Source: Mustelus asterias (taxonomy: Eukaryota). From it: a stretch of DNA of 64,000 nt. Below, one piece after another: positions 1-64,000 of the stretch; position 1 is the stretch's first letter; each line of letters starts with the position of its first letter. A program made the position numbers and the translations under genes. The notes under the pieces are model-generated. The model ran no database searches and was not told the origin of the DNA. It saw only the letters and a program-made list of their open reading frames with translations. The stretch covers positions 59,892,001 to 59,956,000 of the forward strand of contig NC_135804.1 of assembly GCF_964213995.1 (NCBI RefSeq), read 5' to 3'.

Positions 1-987
1 ACAGGAAGTTAAAATGCAAGTCCATAATTGCAGGAAACAATGCTCGCCCTTTTGCAACAGGTTTCCTACTATTATAAGTGTCCTTCTGACACAAATCTGC
101 CATCCCTGGAGGACTGTGTGCAATTTCGATCTTCCCATCTACGCTTAGCTTAGATGGGCTGGAATGGAGTTCATGAACTGATTCCTGTGATGAGGGTGTG
201 GTCCTATGAGAGAGAAAATAATAGACGAGGCCTACATTCTACATAAATGAGAACAGTAAGTGGATTGCATATTGAAATTTACAAGTTATTAAGGAGATAC
301 TCAGGGTAGGTACTTGAAAGATGCTTCCCGTTACTGCGGAATGCAAAACTAAGAGTTACAGACTCAGGATAAATGACCAGTCATTTAGGGCTGAGTTGAC
401 AGGAAGTATCGTTACTCCAAGGTTGCGTTCATTTATGCTTCAAGAATAGGGGAACCATTTCCTGTACAAGCGCAGTATCAGTCTAAGTGTGAGCTGTTAC
501 ACTAAATAAACAAGTTTGCTTGCCACAGGCTAAAAACACTGTGCAGTTCTTAATAAAGAGCAAGTTCTTGAATCCATTTTAATGTATCAACTATTGACGC
601 TGGGCAACATGCTTTTGGCGAGTCAGTGAATGATGAATGTATAGAATCAGGCTATTTCAGTAAACGAATTTCCCAACTCCTTTGATCTCAGAGGCTGCGA
701 ATAATTGTTTGCAATATTTTTTGTTAAACACCAAGAAATATTTTCTGAACCATGTACTTAAGAAGAAACTTCTTACCCCATGCATCTGTCAGAACAATGT
801 GTCTGGGATTAAGGGAATTTATTCCCTCAGAGCACTGCGAATCTTTGCAACATTCTACCCCCGAGAGCAGTGGAGGCTAAATCATTGAATTACTGAATTG
901 GACAAATTTCGAACTGTCGGGGAGACAACGGTCGTGAAACAATGTCAGGAAAGTTGAGTTGAGGTCAAGGTCCATGATCTTATTGCA

Positions 988-1126
988 TGATGTGGAGATG
1001 CCGGCGTTGGACTGGGGTAAACACAGTAAGGAGTCTTACAACACCAGGTTAAAGTCCAACAGGTTTATTTGGTAGCAAACGCCACTAGCTTTCGGAGCGC
1101 TGCTCCTTCGTCAGGTGAGTGGGAGA
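988..1126 (-). mobile_element. Penelope-like element terminal fragment
   Basis: Reverse complement of the 3' end of the element at 28830-28969; duplicated at ~55995-56133. Confidence 0.8.
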
Positions 1127-1655
1127 TCTCCTACTCTTGTGTCGTTTGCTTTGCGGCACCTCAATATCGGACCTTCATTGTAGATGCCTCAGTGGAACGC
1201 ACCGGCTTAAACTATTTCATATCAAATTTGGAATAACTGTTGAAAAATGAAGGAAGAATTTTACTATTTAGCCCAACTTGTGGAAAACTTTGTACAAATT
1301 CTGACACAATCAACTAATTAAAGCTGCCATATGTCACTTACATATTGAACTGGATTCAATGGTGAGAAAGATCTCAGATCTTCACTTTATCTTTGGTGCA
1401 AGGAATGAATTCTAAGTGGCTTTACAATTTGCAAGTGCATCTGCAAAGTGAACAAAAACAACTGGACATTAGAAAATAAGCTCTTGGTAAAATTGCAAAT
1501 TACAACGAAATGTTTCAACGATGCAGATTTATAGAGCAATGTGCGGGCTGGAAATTCATTACTGAAAACCAAATAGCATAATATTTCACTGCTTTTATTA
1601 GACCAGGATTTCTGTTATTTTGATTTGAATGTTGCAATATTAGGAAGAGAACTTG

Positions 1656-2304
1656 ACTTTTGATTTGATTTGATTTATTATTGTCACATGTATTAGTATA
1701 CAGTATAAAGTGTTACTACTTGCGCGTTATATAGACAAAACATATCGTACATATCGATGGAATGTGCAGAATATAGTGTTACAGTCAGAGCTAGAGTGTA
1801 AAGAAAGATCAAATCAATGCGAGGTAAGTCCATTCAAAAGTCTGATGCCAGCAGGGAAGAAGCTGCTTTTGAATCGGTTGGTACCCGATTTCAGACTTTT
1901 GTATCTTTTCCAGATGGAAGATGGTGGAAGACAGTCTGTCCGGGGTGCGTGGGGTCCTTGATTATGCCGGCTGCTTTTCCGAGGCAGCGGGAAGTGTTGA
2001 GAGAAGAAGGTCAGAGGTCAAGAATCCTGCAGCGAATAACTCGCCTCCTGACAATCCAAAGCATGTTCATCATCACAAGGTACAAGTCAGGAGTGTGTTG
2101 CGATAATCGCCCCTTGCCTAACGTGTGCATCATGTCAGTGGATCGAAGGCTGGTTTGAGTAATGGACTGGACTTCATTCACGACACTTTGTAGTTTGTTA
2201 TGGTCTTGGACAGAGCAGGGGCCATACCAAGCTGTGACACAACCAAAAAGAATGCTTTCTAAGGCGCTTCTGTAGAAGTTGGTGAGAGTTGTAGCGGACA
2301 TGCC
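1656..2304 (-). mobile_element. Rex1/Babar-type LINE 3' fragment
   Basis: LTNFYRSALESILFGCVTAWYG peptide, (TTTGA)n tail, flanking AACTTG target duplication (1650-1655 / 2305-2310). Contains a small fragment of another LINE at ~2000-2130. Confidence 0.85.
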
Positions 2305-2901
2305 AACTTGTAAAATAAACTGTTGCATGTATCTCATTGAGCCTGTTTCAGTTAAAAGCGCAATGTTTTCCAATGTGACTAAAACGACTGCGCTGCGGAA
2401 ATTAAATATTAAATAATGTTTACGGTCCTTTCTGCTTACATTTCTTGTCAGGAAGATTCGGCTGCTTTAGAATAAGTGTTAATATTAAGTAATTCGGTAA
2501 CATTCATTGCCAAAGTATGCCGTGTACCATAAACCATGACCTCGCCATGGATAAATGTGCCATACGTCAAGTGATATTAGTCACAAAAACAGTGGCACCC
2601 AGTGGTCTGCTTTGGTACGAGGAAGCATCTTCGGAAGAGTAAACGTACTCATGGTCTCGCCGCTCCGATTGTGCAATAGACAAGGCGCAAACCTATTGTT
2701 TTCTGAACAAAGAATCGCCTTAATTGCAGTTGGGTATCGTTTTCATTGCCAGACTCACAGTAACTACATTGCACTGTTAATACAAGCCTACTTGTGAAAC
2801 GAATAAATAAATTTTAAAAACTCAATCCAACAATTGCTATACGGCATCGCATGAGGGAAATCTGATGAACTGAAATCAATTTAAAACTTAAAATGCCATT
2901 G

Positions 2902-4720
2902 GAATCCTAAGGCATTTTATACATATGTTAGGAACAAGAGGGTTGCTCGGAAAAGAATCGGACCTCTCAGGGACAAAGGAGGGGAATTATGCTTAGAACC
3001 AAAGGAAGTAAGAGAGATCCTAAACGAATACTTTGCATCAGTATTCACAAAGGAGAGGGACATGTTGACTGGTAGTGTCTCAGAGAGATGTGTGGACCCG
3101 TTAGAAAGAAGCTCAATTACAAGGGAGGAAGTGTTAGGTTTTTTAGGAAACATTAAGACAGACAAATCCCCAGGGCCAGATGGCATCTATCCTGGACTCC
3201 TCAGGGAGGCAAGAGATGAAATTGCTGGGCCTCTAACAGAAATCTTTGTTTCTTCACTGGACACAGGTGAGTTCCCAGAGGATTGGAGGATAGCAAATGT
3301 GGTCCCGTTATATAAGGAGTGTAGCAAGGATAACCCGGGTAATTATAGGCCGGTGAGATTGATGTCCATGGTAGGGAAAGTGTTGGAGAAGATTCTTAGA
3401 GATGGGATATATGCGCATTTAGAACTGAATAATCTAATTAGCGATAGACAGCATGGTTTTGTACGAGGGAGGTCATGCCTCACAAATTTGGTTGAGTTTT
3501 TTGAGGAGGTGCCAAAACCGATTGACAACTGAAGGGCCGTGGATGTCATCTTTATGGATTTTAGTAAAGCATTTGACAAGGTCCCTCATGGCAGGCTGGT
3601 GCAAGATATTAAATCTCACGGGATGAAAAGTGAGCGAGCGAGATGGGTGGAGAACTGGCTTAGCCATAGAAGACAGAGGGTAACAGTGGAGGGGTCTTTT
3701 TCCTGTTGGAGGTCTGTGACTAGTGGTGTTCGACAGGGCTCTGTACTGGGACCTCTGCTGTTTGTGATATATATAAATGATTTGGAGGAAGATGTAGCTG
3801 GTATCATCAGTAAGTTTGCGGACGACACAAAGATTGCTGGAATTGCAGATAGTGATGAACATTGTCAGAGAATACAGCAGGATATAGATAGGCTGGAACA
3901 TTGGGCGGAGAAATGGCAGATGGAATTTAATCCAGATAAATGCAAAGTGATGCATTTCGGTAGATCTAATGTAAGGGGGAGCTATACAATAAATGGCAGA
4001 ACCATCAGGAGTATAGACACAATGAGGGACCTGGGTGTACAAGTCCACAGATCCTTAAAGGTGGCAGCACAGGTGGAGAGGGTGGTCAAGAAGGTATATG
4101 GTATGCTTGCCTTTATTGGATGGGGCATAGAATGTAAAAGTTGGAATATGATGTTGCAGCTGTACAGAACGTTGGTTAGGCCACATTTGGAATACTGCGT
4201 CCAGTTCTGGTCGCCACACTACCAGAAGGACGTGGAGGCTTTGGAGAGAGTACAGAAAAGGTTTACCAGGATGTTGCCTGGTATGGAGGGTCTTAGCTAT
4301 GAGGAGAGATGGGGTAAACTGGGTTTGTTCTCCCTGGAAAGATGGAGGATGAGGGGCGACCTAATAGAGGTGTATAAAGTTCTGAAAGGCATTGATAGGG
4401 TGAACAGTGGGAAGCTTTTTCCCAGGTCAGAGGTGACGAACACGAGGGGTCACGGGTTCAAGGTGAGGGGGGCAAGGTTCAACACAAATGTCAGGGGGAC
4501 GTATTTTACACAGAGGGTGGAGGGGGCCTGGGATGCACTGCCAAGCAAGGTGATTGGGGCGGACACGCTGGGATCGTTTAAGACTTATCTAGACAGCCAC
4601 ATGAGCAGAATGGGAATTGAGGGATACAAACGAATGGTCGAGTTGGGCACATGAGCGCGCAGTGTTGGAGGGCCGAAGGGCCTGTTCCTGTGCTGTATTG
4701 TTCTTTGTTCTTTGTTCTTT
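2902..4720 (+). mobile_element. CR1/HER1-type LINE, 5'-truncated (reverse transcriptase)
   Basis: KSPGPDGI, NYRPV, DFSKAFDKVPH, QGSVLGP and KFADDTK motifs; (TTTGTTC)n tail. Confidence 0.95.
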
Positions 4721-4974
4721 CAAGAAACACTATTTACGAACAAATTACTTTGTGGATGTGACAAATGTGAAAACTGGCGTAAACTCACCCATGACGCTTT
4801 GGGTTGCAGTAAAAATCCACTGTTGTTGTCGTCGACGCACTGGAATGAGGAATGGGGAGATGATCAGGATTGTTAATCGGAATTGTTATTCCAGTAATGT
4901 CGCGATACGTTGATTGAGGTCTCGATCACACTCGGCCCTAAGTACTCAGGACTAAAGGTTTGCACGTTTTGTGC

Positions 4975-5349
4975 TCCGACCGGAAGTAGAATGCCTTTGA
5001 TGAAGTGCGGCAGGGCCGCCTGCGGCCTGCATCGTTATTTTCAGGATTGAATAAAGGGTCGATGGACTTGAGGTGACAAAGAAAATCATTGGAACGAAGT
5101 TTCCAGAAAGTGGCTGAAAAACATTACTCTTCAAGAGGCAGCTTTTCGGCTGGCATTAAGGTCAGCTTCTACTTTGCAGACACACACAGAGAAATGTAAA
5201 CGCATCCAATACGCTGTTTTAGTCATGTGATCTCTCATGTCGTGGTCACATGTTTCATATAGTTAACCATAAAATCTATTTCTTACGCAAACTATTGTGG
5301 ATACCATTCTCATTTGCAGCAAATAGACAAGTAACGCATTATTTGCAAA
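4975..5349 (+). promoter_or_regulatory. Putative proximal promoter of the IgSF gene
   Basis: Unique DNA directly 5' of the leader, with an ETS-like CCGGAAGT (4980-4987) and E-boxes CATGTG (5224) and CACATG (5247). Position-based inference; the motifs are short. Confidence 0.3.
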
Positions 5350-5404
5350 ATGTCGATACAAGTTACAGTTCACTACATGGCTCTTCTGGGCGCGTTTTGG
5401 TCAG
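5350..5404 (+). CDS. Leader (signal peptide) exon of VJ-C1 IgSF gene, copy 1
   Basis: ATG at 5350 gives MSIQVTVHYMALLGAFWS plus 1 nt, then CAG|GTACAT donor. Phase 1 matches the V exon acceptor after a 188-nt intron. Conserved in copy 2. Not in the ORF track because it is in a different frame. Confidence 0.72.
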
Positions 5405-5592
5405 GTACATCCCGTTATTAGATGCAGCCGGTTTCACAATAGCAAATACTAATTTAAAAGACTCTGGAGCTGTTACCCACTGTACAATTAGATACTGTGC
5501 TTCTCTAATTCGATTGCTTGTTTTTATAATTTACTTCTCTCAGTTGTTTTTCTTTATCTGTTACATCACCGCCTTTGTTACTTTCCTGACAG

Positions 5593-5898
5593 CCGCCGGA
5601 GTAACTTGGAACAAAGTGGTTCAGGTCCCTAAATACTTGAAGGTGAGCAGAGGAGCGAATGCTTCCATGTTCTGCACATTTCCGATCTTTCAAGATGCGC
5701 CCGATGTTCGTTGGTGGAGACGCGGAGAGCAATCCTTTCTCCAACCAGACAGCAGAAAGCGATTTGATGCGAACAAGGGAAGCAGTTCGCTTGAATTCCT
5801 GAATGTGACTTTTGCAGATTCCGGAGTGTATTATTGTAAAGTAAACTATCCGAAAAAATCTAATGAAACTGGAACTGGCACCCAGCTTACTGTGTACG
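5593..5898 (+). CDS. Germline-joined VJ-type Ig V-domain exon, copy 1
   Basis: Acceptor ctttcctgacAG, 306 nt, phase 1/1, donor G|GTAGGA. Encodes (A)AGVTWNKVVQVPKYLKVSRGANASMFCTFPIFQDAPDVRWWRRGEQSFLQPDSRKRFDANKGSSSLEFLNVTFADSGVYYCKVNYPKKSNETGTGTQLTVY, with B-strand Cys, C-strand Trp, DSGVYYC and a GxGTxLTV J-like motif. Confidence 0.93.
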
Positions 5899-6057
5899 GT
5901 AGGAGTTATTGTAAACGGGAGGATTTCAGCTCAGCGCCATATATGCAATTTGATCCTTTTTATCACTGGAGGAAGAGCAATAACGAATTCCAATTACAGA
6001 ACACTGGGTTGTCCTCCATTGACCTCGATGCACAGTGGACATATTAGTTCGAATAAA

Positions 6058-6505
6058 AGCAAATGATTGCGGATACTGGAATCTGAAGCAAAAACAGAAA
6101 GTGCTGGAGAATCTCAGCAGGCCTGATAGCCTCTGTAGATAGAGAACAGAACTAAAGTTTTAAATCCGGATGACCTGCTCTGACGAACGGTCGTCAATTC
6201 TCGAAACGTTAGCTCTGTTCTCCCTCCACAGATGAAGACAGAGCTGTTGAGATTTTCCAACAGTTTCTGTTTTTGTTATTTTAGATTCGAAATCATGCAA
6301 TGGAAAAATGCGAAATAAAAAGACAACGTTTTGGAAAAAGTCAGCAGGCCAAGGAGCTTATGTGGAGAGAAAAAACGCTTTCATTGTCGATTATGAAAAT
6401 CGACCTGAAACGTTAGCACGGTTTCTCTACACAGATGTTCCCTTACCTGCCGAACATTCTCCGTATTTTCAGTTTGAATTTGAGATTTCCTGGCTCTGCA
6501 GTATT
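6058..6505. repeat. Two adjacent ~200-bp palindromic (inverted-repeat) non-autonomous elements
   Basis: 6080-6160 is the imperfect reverse complement of 6205-6288; similar arrangement at 6305-6505; short relative at 8080-8165; duplicated at ~62609-63057. Confidence 0.7.
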
Positions 6506-8913
6506 TTGTGTTGATGGTTGAATGGGATTTCAGTGTCTGGTTCCTTCATGTCACAATGACGGTGCCACAACTCAACAATGGAATCAACTTTAACACCTCA
6601 CAAGACAAACCTTTTACAAATTTTGAAGATCAGTTTATTAATCTGAACAAGGAAGGAATATTCCCTGCGTGCTCGGTAACACCCGCAGTTGGAATTGCGA
6701 AGAGTAACAAATCAAAACGAGTCCAAAATGGAGGTGATTGCAAAGAGAAAGAAGTTTTCGGTGAAAGTCAGCCCAGTCATTCACGGTATATCATTTTGTT
6801 GCAGATTGCCGTTTCCAAATCGTCTCTGTGCCGAGTTCGTTGAGCTCAATCAGGAGGCGAAAATCAATTGGGATTCTTACTCCTCACTGCTCCCGTTTTA
6901 AGTTGAACAATTTGGTCATATTTACAAGGAACTAGACTGTAGCTAAATTCCACCCAAAGGTCAGACGCGTTGCGTAATTTTGCCAGTCACCTTAAATCGG
7001 TCTTCTGGTTATCGACTCTTGTGTCACTGAGAACACTTTCTCCTTATTGACTTTATGAAAACTGATCAGAACTTTCAAAGTCGCTATCCAGCCTCCTCTA
7101 AACATTATCACGTCTAAATAGAACAACCGTAGCTTATTCAGTCTCTGCATCTAATCCAAGTCCTTTCACCCTGGTAAAGATCCAACATTCTCAGTGCCTT
7201 CATAATAAACTCAGGTGAAAACTCCCCAACCACAGCGACGAATTTTCCTCAAACCAGATCCCTTTTTCCTCTAACTGCTCGAAATTGCCGATGTCACACT
7301 TTCTATACCGAAATTTGTGATGGACAGAGTTTTGCTTTGTTTCAGTGTCAACCCTATGTCCGCAATTTATACTTGGTACATGGGTCCAATTATATGTTTC
7401 ACATTCCAAACTTTTCACAAACCGGATTCTGCAACACAGTGAAAGGAAGGATCTTGCCCTCAATGCTGGATTCCACTCCGGGTTTAGACTTTGCAGGACA
7501 GTAAAGGTGCCCGATGCTTTTGTTTGAACCTCTTGGGTACGCCACCTGAATTTCCTATGGTATTGTCATGACTGATAAAGCGGAGGCGGGATATCACCGA
7601 ATATTCATAGAAACATCTGGGATCCCTTTTGGTAATTCATGATTCCCATGTACACTTCCCATGCCCCGACGAAAGTTGTGGTAGGAGATCGAGAGAACAC
7701 TAGCTTCTTTCTACCCAGCAGGTTAAAACAAGCCCATGTGAAAAGAATTGAGGAATTCTGAGGCTTTGCTGGAATAACAGCCAACGTAATATTTAATGTT
7801 AATAATGCCTGTAAATTACTAATTTTCTACTACTACAATGTCGCAAAAGTAGACTCATAAGTAAAATATATTAAATAGATTGATTATAATAAATAAATCT
7901 ATGTAAACCTAACAAGGAACTTTACAAGGTGATTGTGGATAGAGTGGGCAGACTGATAGAGCGTTTCGCATCAGAAAATGGTAAATTTGGACTGCTCGAA
8001 GGAAGATCTTCTCCAGACAAAATGCGGTCAGCTGACCGAATGACGCTACAGAAGAGCAAACGCCTGGAATTAACGGCTCAAAAAGCAAAATACTGCGGAT
8101 GCTGGAAATCTGAAATGAAAACTTAGTCAGACCTGATGTGTTTACCCAGCATTTTTTGTTTTGATCCCTGGAATTAACCGCTGGGTTATTTTTCCTATTC
8201 GGTTTCAGTCATCCGTATGGGTATTATGATCTATATAGATACATATAATTATCAAAATAAAATCTTTCCTGGTTTACAAAATACTCTAACCTTCATTCCC
8301 TCCTCGAGAAAGATCCTTTAATGAATGATGCAAGATTTGAAACCTTCAGCGTAGACACTGAAATGTTATATAATCAACAGTATCTTGTCTGAAGTCGATT
8401 TAGACATCGGAGATATTTTGATTTCACACACATTTTGATTTTACACATTAAACGAAAAAATCTGTTTTGAAACTAACTAAATATTCGAAGCGGGCCATTT
8501 TTTCAAATCCTCACACTTTAGTACGTCAATGATTCTTGCAGAAAAAAAACGTTAGTAGAACCTAATGTTCGTGCAGACTGGTTGGTGCTCCCTTTCTGAT
8601 ATATTCAGGCCGAAATCTCACTCGAGGTCACTGCTGCCACACACAATTCCGCGCCAGGATCTGCTGCTTTATTTCCGAACTGTGATACTTCGCTGGTTGT
8701 TATCAATTCTGGGAGATTGGTCATCATTGTGTATCGCTTGCTGAACATCCGGCATTTTTGCTGAGCATCGGATAACATTGTATGCAATAAATGCACGTCA
8801 GACGTTTCAAAAGCACGATAACTGTTATCACAGTACGAGTGTAAGAGCGTATTGAGGTTAAGCCACTGAGAATATTCTCCTTTTAATTCAATTATTTTTC
8901 ACCCTGTTAAAAG

Positions 8914-9210
8914 TTCCCCCAACACCACTGAAAATCGTTCCGATTGAAGAGAATTCAGCGACTTCTCGAAGGTTCGAGTGCAAAACGGCTGCATTTTACC
9001 CGGAGGATTTAAAAATCTCCTGGCAAAGAGATGGTGTGGAAATTCTGGCCGGAATAGAAACTGTGAGAAACGAGACAGTGGATGGTCTTTTTGAGGTCTC
9101 CAGTTCTTTGGAAGAAGCGCAGCCTCGCCAGAACGGAGCCGTTTATACATGCCTGGCATCTCATATCTCCCTTAAGGTGCCCGCCAGTGTCAGCTACACC
9201 GTCATGCAAG
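8914..9210 (+). CDS. Ig C1-set domain exon of the same gene
   Basis: Acceptor tttttcaccctgttaaaAG, 297 nt, phase 1/1, donor G|GTAAGG. Encodes VPPTPLKIVPIEENSATSRRFECKTAAFYPEDLKISWQRDGVEILAGIETVRNETVDGLFEVSSSLEEAQPRQNGAVYTCLASHISLKVPASVSYTVMQ, with C1 hallmarks C-x4-FYP-x6-W, DG-x-F...SSL and YTC-x3-H. Confidence 0.92.
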
Positions 9211-11556
9211 GTAAGGTTGGAAACATTTACTGCAGCGAGTGGGGGGAAATGCTCCAAACTGTAGTTATTTATTAGATAGGAAGGGGCAATTGTTTAAACT
9301 TGAATATACGGGGTGAATGTGGACTTAATCGCGATGTCACATCAATGAAAATGAATTAAAATAATCAAGATGGTCGTTGGAGAAGGGAGAATATGTCCCT
9401 GAAAAGATCTGAAACGGGAAGTTGATGTGCGAACAGTTCGAAAGTGAAAGCTTATTTCTCACCAAATTCTTGCCAAATGAACTGAACTTACAAATGGATC
9501 GGCTTTAGTATAGTCATTTTTAATTGGGACAGTTCCTGTGTGCAACTTTAGCCAACATCGTTTGAGGGCATTTCCTCCACAATCCAGATACTTTTGACCA
9601 TTATTAACCTATTTCTCTTTTATCCAAGCATTAAACTTCGGAAACACCTTCTTTCACCTGGTTTTACTTCATTTGCTGAATTCCCTCGTTCTTTAATTTT
9701 TTGGAAATGCTGAAGCACGAAGAATTGTTTCTAATACTCCTCGAGTGACAATTTCGGTTTTGGACCCTTTACTCCAATAAACAATTGTTCATTACACTGT
9801 GGGTGGAAACTTTATAAATAAGGGAATAACAGTGCAAGCACAGAGCATTTGGTACATGGTGCCTGTATTGGTGACAGCGTGTCTGCCATGCCAGGAGCCG
9901 ACCCAACCTACCAGGGCGAATATCAGAAAACCTAAACTATGTGTCGTCCTGATTAAGTTAACCGATCACAGACTGATCATCAGCGAGCTACATTTTCATC
10001 GATGAGGACGGTGTTGGGTGCCCAACTTGCAGTGTCCCACGTTATGATTATAGAGGCGCACTTTTGTGATTTTTCTACCCAGCCAAAAATATGTTGGAAA
10101 TTAGTTTTTGCATTGTTCATTGGCATTGCTCATAAACTACCGGAGAGAACAGAGCAAACACATTCTGACTGAAAATGGACATCATTGTCCTATGAGATTT
10201 GAAGAAAAGCCAATCGCCAAAAGAATGGCGCTGGCACCGAGCAACAGGCTCTCTCGCAAAGTGGAATGTACTATGTGAACACGTTCACTTGATTCTCAGT
10301 TTGGGGATTGTATTTTGAGATTATTATCGTACGTTAATTCACGCTGGCAATTTAATATCGGGTCCCAAGTTTAGAGTAGCAATTTTATGGATCCCTTGCA
10401 TTTATAGAAGCCAGTGCTATTTGCTTCCATTCGACAATGCTGATATAAACAATTACATGTGTATATTTTAATATTGCATTGCAGAGTACAGTTTCCACAA
10501 TCTGATGATTTCACGGCATGTTCTCGGTTTTTTGATAATTCTTGGACTGCTGGGCATAATTGTGAACCTGTAACAGGTTTCAATTGAAGGTAAGAGAACG
10601 CCATCTTAATTCCGTAAACCACGTTGAAAGTATATACAGAGATAACATTGGTGGGTTCGAAAGGGGCAAGACAAGTAATAAATTCCGAACGTCAATTTTT
10701 AGTTTTGGCTTAGTTTTAGCTGCTTTTATTCAAAAAGGGTTTGGTTTCAACCTCTCACTTGAGAAAAATGAGCACAAAATATTTCAGAGCAGCACTACTG
10801 GAAGTTTGGTCTTCTTTCAATCGTTTAAATAGGGTATCCTCTGCTCTGTCCGGTCGCCCCAATGACCTCATGGGGCATTTTCGTAACTGGGTATCGTAGT
10901 GCTCGCTGATCTCCTGAGCAGTATTTAGCCTTTAATCTTCTTCACTGAAACCGACGCCCGGAATAACGACCTGGAGAAGAATGTAATGTTGATTTCCATC
11001 CAGCTCGCTCTGAAAACACAGGTAGTTTCATCTTTTCCAGAGGACATCCAAACAAACATCTTCTAATGTGTTTGTCTCCGTGCGATGCCCAAGCGTTGCA
11101 TACGTCTTTATTAAGAGTCAAAGGGTAATTATTTACGTATGCAAGCTATGGCTGGATACCAAAGCCTTTTGGCTAACATTAAGGCGATGCATCAAGCCCA
11201 TGATGGGTGTAATGCCTTATCTTGTCAGTTTGGACTTTCGTTGTCTCTCTTGTGGGAACCATGAATTGGAAACAATTGAAATTTGAGTTTCGTTTTTGGA
11301 GCAAGAAAAGAATGAATTCTGGTTTTCCGGGTCCACTCTGCGCATTGGTTTTCTAACTTTGTGGAGTAAAAAAAATTAAAAAACAAATCGCTGCATACCA
11401 AGTGAATGCAGACAGTTTGAATATGTCAACTCAGATATATAATCGAGAGCTGTATTTGTATTTAAATGTTATTCTATATCTAATGAGTGAAAATCCGTCT
11501 TAGGTAATCAGGAGTTCACATTTATCTTTTCTATAAAAGAGATGTAACACATAATT

Positions 11557-11601
11557 ACACACAACACACACACACAGACAGACACACACACACACACACA
11601 C
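11557..11601. repeat. (CA)n microsatellite
   Basis: Direct inspection. Confidence 0.9.
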
Positions 11602-14134
11602 GAATCAAACAGTATCGCCAAAAGAAACTGAAAGCATAAACGCAAGTTTAGGAAGCTGATGGTTTTGTAATATTGGAAATAGTGACATATTTTTCTGAAT
11701 TAAGCTTGCCTCGGCCCTGGTTGTATTTATGGTATGGATATTTTAATAATTATCATTGAATCACAATGAGAGGATATCTTTGGAGACAGTTCCTTTAAGT
11801 TTGATATTGATCCAGTTGAATGCGCATCCGTGAATCTGGAAATATAAATGCCGTGCTGAATGTACTTGTGGATCTTTGGATATTGACGCTGACGGGATGA
11901 AATGGGAACTGTGTGTGGATATAAAATAGAAAAGAGTAACTAAAATAAAGTGCATTGTTTCGAAAACACTTTTCAATTTTGTTTTTAATGATCAGGTAAA
12001 GATCGGCTGATAATTTCCGCCTCTGTTCATAATTGCACAAGAGCAGTACCCTTTGGGAATGAAGAACACGTGTTCAGATACAAGTGGGAGAAGAAATACA
12101 CGAAATAAGAAAGAAGATGAAGAAGCCACAATCAAGACGGATGAGGGGCGAGTGCAGCATTCGCTTACAGTCATTTTAATTTGCATTTCACTACACTATC
12201 TTTCTGTAAGATTAGAACATGAAAATACAATTGTAGTTGGCCCTGTGCAAAAAATCAGTTTAGTGCATTCCATGTAATGCAGCAACAGCAATGGCCTTGT
12301 TTGAATGCTCATGTTGTATTTTTCGGTGGGATGGGGGGGGGGGGGGTGGGGGGAGGAGAAGGGCGGCGCTGGCACATACCTTGATGTATGAATCTCGTTA
12401 ATGGAAATTATTGTTTTCAATAAATTTAATTTTTAATACAAATACGCATCACAATACTTCCAGTAAGTAAAACTTTCATATGTCTTTTTATCGAAGCCAT
12501 TGGAAATGTTTGCGAGAAACCGTCCTGTTCAGGCAATTTAAATCTGAGATATATTGCGGGACCATCAACAACAGTCCATGTTGGTTGTATTTCTGTCTCT
12601 GTCAACATTCAGTAGGTGAAAACTGTAGCTGTTCAAGAAGGCAGCACAACACCACCTTGTCAGGGGTAATTAAGGATGGGCAATAAATGCTGGCCTGGAC
12701 AGCGACGCCAAGCCCATGGAGGAATTTTTAAAAAGGAAGGATTGCTTTCAAAAGATGAAGCCACTTTCGTCCCAGATCACCATAGACTGCTTTCCTTTTT
12801 GAGGCGGGGGTGGGGGGAGGCGGGGGGGGGGGGGCAGCTAACTGGTGGTGCTTTAACCTGAGGAACGTCGCGTCTCATGCGAAGGGCAAGACTCAGGAGC
12901 CGGACCTTCATAAAAACCTCAGCAGGTATGAGAACTGAACCTGTGCGTTTGGTATCAGGAACTAGCCATCCTGCGACCTGAGCTGACCATCTCCAAGCAT
13001 TAGCCATGTTCTCCTGGGCGTTCAACTGACTGCATATCTTCTCGCTCTTATTTCAACAATGAACAAGACGATCTTGCGGGTAGCTGGTCCCAATCAGACA
13101 GACCTTAAAGTCAAGTAAACAATCGAGACATGTTTCAGCATAAATTTCTGTTGTTACGACCTTCTGCCCTAATTTAGTATTTGGTTGCCAAGTTATGAAC
13201 TTCACTTCAAATTTGGACACTTTTAATGTGGAATGCGATCGGACAGGCCGTGCGCGTGATTTTGGCAACACGTCAATGCAAATCCGTCAATTTAGTTTAC
13301 CATTGTAAGCGCATAGTCGGGCAAACTTTCACATAAAACAATCTATTCAGTTAGACCCACCTGTACAATCAAATATCAAATTTTAAGTTGAGAAGTTTTC
13401 CATATTAATTACAATTGCATATGAAGTATTTCAATTAATTTTAAAAGCATAAAATCGTTGACACATGAGCCTTGAATCAATCAGTGAGAGATCGGTATTA
13501 ATGTCCATCGCACCCAAGAGGAAATGATCTCACCGGATCGCTAACAGATACCACCTAGTTAAGCGCGTTGTTTCCCGTACTGAAACAGCAAACTGGCTTA
13601 GTTTTGACATAAACGTTCTTGTGAAGCTAGATCTAAAAATAACTGTAATTCGCATCAGGAAAAGCAACAAAGGAATTCAATTGTCCTGTTTCCTCAAAGT
13701 GGTTTTCTCTCATGTGGAAGATTTCACAATTTCTGCAGCCCTGCCATGCCAATTGACATGTATAACATGCAAGCGTTTGCATGTGTGTGTTTTGTGTGCC
13801 TGTGCGCAGGTCGGGGTGATATCCAACAGGATGTACTTCGTCCTTGTGGAGGTCACCGGCGAGTGAACAGCTAATAAACCCGCCTGGTCGACCAACGCAT
13901 TTAGGAAAGCAAGTCCGCCATCTTTACACAGTCCGTTCTACATGTGATTTCAACCCCACGACAATGTGGGTGACTCGTAACTGATCTCTGAAATGCTTTG
14001 CAAGCTGCAAATAGTTGCAGAAAAGGCGAGAATTAAAAATAGGCATACCTTGCCCAGTGGAAACTGCCAAGTCTTCCTCATTAACATCTATAGATATACA
14101 CCAGAATTGGCAGGGGTAAAATAGGCTGATGCGT

Positions 14135-16560
14135 TCAAACACGTCTCCTGTTCCACTCGAGCCCCAAACATCCTGAACCACTGCTACACAAATATCAAAC
14201 ATGCCTACTGCTCTATCAATCGCCCATACTTTGGCAATTCAGACCACAAGGCTGTGCTCCAGCTCCCGGCTTACAAGCAAAAGCTGAAGCGGGAGAATCC
14301 ATCAAAGAAAGTCTTGCAATGTTGGTCTGAGGAATCGGATGATCGTCTACGGGGCTGCTTGGAGTCAGTGGACTGGTCATTACTTAGAAACTCTGCGATC
14401 AGCCTGAACGAGTACGCCACTAAAGTAACTGACTTCATTAGGAGGTGTGCAGAAGACTGGGTGCCAAAGAGGCAAATCCGTGTGTTCCCCAACAGGAAAC
14501 CATGGGTGAACTGGGATATCTACTGCTTGCTGAATTCCAGGTCCGAGGTGTTCCAGTCAGACGACACTGACCTATACAAGATGCATGTGTATTCTACATT
14601 GTATTCTAAAAAGATGCATGTGTCTTTATATGCCCTGTTTGTGAACAGAACTCCCACTTACCTGACGAAGGAGCAGCGCTCCGAAAGCTAGTGGCTTTTG
14701 CTACCAAATAAAACTGTTGGACTTTAACTTGGTATTGTGAGACTTCTTACTGTCTGTCCAAGAAAGCCAGATACGATCTAAGGAGATCAATCAAAGATGC
14801 CAAAAGACAGTACCGAACCAAACTAGAGTCCCAGGCTAGCAACACCGACCCCCGCGGACTATGGCAAAGACTGCAAGACATAACGGTCTACAAGATGAAG
14901 GCATGTAAAATCGGCGGCTCCAACGCACCTTGCCTGATGAGCTCAATTCATTCTACGCCGGTTTTGAGCAAGAGCTCAGTGAGAGCATGCCCTCCACCCT
15001 AGAAGCCCTGGATGAACCTGTACCTGTGGTCACCATTGCAGATGTCAGAGCAGCTTTCTCGAAGGTAAACCCATGGAAAGTGACTGGCCTGGATGGGGTG
15101 CCAGGACGAGGACTCAAATCCTGTGCAGATCAGCTGGTGGGAGTATTCGCAGACATCTTCAACCTCTTTTTACAACAATCTGAAGGCCATATCTGCTTAA
15201 AGAAGACAACCATCATCCCACTATCTAAGAAAAACCAAGCAGCGCGCCTTAAAGACTATCGGCCGGTGGCTCTGACATCCATCATTATGAAGTGTTTCCA
15301 AAGGCTCGTCATGGCACGATTCAATTCCAGCCTCCCGGACTACTTGGACCCACTACAGTTTGCCTATTACCGCAACAGATCCACAGCAGACGCAATCTCC
15401 CTGGTCCTGCACTCAACCCTGGAACCCCAGCTAGACAACAAGGACACCTATGTCAGCCTCCTATTCATTGACTACAGTTCAGCCTTCAACACCAATATTC
15501 CCACAAAACGCACCTCCAATTCCCTAGCCTGGGCCTCAGAACCTCCCTCTGCAACTGGATCCTGGACTTCCTAACTCACATACCACAATCAGTAAGGATA
15601 GGCAACAACACCTTCTCCACGATCATCCTCAACACCAGTTCCGCACAAGGCTGTGTTCTCAGCCCCCTACTATACTACTTATACACCTATGGCTGTGTGG
15701 CCATATTCCCCTCCAATTCGATTTTCAAGTTTGCTGACGACACCACCGTAGTGGGTCAGATCTCAAACAATGACGAGACAGAGTAGATGAATGAGATAGA
15801 GAATCTGCTGACCTGGTGCGGCAAGAATAATATCTCCCTCAATGTCAACAAAACAAAGGAGATTGTCATCGACTTCTGGAAGTGTAAAGGAGAACATGCT
15901 CTTGTCTACATCAACGGGGATGAAGTAGAAAGGGTCGAGAGCTTCAAGCTTTTAGGTGTCCAGATCACCAACAACCTGTCCTGGTCCCCCCATGCCGACA
16001 CTATAGTTAAGCCCACCAACACCTCTACTTTCTCAAAAGACGAAGGAAATTTGGCATGGCAGCTGCGACTCTCACCAACTTTTCCAGATGCACCATAGAA
16101 AACATTCTTTCTGATTGTATCACAGCTTGGTACGACTCCTGCTCTGCCCAATACCGCAGGGAACTACAAAAGTCGTGAATGTAGCCCAATCCATCAAGCA
16201 AACCAGCCTTCCATCCATTGACTCTGTCTCCACTTCCCTCTGCCTCGGCAAAGCAGCCATCATAATTAAGGACCCCACGCACCCCGGACATTCTCTCTTC
16301 TACCTTCTTCTGTCGGGAAAAAGATACAAACGTCTGAGGTCACCTACCAACCGACTCAAGAACAGCTACTTCCTTGCTGCTGTCAGAATTTTGAATGGAC
16401 TTACCTTGCATTATGTTGATCTTTCTCAATACCCTAGCTCTGACTGTAACACTACATTCTGCACTTTCTCGTTTCCTTTGTCTGCATAGCGCAACAAACA
16501 ATACTTTTCACTGTATGTTAATACATGTGACAATTATAAATCCAATCTAATCAAATCAAA
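14135..16560 (+). mobile_element. Rex1/Babar-type LINE (decayed ORF2) with a nested Penelope end at ~14582-14752
   Basis: [33 protein letters not shown] and KFADDTT motifs; (AAATC)n tail. Confidence 0.9.
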
Positions 16561-16734
16561 TGCTCCGTTTCTTTCACGAAAACTGACCAATACAACAACT
16601 GTAATACCATAACATATCGCGTTAAAGAATAATACGATCCAAACATCATAACTAAAATTAACATCAGGAAAATTACCTCAGACCATTCAATGCGTTCGCC
16701 TTCGCAATGTGGGGATTCCAATAGCAGAAGATTC

Positions 16735-17790
16735 AATTACTTTGGCGGCACTGGCATGTCACCTCATCATGAAAATATATGTGAGAGTGTGTTCATATGT
16801 TTACATCCGTAAGTGTGTGCCCAGGTTATACAGCTGCATGACTGTTATCCTGAACTGAGACATAAAGGTGACGTCATTGTCGAAAAAAGAAAGCGAACAA
16901 TTTAATATTTCCCCAGCCAGGGAAACATTATGCAATAATAATTTCGCAGCCCAATAATCCGACATGGGACATGTCATTGACTCGTTGAGCTCAATCCGGT
17001 TGGAGAAATGTGTCAGATCTTGGCTCCATCTTTGGTCCTGGGAATTACTTTTCTAATTTGGCAATAAATCCGCAAAATAAAATAAATAAATTCAGAAGTA
17101 GCTTCTTCCAAAAATCACAGGTCATAACAAAAATATTTCGACAAGCGTAATCTTTCACTTTTATGGTTAGGTTAATGTTTCCGATATTTTAATCTGAATG
17201 TTGTAATATTAGCAAAATAACTCACGATAAAATATTCCCATTTATCTCATTCATCTTGTTGCAGAGACAGAGCAACACTTTCGGAATGTGATTAAAATAT
17301 CGCGAGGACAGCTGTGCTTAAGGTGCTTTCTATTTAAATTTCTAGTCAGGAAGCCTCGGCTGCTTTCGTGCAAGTTTTAATCTTAGATCATCCAATATAA
17401 TTCACTGCCAAAAATAAAATAAACTATGTGGTGGTTATGAATAACTGTTGCCGGAAGTCAAGTGAAAGCACTCGCAACAGAATTTGGTGAATTGGCTGTT
17501 GTCTGTTCTGGTCCCAGGAGGCACTTTTGTAAGAGAAAACGTACTCGTGGTCTCAGTAATGAGAAGTGTAGTTGGCAGAACCGAAACCGCTTTTCTGAAC
17601 GAAGAATTGCAACATTTGATATTGTCTAATTTTTATGTTATTGGACGTAAACCAACAAGTGTGAGGTGAAATCTCAATTTACCAATTTGAAATCTGTTTG
17701 GAAAATAAAAAAGCCATGAAACAAAATAATTATTTGCTTTAAAAAATGTTTCACTGTGACTCATTTTATGGATGTGACTAAAGCTTAAAA
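16735..17790 (+). repeat. Old diverged paralogue of the non-coding block upstream of the IgSF gene
   Basis: Colinear matches to 1145-1655, 2310-2760 and ~4740-4775, e.g. tattttaatctgaatgttgtaatattag vs tattttgatttgaatgttgcaatattag and gtcaggaagcctcggctgcttt vs gtcaggaagattcggctgcttt. Confidence 0.8.
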
Positions 17791-17854
17791 TAGCAGTTAT
17801 CAGAAAAGCTGAGCAAGACACTGTTGGGCTGCTGGAAGATCACATTGTTCTCTT

Positions 17855-18548
17855 AGCCGAATAGTTTCCTTCGGTATGCAGGTGCTGTACGTAATACAAA
17901 AGGCAAATGCAATGTTGGCATTTATCGGGAATATAAAAGTAGAGAAGTGTTGTTGCAATTTTATAGGACGTTGGTGAGACCACATCTGGAGTGTTGTGCA
18001 CTGTTTTGGTCTCCTTATTCGAGGAAGGATGTGTTGACATTGGAGGCAGTTGAGAGGAGTTTCACCAAATATATTCCCAGGATGACGTGGTTGACGTTTG
18101 AGGGGTGATTGAACAGTTTGGGCTTGTACTCACTGGAGTTTAGAAGGATAACAAAGGATCTGATCGATGTGTATAAAATTTTAAAAGAGATTGGAAAAGT
18201 AAATGCAGAGCAAATGTTTCCTCTTAAGGGGCAATCTGGAGCAAGAGATCACGGGTATAGGTTGCAAGGCAGTAGATTTAAAACTGAGATGAGGAGAAAC
18301 TACTTCTCGCAGAGAGTGGTGATTTTGTGGAATTCGCTATCCCATAGCGCAGTGGAGTCTGAATCGCTGAATGATTTTAAGAAAGGGATAGATATATCTC
18401 CAACAAAAAAAAAGAACAGAGGGATATAGGGAACAGGTGGGAAGGTGGATTTGAGACCAGGGAGAGATCAGACATGATCTGATTGAATGGCGGAGCAGGC
18501 TCAAAGAGCTAGATTTGTCGACTTCTGCTCCTCATTACTATGTTCCCA
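17855..18548 (+). mobile_element. CR1-type LINE 3' fragment
   Basis: LVRPHLE, LGLYSLE and FSQRVV..WNSL remnants. Confidence 0.85.
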
Positions 18549-19359
18549 TTAACGGACTAACAATGGATTTAGGAAAAACTGGACTCAGTCCCAAACTAGT
18601 ATGGTTGACTCTGACCTGTCCTCTGAAAAGGTCGATCAACGCATTCGGTTGCAACGAAACTTGAAAGAGAAATCCCGGCGTACCATTTGGTCATGGCAAA
18701 GGGCAGAGCTCAAAACCAGTCGCAAAATGAAGATGAAATCATGCATTCGGAGCACCGCTAACGGTGTGCGTTTCAATTAGTTTGCTTGCTTTCAAAGATG
18801 AATAAGCCGATTTAAAACAATGTTGCTGATTTTTCGCCCGCTCCTCTTCTGCTCTTGAAAGTGAATCAGTTGTGCATTTTACAATGAACCCAATGTGACC
18901 GAACTGATCATTCTCCACGCGTGATTCTCAATGGTGATAGAACGCGGCACTGGAACCAGAACGGACCCATAGAGAACGGTCAAACATGTTTATGACTTGA
19001 ACCACGGAGGCCGAGTGCAAAGACAGGTGAGGAAATGAATTTCAGTCCTGCGCCCTGGAAGCCCTTACCGTTCCCGAACAGAGCATCCAAATGGTCCTGA
19101 AATTGTTCAATTGATTTTTCTTTTGCTGCACTCTTCTAACTGCTACGAATTTAAATCGTAAAAAAAAAGGAGGTAAATACCCTTAGCAGGGATGGTGGTT
19201 AGAATTTAACATCTGGACGTTCTCTGCCAGAAAAGATTGTTGAATCGCAGTGCGCTTTATATGGAGTGATATGTAGAGCCGCACGATTTACTTCTGTGGT
19301 GCAATATTTTGGATGTCTACAATGTTTGTTAATACCACATTCTTAGTATTCTATAATTC

Positions 19360-21085
19360 ATTATTCAAGAAGGGAAGTAGGGGGAAAAAACAAGTACCTA
19401 CAGGCCTGTGAGTCGAAACTCAGTGGTGGGGAAAATTTTAGAAAAATTTCTGAGGGGCAGAATTAATCTGCATTTCGTGAGACAAGGATTAATCAAGAGT
19501 AGTCAGCGTGGTTTTGTCAGGGGGTGATCTTGTCAAACAAATTTGATTGAATTTTTCGAGGAGGTGATTGCGTGTGCAGATTAGTGTAGTGCAGTTCATG
19601 TACTCTGCATGGACTTCCATAAGGATTCTGACAAGTTCAAATGGGAGACTGATCAAGAAGATTAGAATCCATAGGATCCAAGGCAATTTGGCTAATTGAA
19701 TGTAAAATTGACTTAGTGGCAGGAGGCAGAGTGTTGTGGTCGAAATTTGTTTTATGACTGGGCGCCAGTGCCCAGCAGTGTGCCCAAGGATCTGTGCTGG
19801 GTCACCTGCTGTTTTCATTGTACATTAATGATCCAAACGTGAATGTGGAAGCTGTGTTCAGGAAGTTTGCAAATGGCACGAAAAGTTGTGGTGTGGTATA
19901 CAGGAGGAAAGCTTCGAATACGGAGTGATAGAGTTGGTATGGTCAGATGACCCCTTAATTGAGGGGCCAAGAACATGGTGCATATATTGAAGATAAGGAG
20001 CAGGAGATTTAGAGGTGATTTGAGGAAAACCTTTTTCACACAGAATGTGGTGGGAATCTGGAACTCACTGCCTGAAGGTATGGTCGAGGTGGGAGCTCCT
20101 ACAGCATTGAAGAAACTTTTAGCTGAGCACTTCAAACGTCACATACCTCCAACATTCACGTCTGGATCAATATGTACACTGCAAACAGCAAATGACCCAA
20201 CACCAATCCTTGGGCCAAGTGCTGAAAAATGGGATGAGAATATAGGTATATTAGGATGTCAGATCAGAAATCCCAAGGGATGGTATGAAACCAGACTGGA
20301 CCCCAACATTTTTTTTATTTTTGGCATAAATGTGAGGAAAAGTTACTTTGCCTTCGGAGTAATTCCATGAACAAATCAGGGATCTTTTGTTTATCAAAAC
20401 ATCTTTATTCACATCACGGTTTAAGCAAAAGTCTAACAAAATGATACAAATGAACTCCTAATTGTTGAACATTCTTTAAACGTGTAAAGAAACAACTTTT
20501 AACTTCTCACTCATCACCAGTCAGTTCCAATTAAACAGTATTTCTCTCATAGATTTGAACCTCTCTTTAAATATGGTTAGCATAACCTGCTCTGACTTGG
20601 AAAACAGACTGGGAGCTTTCAGGGAAATCTTTCCGAGACAGGGAGAGATAGAGAGAGAGAGAGCTGCTTGTAGGCTGCTGTCTTTAATCAGCCTTCTCCA
20701 GCAACTGCTGCTTTTTAAATAAAATCTCTTTTTCTGCAGCAAGCCTAACTCCTCCCATTTCTCACATCACATGATTCTATCCCTATATACCTAACTTACC
20801 TCATTACTTTAATCAAAACACACCCTATCAAGCCTTCTGCTAAATAAACATTTACATGATTACAATGAGTAATTATCCTGCCTTTCAGCATCGGCAACAT
20901 GCCACCCATACAAAGGGATTCTTTGTCGGAAACCACTGATTCTTAAAGAACCCCCACCTCTCCCCCCCCCCCCACCAAACATAAAAAAATTGATAATCCA
21001 GTATCATCGCGGTGCTTGATGGCTGGCACAGATATGGTTGCTTGAAGGGCCTCTTTCTGTGCTGTAAAATTCCATGATTCCGATA
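19360..21085 (+). mobile_element. Decayed CR1 fragments interrupted by a solo-LTR-like insertion (~20249-21010)
   Basis: The CR1 3' UTR is split at aatataggta / ggtgcttgatggc. The insert resembles the LTR at 39380-42396 at both ends. Confidence 0.65.
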
Positions 21086-21593
21086 GTCATCAAACTGGAA
21101 CAGGTCGGCCGACGGAAATGCAACGAGTTCGCGTTGCCTTACATCATCATTAAATTCCGTGATAAAGGCTTAGTCACTGAAACTTACGTGTTGCCATTAA
21201 CTCGTAACGAAATGTCATAATGATGTAACTCGTGATCTGCTTCCAAAATAATTCAATTTTAATGGCGCGACAGACATGCTAAAATACACAAATAGCTGTA
21301 ATTCTTATCCTTTTAAGGCTTGCTAATCTTCCAGTTGCCTGTCAAACCAAAGGACGTACATTTGCTATTCACTACTTCCAATTTTTAAAGACTTCCATCT
21401 GGGTTATTGTGCCTTTTTCGCAACAACATGCATTAACTTCGAAAGGGAATTTCTCAGAACATGGGTACTGTTTCCAAGGATCTGTTAGTTCTCTCCACAA
21501 ATACAATTCTTTTGAAGGACGTTGTGGGAGGCTCGGGAGGTCCCCGAGCAGAGATATTTAAATCATTGACAGGTGCAGGCGATGTGCCTAAAT

Positions 21594-21914
21594 CATAGAA
21601 ACATAGACATCCTACAGTCCAGAAGGAGGCCATTCGGCCCATAGAGTCTGTACCGACCACAATCCCAACCAGGCCCTATTCCCATAACCTTCATTTGCTA
21701 ATCACCCTGACGCTCGGGTCAATTTTGCGTGACCAATCAACCCAACCCACACATCTTTGGACAGTGGGAGGAAACCGGAGCACCCGGAGGAAACCCACGC
21801 AGACACTGGGAGAAAGTGAAAACTCCTCACAGACAGTAGTCCAAGGCAGGAATTGAACCTGTGTCCCTGGCGTTGTGTGGCAGCAGTGCTAACCACTGCG
21901 CAACCGCGCCGCCC
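21594..21914 (-). mobile_element. HE1-type tRNA-derived SINE
   Basis: Reverse complement of the gggcggcgcggt...cagtggttagcactgctgcc head; LINE-derived tail. Confidence 0.85.
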
Positions 21915-21917
21915 TTA

Positions 21918-23460
21918 AGATTGAAGAGTGGCAAATGTTGTGCCTTTGTTTGAGAAGGGCTGCACGGAAAAGCCCGGGAACGACAGACAGTGAACTTAAC
22001 TTCTGTAGTGAGTAAGTTTTTAGAAGGTATTCTGAGAGACAGGATCTACAGGCATTTAGAGAGGCAAGGATTGATTCGGGACAGTCAGCATGGCTTTGCG
22101 AGTGGAAAATCATGTCTCACGAATTTCGTTGAGTTTTTTTGAAGGGGCAACCAAGAATGTAGATGAGGGCAGCGCAGTCCACGTTTTCTACATGAACTTT
22201 AGCAAGCCTTTGACTAGGTACCACATGGTAGGGTGTTGCACGAGGTTAAATCTCACGGGATCCAGAATGAGATAATCAATTGGAAACAAGATTAGCTTGA
22301 CGACAGAAGACAGAAGGTGGTTGCAGAGAGTTTTGTTTTCCAAATTGGAGGCCTGCAATCAGCGGTGTGCCTGTGCTGAGTCCACTCTAATTTATCATTT
22401 TTATTCATGATTTGGTTGAGAATTTATGGGGCCTGGTTAGTAAGTTTGCAGATGACACCAAGATTGGTGGCATAGTGGACAGTGCAGAAGGTGAGCAGGG
22501 TGGTGAAGAAGGCATTCGGCATGCTTGGTTTCATTGGTCAGAACATTGAATATAGGAGTTAGGACGTCCTGCTGAAGTTGCACAAGACATTGGTAAGGCC
22601 ACACTTGCAATACTCTGTACAGTTCTGGTCACCCTATTATCGAAAGGATATTATTAAACGAGAAAGAATGCAGAAAAGATTTATTAGGATGCTACCGGGA
22701 CTTAATGGTTTGAGTTTTAAGGAGAGGCTGGATAGACTGGGACTTTTTTCCCTGGAACGTAGGAGGCGTAGGGGTGATATTATAAAGGTATATGAAACAA
22801 TAATGGGCATAGATAAGATAGATAGTCAACATATTTTCTCGAATGTATGGTAGTCCAAAACTAGAGGGCATAGCTTTAAGGTGAGAGGCGAAAGATACAA
22901 AAGGGTTCCAAAGGGGCACTTTTTTCACACAGAGGGTGACGAGTGTCTGGAACGAGCTGCCACATTCAGTAGAGGCGGGTCCAATTTTGACTTTTCAAAA
23001 GCATTTAGGCAGTTTCATATCTAATATGGACATAGAGGAATATGGGCCAAATGCAGGCAATTGGGAGTAGCTGAGTTGTAACAACTGGATGGCACGAACA
23101 AACTGGGCTGAAGTGCCCCTGTCCATGCTGTAAACCTTTATGACTCTATGACCCTATGACATGATCTCAAAGTACGGGTCTCCCATTTGTAACAGGGATG
23201 AGGAGGAATTACTTCTCTCAGAGGGTAATGAATCTGTGGAATTGTTTATCACAGAGGGCTTTAGGGGTTGGACTGTTTAGTATGTTCTAGGCTGAGATAG
23301 ACAGATTTTTAATCAGTAAGGAATTCTAAGATTACAGGGATAAAACAGGAAGCTGGATTTGCAGATTATCATTTCAGATCAGTCATGAACTCATTCAAGG
23401 GTGGAGCAGACTGGATGGGGGGCCAAATGGCCTTCTTCTGTTCCTATGTCTTTTGGCCTT
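21918..23460 (+). mobile_element. CR1-type LINE fragments (internally deleted)
   Basis: RT and C-terminal motifs with stops; (CTATGAC)n-like tail near 23150; a second 3' end at 23180-23460. Confidence 0.85.
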
Positions 23461-23464
23461 TTCA

Positions 23465-23965
23465 TTTGATTTAACTTATTATTGTCACGTGTATTGGCAT
23501 GCAGTGAAAAGTATTGTTTCTTGAGCTACACGGTCAAAAATATATCGTTCATAGAGTACATAGGGAAGACGGAATGGGGAGGGTGCAGAATATAGTGTTG
23601 CAGTTACAGATAGGGTGAGGCGAAAGATCAACTTAAGATCAGTTTGACGGCAGCAGGGAAGAAATTGTTCTTGATTCGGTTGATAGGTCATCTCAGGCTT
23701 TTGTATCTATCTCCCGACTGAAGATGGTGAAAGAAGATATGACCTTTGAGCCCGGGGTCTTGAGAAAATGTGGCTGCTTTTCCTGGGCAACGGGAAGTGT
23801 AGACGGAGTCAGTGGAGGTTTGTTTGTGTGATGGACTGGGCTACGTTCACAACCCTTTGCAATTCCGTGCGGCTTTGATCAGAGCAGGGGCCATATCAAG
23901 CTGTGATACATCGGACAGGATGATTTCTATGATGCATTTGTGAAAATGAGTGAGAGTCGTAACAG
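23465..23965 (-). mobile_element. Rex1/Babar LINE 3' fragment
   Basis: Similar to 1656-2304. Confidence 0.75.
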
Positions 23966-23969
23966 ACAA

Positions 23970-25890
23970 ACTTCCAAGTTTTGACCCAGCAACAGTGAGG
24001 AAACGGTGATATATTTCCAAGTCAAGATGGTATGAAACTGAGGGGGAACCTGTGGGTTACTATAGTGTTACGAAGCATCTGCAGCCATTGTTCTTCTTGG
24101 TTCCAGAGGTCACAGGGTTGGAAGGTCCTGTTGAGGGAGCATTGGTGAGTTGTTGCAGCGCATTTTATACATGGATGCCACTGTACGTACGTGTTGGAGG
24201 GAGTGAATGTTGAAGGTGGCGGATGGGCCTCCAGTCAAATAGGCTACTTTTCCCTGGATGATGTTGAGCTCCTGAAATGTTGTTGCAGCTCCACTTATGC
24301 ATGCAAGTGGAAAGCACTCGATCACACTCCCGGCTTGACTTGTAGATAATGGATAGGCATTGGGGAGTCATGAGTTGAGTTATTCGTCACCCAGCCTCTT
24401 CCTTGCTCTGGTCATCACAGTATTTATTTGGTTGGTCTAATTCTGTGTCCAGTCAACGGTAACACCCCTGCTGAGAGTGGGGAATTCAATGAGGACAATT
24501 TAATTGGAGATTGTTGGATTCTCTCTTGTTGCATTTGGTCATTGCTAGCATGTGTGGTGTGAATATAACTTGCTACTTATCAGTTCAAGCCTGAATGCTT
24601 TTCAGGACTTGCTGCATTAGGACATGGACTGCATCAGTATCTGAGATTTCACAAATGGTGCTGAACCTTGTGTAATCATCAGCGAACATTTGAACTTCCA
24701 ACAATATGATGCAAGGAAGGTCATTGATGAAGCAGCTGAAGATAGTTAGGCCTCGGACACTACCCTCAGGAACTGGTGTAGCGACTTTGGGACTGAGGTG
24801 ATTGGCCTCCAACAACCACAGCAACCTTTCTTTGTACTGATCATTACTCTCACCAGTGGAGAACTTTTCCCTTGATTTCTATTGACCCCAATTTTGCTCA
24901 GGCTCCTTGGTGCCAAGTTTGGTCAAATGCTGCCTTGATGCCAACTGCAATCATACTCACCTCACCTCTGGAGTTCAGCTCTTTCGTCCATGTTTGGAAC
25001 AAGATTCTAATGAGGTCAGAAACTGAATGGCCCTGGCGGAACCCAAAGTTTCAATGAGCAGGCTATTTCTGAGTAAATGCCACTTAATAGCACGGTTGAC
25101 ATCATTGTGCTCGTAACTGATAGTAGAGTGGTGGGGCAGAAATTGGCCGAGTTGGATATGTCCTGCTTTTTGTGTACGGGACATATCTGGGTAACTTCGC
25201 ACATTGTTTGGTTGATGCCAGTGTTGTAGCCATACTGGAACAACTTGGCTAGGGGCATATTAAGTTCTGGAGCACGACATCAGACCTATTGTCAGAATAT
25301 TGTAAAGGCTCATAGCCTTTGCCGCATCCATTGCTTTTAACTATTTCTTGAATTCACTTGGAGTGAATTGAATTGGCTGAAGATTGGAATCTCTGATGCT
25401 GGGGACTTCAGGAGGAGGCTAAGATGGATTCAACACTTCTGGCTGAAGATGATTGCAAATGTTTCTGCCCTGCCTTTTGCGCTGATGTGCTGGACCCCTC
25501 CATCATTGAAGATTTCTTATCCGTTTTCTCCAAGTAGTAGTTTATTAGTCCACTGTCTTTCATGGCTGGATGTAGAACTGCAGAGCTCAGATCTGATCCA
25601 TTGATTGTGGGAGTGCTTAGCTCTGTCTATTGCATGTTGTTTGGCATGCAAGTAGGCATCTGTTGTAGCTTCACCAGGTTGGCACCTGAATTTAGGTATA
25701 TCTGGTGTTGCTACTGGCATGCCCTCCTGCATTCTACATTAAACCAGGATTGATCCCCTGGTTTCATGGTAATGATAGAATGGGGGGTCCGCTGGACCAT
25801 GAAGTTACAAATTGCGTTTGTATACAATTCTGTTATTGCTAATAGCCCACAGTGGGGGCTATATGGATGGCCAATCTTAAGTTGGTAGAT
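23970..25890 (-). mobile_element. Old CR1-clade LINE (RT remnant)
   Basis: Minus-strand VPEGSV..IFSCFINDLP...MFADD and PLAKLFQY peptides. Confidence 0.8.
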
Positions 25891-27315
25891 CTGTTCGATT
25901 TTCTTTTAATGTAGATACATTCGTGGGACATGGGTATCCCCGGATGGCTATCACTTGTTGCCCATCCCTAGTCACCCTTGAACCTAATGGCTTGCAAGGT
26001 CATTTCAGAGGACAGCTGAGAGTCAACAACATTGATGTTGGTCTGGAGTCACATGCAGGCCAGACTAGGTAAGGACTGCAGGTTTCCATCCCTCAAGGAC
26101 ATTAGTGAACCATATGAAATATATTGCATAGAGTAAGAATGAGTGTGAGAAATGCGACCAAGTTGGCAAAGTGTGATGAACCTCTCAGTGAGTTTTGAAT
26201 TTAAAAAGCTCAAAATATTTGCTTATTTTTTGAAGCATAGACACGCCACAAAGCAAATATAAAGTTTTTTCCAATGGTCCCGGAAGGCTACCAAATCTAG
26301 CTGGACAGCGCCGCCCACTCCCAAAGTCTCTCACCTCATGACAGTTTTTAGGAGAAAGTGTGAGCCAAAATGTTATCAGGTTACACTGCACATCTGTCCG
26401 TACCCAGAAAAGTGGGTGCTCCATATCCAACATATTGCTGTTGGATATACATATGTAGAGCAGAACCTCTGACAGAGCCTCGCAAGGCCAATGGGATTGG
26501 TGGGTAGGTGAGGTTGGTCGTAAGTGGCAACACTGAGCGTCGGTGATCAGTAAGGACCTTCCCAATTACTGGAGACGGGCACTCGGAGAAATGAGGTAGA
26601 GGTGGACACCACCCGAGAGGAACGTTATAGAGAAGGTACCTGAAGGGTAGGGGTGTCTTGCACATCCAAAGAGCAAGTTAAATTTTTACTTAAAAAAACA
26701 ATTCCAGGGGTTCTGGAAACTCGCTACCACACATGACCCTCAGCTGAAACGGCATCGACCATGGTAAATTAGAATACACGTCTGCAGACGACAGAACGCC
26801 TTCAAACCACATGTGCCAGTGAGCTGTTGCTCTGAGGTCAGTGCTGTAGAATGACAGCAAAGAAATAACAGAACATTGTTACCCATCCAACGCACTGATC
26901 GCAGTGTGACACTGTCCACCAGTTCCAAGCAACTGAAAATTTCCCAATTGTTTCAAAGAAACATTTAGAAATTCTAAGGCTAAATGATTAACATTTGTGA
27001 ACACTCTCCAACCAATATCCGAGCCAACTACTTCAAATGCTGGAGGACAAGGAATAGTCAGAGACACAGACGGGATAATTTCTAAACATTCTTATTGACA
27101 GCACTCCAGTATATGAACCCTGCCGTAGAAATCCCATTGCTTCCTAATTAATTGGATTAGAAATGAGTACTTCGCACACCATAACATTCAGGCTATGGTC
27201 CAAGTGCAGGCAAGTGGGAGTAGGTGGGCAGGTCAGGGCATTTCATGCGTCGGTGCGGACTCGATGGACCGAAGGGACTCTTCTGCGCTGTAGTAATCTG
27301 TGATTCTGTGAATGA

Positions 27316-27860
27316 CCCGCCCCACCCCCACGCCTCTCCGTCCCGAAACTAATTCCACGACTCCCGGATTTGTGTTCACAGTCCACCGAGAAAGAGGAAA
27401 TTGTCGTTTGGTTCAAAGTTGCTTCATGTAAATGTTAGACAGTCACCGTCCACTCACTCATATCACACATAGCACCATTCTGTGAAAACAGTAGGGTGAA
27501 AAACAACATCTCACACGTGTGTCTTAGATGACGCATTTCCAATCGGATGACACTGTTGCTCTGTCTGGTCCCAGTTTGTCTCGCTCACTGACTTCAGGGC
27601 AATGTTCGTTATCCCCTTGTTTCCGAAATAATGCTGCACGATTTACATTCGAAAACAACTGATCCTAACTCCTCAAACATGCCCCCGCCCCCCCCCCTCC
27701 CCCCGCCCCACCCGCACGCCTCTCCGCCCCGAAACGAATTCCACGACTCCCGGATTTGTGTTTACAGTCCACCGAGAAAGAGGAAATTGTCGTTTGGTTC
27801 AAAGTTGCTGCATGTAAATGTCAGACAGTCACCGTCCACTCACTAACATCACACGTAGCA
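27316..27860 (+). repeat. Local ~155-bp direct repeat (27316-27474 and 27701-27860)
   Basis: Both copies contain aattccacgactcccggatttgtgtt.acagtccaccgagaaagaggaaattgtcgtttggttcaaagttgct. Confidence 0.9.
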
Positions 27861-27894
27861 ATGACCGCAGAAAATAAACACTTCACTGGTTGGA

Positions 27895-28969
27895 AGAACT
27901 TGGATATGGCGCTCGACTCATCGACCGACAGTTCTGACGCGCCACGGCGAAAAACCGCACCGACCTCCTCAGAAGACAACCACGGGACACGGTGGACAGA
28001 TTACCCTTCGTCGTCCAGTACTTCCCCGAAGTGGAGAAGTTACGACATCTCCTCCAGAAACATGTCATTGATGAAGACCAACATCTCGCCAAGGCCATTC
28101 CCACACCCCCACTTCTTGCCTTCAAACAGCCGCACAACCTCAAACAGACCATTGTCTGCAGCAAACTACCCAGCCTTCAGAAGAAGTGACCACGGCACCA
28201 CACTACCCTGCCACAGCAACCTCTGCAAGACGTGCCGGATCATCGACACGGATGCCATCATCTCAGGCGAGAACGCCATCCACCAGGTCCACGGTACATA
28301 CTCATGCAACTCGGCCAACGTTGTCTACCTGATACGCTGCAGGAAAGGATGTCCCGAGGCATGGTACATTGAGGAGACCATGCAGACGCAACGACAACGG
28401 ATGAATGAACACCGCTCGACAATCAGCAGGCAAGACTGTTCTCTTCCTGTTGGGGAGCACTTCAGCGGTCACGGGCATTCAGCCTCTGATCTCCAGGTAA
28501 GCATTCTCCAAGGCGGCCTTCACGACACACAACAGCACAGAGTCGCTGCGCAGAGACTGATAGCCAGGTTCCGCACACATGAGGACGGCCTCAACCGGGA
28601 TATTGGGTTCATGTCACACTATCTGTAACCCCCACAACCTGCCTGGATGTTCAAAATCTCACGAGCTGTCCTGTCTGGAGACAATACACATCTCTTTAAC
28701 CTGTGCTTAGTTCTCCCTCCACTCACATTGTCTGTAGCTTTAAGACTTGATTAGCTGTAAAAGACGCACATTCCAATCATTATTCATGTAAATACAGTTT
28801 GTGTCTTTGTGCCCTGTTTGTGATCAGAACTCCCACCCACCTGACGAAGGGACAGCCTGTTCCGAAAGCTAGTGGCTTTTGCTACCAAGTAAACCTGTTG
28901 GACTTTAACCTGGTGTTGTTCGACTTCTTACTGTGTTTACCCCAGTCCAACGCCGGCATCTCCACATCA
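27895..28969 (+). mobile_element. Penelope-like retroelement, 3' part with GIY-YIG endonuclease
   Basis: C..CKTC, NVVYLIRC...WYIEET, RQRMNEHR, PVGEHF and GLNRD motifs; conserved terminal ctgacgaag...ccgaaagct segment. Confidence 0.9.
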
Positions 28970-29301
28970 TTGCGAAGAACATTACCATATTCCGAGATCA
29001 TAACAGGTGTTACATAAGTGCTGGTTCTGGCTTTATTTAACTGTGATGGCTGCAGTGAAAATGCCCTTAATTCTGAGGTTTTTTAAAGATACAAATGTTT
29101 CATTTTGCAACCTCAGCCAAGAATTTGAGGAAATGTTTACAAGTTTTTTGCTCCTTCCACATTAAGTTACAATCAACAAAATAACACAAAATAAAGGCAC
29201 AGCTTCCATAAGAAGCTACGTTTACAGTTCAATAGTGCTTTAGAAATTGTTTAAATGTCACTTCAAAATAGTCCGTAGAAAATGTAATGAAGCAAATAGT
29301 T

Positions 29302-29580
29302 TTAAGCACGCTCCCCCCGAATCCGTCGTGGCAGCTGGACAGATTATGTTTTTGGACATAATGGTCAATTCTTTGGCATGGATGGCACACAGGTTGGTAT
29401 CATCAAACAGGCTAACCAAGTACACCTCACTGGCTTCCTGCAATACTCCAATTGCAGCACTCTAATTCCTCAGCTCCGTTTTGAAGTCCTCGTCAATTTC
29501 CCTCTCCAGACGCTGAAAGGGCAGCAAACAATTAAGGAACTCCGTGGAGTTCTGGTATCGGCGGATTTCTTGGCAACTGT
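29302..29580 (-). pseudogene. H3-3: Histone H3.3 pseudogene (5'-truncated, probably processed)
   Basis: Minus-strand translation [65 protein letters not shown]...[12 protein letters not shown]. Has the H3.3-specific AAIG motif, an in-frame stop and frameshifts. Confidence 0.9.
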
Positions 29581-29994
29581 CTTTCAAAAGGGCACAGGCT
29601 GCTTGCTGTGCAAATGTGTTATTGGACATATTCTGGGGTTCAACTAAGGTTAACAAAGGCCCTCCCATTCACACTATGCCACACGTGCCCTTTTCAAACA
29701 ATATTACTATCAAATTTTGCCGTGTCCTTCCTGTCTCACGGATAATGTACGTACTGGTGAGAGGGAAGACAATGGAAGCGGACAGGGGAATTTTAACCCA
29801 CTGCAACACAAGAGATGGATGAGGGTTGGTTTATTTTTTTAAACCGTTTGTCTAACCCTCAACCCAAGTTCTCCCATTTTACATGATGACGAGTTAGGTG
29901 GGGATAAAAAAAACAATCTGCTCCCAGAGGCAAGACTGTAACTTAAATATATTTGACATGACTAAACGCCTCAGAGGTTTCGCAGTGTGACTGC

Positions 29995-30300
29995 GGGCAG
30001 GACGTGGCACATGGTTAGCACTGCTGCCTCACAGCGCCAGGGACCACGTTCGATTGCCATCTTGCATTATTTTCTGTGCGGAGTCCACACGTTCTCCCTG
30101 TGTCTGCATGGGTTTCCTCTGGCTGCTCTGGTTTCCTCCCACAGTCCAAAAGATGTGCTGGTTAGGTGCATTGGCCGTGCTAAATTCTCCCTCAGTGTAC
30201 ACGAACAGGCGCCAAGTGTGGCGACTGGGGGATTTTCACAGTAACTTCATTGCAGTGTTAATGTAAGCTTACTTGTGACACTGATAAAGAAACATTAAAA
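29995..30300 (+). mobile_element. HE1-type SINE
   Basis: ggttagcactgctgcctcacagcgccaggga head; tail cacagtaacttcattgcagtgttaatgtaagc. Confidence 0.88.
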
Positions 30301-30824
30301 AAACTTTATTCAGGAAGCTCGAGTGGAAAGGAATGGTATTGATTGTTCAATACAAAATAAAACCACTATTCCATGGCGTACAGACAGAAATTTCTTTTTA
30401 TTTAAACAATTCATCCACATACATTACCATCCCGATCCATTATAAATTACAATCCAAATGCATTATATTTTCACAATGATAAATTATTAAAATAATTAGC
30501 TGAAATAATGTCAACAGTAAATATACCGTCCTTCATAGAGCAGCAAACAACCTCACTTCCAATGAAAATGTAGTCCGTTGTAAATTAAGTTATCTGTCAC
30601 CTTTGGGGGCTTTCGCCTTTCTGGGTTTCTCTTTCCTGGGTTTCTGCTTCCAGGGAATTGCCTACTGGAGTTATGCCATCCAGGATGCTGCTGAACAGGG
30701 TGTCACTGGCCAGGGTGTCGCCATCCAGGGTTTCAACTTCTTGGGCACAGGAGTTCGAACCAGGACAGCAGTTCTAATACAAGTTCCAACCCGGGACTAC
30801 CCTTCTCATATAAGACACAACTTT

Positions 30825-33800
30825 CTTTTTGATAAAACAATTAAGCTAAAATAAACAAACTGAGGGGCAAACCAAAATGAAACCCCTCAAAAACAAAAGA
30901 ACAAGGGGACCTTGGCGTGTCTGTCCATACATCTGTGAAGGCTGAAAGGCAAGTTAAGAGGGTGGTGAAAAAGGCGTATGGGCACACTCACCTTTACCAA
31001 ATGGGGTATAGATTACAAAAGCAGAGAGGTCATGGTGGAGTTGTATAGAACTTTGGTGAGGCCACAGCTGCAGTACTGTGTGCAGTTCTGGTCGCCACAT
31101 TATAGGAAGGACCTGAACGCACTGGAGGGCGTGCAGAAGAGATTTGCCAGGATGAAACATACAAGTTACGAAGAGACGTTGTATAGGCTTGGGTTGTTTT
31201 CGTTGGAGCAGAGAAGACTGAGGGGCGACCTGATTGAGGTGTTCAAGATTATGAGGGGCACGGACAGGGTGGATAGGGAGCGGCTGTTCCCCTTAGTTGA
31301 AGTGTCAGTTACGAGGGGACACAGGTTAAAAGTGAGGGGTGGGAGGTTTAGGGGGGATTTGAGGAAAATCATTTTTACTCAGAGGGTGGTGATGGTCTGG
31401 AATGCACTGCCTTGGAGGGTGGTGGAGGAGGGATGCCTCACATACTTTGAAACGTACCTGGATGAGTACTTGGCACGCCATAACATTCAAGTGGGAGTAG
31501 TTCAGTTGGTCAGGGTATTTCATGCATCGGTGCAGACTCGATGGACCGAAGGGCTTCTTCTGCACTGTGGTATTCTGTCATTCTGTGATTCTGTGATCAA
31601 ACCAAAATGTAATTAAAGGGGTCGATAAAGCACCCTAGTTCCTGCGGTTCTCGAAACGTCTCGATGGTGCCTTCCAGCACTTCATTGTCCCTCTCCAGGG
31701 ACACCCAGCTGCTAATCTCGCCCCGCTAGAGAGGCAGAAGGTTAGGTAGGCCGACCTCCTCGGTCACCTGCTGCCTGGACCTGTATATAGCATGTTTGGC
31801 TCGGCCTCGGAACAGGTTCACAAGGAGGTCCTCCGCCTTCCCCACACCATCCAACCCCCTCCTCCCCGACAATGGATTACCATAAATCAGGAGGGCAGGG
31901 TTGATGTGCAAAGAGAACATTAATGAATGACTTTTTGAATTACTTAAAAGGGAATCCAGCCTAAAACATGGAACATAGACATGGTCCATGGACTCCATGC
32001 GATCGCAAAAAAGTGCAGGTTTCTTGGGAGCCCATGAACAAGGGCAATTTACGGTTGCATTGCTCTGCAACATGCACCAGCCGCAACCCCAGGTCGCCAT
32101 TGTAGTGTGGATGGATCCCTCCATCGAGGGACCTCCACTAGAGACCTCCACTGGACGACAACAAGCATGCCAAGGCATGTCCAGGTGACGGACGGGGACA
32201 CAGTCGTGGGAGGTGTGCAACAGCAGCCCACGCAAGAAAACCATCCATGCAGTGGCAAAGGGCATGGAGGGCATGTCCATGAAATGGCTGAAACTGTGGG
32301 GCTCCAGCCCCAAGTGCACAAGTCATGGCTTGGAGCCAATGCGAAATTTCGTCCAAGCAGGGGTGCACTCAGATTGGATTCCACTGCACAGTTGTGCCTC
32401 CTCGAGTCTACATCTGATGTAGAGTACGAGCATGACCGTTTTGAGTTTGTGGATTGCATCAGTCGCGAGCTGAATGCCCATCGTCATGTTTCGATCCAAT
32501 TCATGTGGTGTCATCCAGTCCACTCCTCTGCCACCAGGCATGTCCCAGACTGTGGGCACACCGGCAGACACAGCCCGTCTCTCCAACAGCCACCAGAAAT
32601 TGGGTTGGTGGAAGAACTGAATCCTGACCAACGGCTCGCTGATGGCAGCTGCCACGCCAATAAGTGGGATCTTCACCACCTAGTTTGTTTATTTTAGTTT
32701 AATTGGTTTAACCAAAAGAAAGTTGAGTCTTGTATTTCAAACGTTGCTCCTGTTGGTAGGAAGCCGCAGCGTGAGGGAACTGTGTTCCAGACTTTAAGGA
32801 GGACCTGTCAAAAGACAAGCAATGCCTGCAATCAGTTCTAAAGACCACTCCGTTCCAAAGACCACAAGGCGACATTGCCCTGGCAAAGGCTTTATAAACC
32901 ATGCTGAGGCGGGAGCCTGGATGCCAGTTTTCAAGATGGTAGCCCTCCCAATTCTTGGGCAGAAGGGCGATTATGGCCCTTTGTCATGAAATTGGCATCT
33001 CCCCAGTCAGAATACTCTCCCCCAGGACCACAACGTAGTCATTCCCCAGTACATCAAAATGCCCTCCCTCTTCAGTAACCCAGTGCAGTTATTCCTCCCA
33101 GAAGAACTGTATGAGAGTTCCCTGGATCGTTGTGGCAAAATCACAAGAAGATGTCAAAGTGACTAGCCGCTACCACAGCATGGAGGCAACAGCTGGTTTA
33201 TGAGGAGAAGACGCGCCCTGATAGAAATAACGTGGAGCAGTGCTGTCCAGCGATTCAGGCGAGCAATGTCCTTGGCATCCATCTCGTGCCAGTTTTCCAG
33301 GGAGAATTCCTCACAAGGAGAAAGGTGGACTCCCAACTAGAGCAGGCTAGTCCTGCTCCAGTTAAAAGGCCTGAGCTCCTCGACGAGGGGTCCATCTGCC
33401 ATGGACCAATGAGGCGTCTGGATCCAGTTGATCCGGGAGGAGGATGCGGCAGAGTACACAGCGTGGCACTCGTGCATTCTCAGCAAGTCAGCCGGATCTG
33501 TGAACATGAGGAGCATGTCATCAGCATAAGCCGACAGGAGAACTCCAATGCATGGTTGTGCTGAGGCTGACTGTAGAAACCTTCATGTCAAAAGCATGGT
33601 GCAAACCTTAAACAATAATAACTTTCTAGCACTCGGCGGGAGTGAGGCAAGGCACGCCCTTCCATTACCTCAAGAGCCCAACTAGGAACCCTTTCTGCTG
33701 GTGCTGTTCATTACTATCTATATCCGGCACCTCAATTGAAAAGGCACGCATGGGCCGGACCAGGAGTGCCGGATGCGACCAGATGTACTCTATCCCAGCA

Positions 33801-34490
33801 TCCGTGATGATTTAATAAAAAATCCCTGATTTCCCGGAGGGATGACTTATCCGTATAGCGTGCAAGAAATAATACATTTCACATGTGGCAATAATAAATA
33901 AAATCAAAATATCCGTAGTGGCACGGGGAGTCCATTGCCCAGCAGATGTACTCCAACTCATTCCTCTGTGTCCACCACTGAGCAGCCAGCTTCCTTGGGG
34001 CAGTTGCCTGCTGGATCCGAGTCCACCGCCATAATGCATAGGACAGGCGGCACAGATCCACCAACTGACCCCGAATCTCTCTCGATCCTACTTCCAGGAT
34101 TGACAACAGATAGGTCCTCTGTGGGCTCTTCCGTGGTCACTGGGTCAGAGGGTGGCAGCGTCCCAGAACCTCGCTCTGGCCCAGACACCGAGACACATTG
34201 GGAGCTTGGACAAAACTCCAGTCCCAAAACAGGGGAGTCCGGTGCTAGTGTCTGGGACAGAGAGCGGCGGCCCTCCTTGCCGCCACCTGCCAAAAACCCA
34301 AACATCGGGGCGCTGTCGCAGCCCCCAGGCGTTCTAAAAAGTGTGAAGGGTGCGGGCGGTGGGGGGGGGGGGGGGGCGGAGTCATCAATTTCTCTTCACT
34401 TGGGAAAGCCATGGGATCCCCTCTGAGATGTTGCGCCCTCTCACCAGGGCGGGAGAAACCTATATCTTGGGCGCCTCATTCACTGTACCC
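30825..34490 (-). mobile_element. L1/Tx1-type LINE (decayed; ORF1 3' part and ORF2 fragments)
   Basis: ORF2 C-terminal ALFCDRMESMDHVYVPC...EDLLVNLFRGRAKHAIYRSR; Pro/Ser-rich ORF1 remnant at 33940-34490; interrupted by CR1. Confidence 0.75.
30895..31597 (+). mobile_element. CR1 LINE 3' fragment nested in the Tx1 element
   Basis: LYRTLVRPQLQYCVQFWSPHY; (TTCTGTGA)n tail. Confidence 0.9.
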
Positions 34491-35782
34491 CATACTTAGG
34501 CAGTTGGATTGTGTGGAGCCTTGTGTGGCTCATACTTGAAATGGTTGCAGGTCATTGCTGTTCTCCACCGGTGCTGGCAATGCAACCAGTCGAGAAATCT
34601 GAAATGAAAAAGCATATTCTATGTTGATACTTTCTCGAGTGAGGACTTTGCTACAATTGACAATCAAACTGAGTGAGTACTTTAGAAACGTCTCATGACT
34701 CAACTTCGGTCATTCACATGTGAAAAATGTGAAGAGGGCTGCCGCGTCCTGAAGTACCGATACGTTCATTCGCGTATCTCCAGAAAGTTTTGAAATGAGA
34801 AAATAAGGATTGCACAAATGAACAATTTAATTATCGTTGCATGTATTTGACCCACGAAACATATTTAACACCAGGAGCTCAGGGATGAAACTGGTTTTCC
34901 AAAAACAAAATTAGGCGTGGTGCAAAACTTCTCACTGATTCTCTCTTGCCGCTATCGCTGAAGGCCAATTTCTCCCCGCCATCCAGGGTTACTGTTCTAA
35001 ATAGATACGGAGCAGAAAGCAAAACTGACGGTTTTGTTGAAATCTAACTAGGTAATCATGTTTTGTAACTTTCCCTATATTTGGGCGGAAAAAAACTAGC
35101 GAATCCGTATTCAAGCACGGCTGGTAATTTAAGGATTTCTGTAACTATGCTGCAGCGAGGGCTTTGACATTTTAAAATTGTAATTATAATTTCCACTTCT
35201 AATAACCGTTCTTCAGATTTGCATTTACTTAAAATTATTCAGCATTGCCTCTATGCTTTACCTCTAGCCATTCTGCTTAATGTTTCACCAATAGTAGATA
35301 AAATGATGTCGTGAAATGAAATCGGCACATTACATTTTTTTCGGGTGCATGTAAGTAACACGTTGAAAATCACCAATATGCTGCAGTGCGTTCAAGCAGA
35401 ACCACGTAAACTCCAAAAACTTTTACTTGAATCGGAGAGGCCCGTGCACCCTTAGGCGCTGCTAAGAAGTGAATCAGACAGACTGCGTTTGCGACAGGAC
35501 CTCAGGTTACCGCAATATTCATGCGATAATGAGTAATAAATACAAGGTTGGCTTCCACCTCTCGTATATTGTAGCTCCGGATCTCTGCGTATTTTTCTTC
35601 CTGATAGATCCCTTTAGCAGAAGCCAATAAAACTGGTAAAAGCAACAATTAATAATATTTCCAAACATAAGTTTTCAGAGCAAACAAGGGACCTTCGCGG
35701 TTTAGATTTGTCAAACTCCAAAAGAAAAAATGAAGAAAATTAAAAACATCATTAAAAAAACAGTAATGTATGACTTATTACT

Positions 35783-37439
35783 ATTAGCCTGTAACAGAGA
35801 AGGTGTTACAGGCTAATAGGCTGGAGGAAATAGATGTTCGGAGGGAGGATGTCCTGGCAGTTTTGAATAAACTGAAGGTCGATAAGTCCCCTGGGCCTGA
35901 AGAAATGTATCCTAGGATTCTTTGGGAGGCAAGGGATGAGATTGCAGAACCTTTGGCATTGATCTTTGGGTCCTCGCTGTCCACGGGGATGGTGCCAGAG
36001 GACTGGAGAATGGCGAATGTTGTTCCTCTGTTTAAGAAAGGGAATAGAAATGACCCTGGTAATTATAGACCGGTTAGTCTTACTTCGGTGGTTGGTAAAT
36101 TGATGGAAAAGGTCCTTAGAGATGGGATTTACGACCATTTAGAAAGATGCGGATTAATCCGGGATAGTCAGCACGGATTCGTGAAGGGCAAGTCGTGCCT
36201 CACAAATTTGATAGAATTTTTTGAGGAGGTAACTAAGTGTGTTGATGAAGGTAGGGCAGTTGATGTCATATACATGGATTTTAGTAAGGCGTTTGATAAG
36301 GTCCCCCATGGTCGGCTTATGATGAAAGTGAGGAGGTGTGGGATAGAGGGAAAGTTGGCCAATTGGATAGGTAACTGGGTGTCTGATCGAAGACAGAGGG
36401 TGTGGTGGATGGAAAATTTTCGGATTGGAGGCAGGTTGCTAGCGGAGTGCCACAGGGATCAGTGCTTGGTCCTCTCCTCTTTGTGATTTTTATTAATGAC
36501 TTAGAGGAGGGGGCTGAAGGGTGGATCAGTAAATTTGCTGATGACACCAAGATTGGTAGAGTAGTGGATGAGGTGGAGAGCTGTTGTAGGCTGCAAAGAG
36601 ACATAGATAGGATGCAAAGCTGGGCTGAAAAATGGCAAATGGAGTTTAACCCTGATAAATGTGAGGTGATTCATTTTGATAGGACTAATTTAAATGTGGA
36701 TTACAGGGTCAAAGGTAGGGTTCTGAAGACTGTGGAGGAACAGAGAGATCTTGGGGTTCATATCCACAGATCTCTAAAGGTTGCCACTCAAGTGGATAGA
36801 GCTGTGAAGAAGGCCTATAGTGTGTTAGCTTTTATTAACAGGGGGTTGGAGTTTAAGAGCCGTGGGGTTATGCTGCAACTGTACAGGACCTTGGTGAGAC
36901 CACATTTGGAATATTGTGTGCAGTTCTGGTCACCTCACTATAAGAAGGATGTGGAAGCACTGGAAAGAGTGCAGAGGAGATTTACCAGGATGCTGCCTGG
37001 TTTGGAGGGTAGGTCTTATGAGGAAAGGTTGAGGGAGCTAGGGCTGTTCTCTCTGGAGCAGAGGAGGCTGAGGGGAGACTTAATAGAGGTTTATAAAATG
37101 ATGAAGGGGATAGATAGAGTGAACGTTCAAAGACTATTTCCTCGGGTGGATGGAGCTATTACAAGGAGGCATAACTATAGGGTTCGTGGTGGGAGATACA
37201 GGAAGGATATCAGAGGTAGGTTCTTTACGCAGAGAGTGGTTGGCGTGTGGAATGGACTGCCTGAAGTGATAGTGGAGTCAGACACTTTAGGAACATTTAA
37301 GCGGTTATTGGATAGGCACATGGAGCACACCAGGATGATAGGGGGTGGGATAGCTTGATCTTGGTTTCAGATAAAGCTCGGCACAACATCGTGGGCCGAA
37401 GGGCCTGTTCTGTGCTGTACTGTTCTATGTTCTATGTTC
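35783..37439 (+). mobile_element. Young CR1/HER1 LINE, 5'-truncated
   Basis: RT in two ORFs (227 and 318 aa, single frameshift), (TTCTATG)n tail, TATTACT target duplication (35776-35782 / 37440-37446). Confidence 0.95.
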
Positions 37440-39699
37440 TATTACTTTGCCATTGAATATAGAATGCAAATTTGCTTTAGCTGAACGATTTGCTTTGACT
37501 GTCCGTAATAAAGCAACCCTCTTTTGTTATTTGACGAATCTTAATGGATAAATACGCCACCTGTTCAGTTACCCTCATGTATAAGGTCAATAAAATAAAT
37601 GTTATTTGATCTCGCTTTTATTAATTAAGCATTCTTAATTTGTGTGCGTACAATTGAAAAGCCAGGTCTTTGCTCTGCGTGTTTCGTATTCTGACATCTT
37701 GAGTTGATTACTCTTTTGGATCCTGCAGTGCACAGGTTCGTCTGTAGAAGCCGCTGAACACTGTATGCATTCCTCTCATTTTCCTTTGACTATCGATTTC
37801 CATTCGAAACGATACGTCGCTAAAGTTAACAGTCACGGGCAAACGAAAGGCCTTAAATGTGCTTACTGGGGTTAGTCTTCAGAAAGGAAGCAATTTTAAG
37901 GACTGCTCCTTCCAACAATAATAATGAATCGGGGTATAGTGCTAAATATAGGTGTGAAAAATCATTCCTGCATAGTTGAAGACCTATTTTTAATTGGAGA
38001 TTGCGTCATACTTTAGCGTGGCTGGGTCATCAGATGAAAGACAACTAGTAATTATTGTGTTTACACGATGAGTTATTTCACAGAATCATAGAATACCTCT
38101 AGCGCAGGTGCACCTACGCTCCAACAGGACATCCCCGTAACCCCAAGTATGTACCACGCTAATCCCCCAAACCCAGACTTCCTGGGACACTGAACGGCAA
38201 TTTAGCATGGTCAATCAATCAATCTAATGTGGTAGGGAAACCGGTGAACCCGGAGCAAACCCATGCACTCCAAGCAAGACTTCCAAGCAAGTAATTCATT
38301 TCTAAAAGTATTCGCAAAAACACGGTTCGCAAATAATCATCTTTTGCCATTTAGGTGGCTCCTTTTAAATTTGTTAGTGTCAAATTCCACAGTTTTACGC
38401 AAGTTCTTACATCTGCTGAATATTACTTCCGTGTTACTGTTTGCTGATGCCCCAAATGCTAAACGAAGGCCATTCCTTTCAACATTTGTTGCATGAGAAA
38501 TTGACGTTGCCACCATTCATTCAGGCCCCTCTGCTCCTCTGCACTATTAAAATTCCTACTGTCCAAGTTGTACTTAATGCTCATATTTTCCTCAACCAAA
38601 CGCAGTATTTCCTCGTACCCTGCATGCTGCATCAAGCAACACTCTACCCTGAGAATAGTTGGTGCGAGTTCACCATCTGTGTCAGAATTGCTTTCGCAAC
38701 TCCCAATTATATTTCACATGCAGATTGTGAAGATGCGGCTTCAATTTGCTGAAAAAGATCATTGATCTTTATCGTAAATAAAAACAGCCAAGTACGGCAT
38801 CTGGTGAGGCATGATTCGGTACATCCTCCCATTCCGAGAAGGGTCTGCTTCTCATTACAATTTATTTTAGCTGTTTTAACCATCTTCGGACCAGTCGGGC
38901 ACACTGTTCTTCCTGCAATGTGTACCCCACCTTTGGCACTAGAAAATACACATGATATGCATGTACTGCATTTCATTGATCTCTCCCTTCTGTTATTTTA
39001 CAATCAATTTGGGAAGGCTTTGTGTAAATTAGTGCTTGATTAAATCATGTTTATTCAAGAGTTTGCTGCCGAAGGATAGCGGCCTGGCATCTTGGAAGTA
39101 AATCAACAACTGTTTACCTGTCATTGTGTTGCAAGCAACGTCTGGTTTGATTTTCTCACCTGATAACAATTGCTTGGTATCGCGATTAAGTTTAAGCGAT
39201 AATAGGAATTATGTAGATATTTTGATAATTATGTATTCAAAAATAACATAGGAGTTAAAAATGAACATTTGGCATTTCGTCATTGTTGGATTCTGAAAAG
39301 ACGTTGGACATCAAACAAGGTGTTAACCATTCTATTTTAAATGTCAGAAATGTTTCGTGAAATACTGACCTCTAGCGTTTCTTATGATCCGGGCCAAAAT
39401 CTCCAAGATGTTTTATGAAGATAGCCTGAAGCCTCAGTATTTGCCTTGGAATTTGGCACTGGTGAGCATAAGGAGTTTCACTCAAGGTATGATACAAGGG
39501 ACCCACTAGGTTACTCAAGAACACAGTTAACATATAATTAGATATATAGCATAAATTTTACCAATTGCAAGAATCAAACATTATGTAGTCCAAATCTTAA
39601 CGGCTAGCTATGATGGTCCAAGTCAAACATCACGCACAAGCATACAATCCTTTCGAGGCACGGCACAAAAACAACTGTGCTCACGTAATGTTGGAATTT

Positions 39700-41412
39700 G
39701 CAGCTCTTTAACACCTGCTGTGAGTTGGTCCGGTGGATGTTGGATTAAAATTCCGAGGTTTCCCAGTCCTGGAACTCTCGAGCACGCCTCTGTATTTGCA
39801 TGCATTTAAATTGACTTAAGGGGCTGCATGCCCAACTTGACCGCGCTTCCCCCTTAACCACCGCGCTCGGCCATCCGGAATCAGCGTGAAACAGATATGT
39901 TCCATATGTGTCCGATTCGGGCGCTACAGTTAGAGAGGAGGTAAGTGCAAGCGTCGGACGGCTCTCTGCCTGAGATCGGTTGGGGGCAAGTGGCGTCCAC
40001 TGCCAACCTGCCTATGATCAGTGGGGTGGGGGTTGGGGGGGATCCAATGCCACTCTGCCTGAGATCAATGTGGATGAAAGCGGTCTGCTGCCACTCTGCT
40101 TGTGATCAGTGGAGAGGAAGAGGTGCCCGCTGCCACTCTGCTTGAGATCATTGGGGTTGAAAGGGGGTCTGCTGCCACTCTGCCTGAGATCAGTGGGGGG
40201 GGGGGGGGGGGGAAGGAGGGGTCCACTGCCATTCTGCCTGAGATCGGTGGGTGGGGAATGGGGGGTCTGCTGCCACTCTGCCTGAGATCGGTGGGTGGGG
40301 AATGTAGCGGGATCCCTCTTTTTAACTCCACTGGGCTTATTTTAGGTTTGGTTCTCCGTCACCCAAAACCCCACCAATGCCCGAGTGATTCTCTCTCTTG
40401 CCGATGGAACAATGGCCACCTTGCTTCTACTTCACTAGAGTAGCGCTCCCAAGAGAGAGAAAAGGAAACTGCTGCCTATCCACTACCTGGCAGCCTTTCC
40501 TGAGTGGGCAGTTTCGAAGCGCCCAGGGTACCCTCAGTTCTAGACTCCGGAATTATGGTAAGGAATATTTATATTGTGACTTAGTCAGAGATCATTGGTG
40601 AGAAATTGAAAAGATCAAAACGGACTCCAACGCAAGTCAAAGATATATATATATATATTTATTAAAACATCAAGGTCAAAGGTCACCAAACACCAGGAAA
40701 ACAACACACAATGCCTTATGCTCTATAAGACTATAACTATGGAAGGAATACTAAAACGGACACCACGGAATTCTTACTTTATACAAGTCTACCAGTGTCT
40801 TAAACTATGAAAGGTGCATGCAAAAGCTCCCCCCTTTCCCCAAAGCCTCATCCACTATGATGATCTCGGGAACTTCGCGAATTACCAGGGGATACTCACG
40901 ATCCTAGTTTAAATTGCTCAGTGGGCTTCGGGCTGCGTGCCGGATATGAAGGAGAGGCAGGAAACAGGAGAGGAGTGCTGTCATGCTGGTCCGAAGAGAA
41001 AAAGAGGAAGAAATGGTCGGCCTGACCATCCTTTTATATTGTAAAACTTGAATTCTTTTCCTGCCAACTCCGCCCCCCTTCCAGCCGGCAGTTCCACAGA
41101 CAAAGGCTTGCTCGTTATCTGCAGCTGCGATCTTACAGTCCATAGAGACCAGATGGTCCCATCCCAGGTGATAGGTCTCTTGCTGTCCTTTATTGTTCCA
41201 TCGGAGATCGTTTAATTGTTTTCCCATTATGGAAATGGGCTTCTCCTCGCTCTGGGACAAGGCCATTATCACCTGTATTGAGTCCAGACCAGGTGTATTG
41301 TCTTGCTGCTGGCCTAGTCTGGTGATGTTGTGAGTCCTTTTTGTGCTGCTGATAACCTAATCAGCAGCCCGTCTGGTTTCTGGCTGCTTGCAATTTTTGG
41401 ACTGGGCCCCTT

Positions 41413-41445
<33 letters not shown>

Positions 41446-42002
41446 GCTGGCTGGGCTCCCTGGGACATTTTTGGTCAAGTCCTGCAGCCAAGTGTGGCCC
41501 CTTTCACAGTTCTTTAGGGTTCAAGTCCTTTTCCCAGCTCATAAAAAAGGCCTGAGTTGCCCAAAAAACTTACAGGAATGGTGGTTCTCCTGCCACTCTG
41601 CCTGTGATCGGTGTGGGGAGGGAAGGGGGGTTGGGGGTCAGTGATCAGTCTGGGTGGCGGGCAGGTGGGGAGGCATAAGGGGAGCAGTAATGTTGGGGGG
41701 GAGGGTAATGTCCATGGGGGCCAGGGGGAGGCATTATCCGGCCCAGGAGGGATGTAGCAGGGGAACAGAATTCTTCCATTTTTCTACGCATGCACAGTTG
41801 GAGGCGCTGATTGAATCTGCAGGGGTTCCGGGAGTGCGTTAAGTCCCACCCACAGACTTCTGCAGCGCGATTGAGAATCGCTGATATTTTTCCGGCAGTG
41901 TGTGTATGGGGGCACCTGAGAACGGGTGTAAAGGTCAGATCTGAAACACTCCCAGTTTCAAGTCCACCCAGCACTTGGAATCAAAATCGTAAAATAGGGC
42001 CC
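39700..42002. mobile_element. Non-autonomous DNA-transposon-like element with an internal ~40-bp minisatellite
   Basis: Repeats of ctgccactctgcctgagatc.gtggggg at 39960-40300 and 41589-41650; terminus ...cgtaaaatagggccc at 42002; left end uncertain. Confidence 0.5.
40303..41574 (-). mobile_element. Solo LTR (1272 bp)
   Basis: TGTA...TACA ends, perfect GGAA target duplication (40299-40302 / 41575-41578); minus-strand TATAAAAG near 41035 upstream of AATAAA near 40660. Confidence 0.85.
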
Positions 42003-42831
42003 ACTGACTTCTTCCAGTAGCTTCCAGCTGGCAACACACAGGCAGCAGAATTTTCAACTCCAGAGACAGGGGACAACAAGCTTTCTATTTCACATCCAAA
42101 CAGCATCTACTAAAAGCGAAATTAAAACATTGGACTTTTCAGTTCTTTCACAGAAAAGTCCAATGCCTGACCTGGCAATCAAGCTCCTTCCAACAATTCC
42201 AAAAGAACCATAAAACCCCAGGACACTGAATTTGGCAAAACAAAAAAAAACATGATGCCCATTATATTGCTTCAGTTACAATTTAAGAGAATGGCTGCAG
42301 ACAAAACGATGCCAAGGAAATAAAATGCTCGAAGTGCCTTTAAAGACTTGCAAAGGAAGATGATTAAAACATTTTTAAATGCACAATATCATCACACGTT
42401 CTTGGACTAAGCAAACAATGAGGCTCAGTTTCTCAGTTCAACCACATTTATTCAAAGTTTTAAACATATGAAATGACTTAAACATATGTATGTTCCAGAA
42501 TAATTGCAGCAACGTAATATTCAGAGTCTGTGGGAAGTGACAGGAAAGTGAAGCAGGCAGAATGTAGGAAGAAATTGGCAACTAACATAAAGGAGAAACC
42601 AAATGTCTTCTATAAGCATATTAACAAAAAATTGTGATAAATGCAGGATTGGAGCTGCTAATGGACCTTAAAATGGTGATAGGTGTCTGGCTGAGGTACT
42701 AAATGAATACTTTGCCCTTGTCTTCAGCAAGTAAGAAGACACTGCCTGAGCCTCAATGAAAGGCAAATAAATTGAGACTTGATAAGCTAGAAAGTGATAA
42801 AGAGGAGGGGCAGCGGCACGGAGGTTAATAA

Positions 42832-43659
42832 TGTGGTAATATAATCAGGGCCTAGTTTTAAGGCTGATTAAATTGGATATCCTAAATTAAAGAATTGGGC
42901 ATATTAAAATCAAACACAGTCAAACTTGGGCAGGCCAATTGTACAAATAGACAAACATGTCTGGGCCTGACCCATCAATCACCCATCAAAGGTCGTTGCA
43001 CTCTACAGAGACCCAGCAGGAGATCTTCGCAGCCCATTGAAATGCACCGGCCTATTGTTAGAAGCCTAGATCAGGCCAGACTTTCTGTCACCGAGAGTTC
43101 CTGCAGTTACCCTATCTGACAACAGGTTACATGTAAGCAATAGCATGGAGATGGACACCTGGGGGCGAACCCTGGTGTCCTGTCAGGCAGACATCAAGAA
43201 ACCAACTGGGTATTGGAACCCCCTCCTGCGACCTCATTGGCCAGAAGCCAGAGAAGTTTCTGGAAAGGCAAGCAGGCAGGGGGATAAAGGTACACATCTC
43301 GGATACACCAGTAACGAAGACTCAACGAGGGAGGCGACCTTGACCAATTGGAAGACTGACCAGAGTAGGAAGGAAAGAAGAAGCTGCCATCGAGACTCAC
43401 CTTCATGACAACAGACCAGAGGGACTCAGAGAATCGAGCCTGCAGTTTAACCAAACCATCTTTGCAGGTAGTATACTTGAATCTGGGGTGCCCTCTTGTT
43501 TTATGTTGGTAATTTAAGGGTTAATAGTGTTATTATTAATAAACTTGTTGAACCTTTATTTGTGTTTGTCCTTTGTCCATCTTGCAAATAAGGTCACCGG
43601 GGTAAAACCTTGGAGTAAGCAGACTGGTAGAAAGTGTCTGAGAATTAACAGGTACAACA
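42832..43659 (+). mobile_element. 5' LTR of an LTR retroelement / endogenous retrovirus
   Basis: TGTGGTA...TACAACA inverted termini, AATAAA near 43538, followed 2 nt later by a PBS. Confidence 0.8.
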
Positions 43660-43661
43660 TT

Positions 43662-43680
43662 TGGCACCCCAGATGGGACT
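43662..43680 (+). promoter_or_regulatory. Primer binding site complementary to tRNA-Arg(CCU) 3' end
   Basis: TGGCACCCCAGATGGGACT is the reverse complement of AGUCCCAUCUGGGGUG-CCA (tRNA identity from recalled vertebrate tRNA sequence). Confidence 0.75.
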
Positions 43681-43918
43681 TTGATAGGAAGTGATACATT
43701 GCTCCGAAGTCGAACCTTCAACCTGGTATTCTCCAACACTCTGTCTAAGCCTGAATTAAGAGAGCAGGTTGCCCCACGTGACGGTCAGTCTTAAGTGAGT
43801 GAAGGACTAATACAGATTCGATCAGTAAATTGGGCAATAAACACTGTGTCTGTAACACGAGGTGGACAAACTGTGTAGTTAGAATTAGGATAGTCAAGGG
43901 AATTTGGGTAAAATCTAA

Positions 43919-46900
43919 GTGAGGGAATTTAATGAAAACCAGACCCCTGCCCGGGGTAATCGGGTGATAGAGAGCACCCTGGTGGATGTGCCCCTTCACA
44001 ATAAGTACTCCTGTGTGAGTACTGCTGGGGGGGACAGCCCACCTGGGGGAAGCAGCAGAAGCCATGTCTCTGGAGCAGAGTCTGGCCCTGTCACTCAGAG
44101 GGCTAAGGAAAGGAGGAGGAACAAAGAACAAAGAACAATACAGCACAGGAACAGGCCCTTCGGCCCTCCAAGCCCGCGCCGCTCCCTGGTCCAAGCTAGA
44201 CCATTCTTTTGTATCCCTCCAGGAAGGCAGTATTAACCGGGGACTCAACAGTAAGGGGGTTGGACAGGCGTTTTTGCGGAGGCAGACGGGAGTCTCGGAT
44301 GGTGGTCTGCCTCCCTGGTGCCGGGATCCAGGATGTCTCTGGTCGCGTCCCAGAAATCCTGAGTGGGGAGGGAGAGGAGCCAGATGTCGTGGTACATATT
44401 GGTACCGCTGACATAGAGAGGAAGAGGGAAGGGGTCATGAAAAGTGAATATAGGGAGTTAGGTAGACAGTTGAGAAGGAGGAATGCAAAGGTAGTAATCT
44501 CGGGATTGCTGCCTGTGCCACGGGAAAGTGAGAGTAGGAATGGAGTGAGGTGGAGGATGAATGATTGGCTGAGGGACTGGAGTGGGGGGCAGGGATTCAG
44601 GTTCCTGGATCATTGGAACCTCTTTAGGGGCAGGTGTGACCTGTACAAAAAAGATGGGTGGCACTTGAATCCCAAGGGGACCAATATCCTGGCAGGAAGG
44701 TTGGCTGAGGCTACTGAGGAAATTTTAAACTAGAAAGGTTGTGGGGAGGGAATCAAGATGAGGTGACTGAGAGCGAGGAGGGTAGCCTGCAAATAGAGGA
44801 GGATTATAGACAGGGTAAGAGGGAGATTAGATGGGTGATGGAGAAGGGGAGAGCTCAGACCAAAGGTTTGAGATGTGTCTATTTTAATGCTAGGAGTGTA
44901 GTCAATAAAGTGGATGAGCTTAGGGTGTGGATCGATGCTTGGAAGTGTGATGTGGTGGCCATTACGGAGACTTGGGGACAGGGACAGAACTGGATACTTC
45001 AGGTGCCGGGCTTCAGATGTTTCAGAAAGAACAGAGAGGGAGGCAAAAGAGGGGGGAGGGGGGATGGCACTGCTGATCAGGGATAGTGTCACAGCTGTAG
45101 AGAAGGTGGAAGCCGTGGAGAGATTGTATACGGAGTCTCTGTGGGTGGAAGTTCGGAGCGGGAAGGGTTCGATAACTTTGCTCAGTGTTTTCTATAGGCC
45201 GCCCAACAGTAACAGGGATGTTGAGGAGCAGATAGGGAAACAGATCCTGGAGAGATGTACTAATAACAGGGTTGTCGTGATGGGAGACTTTAAATTCCCA
45301 AACATCGATTGGAATATCCCTAGGGTAAGGGGTTGGATGGGGAGGAGTCAGGAAGGTTGCCTGATACAGCATGTGGATAAGCCTACAAGAGGAGAGGCTG
45401 CACTCGAACTGGTACTGACTAATGAGCCTGGACAGGTGTTGGATCTCTCAGTGGGGGAGCATCTTGGGGATAGTGATCATAACTCAATCTCCTTTACGCT
45501 AGCATTGGAAAGAGATAGGATCAGGCAAGCTAGGAAAGTGTTTATCTGGAGTAAGGGGAAATATGAAGCCATCAGGCGGGAGATTAGTGGCATTGATTGG
45601 AAGGAGGTATTCCCGAGGAAAAGTACCGAAGTAAGGTGGCAGATTTTCAAGGAATGTTTGTCTAGAGTTCTACATGACAACGTTCCGATGAGACAGGGTG
45701 GTTTTGGTAGGTTACAGGGACCGTGGTGCTCGAAATCTGTGCTGAACCGAGTCAAAAAGAAAAGGAAAGCGTACAAAAGGTTCAGAGAGCTAGGCGATGA
45801 TAGGGATCTAGATGAGTATACGGTTTGTAGGAAGGGAGTTAAGAAGAAAATTGGAGAGCCGGAAAGGGTCATGAGAAGGACTTGGCAGGTAAGATTAAAG
45901 AGAACCCTAAGGCGTTCTATGAATATGTAAAGAGTAAAAGGATGAGATGTGAAGGTATAGGACCTATAAAATGTGAAGGTGAGAAAGTCTGTACAGAACC
46001 GAAAGAAATAACAGAGGTGCTTAACGAATACTTTACCTCGGTATTCACGGTGGAAGAAGACCTGGTTGTACTACAGGATTGCGGCGGACTGAAAAGATTG
46101 AGTTTGTGGACATTAAGAAAGAGGATGTGTTGGAAATTTTGAATAGCATCAGGATAGATAAGTCACCGAGACCGGATGGGATGTACCCCAGGTTACTGTG
46201 GGAGGCGAGGGAAGAGATTGCAGAGCCTCTGGTGATGATCTTTGAGTCATCGATGGGGAGACGGGAGAGGTTCCAGAGGATTGGAGGATTGCGGATGTGG
46301 TTCCTATATTCAAGAAAGGGAATAAGGATAGCCCAGGAAATTACTGACCGGTGAGTCTAAGCTCAGTGGTTGGTAAGTTGATGGAGAAGATCCTGAGGGA
46401 CAGGATTTATGAACATTTAGAGAGGTTTAATATGCTCAAAAGTAGTCAGCACGGCTTTGTCAAAGGCAAATCGTGCCTCACGAGCCTGGTGGAGTTGTTT
46501 CAAAATGTGACTAAACACATTGATGAAGGAAAAGTGTTAGATGTGGTTTATATGGACTACAGCAAGGCGTTCGATACGGTCCCCCATGCAAGACTTCTCG
46601 AGAAAGTGAGAGGGCATGGGATCCAAGGGGCTGTTGCCTTGTGGATCCAGAACTGGCTTGCCTGCAGAAGTCAGAGAGTGGTTGCAGATGGGTCTTTTTC
46701 TGAATAGAGGTTGGTCACCAGTGGAGTGCCCCAGGGTTCTGTTCTGGGACCCTTGCTGTTTATCATCTTCATAAATGACCTGGATGAGGAAGTGGAGGGA
46801 TGGGTTGGCAAGTTTGCCGACGACACGAAGGTTGGTGGTGTTGTGGAAAGTTTGGAGGGATGTCAGAATCTGCAGAGTGACATAGATAGGATGCAAGACA

Positions 46901-47721
46901 CTGCGGCAAAGTGGCAGATGGACTTCAACCCGGATAAATGTGTCGTGGTCCATTTTGGCAGGTCAAATGGGATGAAGGAGTATAATATCAGGGGTAAGAC
47001 TCTTAGCAGTGTAGAGGATCAGAAGGACCTTGGGGTCCGGGTCCATAGGACTCTTAAATCGGCCTCGGAGGAGGTGGTTCAGAGGGCGTATGGTGTGCTG
47101 GCCTTCATCAATCGAGGGATTGAGTATAGGAATCGGGGGATAATGATGCAGCTTTATAAGACCCTTGTCAGACCCCATCTGGAGTACTGTGCCCAGTTCT
47201 GGTCGCCTCAATGCAGAAAGGATGTGGAAGCCATAGAAAGGGTGCAGAGGAGATTTACAAGGATGTTGCCTGGATTGAGTGGCATGCCTTATGAGGATAG
47301 GTTGAGGGAGCTCGGTCTTTTCTCCTTGGAGAGATGAAGGATGAGAGGTGACCTGATAGAGGTTTACAAGATGTTGAGAGGTATAGATCGGGTGGATTCT
47401 CAGAGGCATTTTTCCCAGGGCTGAAATGGTTGCTACGAGAGGACACAGGTTTAAGGTGCTGGGGAGTAGGTACAGAGGAAATGTCAGGGGTAAGTTTTTC
47501 ACTCAGAGGGTGGTGGGTGAGTGGAATCGGCTGCCGTCAGTGGTGGTGGAGGCAAACTCGATAGGGTCTTTTAAGAGACTTCTGGATGAGTACAGGGAAT
47601 TAATAGGATCGAGGGTTATAGGTAAGTCTATTTATAAGCCTAGATAGGTAAGGACACGACCGGCGCAACTTGTGGGCCGAAGGGCCTGTTTGTGCTGTAG
47701 TTTTTCTATGTTCTATGTTCT
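43919..47721 (+). mobile_element. Near full-length CR1/HER1 LINE (SGNH esterase-like ORF1 end, APE endonuclease, RT) inserted in the LTR element leader
   Basis: GDSTVR..HIGTAD..DGWHLN; YFNARS..ITETW..GDFKFP..SDHN; KFADDTK; (TTCTATG)n tail. Nested minus-strand CR1 3' end at 44120-44220. Confidence 0.93.
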
Positions 47722-47772
47722 ACCCCGATCCCTTACCTATACTCAAGTGACGAATCCTAAAAGGAAAGAATT

Positions 47773-49950
47773 ATGGCCAGTCATGCCGAATGGGAGGAAG
47801 ATCTCCGTTTATATTTGAACCGTAAGTGGCCCAAATGGGTACAGTGGAGTGACGCCCCGAAACCGGATGTGGGATCCGAGGGAGAGAATTGTTGGAATCA
47901 TGCCCATAAGGAAATGAGTAAAAGGGCTCCCAAGCTGAGGAAGGCGATTGCAATCGCCAGTTGTCCAGAACAGCTCCTTGATAGAGAAGCGGAGATTATT
48001 CGGGTTAAACGGGACAGAGAGACCCAGGTAACCCAACTAAAGCAGGATTTAATGAGTGCTACCACGCGCATAGAACAATTGGAAGTGGAGGTAGTCACAC
48101 AAGAGAAAAGGAACCAGATTAATATGATGCACATGAGCCAGTTCCAGGCTCAATGTGATAAAGCCTACCGAAAGGCACAGCGCGCTGTCAGTGAGAGAGA
48201 GAGGCTGTGCTGCAACAGGTGGAGGAAGTTAAATGTAAATGCAGCGACCTGCAGGCTGCAGTAAAAGGTTTGCACCAAGCAGGAGAAGAAAATACTGCCC
48301 GTGCAACAGACCACTCCAAATGCCTGCGTGAGATTGAAGATTTAAAATCACAACGAGCCATAAAAAGGGGGGTAATGTGTGCATACACGACCAAAACAGG
48401 GGATAGGGACCCAGGGTAGAGTGGGGAGATTTAGAAGAGGATGCCTGTCATTATGCAACAGCTAGTGTCACTGCCGACTGGGGACCCCCACCTCCCTTCC
48501 CGGTAATGGAACCAACGGCAGCACCTAATCCGGTCCCCATGCCGGAACACTCAGTCTCAGCCGCTCGTCCTATTCCCATCCCAATAAGTCCAGTCACTAA
48601 TCCGGCTCCCGTACCGATGAATTCGGTCACCACCCAACGACAGGACGGACAGAACCACAGTGTGACTTATGTAACTCCATACACCATGACACAGCACACT
48701 GACATAGCTAAAGCGATTGGAGTACTTGAACCCACCAGGGATCCACGTGCTCTCTTTGACCAGGTAACACAATATTGTGTTTTAAACGGCCTAGACAAGG
48801 CAGAAGAGGTTAAACTTATTTTGCTATGTTTAAGTCCTGCCATCCGTTCCGCCCTACCCGAACCCCAGAACGTGGCTGGGGGAACCCTACCAGAAATGAA
48901 GGCGGCTGTTCTGGCCGCCATAGGCTACAATAGGGATGACCCGGTACAAGGCTGAAACAACTGCCAACAAAACCAAGGGGAACACCCAACAGCCTATGCT
49001 GGCCGACTGTGGAAACAATTGGTTGCGGTTTTCGGACAATTAAATCGAATCCAATTGAACGCACATCACCGGCCCACATGGATCCGGACTCTGATAGCAC
49101 ACGCCAACGAGGGAAGTCGGAAAGCCTGTGAGAATTTTGACCCTGATGATACTACACATACATAAGCCTGGGCCATCCACAAAATGACTCGCGTGTGGGA
49201 ACTGGAAGTCAGACAAACAGATACCCCCAAGTCCACGAAGCACGGAATGATAAACCCGATCCACACAGACTCGGCCCCGGTTTGGCGTAACGAAGAGGGA
49301 GGTGGAAACAGGGGACTGGGAAACTCACCCCCATATGCCCCTGCCAATCATCAATACAGAAGACCGCAGCCCCGCGCAGAACCCCCATATATTTCCAACC
49401 CCAGTCACAGAGAACAAGATAGAACCAACCCCAGATCTGCACCCCCACAAGCACAGTGTTATAACTGCGGGCAACCCAACCATTTTGCCCGGGAATGTAG
49501 GGCACCACTACAACAAACCCCGCAGACCCAGACACTATTGCTGATCGCCGACGCAGGGAACCACAAGGCCGCACAGGATATTGGCCCAACCCCCGACACT
49601 GAGAATGATACAGAGCTGAGCCCAGAGGCCCACGCCCACAAACGCAGTGTTATACCTGGGGGCAACCCAACCATTTTGCCCGGGACTATAGGGCACCACC
49701 CAACTACCCCACATGACCATCTCAGCGGTTCCCCGATGGTGGACCCCGACGCATGCCCCACGAAGGACCGGCCTGACAAGCCACCAAAACCCCCGTCCGG
49801 TATCCCCAGGACCAGCACACGCACCCTCGGTTCCTGCCCCAATTTACAGGGCTTCAGGAATAAAACCCCGGCCCAGGGGACCCCGACAAAAAGGATGGGG
49901 CACCAACAACCTTATCCTCTATGGCGCCCCTCGTACCGGGACTCCCAGAA
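47773..49950 (+). pseudogene. gag: Decayed gag of the LTR element
   Basis: Coiled-coil N-terminus, PPPFP Pro-rich segment, capsid-like region and zinc knuckle CYNCGQPNHFAREC, across several frameshifts and stops. No pol or 3' LTR seen. Confidence 0.8.
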
Positions 49951-51850
49951 CACTTCACTTCTTTCAATATTTATGAAAGCTCATTCCATCTGTTTGTATA
50001 TTTTGGCTAATTTGCGTTAGGTTCCCCCTTAATCTTTTAGTCATCCCTGACTGTTTCTGATGTTTCTACGAATCTTCTGATCTGCCACCTGTCTTTGCAC
50101 AATTATATGCTTTCATTTAAAGTTTGATAACATGTTTAACCTTTCTAGTTAATCATGAATGGTGGGCTCGTCCCTTGGATTTTTCACACTCATTGGAATA
50201 TACCTATTCTGTGCATTCTGAAATATTCCCTCAAACAATTGCCACTGCATCTCTGATGACCTATCACTTGACCTATTTTGCCAATCCGCTTTAGCCAGCT
50301 CAGCTTCCATGCCCCCACAACCGTCCTTATTTTAAAACATTCTTTCTCCTTCAAACTGAATACAAAATTCGGTAATTGAATCCATACAGTGCAGAAGGAG
50401 GCCATTCTTCCCATTGAGTCTGCACCGACATTCTGACAGGGTATCTTGCCCAGGCCCTCACCCCACCCTATCCCCGTAACGCTACTTGATTTATCATGGC
50501 TAATCCATCGAACCTACATATCTTGGGACACTAAGAGGCAATTTAGCATGGCCAATGCACCTAAGCTGCAAAACGTTGGACTGTGCGAGGAAACCAGAGT
50601 ACCCGCAGGAAACCCCCACAGACGCAAAGAGAATGTCACACAGGCAGTCACGCAAGGCTGGAATTGATTCCGGGTCCTTGGCGCTGTGAAGCAGCAGTGC
50701 TAACCATTGTGCCATCATGCTGCCCATATCGTATCATGGTTGCTGCTCCCTCAGGGTGCCTTCACAATCAGAGCATTAATTGCTCCAATCTCGTTGCACA
50801 ATACCAGGCCTAGCATAGCTTTGTCTCTGGTTGGTTGCAGAACATATTATTCGAAGCAACTTTCCAAAAGACATTCAATGAACACCTCAACCAGGCAACC
50901 TTTGTCCTTCTGACCTTTCTCGTCCATATGTAAACTAAAATCTTCCACGATTACCATCGTACCTCTATGAGAAGCTCCAATTATTTTTCCCTTTATGCTC
51001 CACCCTACCATGTGGTTACAGTTCGAGGGCCTGTACACAACTCCCACAAGAGACTTCTTACATTTACCATTTCTCAACTCTCCCCAAATCGTTTCAACGT
51101 CCTGATTTTCTGAATTTAGGTCATCCGTTCGATTGTGTTCTTACAATCTTTAACTAATAGAACCACCCCTTTACATTTTCCAGCCTTCCTGTCGTCTCTA
51201 GATATCCTTTGCCTTTCATTAGTCAGTTCTCAAATCATGCGCTGCTGCGGTCATGCCCCTGTAGATCCTCCAAATTCGGTGGCAAGAATGGTGATCCAAC
51301 AACAGCATCATTTCCCAAGGTACATATTGAACGTCGAGGCACTAATCACTCAAAACCTGTTCCGCCCGACGGGACATAACCGTTCTTCTGGGAAATGGAT
51401 CTCTGCAGGAATCTCCCAGGATAGACCCCCAGGAGGAGAGCAGACGCATTTTTTGGATGTTCCGAAAGATTCGCAGATGGGTCAAATATGCCGACTGACG
51501 CATGTGTGAACCTGGCTTAAGAGTAACGAAAATTCAGAAGGTTCTTTGGGAATGAACCAAGAACATCAGGCGCATTCATCGCCATGTGCACAGTCGCATT
51601 TGAGGCCGCGCAAAAAGCGCAGTAACCTCCAGGCAAATTATCAAATCAATCCCTCAGGATCATCCTCTCCGCATGTGTCAGAGTCTGCAGATCACACATT
51701 GGGCTTATCAAACATCTCAGAAACTATCGACCTACAGTAGGAACAAGTCACCCTTGATCCCGAAGGACTATCTAAGGGAAATAGAAAAAGAACCAGCGGG
51801 AGCAGCTGACCTACAATGTGATCTGCATTTCCATCATTCACCAGAACCCC
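49950..51850 (-). mobile_element. Old CR1 5'/endonuclease-region fragments with a nested HE1 SINE (~50385-50722, minus)
   Basis: Minus-strand GVVYRPSN...EDFSLH peptide; SINE head gcacaatggttagcactgctgc on the minus strand. Confidence 0.7.
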
Positions 51851-54469
51851 CGACCAAGCATTCCAGATGTTCTACATGATAATCTAACGGTAAAATCTCT
51901 ACATTGCAGAAGGAGGTTATTCGGCCCACTGAGTCTGCACCGTCTCTCAGAAACAGTATCATACACAGGCCTCCCCGCTGCCCTATCCTGCAAATTCATC
52001 AAATCTGATCTTGGATGACGAACAGCAAAATCATTTTAACCACTTTGAATTTCAGTAATCTAATCTAAATCTGCGACATCGTAACTGGGTGTCAAAAAAC
52101 TATTTATTCAAACATGATTTTTGAAGCATGTGTGCGTCGTCCGGATTGAAAATATCTCTGGTCTGATTGCCTCGTATTCTCATTCGTACAGTTTGAATAC
52201 GTAGTTGGTTTTAAGAACTAAACCATAATAAACCTGAAGGAATAACTTTTCTGTCGGTGTTTAGTGATAATAGGCTTTTCCAACAAGGATCAAATTTGCA
52301 ACACTAATTGTTCTGCCGTGACACTGTTTTTAAAAAGTGAACAAGTTGTTCAGCGATTGCTTGCATTTAATTATATTTTATATTCGATTTACTTTTCTAA
52401 TAATCACAGACAGAATAATGTTATTCGGCCTGAAGTGCCTGTGCGTGTTTAATCGATTTTCGCTCTCCAATTTTATCCCAATAACCCGTCAAATTAGTCT
52501 TCCTCAGGTGCATGTCCAACTGCCTTTCGAAACTCCCTCTGAAATCCAATTCCACTACTCTTTCAGGTAACGCATTCCAAAACTTAAATCTTTGTTTGAA
52601 ACCAATTCTCTTAATTTTCTTTCAGGTCACCTTTCCAACTATTTTGGCATATTTCTGTGACTTCTGGTTACTGGCCCAACCGTTTCAAACTGGAGTTGTA
52701 TAATTCGGGTCTGGATTGTTTTGTTCTGGTGGCGGATTACAACATATTTCAGGCAGTCAGCATGTTCGAATTATCACGTACTCTATTGAACTGTAGCGGT
52801 GCAGAGAAGATTTTGACAGTTTGGTATATGCAGCTCTCAAATTTATTTGTAACAGCGGGACAAGTGCGCGACGCTCCCCTGCAAATAACAAGTTGTGGTC
52901 CATTACTTCACTTCTGCATAGCAACAATACAATTTTAAACATAGCTCATTGCAACATCGTGCGATACCGCCACATATATATCAACAAGAGTCACGATCAC
53001 AATCAACCACCTGCATTTTATTTCTTAGCATCCATATATAAATTCTTCTATCCTGAAGGCGGAATATCGGAGTCTTTCTTATATTTTTCCAAATTATGCA
53101 AAATATAAAATTAATCGCAGACGTGTTTTCGCTACCCCTCTGCGACAAAGACATTACATAATTTCCACGCGGTTTCTCCATAGATTACAACACTCTTCCG
53201 CTTATCATATCGGACCCAGAAACGTTTTTGTTGGCCAGTGAGGTAGAATTAGCACACAACTGAATTTACCGCAATTGTAAGTGCTTTGGCTGGAATGTAT
53301 CTGCTTAAGGTTGCTCTTTTTACAGTACTGTACACTATATTTTACTCCGCTTTGCTGCAGCAGACGGGATGCTCACGGGCCTGAGTAGCAATGTGTTGAA
53401 TCGCTCGATCTTGCCGTCGAGAATCCACACGTGAAGGTAGCAGGAAAGACTGTACCACTTTCAATTGTCATTGTAGCGGCTGCCCTCAAGACAGGCAGAC
53501 ATTGAATGATGTGTTTTTGGTGGTCACTGACTAATTGGACTTTGAGTGAACGAATGCCTTTTACTGATTAGGGTCACTGAATGGTGCATGAGGTCTTGAC
53601 GGCCACATGCAGGCGGTGTGTGGCATGTTCTATATAGCGTATTGCATCGATGGCCCTGAGCACAATTAACATCTCCTCCTGGCGCCCTGGTGGATTTCCA
53701 CATAATCACTGACCCTCTTGAGAATAACACTGGTCACTCCTTGATGCTACGGAGAATTGTAGCCTGTAAGATCCGCATCTTCCCAGTAAATTCGTGAAAA
53801 CATGGGCATTGTGAGAAATTGTGTTCTTCTCAGACACTGTAACTGGAATCGCCCAAACCCAATTGGTCTAGCTCGAATTGAGGTACAGTGAATAAACTAA
53901 TGATGACCTCTATGGATAGCCTCTATAGATCAATCCAGGCCATGTGGTTTTCCCATTCCCTTAGAACATCAGGGCGTACAAAATAAAAGCAGGAATAAGC
54001 AATTCAGCCCCTCGAGCCTGTTGCACCATTCAGTACAATCATGGCTAATCTCATCTCGGCCTCATTTCCAGCTTTCCGAATTAAAAGCCCATTTTTCTCC
54101 TCCTTAAATTTGTTTAGTGTTGCGTCATCCATTGCAATCTGCGCGACGCTTTGAGTGAAATAATTCCTCCTCATTCTTGTTTTTAATCTGCCACACCTTA
54201 ACCTACAGCTATGGCCTTACTTTCCAGAATGCGCAACATTTTGGCACTATCCCTTGAACTATCTTTACAGTCCACCTCAGCCAAAACCTTCCTCTTGAAA
54301 TTATTTTGGTAGTAAATATAACCCCCTCCCCACCACGCCATGTTCACCCAGCCTTCCACCAACTCCCTCCCCCACCAGCCTCCCCCATCCCCACCCCCAG
54401 CACCGCCACCATTCAGCAGCATTTGTGTCGCTGGCGGTATTATTCGGTTGCAACGAATCGTACACTGAG

Positions 54470-55440
54470 GGAAAAATTAATGGTTATGGTGCATTTGGAT
54501 TTAAAAGAAACAGTTTATGAAGCTCTATTTGTTAAACTATTAAAACTGGAGATCGTGAGATGGTCATTTTATAAAAGCGTCGCTTCAAGATTTATCAATG
54601 GACAGTAAAATGATGTTATGAATATATTGGTTATTTTGGGTTGGTAGGCTTTAAGGAACATTGCACCACAAGGACCAGCACATGATCTGAACCTTTTATA
54701 AAGCATGTTAGCGACACATAGGATGGGACTGAATGTAAAAGATCCACGTTTACAGGCGATGCAGAGTTACATGACAAAGCAAGTTGTGAAGAGGATGCTA
54801 AATTGCTGTAAAGGAATATAAATTGAGATGCGTGATGAATAAGAATGGCAGATGGAATATAAGGTGAGGGAATGTAAAGCTATCCACTTTGGATTTAAAA
54901 ATATGAAAAGCAGAAAATGCTATTAACAGCGAGACAACGGTAAATGTATGTATTCAAAGAGACTTGGGTGTCCTTGATCATGAATCACAGAAAGTTAAGA
55001 TGCAAGTCCATAATTGCAGGCAACAATGCTGGCCCTTTTGCAAATGGATTGAAGTACAACAATAACAGGTTTCCTACTATTATAAGTGTCCTTCTGACAC
55101 AAATCTGCCATTCCTGGAGGACTGTGTGCAATTTCGATCTTCCCATCTACGCTTAGCTTAGATGGGCTGGAATCGAGTTCATGAACTGATTCCTGTGATG
55201 AGGATGTTGTGCTATGAGAGAGAAAATAATAGACGAGGCGTATATTCGACATAAATGAGAAGAGTAAGTGGATTGCATGTTGAAATTTACAAGTTATTAA
55301 GGAGATACTCAGGGTAGGTACTTGAAATATGCTTCCCGGTACTGCGGAATGCAAAACTAAGAGTTACAGACTCAGGATAAATGACCAGTCATTTAGGGCT
55401 GAGTTGACAGGAAGTATCGTTACTCCAAGGTTGCGTTCAC
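54470..55440 (+). mobile_element. Highly decayed CR1 RT/3' fragment (counterpart continues as 1-430)
   Basis: Remnants such as tggcagatggaatataa, atccactttgga and gacttgggtgtccttg. Confidence 0.65.
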
Positions 55441-56663
55441 TTATGCTTCAAGAATAGGGGAACCATTTCCTGTACAAGCGCAGTATCAGTCTAAGTGTGT
55501 GCTGTTATACTAAATAAACAAGTTTGCTTGCCACAGGCTAAAAATACTGTGCAGTTCTTAATAAAGAGCAAGTTCTTGAATCCATTTTTATGTATCAACT
55601 ATTGACGCTGGGCAACATGCTTTTGGCGAGTCAGTGAATGATGAATGTATAGTATCAGGCTATTTCAGTAAACGAATTTCCCAACTCCTTTGATCTCAGA
55701 AGCTGCGAATAATTGATTACAATTTTTTTTGTTAATCACCAAGAATTATTTTCTGAACCATGTACTTAAGAAGAAATTTCTTACCCCATGCATCTGTCAG
55801 AACAATGTGTCTGGGATTAAGGGAATTTATTCCCACAGAACATTGCGAATCTTTGCAACATTCTACCCCCGAGAGCAGTGGAGGCTAAGTCATTGAATTA
55901 CTGAATTGGACAAATTTCGAACTATCGTTGAGATAACGGTGGTGAAACAATGTCAGGAAAGTTGAGTTGAGGTCAAGGTCCATGATCTTATTGCATGATG
56001 TGGAGATGCCGGCGTTGGATTGGGGTAAACACAGTAAGGAGTCTAACAACACCAGGTTAAAGTCCAACAGGTTTATTTGGTAGCAAACGCCACTAGCTTT
56101 CGGAGCGCTGCTCCTTCGTCAGATGTGTGGGAGATCTTCCACTCTTGTATCCTTTGCTTTCTGGCACCTCGATATCGGACCCTCATTGCAGATGCCTCAG
56201 TGGAACGCACCGGCTTAAACTATTTCATATCAAATTTGGAATAACTGTTGAAAAATGAAGGAAGAATTTTACTATTTAGCCCAACTTGTGGAAAACTTTG
56301 TACAAATTCTGACACAATCAACTAATTAAAGATGCCATATGTCACTTACATATTGAACTGTATTCAATGGTGAGAAATATCTCAGATCTTCACTTCATCT
56401 TTGGTGCAAGGAATGAATTCTAAATGGCTTTACAATTTGCAAGTGCATCTGCAAAGTGAACCAAAACAACTGGACATTAGAAAATAAGCTCTTGGTAAAA
56501 TTGCAAATTGCAACGAAATGTTTCAACGATGCAAATTTATAGAGCAATGTGCGGGCTGGAAATTCATTACTGAAAACCAAATAGCACAATATCTCACTGC
56601 TTTTATTAGACCAGGATTTCTGTTATTTTGATTTGAATGTGGCAATATTAGGAAGAGAACTTG

Positions 56664-57312
56664 ATTTTTGATTTGATTTGATTTATTATTGTCACATGTA
56701 TTAGTATACAGTATAAAGTAATATTACTTGCGCGTTATATAGACAAATCATATCGTACATATCGGTGGAATGTGCAGAATATAGTGTTACAGTCAGAGCT
56801 AGGGTGCAGAGAAAGTCCAACTCAATGCGAGGTAAGTCCATTCAAAACTCTGATGCCAGCAGGGAAGAAGCTGTTTTTGAATCGGTTGGTACCCGATTTC
56901 AGACTTTTGTATCTTTTCCAGATGGAAGATGGTGGAAGACAGTCTGTTCCGGGTGCGTGGGGTCCTTGATTATGCCGGCTGCTTTTCCGAGGCAGCGGGA
57001 ATTGTTAACAGAAGAAGGTCAGAGGTCAAAAATCCTGCAGCGAGTAACTCGCCTCCTAACAATCCAAAGCGTGTTCATCATCACAAGGTACAAGTCATGA
57101 GTGTGATGCGATAGTCGCCCCTTGCCTAATGTGTGTATCATGTCCATGGATTGGAGGCTGGGTTGAGTGATGGACTGGGCTTCATTCACCATCCTTTGCA
57201 GTTTGTTGTGGTCTTGGACAGAGCAGGAGCCATACCAAGCTGTGATACAACCAAAAAGAATGTTTTCTATGGCGCTTCTGTAGAAGTTGGTGAGAGTTGT
57301 AGCGGACATGCC
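56664..57312 (-). mobile_element. Rex1/Babar 3' fragment (duplicate of 1656-2304)
   Basis: Colinear copy. Confidence 0.85.
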
Positions 57313-57772
57313 AACTTGTAAAATAAACTGTTACATGTATCTCATCGAGCCTGTTCCAGTGATAGCGTAATGTTTTCCAAAGTGACTAAAATGACTGCGC
57401 TGGGGAAATTAAATATTAAATAATGTTTACGGTCCTTTCTGCTTACATTTCTTGTCACGAAGATTCGGCTGCTTTAGAACAAGTGTTAATATTAAGTAAT
57501 TCGGTAACATTCACTGCCAACGTATGCCGTGTACCAGAAGCCATGACCGAGCCATGGATAAATGTGCCGTACGTCAAATGATATCAGTCACGAAAACAGT
57601 GGCACCCAGTGGTCTGCTTTGGTACGAGGAAGCATCTTCGTAAGAGAAAACGTACTCATGGTCTCGCCGCTCCGATTGTGCAACAGACAAGGCGCAAACC
57701 TATTGTTTTCTGAACAAAGAATAGCTTTAAATGCAGTTGGGTATCATTTTTATCGCCAGACTCACAGTAACT

Positions 57773-59366
57773 CCATTACAAGAGAGGAAGTGTTAGGTTT
57801 TTTAGGTAACATTAAAACTGACAAAGCCCCAGGGCCTGATGGCATCTATCCTCGACTGCTCAGGGAGACGAGAGATGAAATTGCTGGGCCTGTGACGGAA
57901 ATCTTTGTCGCTTCTTTAGACACGGGTGAGGTCCCTGAGGATTGGAGGATAGCGAATGTGGTCCCGTTGTTTAAGAAGGGTAGCAGGGATAACCCAGGAA
58001 ATTATTGGCCGGTGAGCTTGACGTCCGTGGGAGGGAAGTTGTTGGAGAGGATTCTTAGAGACAGGGTGTATGTGCATTTAGAAAGGAACAATCTCATTAG
58101 TGACAGACAGCATGGTTTTGTATGCGGGAGGTCGTGCCTTACAAATTTCGTGGAGTCTTTTGAGGAAGTGACAAAAACGGTTGATGAAGGAAGGGCCGTG
58201 GATGTCGTCTATATGGATTTCAGTAAGGCATTTGACAAAGTCCCACATGGCAGGTTGGTTAAGTAGGTTAAGGCTCATGGGATACAAGGAGAAGTGGCTA
58301 GGTGGGTGGAGAAGTGGCTTGGCCATAGGAGGCAGAGGGTAGTAGTCGAAGGGTCTTTTTCCGGCTGGAGGTCTGTGACCAGTGGTGTTCCGCAGGGCTC
58401 TGTACTGGGACCTCTGCTATTTGTGATATATATAAATGATTTGGAAGAAGGTGTAACTGGTGTTATCAGCAAGTTTGCGAATGACACGAAGATGGCTGGA
58501 CTTGCGGATAGCGAAGAGCGTTGTCGGGCAATACAGCAGGATATAGATAGGCTGGAAAATTGGGCGGAGAGGTGGCAGATGGAGTTTAATCCGGATAAAT
58601 GCGAAGTGATGCGTTTTGGAAGAAATAATGTAGGGAGGAGTTATACAATAAATGGCAGAGTCATCAGGAGTATAGAAACACAGAGGGACCTAGGTGTGCA
58701 AGTCCACAAATCCTTGAAGGTGGCAACACAGGTGGAGAAGGTGGTGAAGACGGCATATGGTATGCTTGCCTTTATAGGACGGGGTGTAGAGTATAAAAGC
58801 TGGAGTCTGATGATGCAGCTGTATAGAACGCTGGTTAGGCCACATTTGGAGTACTGCATCCAGTTCTGGTCGCCGCAGTACCAGAAGGACGTGGAGGCGT
58901 TAGAGAGAGTACAGAGAAGGTTTACCAGGATGTTGCCTGGTATGGAGGGTCTTGGTATGAGGAGAGATTGGGTAAACTGGGGTTGTTCTCCCTGGAAAGA
59001 CGGAGAATGAGGGGAGATCTAACAGAGGTGTACAAGATTATGAAGGGGATAGATAGGGTGAACGGTGGGAAGCTTTTTCCCAGATCAGAAGTGACGTTCA
59101 CGAGGGGTCACGGGCTCAAGCTGAGAGGGGCGAAGTATAACGCAGATATTAGAGGGATGTTTTTTACACAGAGGGTGGTGCGGGCCTGGAATGCGCTGCC
59201 AAGTAGGGTGGTGGAGGCAGGCACGCTGACATCGTTTAAGACTTACCTGGATAGTCACATGAGCAGCCTGGTAATGGAGGGATACAAACGATTGGTCTAG
59301 TTGGACCAAGGAGCGGCACAGGCTTGGAGGGCCGAAGGGCCTGTTTTCTGTGCTGTACTGTTCTTT
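57773..59366 (+). mobile_element. CR1/HER1 LINE insertion specific to duplication copy B
   Basis: RT motifs; GTAACT target duplication (57767-57772 / 59367-59372); empty site in copy A at ~2760. Confidence 0.93.
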
Positions 59367-59491
59367 GTAACTTCATTGCAGTGTTAATATAAGCCTACTT
59401 GTGAAACGAATAAATAAATTTTAAAAACTCAATCCAACGAAGGAGGGAAATCTAATAAACTGAAATCAATTTAAAACCTAAAATGCCATTA

Positions 59492-61268
59492 GAATCCTAA
59501 GGCATTTTATACATACGTTAGGAACAAGAGGGTTGTTAGGAAAAGAATCGGACCTCTCAGGGACAAAGGAGAGGAATTATGCTGAGAACCAAAGGAAGTA
59601 GGAGAGATCCTAAACGAATACTTTACATCAGTATTCACAAAGGAGAGGGACATGTTGACTGGTAGTGTCTCAGAGAGATGTGCTGACCCGTTAGAAAAAA
59701 GCTCAATTACAAGGGAGGAAGTGCTAGGTTTTTTAGGAAACATTAAGACAGCCAAATCCCCAGGGCCAGATGGCATCTATCCTAGACTCCTCAGGGAGGC
59801 AAGAGATGAAATTGCTGGGCCTCTAACAGAAATCTTTGTCTCTTCACTGGACACAGATGAGGTCCCAGAGGATTGGAGGATAGCAAATGTGGTCCCGTTA
59901 TTTAAGGAGGGTAGCAAGGATAACCCGGGTAATTATAGGCCAGTGAGCTTGACGTCCATGGTAGGGAAAGTGTGGGAGAAGATTCTTAGAGATAGGATAT
60001 ATGTGCATTGAGAACTGAATAATCGCATTAGCGATAGACAGCATGGTTTTGTACAAGGGAGGTCATGCCTCACAAATTTGGTTGAGTTTTTTGAGGAGGT
60101 GACAAAAATGATTGACGAGGGAAGGGACGTGGGTGTTGTCTATATGGATTTTAGTAAAGTCCCTCATGGCAGGCTAGTGCAAAAGGTTAAATCTCACGGG
60201 ATAAAAGGTGAGCTAGCTAGATGGGTGGAGAACTGGCTTAACCATGGAAGACAGAGGGTAACAGTGGAGGGGTCTTTTTCTGGTTGGAGGTCTGTGACTA
60301 GTGGTGTTCCGCAGGGCTCTGGACTGGGACCTCTGCTGTTTGTGATATATATAAATGATTTGGAGGAAGATGTAGCTGGTGTGATCAGTAAGTTTGCGGA
60401 CGACACAAAGATTGCTGGAGTTGCGGATAGTGATGAACATTGTCAGAGAATACAGCAGGATATAGATAGGCTGCAACATTGGGCGGAGAAATGGCAGATG
60501 GAATTTAATCCAGATAAATGCAAAGTGATGCATTTCGGTAGATCTAATGTAAGGGGAGCTATACAATAAATGGCAGAACCATCAGGAATATAGACACACA
60601 GAGGGACCTGGGTGTACAAGTCCACAGATCCTTAAAGGTGGCAGCACAGGTGGAGAGGGTGGTCAAGAAGGCATATGGCATGCTTGCCTTTATTGGACGG
60701 GGCATAGAATATAAAAGTTGGCATATGACGTTGCAGCCGCACAGAATGTTGGTTCGGCCACATTTGGAATACTGCGTCCAGTTCTGGTTTCCACACTACC
60801 AGAATGACGTGGAGCCTTTGGAGAGAGTACAGAAAAGGTTTACCAGGATGTTGCCTGGTATGGAGGGTCTTAGCTATGAGGAGAGATTGGGTAAACTGGG
60901 GTTGTTCTCCCTGGAAAGACGGAGGATGAGGGGTGTATAAAGTTATGATAGGGTGAACAGTGGGAAGCTTTTTCCCAGGTCGGAGGTGACGAACACAAGG
61001 GGTCACGGGTTCAAGGTGAGGGGGGCAAGGTTCAACACAGATGTCAGGGGGACGTATTTTACACAGAGGGTGGTGGGGGCCTGGAATGCACTGCCAAGCA
61101 AGGTGATTAAAGTGGACATGCTGGGATTGTTTAAGACTTATCTAGATAGCCACATGAACAGGCTGGGAATTGAGGGATACAAAGGAATGGCCCAGATGGG
61201 CACATGAGCGGCGCAGTCTTGGAGGGCCGAAGGGCCTATTCCTGTGCTGTATTGTTCTTTGTTCTTTG
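59492..61268 (+). mobile_element. CR1/HER1 LINE (duplicate of 2902-4720)
   Basis: Same insertion point as in copy A; independent stops and small deletions. Confidence 0.93.
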
Positions 61269-61900
61269 TAACAAGAAACACTATTTACTAACAAATTACT
61301 TTGCGGATGTGACAAATGTGAAAACTGGCGTAAACTCACCCATGACGCTTTGGGTTGCAGTAAAAATCCACTGTTGTTGTCGTCGACGCACTGGAATGAG
61401 GAATGGGGAGATGATCAGGATTGTTAATCGGAATTGTTATTCCAGTGATGTCGCTACACGTTGTTTGAGGTCTCGATCACACTCGGCCCTAAGTACTCAG
61501 GACGAAAGGTTTGCACATTTTGTGCTCCGACAGGAAGTAGAATGTCTTTGATGAAGTACGGCAGGGCCGCCTGCGGCCTGCACCGTTATTTTCAGGATTG
61601 AATAAAGGGTCGATGGACTTGAGGTGACAAAGAAAATTATTGGAACGAAGTTTCCAGAAAGTGGCTGAAAAACATTACTCTTCAAGAGGCAGCTTTTCGG
61701 CTGGCATTAAGGTCAGCTTCTACTTCGCAGACACACACAGAGAAAGGTAAACGCATCCAATACGCTGTTTTAGTCATGTGATCGCTCATGTCGTGGTCAC
61801 ATGTTTCATATATTCAACCATAAAACCTATTTCTTACGCAAACTATTGTGGATATCATTCTCATTTGCAGCAAATGGACAAGTAACGCGTTATTTGCAAC

Positions 61901-61955
61901 ATGTCGATACAAGTTACAGTTCACTACATGGCTCTTCTGGGCGTGTTTTGGCCAG
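61901..61955 (+). CDS. Leader exon of VJ-C1 IgSF gene, copy 2
   Basis: MSIQVTVHYMALLGVFWP plus 1 nt, CAG|GTACAT donor; offset 56551 from copy 1. Confidence 0.7.
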
Positions 61956-62143
61956 GTACATTTGGTTATTAGATGCTGCCGGTTTCACAATAGCAAATCC
62001 TAATTTAAAAGACTCTGGAGCTGTTACCCACTGTACAATTGGATACTGTGCTTCTCTAATTCGATTGCTTGTTTTTATAATTTACTTCTCTCAGTTGTTT
62101 TTCTTTATCTGTTACTTCACCGCCTTTGTTACTTTCCTGACAG

Positions 62144-62449
62144 CCGCCGGAGTAACTTGGAACAAAGTGCTTCAGGTCCCTAAATACTTGAAGGTGAGCA
62201 GAGGCGCGAATGCTTCCATGTTCTGCACATTTCCCACATTTCAAGATGCGCCCGATGTTCGTTGGTGGAGACGCGGAGAGCAATCCTTTCTCCAACCAGA
62301 CAGCAGAAAGCGATTTGATGTGAACAAGGAAAGCAGTTCGCTTGAATTCCTGAATGTGACTTTTGCAGATTCCGGAGTGTATTATTGTAAAGTAAAATAT
62401 CCAGAAAAATCTAATGAAACTGGAACTGGCACCCAGCTTACTGTATACG
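62144..62449 (+). CDS. Germline-joined VJ-type Ig V-domain exon, copy 2 (its C1 exon would lie beyond the window)
   Basis: Same splice sites (ctgacAG; G|GTAGGT), open frame, 11 nt and 6 aa differences from copy 1 by manual comparison. Confidence 0.92.
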
Positions 62450-64000
62450 GTAGGTGTTATTGTAAACGGGAGGATTTCAGCTCAGCGCCACATATGCAAT
62501 TTGATCCTTTTTATCACTGGAGGAAAAGCAATTGCGAATTATTTTTACAGAACACTGGATTGTCCTCCATTGACCTCGATGCACAGTGGATATATTAGTT
62601 CGAATAAAAGCAAATGATTGCGGATACTGGAATCTGAAGCAAAAACAGAAAGTGCTGGAGAATCTCAGCAGGCCTGATAGCCTCTGTAGATAGAGAACAG
62701 AACTAAAGTTTTAAATCTGGGTGACCTGCTCTGACGAACGGTCGTCAAGTCTCGAAAGGTTAGCTCTGTTCTCTCTCCATAGATGAAGACAGAGCTGTTG
62801 AGATTTTCCAACAGTTTCTGTTTTTGTTATTTTAGATTAGAAATCGTGCAATGGAAAAATGCGAAATAAAAAGACAACATTTTGGAAAAAGTCAGCAGGC
62901 CAAGGAGCTTATGTGGGGAGAAAAAACTCTTTCATTGTCGATTATGAAAATCGACCTGAAACGTTAGCACGGTTTCTCTACACAGATGTTCCCTTACCGG
63001 CTAACATTCTCCGCATTTTCAGTTTGAATTTGAAATTTCCTGCCTCTGCAGTGTTTTGTGTTGATGGTTGAATGGGATTTCAGTGTCTGGTTCCTTCATG
63101 TCACAATGACGGTGCCACAACTCAACAATGGAATCAACTTTAACACCTCACAGGACAAACCTTTTACAAATTTTGAATATCAGTTTTTTAATCTGAACAA
63201 GAATGAATATTCGCTGCGTGCTCGGTGACACCCGCAGTTGGAACTGCGAAGTGTAACAAATCAAAACAAGTCCAAAATGGAGTTGATTACAAAGAGAAAG
63301 AAGTTTTCGGTGAAAGTCAGCCCAGTCATTCACGGTATATCATTTTGTTGCAGTTTGCCGTTTCCAAATCGTCTCTGTGCCGAGTTCGTTGAGCTAAATC
63401 AGGAGGCGAAAATCAATTGGTATTCTTACTCCTCACTGCTCCCGTTTTAAGTTGAACAATTTGGTAATATTTACAAGGGACTAGACTGTAGCTAAATTCC
63501 ACCCAAAGGTCAGAAGCGTTGCGTTATTTTGCCAGTCACCTTAAATCGGTCTTCTGGTTATCGACTCTTGTGTCGCTGAAAACACTTTCTCCTTATTGAC
63601 TTTATGAAAACTGATCAGAACTTTCAAAGTCGCTATCCAGCCTCCTCTAAACATTATCACGTTTAAATAGAACAGCCGTAGCTTATTCAGTCTCTGCATA
63701 TAATCCAAGTCCTTTCACCCTGGTAAAGATCCAGCATTCTCAGTGCCTTCACAATAAACTCAGGTGAAAACTCACTAAGCACAGCGACGAATTTTCCTCA
63801 AACCAGATCCTTTTTTCCGCTAACAGCTCGAAATTGCCGATGTAACACTTTCTATACCCCTGTGCCCGAAATTTGTGATGGACAGAGTTTTGCTATGTTT
63901 CAGTATCAACCCTATGTCCGCAGTTTATCCTTGGTACATGGGTCCATTTATATGTTTCACATTCCAAACTTTTCACAAACCGGATTCTACAACCCTGTGA

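What the first reader, a model, noticed from the sequence alone, without database searches (positions are those of the whole stretch)
5350..9210. Non-rearranging antigen-receptor-like gene: leader, germline-joined VJ exon, C1 exon
Seen: three phase-1 exons that splice in frame into signal peptide, V and C1. The J-like GxGTxLTV strand is encoded inside the V exon, with T where Ig/TCR J segments have F/W, and no RSS is present. Established: C1-set domains are restricted mainly to Ig, TCR, MHC, beta-2-microglobulin, tapasin, SIRP and a few relatives. Single-exon VJ domains (NKp30, SIRP, CD28 family, NITR, chicken PRARP, shark UrIg) are regarded as relatives of the pre-RAG antigen-receptor ancestor. 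Inference: this is a shark VJ-C1 receptor family. I cannot assign it to a named gene, so it may be undescribed. The ORF track hides it by reading through introns.
Basis: partly seen in the sequence, partly recalled or inferred. Interest (0 to 1): 0.85.

Follow-up and report, generated by a model that had tools for sequence, protein, structure and literature searches.

The report
Shark activating-type VJ-C1 receptor gene
This is a real, non-rearranging immune-receptor gene with an antibody-like variable domain, a constant domain and a charged membrane anchor, and it belongs to a large, so far unnamed gene family found in sharks, rays and chimaeras.

Summary
The three exons exist as described: AG/GT borders, phase 1, Pfam V-set 4e-14 and C1-set 4e-9. 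I added a fourth exon, 10485-10589. It encodes a transmembrane helix with an Arg and an in-frame TAA at 10571, so the protein has no tail. A tandem duplicate starts at 61901; its V exon is 94% identical.

The gene is not an orphan. Its V exon is 78% and its C1 exon 79% identical to Scyliorhinus canicula XP_038662025.1. Related V-C1-TM proteins occur in 15 cartilaginous-fish species. They carry only contradictory automatic names: SIRP-alpha-like, NCR3LG1-like, tapasin-related-like, Ig-lambda-like.

The family has two forms: TM-Arg with a short tail, and uncharged TM with ITIM-like tails. That makes it a paired activating/inhibitory family, and this gene is the activating type.

It is not shark NCR3, which forms a separate clade on other chromosome-sized contigs. 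It is no closer to SIRP than to Ig light chains.

No RNA run was available and several key papers were not held. The scan noted similar genes elsewhere in this genome.

The parts
5350..5404 (+). Exon 1: split leader (MSIQVTVHYMALLGAFWS plus 1 base), donor GT at 5405
   Evidence: matches the N-termini of S. canicula relatives in tblastn
5405..5592 (+). Intron 1, 188 bp (short leader intron). It holds a leader-like reading frame at 5517-5592 that matches the alternative first exon of S. canicula isoform X1, but starts with TTG here instead of ATG
5593..5898 (+). Exon 2: compact V-set domain with a germline J-like strand GTGTQLTV. There are 54 residues between the two Cys and three N-x-S/T sites
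5899..8913 (+). Intron 2, 3015 bp, with two high-copy interspersed repeats (about 6016-6373 and 7985-8163) and no further Ig-like exon
   Evidence: depth bins; no tblastn hit
8914..9210 (+). Exon 3: C1-set domain (FYPEDLKISW, YTCLASH)
10485..10589 (+). Exon 4 (found here): short stalk plus TM helix LMISRHVLGFLIILGLLGIIVNL with an Arg. AG at 10483-10484, donor AAG|GTAAGA at 10590, 105 nt, phase 1 to 1
10571..10573 (+). In-frame TAA directly after the TM helix. Relatives read on (..IIVDHVRYVQLKS..)
   Evidence: the contig of run X3 has the same reading at 10568, while contigs of X1/X2 carry one extra A there (table 4)
11996..12108 (+). Vestigial last coding exon behind the stop. Its first codon is split with exon 4, so the printed peptide GKDRLIISASVHNCTRAVP.. 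is the frame read from 11995 (the G of the acceptor AG), with its own stop TAA at 12106-12108. It is like the tails of P0159 and P0162
   Evidence: (E 0.11, weak, but in the right place and phase)
61901..61955 (+). Copy 2, leader exon (MSIQVTVHYMALLGVFWP)
62144..62449 (+). Copy 2, V exon: 11 of 306 bases differ from copy 1, as 6 replacement and 4 silent codon changes. The rest of copy 2 lies beyond the window
56..7442 (+). Duplicated segment: 56-2770 matches 55064-57777 at 95.1%, and 2760-7442 matches 59367-64000 at 93.8%

Best explanation
Window 5350-10573 (+) is a four-exon gene for a type I membrane glycoprotein. Its parts, in order:
- a split leader;
- one compact V domain whose J-like G strand is germline-encoded, so no V(D)J recombination is needed or possible;
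- one C1-set domain;
- a stalk of about 8 residues;
- a transmembrane helix with an Arg near its outer end, and no cytoplasmic tail.

It is the activating-type member of a paired activating/inhibitory receptor family that is spread over cartilaginous fish. Its nearest relative is S. canicula XP_038662025.1.

Proposed mechanism (inferred, not shown): the V domain binds a still unknown ligand. The TM Arg pairs with an acidic TM residue of an ITAM-bearing adaptor dimer of the FcR-gamma / CD3-zeta / DAP12 type. Ligand binding therefore activates the cell. Sister genes with similar ectodomains, uncharged TM helices and ITIM-like tails (LTYAAL and similar) deliver the opposite signal.

The gene was tandemly duplicated recently; the two copies are about 5% diverged.
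For: Shown:
- Exon structure and domains.
- Per-exon identity to XP_038662025.1: V 78%, C1 79%, and TM 12 of 18 over the stretch that BLASTP aligned. Borders fall at the same residues.
- In the V tree, the window copies plus P0004 (XP_038662025.1) form a clade with 100/100 support, inside a 21-row subfamily with 100/96 support.
- Family range: 28 of 28 hits and 29 of 31 are chondrichthyan. 15 species are named.
- Two tail classes among 46 rows. Eight rows (7 genes) have R[LFS][VI]L[GA][FI]L.I.. TM helices with tails of 8-40 residues. Fifteen rows have ITIM-type Y motifs in tails of 68-135 residues.
- P0159 (TM-Arg) and P0161 (no charged residue within the TM helix; an Arg precedes it) are sister rows in the V tree, with end branches of 0 and 0.06.
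- No RSS.
- The stop at 10571 is also read in an independent sample (run X3).

Inferred from established knowledge (recalled): TM Arg/Lys receptors such as SIRP-beta, NKp30, NKp46, KIR2DS and the TCR chains signal through acidic-TM ITAM adaptors.
Against: - There is no expression evidence. All 4 runs offered are genomic contigs, and none of the 3 joints listed matches an exon junction.
- The protein stops right after the TM helix, where relatives go on for 8-40 residues. It also loses the YVQL/YVRL motif seen in the catshark relatives, so this copy could be decaying.
- The V exon differs between the two copies as much as the introns do: 3.6% against 3.7-5.1%, with 6 replacement and 4 silent changes. 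Constraint is therefore weak or unproven.
- The adaptor, the ligand and the expressing cell type are unknown.
Confidence: 0.7

Rival explanations
1. It is the cartilaginous-fish orthologue family of SIRP (signal-regulatory proteins), simplified to one C1 domain.
For: - NCBI's pipeline names many members SIRP-alpha-like or SIRP-beta-1-like.
- The layout is the same: a VJ-type V, then C1, with both ITIM-bearing and charged-TM forms.
- SIRP-alpha 2wng is the best non-antibody, non-UrIg chain of V-C1 type for the family profile, at 104.6 bits in total.
- The only mammalian hit of the profile search is a yak SIRP-beta-1-like protein, E 6.7e-19.
- The LTYAAL-type tail motifs resemble SIRP-alpha's ITIMs (recalled, not tested).
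Against: - Per stretch, SIRP-alpha d1-d2 scores 58.0 bits, against 80-84 bits for Fab light chains over the same V+C1 span.
- With the V-only profile, SIRP is not among the best 60 chains (all of them at least 39.5 bits). CD79b scores 49.2, TCR V-alpha 45.6 and IgNAR V 43.9.
- There is one C1 domain, not two.
- The TM residue is Arg near the outer end, not the Lys of SIRP-beta (recalled).
- Synteny was not testable.
Confidence: 0.12
2. This particular copy is a decaying duplicate, a pseudogene in the making. It has lost its cytoplasmic tail through an indel and a stop, and it is not used.
For: - TAA at 10571 sits where relatives continue. The following exon (11996..) is still recognisable but out of reach.
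- Other contigs carry an extra A at 10568 that gives another reading..IIVNHVTGFN stop.
- Exon and intron divergence between the two copies are alike.
- There is no RNA evidence.
Against: - All four exons are open with consensus splice sites.
- The stop leaves a complete 23-residue TM helix with the Arg.
- Both readings end within a few residues of the helix, so a tail-less form seems tolerated.
- Activating receptors often have minimal tails (recalled; for example TCR-alpha).
- Replacement changes are fewer than neutral expectation, though the counts are too small to test.
Confidence: 0.15
3. It is a member of the shark NCR3 (NKp30) family.
For: - It has a non-rearranging VJ domain with a TM Arg.
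- The V is compact (54 residues between the Cys), as in the I-type fold reported for human NKp30 (passage in PMC12272517).
- T stands before the GxG of the J-like strand, as in human NKp30 (recalled).
Against: - Shark NCR3-like proteins (P0142, P0217-P0219, one of them named NCR3-like by NCBI) have no C1 domain and form their own clade with 100/98 support.
- They lie on different chromosome-sized contigs from the family in 3 of 3 species checked. White shark: 115.8 against 193.5 Mb. Catshark: 163.5 against 198.8 Mb. Bamboo shark: 35.0 against 73.2 Mb.
- NKp30 is not among the best 60 chains for the V profile.
Confidence: 0.03
4. It is a germline-joined immunoglobulin light chain cluster, of the kind known in cartilaginous fish.
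For: - Fab light chains are the best two-domain matches of the family profile, at 80-84 bits.
- Some members are auto-named Ig lambda-like.
- Shark Ig lambda is V-J joined in the germline (PMC12227049 discussion).
Against: - It has a TM exon with Arg, and relatives have ITIM tails.
- The V is short and lacks the usual FR2/CDR2 length.
- Identity to any light chain is low.
- The family is conserved as its own group from chimaera to rays.
Confidence: 0.01

Closest known systems
SIRP family (SIRP-alpha / SIRP-beta)
   Same: Non-rearranging V with a J-like strand followed by C1-set domain(s). Paired design: ITIM-bearing inhibitory forms, and charged-TM, short-tail activating forms that use an ITAM adaptor. 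It is a multigene cluster.
   Different: One C1 domain instead of two. Arg rather than Lys in the TM (recalled). The V is shorter. Profile similarity is lower than to Ig light chains (58.0 against 80-84 bits). Orthology and synteny were not tested.
T-cell receptor chains and Ig light chains
   Same: Same modular plan: split leader, V ending in a GxGTxLxV strand, C1-set domain and, as in TCR, a TM helix with a basic residue and almost no tail. Light chains are the best V+C1 matches of the family profile. TCR V-alpha and IgNAR V are among the best single-V matches.
   Different: No RSS and no separate J segment. T replaces F/W before the GxG. There is no stalk cysteine for an interchain bond. 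The V lacks about 10 residues of the C'-C'' region. Sister genes carry ITIM tails.
NKp30 / shark NCR3 family
   Same: Germline VJ domain, compact V, TM Arg in activating forms, and both activating and inhibitory-looking members in sharks.
   Different: NCR3-like proteins have no C1 domain, form a separate clade, and lie on other chromosome-sized contigs.
UrIg / UrIg2 (PMC12227049)
   Same: Non-rearranging VJ exon with a split leader followed by C1-type domains, retained in cartilaginous fish. UrIg2 (PDB 9dmx) is the top chain for the C1 exon, at 60 bits summed over three domains.
   Different: UrIg has three C domains and is secreted; UrIg2 has nine or more C domains. Here there is one C1 plus a TM. 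Per-domain scores are modest: 49.0, 28.6 and 40.3 bits. The family is multigene with ITIM/Arg signalling types.
Chicken PRARP genes (Fu et al. 2019; paper not held, content recalled)
   Same: [quoted passage not shown] That is the same architecture as the inhibitory members here.
   Different: I could not compare them.

Membership tests
Chondrichthyan VJ-C1-TM family (RefSeq models with automatic names only) | Leader, V with the WW[KR]xGE..FL and GxGTGSxLxV motifs, then VPPTPLKI..CKTAAFYPE..W..DG..GLYEVSS..YTCLVSH C1, then TM | tested here: met
   The window exons carry VRWWRRGEQSFL, GTGTQLTV, PPTPLKI, CKTAAFYPEDLKISW, GLFEVSS and YTCLASH, matching the consensus of alignment A1. V is 78% and C1 79% identical to P0004. 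The clade has 100/100 support.
Chondrichthyan VJ-C1-TM family, activating subtype | TM helix beginning R[LFS][VI]L[GA][FI]L.I.. with a short tail | tested here: met
   The window has ISRHVLGFLIILGLLGIIVNL followed by a stop. Eight of 46 rows share the pattern.
SIRP | Ectodomain of one V and two C1-set domains | tested here: not met
   One C1 exon lies between V and TM. No further Ig exon was found with 26 family queries.
SIRP | Sequence closer to SIRP than to other V-C1 proteins | tested here: not met
   SIRP-alpha d1-d2 scores 58.0 bits against 80-84 bits for light chains. SIRP is absent from the best 60 for the V-only profile.
SIRP | Conserved synteny with the SIRP cluster | not testable with these tools
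The window holds only retroelement debris besides the two copies.
NKp30 / NCR3 | A single VJ domain directly followed by stalk and TM, with no C domain | tested here: not met
   A C1-set exon lies at 8914-9210.
NKp30 / NCR3 | V domain groups with NCR3 V domains | tested here: not met
   Shark NCR3-like V domains form a separate clade with 100/98 support and lie on different contigs in 3 of 3 species.
Rearranging antigen receptors (Ig, TCR) | Separate V and J segments flanked by RSS | tested here: not met
   V and J-like strand are in one exon. There is no RSS-like site in 5200-6300.
Germline-joined Ig light chain | Secreted V-J-C chain without a membrane anchor | tested here: not met
   The TM exon at 10485-10589 is in phase with the C1 exon.
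UrIg / UrIg2 | VJ followed by three or more C1-type domains | tested here: not met
   There is one C1 exon only. The UrIg architecture is taken from PMC12227049.
PRARP | Sequence relationship to chicken PRARP1/2 | not testable with these tools
   No PRARP sequence was reachable and the paper is not held.
B7 family / B7H6 (the name NCR3LG1-like is given to several members) | V plus CD80-type C domain, acting as a ligand without activating or inhibitory TM/tail types | tested here: inconclusive
   Pfam C1-set (37 bits) beats C2-set_2 (23.3 bits). The TM Arg and ITIM tails fit a receptor. No B7H6 sequence was compared.

The most novel reading that the evidence does not exclude
The family may be the closest living membrane-bound, non-rearranging relative of antigen-receptor chains. 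It is a germline VJ-C1-TM receptor with a basic TM residue and no tail, which is a TCR-chain layout. Its V+C1 profile is nearer to Ig light chains than to SIRP. It is kept from chimaeras to rays and is not linked to the NCR3 loci. On this reading it would descend from the pre-RAG receptor stock, alongside UrIg/UrIg2, and it would show that such a receptor already used charged-TM adaptor signalling and ITIM pairing.
Probability: 0.15. Interest if true: 0.85.

Novelty: new member of a known kind. Interest (0 to 1): 0.55.

Why it matters
Non-rearranging genes with a single-exon VJ domain followed by a C1 domain are sought as relatives of the gene that the RAG transposon split. UrIg and UrIg2 are presented as the shark relics of that stock (PMC12227049).

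This locus shows that cartilaginous fish also keep a large family with three properties. It is membrane-bound. It has the VJ-C1-TM layout of a TCR or Ig chain. It has the activating/inhibitory pairing of innate receptor families such as SIRP, KIR and NITR.

In public annotation the family is scattered under five or more unrelated automatic names. It is therefore easy to miss and easy to mislabel.

Naming it, placing it in V and C1 trees, and mapping its linkage would bear directly on how the antigen-receptor architecture and adaptor-based signalling came together. If it turns out to be the shark SIRP or PRARP counterpart, it still dates that family to the base of jawed vertebrates.

Tried and rejected
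Expression. The look-up of sequencing runs (kind rna) offered only 4 runs of one study, none on record as RNA. Laid on 5300-10650, they cover introns and exons alike. They give 3 joints, all between repeats at 6125-8092 and none at an exon junction. They are genomic and say nothing about splicing.

I could only compare the contig lengths reported for proteins. I cannot map lengths to chromosome numbers, so 'not on the MHC chromosome' remains an inference. The white shark MHC is on chromosome 19 (PMC10751288, Fig. 2 legend). The family member lies on a 193.5 Mb record and the NCR3-like genes on a 115.8 Mb record.

C1-only PDB profile. The best 60 are all multi-C1 chains: 58 antibody heavy-chain constructs, UrIg2 and one light-plus-heavy chimera. 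No ranking of single-C1 families could be read from it.

Atlas. The search on the window's own C1 exon was not possible. On the stored homologue P0004 it listed V-C1 clusters with mixed automatic names at scores 0.94-0.96, which is a lead only. On the tail of P0096 it gave no usable hit.

Other family exons in the window. tblastn with 26 family proteins at E up to 1 found only the known exons, the 11995 piece, and repeat-derived matches.

Literature. None returned a paper describing a VJ-C1-TM paired family in cartilaginous fish.
- Of PMC12227049 I read the outline, sections 4 and 7, part 1 of section 12, and passages.
- Of PMC10751288, PMC3964593, PMC12272517, PMC10450919 and PMC11302387 I read passages only.
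- Not held: Kinlein 2021, Flajnik 2012, Ohta and Flajnik 2015, Ohta 2019, Flajnik 2023 (UrIg) and Fu 2019 (PRARP). What I say of them is recalled.
Files S1-S9 of PMC10751288 (gene lists per chromosome) and the tables of PMC12227049 may bear on whether these genes were catalogued.

Rejected readings: germline-joined IgL (a TM exon is present); NCR3 (a C1 domain is present, and the clade and contigs are separate); B7H6-type ligand (receptor-type TM and tails).

Full report
OBSERVATION

Exon 1 (5350-5404) opens with ATG, encodes MSIQVTVHYMALLGAFWS plus one base, and is followed by GT.

Exon 2 (5593-5898) follows an AG and is followed by GT. It encodes 101 whole codons that Pfam scores as V-set (E 4.3e-14, 53.1 bits; I-set 1.6e-10). 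It ends in NETGTGTQLTVY, so a J-like G strand lies inside the V exon, with T before the GxG.

Exon 3 (8914-9210) encodes 98 whole codons scored as C1-set (E 4.3e-9, 37 bits against a cut-off of 21). It has the FYPEDLKISW and YTCLASH signatures.

All junctions are phase 1.

A scan for heptamer/12 or 23 spacer/nonamer sites found none in 5200-6300 or 8700-9400, and 9 in the whole window by the same loose rule.

The bacterial-style ORF 5250-6047 indeed reads the V exon through both introns.

A fourth exon lies at 10485-10589. It has AG at 10483-10484, donor AAG|GTAAGA, 105 nt, and phase 1 to 1. It encodes YSFHNLMISRHVLGFLIILGLLGIIVNL, then TAA at 10571-10573. This is a short stalk and a transmembrane helix with an Arg near its outer end. 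The protein ends with the helix.

A further exon-like piece lies from 11996. Read in frame from 11995, it encodes GKDRLIISASVHNCTRAVP... It matches the tails of two relatives, weakly (E 0.11) but in the right place and phase. In this copy it lies behind the stop.

Contigs of runs X1 and X2 carry one extra A after 10568, which would read ..IIVNHVTGFN and then stop. The contig of run X3, from another sample, has the window's reading (table 4). The stop is therefore not an assembly slip of this window.

That fits the extra-A reading. I could not see that DNA.

DUPLICATION

Positions 56-2770 and 2760-7442 recur at 55064-57777 (95.1%) and 59367-64000 (93.8%). Copy 2 has an intact leader exon at 61901 and a V exon at 62144-62449.

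The two V exons differ at 11 of 306 bases, giving 6 replacement and 4 silent codon changes. The introns are 94.9-96.3% alike. The V exon has diverged about as fast as non-coding DNA, and the counts are too small for a selection test.

The rest of the window is LINE and retroelement debris: RT, endonuclease and zinc-knuckle ORFs.

RELATIVES

An exhaustive phmmer search of the V exon against 1.84 billion representatives gave 798 proteins at E up to 0.001. The top of the list is taken by giant multi-Ig proteins whose scores are sums over many domains.

The best single-domain hit is P0004, at 3.2e-47 and 78% identity over residues 20-120 of 259. P0004 is S. canicula XP_038662025.1, automatically named 'tyrosine-protein phosphatase non-receptor type substrate 1-like isoform X2'. 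Its C1 is 79% identical to the window's C1 exon over residues 122-219. Its TM region aligns from residue 221. The exon borders I read therefore fall on the domain borders of an independent gene model.

Word-indexed searches gave the following:
- With P0004: 28 proteins, all 28 chondrichthyan.
- With a 37-sequence family profile: 31 proteins, 29 of them chondrichthyan, plus a yak SIRP-beta-1-like protein (6.7e-19) and a frog VH-like protein (8.8e-4).

Named species:
- Sharks: Scyliorhinus canicula, Chiloscyllium plagiosum and C. punctatum, Hemiscyllium ocellatum, Heterodontus francisci, Heptranchias perlo, Carcharodon carcharias, Cetorhinus maximus, Mustelus asterias.
- Rays: Mobula hypostoma and M. 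birostris, Narcine bancroftii, Hypanus sabinus, Hemitrygon akajei.
- Chimaera: Callorhinchus milii.

The names given by the sources contradict one another. They include SIRP-alpha-like, SIRP-beta-1-like, NCR3 ligand 1-like, tapasin-related-like, Ig lambda-1-like, MHC class II beta-like, T-cell receptor beta-like and 'uncharacterized'. I saw no curated name.

Within each species, all members I looked up lie on one chromosome-sized record: 198.8 Mb in catshark, 99.7 Mb in horn shark, 80.6 Mb in M. hypostoma, 66.5 Mb in Heptranchias and 73.2 Mb in C. plagiosum.

FAMILY ANATOMY

The alignment has invariant Cys and Trp in both domains. Its strong consensus runs WW[KR]xGExxFL...DSRKxF...DSGxYYC...GNGTGSxLxV | VPPTPLKI...CKTAAFYPE...W.KDG.EI.TGI...GLYEVSS.LE..QP...VYTCLVSH.

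Behind the C1 domain, 46 rows fall into recognisable classes:
- Eight rows (7 genes) have a helix beginning R[LFS][VI]L[GA][FI]L.I.. and ending II[VAF][DE]H, with tails of 8-40 residues.
- Three rows have Q in place of the R.
- Fifteen rows have ITIM-type motifs (LTYAAL, LTYATL, TEYAQL, SVYAQL, LVYAAV and others) in tails of 68-135 residues. The TM helix, where the model includes one, is uncharged.
- The rest are truncated or unclear models.

The window gene has the first type.

In the V tree (53 rows, IQ-TREE) the two window copies and P0004 form a clade with 100/100 support, inside a 21-row subfamily (100/96) that holds both sharks and rays. Arg-TM and ITIM members are interleaved. In catshark, P0159 (Arg-TM) and P0161 (no charge within the helix) are sister rows (100/96), with end branches of 0 and 0.06. 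This is the pattern of paired activating/inhibitory receptors.

COMPARISON WITH KNOWN FAMILIES

NCR3. A bamboo-shark protein with two V domains and an Arg-TM (P0142) led to white-shark and catshark proteins with a V, a stalk, a TM and a VQYCTL-type tail. NCBI names one of them NCR3-like. They have no C1 domain and form their own clade (100/98). They lie on other records than the VJ-C1 family in all 3 species checked: 115.8 against 193.5 Mb, 163.5 against 198.8 Mb, and 35.0 against 73.2 Mb.

The white shark MHC is on chromosome 19 (PMC10751288, Fig. 2 legend). I cannot convert record lengths into chromosome numbers. The statement that the family is not MHC-linked is therefore an inference. It is supported only weakly by the scan's own notes, which place MHC genes on other pieces of this genome.

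SIRP, Ig, UrIg. With the full family profile against all PDB sequences:
- Fab light chains score 80-84 bits in one V+C1 stretch.
- SIRP-alpha (2wng) scores 58.0 bits for d1-d2 and 45.2 for d3.
- UrIg2 (9dmx) scores 49.0, 28.6 and 40.3 for its V-end/C1, C2 and C3.

With a V-only profile, the best single-V chains are CD79b (49.2), TCR V-alpha (45.6) and IgNAR V (43.9). SIRP and NKp30 are not among the 60 shown, the last of which scores 39.5.

The ectodomain is thus a generic antigen-receptor-type V-C1 pair. It is roughly equidistant from the named families and, if anything, nearer to light chains than to SIRP. This is similarity ranking, not phylogeny. A proper reference panel was out of reach.

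The V is short: 54 residues between the Cys, against roughly 65 in Ig/TCR V domains (the latter figure recalled). This fits the scan's separate note on a missing C'-C'' region.

MECHANISM

Shown: a complete reading frame for leader, V, C1 and TM with Arg; sister genes with ITIM-type tails; and no means of rearrangement.

Inferred from what is established for SIRP-beta, NKp30, NKp46, activating KIR and the TCR chains (recalled): the TM Arg docks an acidic-TM ITAM adaptor dimer, and the receptor activates the cell when its V domain meets its ligand. The Arg near the outer end of the helix is the position typical of FcR-gamma/CD3-zeta partners rather than DAP12 (recalled).

Unknown: the ligand, the cell type and the oligomeric state. 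There is no stalk cysteine, so a TCR-like disulfide-linked dimer is unlikely.

LITERATURE

The library searches returned no description of such a family. The 2025 UrIg2 paper speaks of UrIg/UrIg2 and NCR3 as the non-rearranging VJ genes of sharks and does not mention a VJ-C1-TM multigene family in the parts I read.

Six directly relevant papers were not held, and supplements were closed. I put the chance that the family is already described under some name at roughly one in three.

VERDICT

The gene is a real, probably functional, activating-type member of a chondrichthyan-wide paired VJ-C1-TM receptor family. That family is present in public annotation but has no consistent name.

It is a new member of a known kind: non-rearranging V-C1 paired receptors. 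There is a modest chance that the family as a whole is an important missing piece in the antigen-receptor origin story.

The scan noted similar genes at several other places of this genome, including 164 kb before and 9.75 Mb beyond this window. Those notes are unchecked and do not count as support.

Noticed in passing
window 3539-4654, 14930-15574, 35803-37358, 44914-45930, 49184-50020, 57562-59010 (+): Long ORFs with reverse-transcriptase, endonuclease and zinc-knuckle Pfam hits (LINE and retroelement remains). One sits about 700 bp upstream of the receptor gene and is part of the duplicated unit.
   Followed up: partly
window 6016-6373 and 7985-8163: Two stretches in intron 2 with contig depth hundreds of times that of their surroundings in all four runs. 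Many loose ends and joints link them. They are high-copy interspersed repeats.
   Followed up: no
window 21764-21838 (+), 30083-30175 (-), 50583-50633 (+): A repeated element encodes a peptide like VGGNRSTRRKPTQTQGE. The same peptide forms the C-terminus of the catshark model P0145 (XP_038663089.1), which suggests that model ends in an exonised repeat or a mis-prediction.
   Followed up: no
window 5517-5592 (+): The end of intron 1 is open in frame with the V exon and matches the alternative first exon of catshark isoform X1 (P0151, MVFIIYLSQL...). Here it begins with TTG instead of ATG, so this alternative leader is probably not usable.
   Followed up: partly
window 10677-10682 (+): An AATAAA lies 104 nt after the TAA and 88 nt after the exon 4 donor. 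It could end an unspliced short transcript, or it may be chance in AT-rich DNA.
   Followed up: no
window 57777-59367 against 3112-4708: Copy 2 of the duplicated unit carries an extra 1.6 kb that is 85% like the LINE piece upstream of copy 1. This points to a second, older insertion or partial duplication.
   Followed up: no
window 11558-11600: A CA-rich microsatellite lies between exon 4 and the vestigial last exon.
   Followed up: no
proteins P0101, P0034, P0065 (turtles): Turtle proteins with four to seven tandem V domains, each ending in a GNGTGTQVTI-type J-like strand. One has an Arg-bearing TM and one has ITIM-like tail motifs. Their automatic names are unrelated (Fc receptor-like 5, titin-like, NCAM2). 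This is another unnamed non-rearranging VJ family.
   Followed up: no
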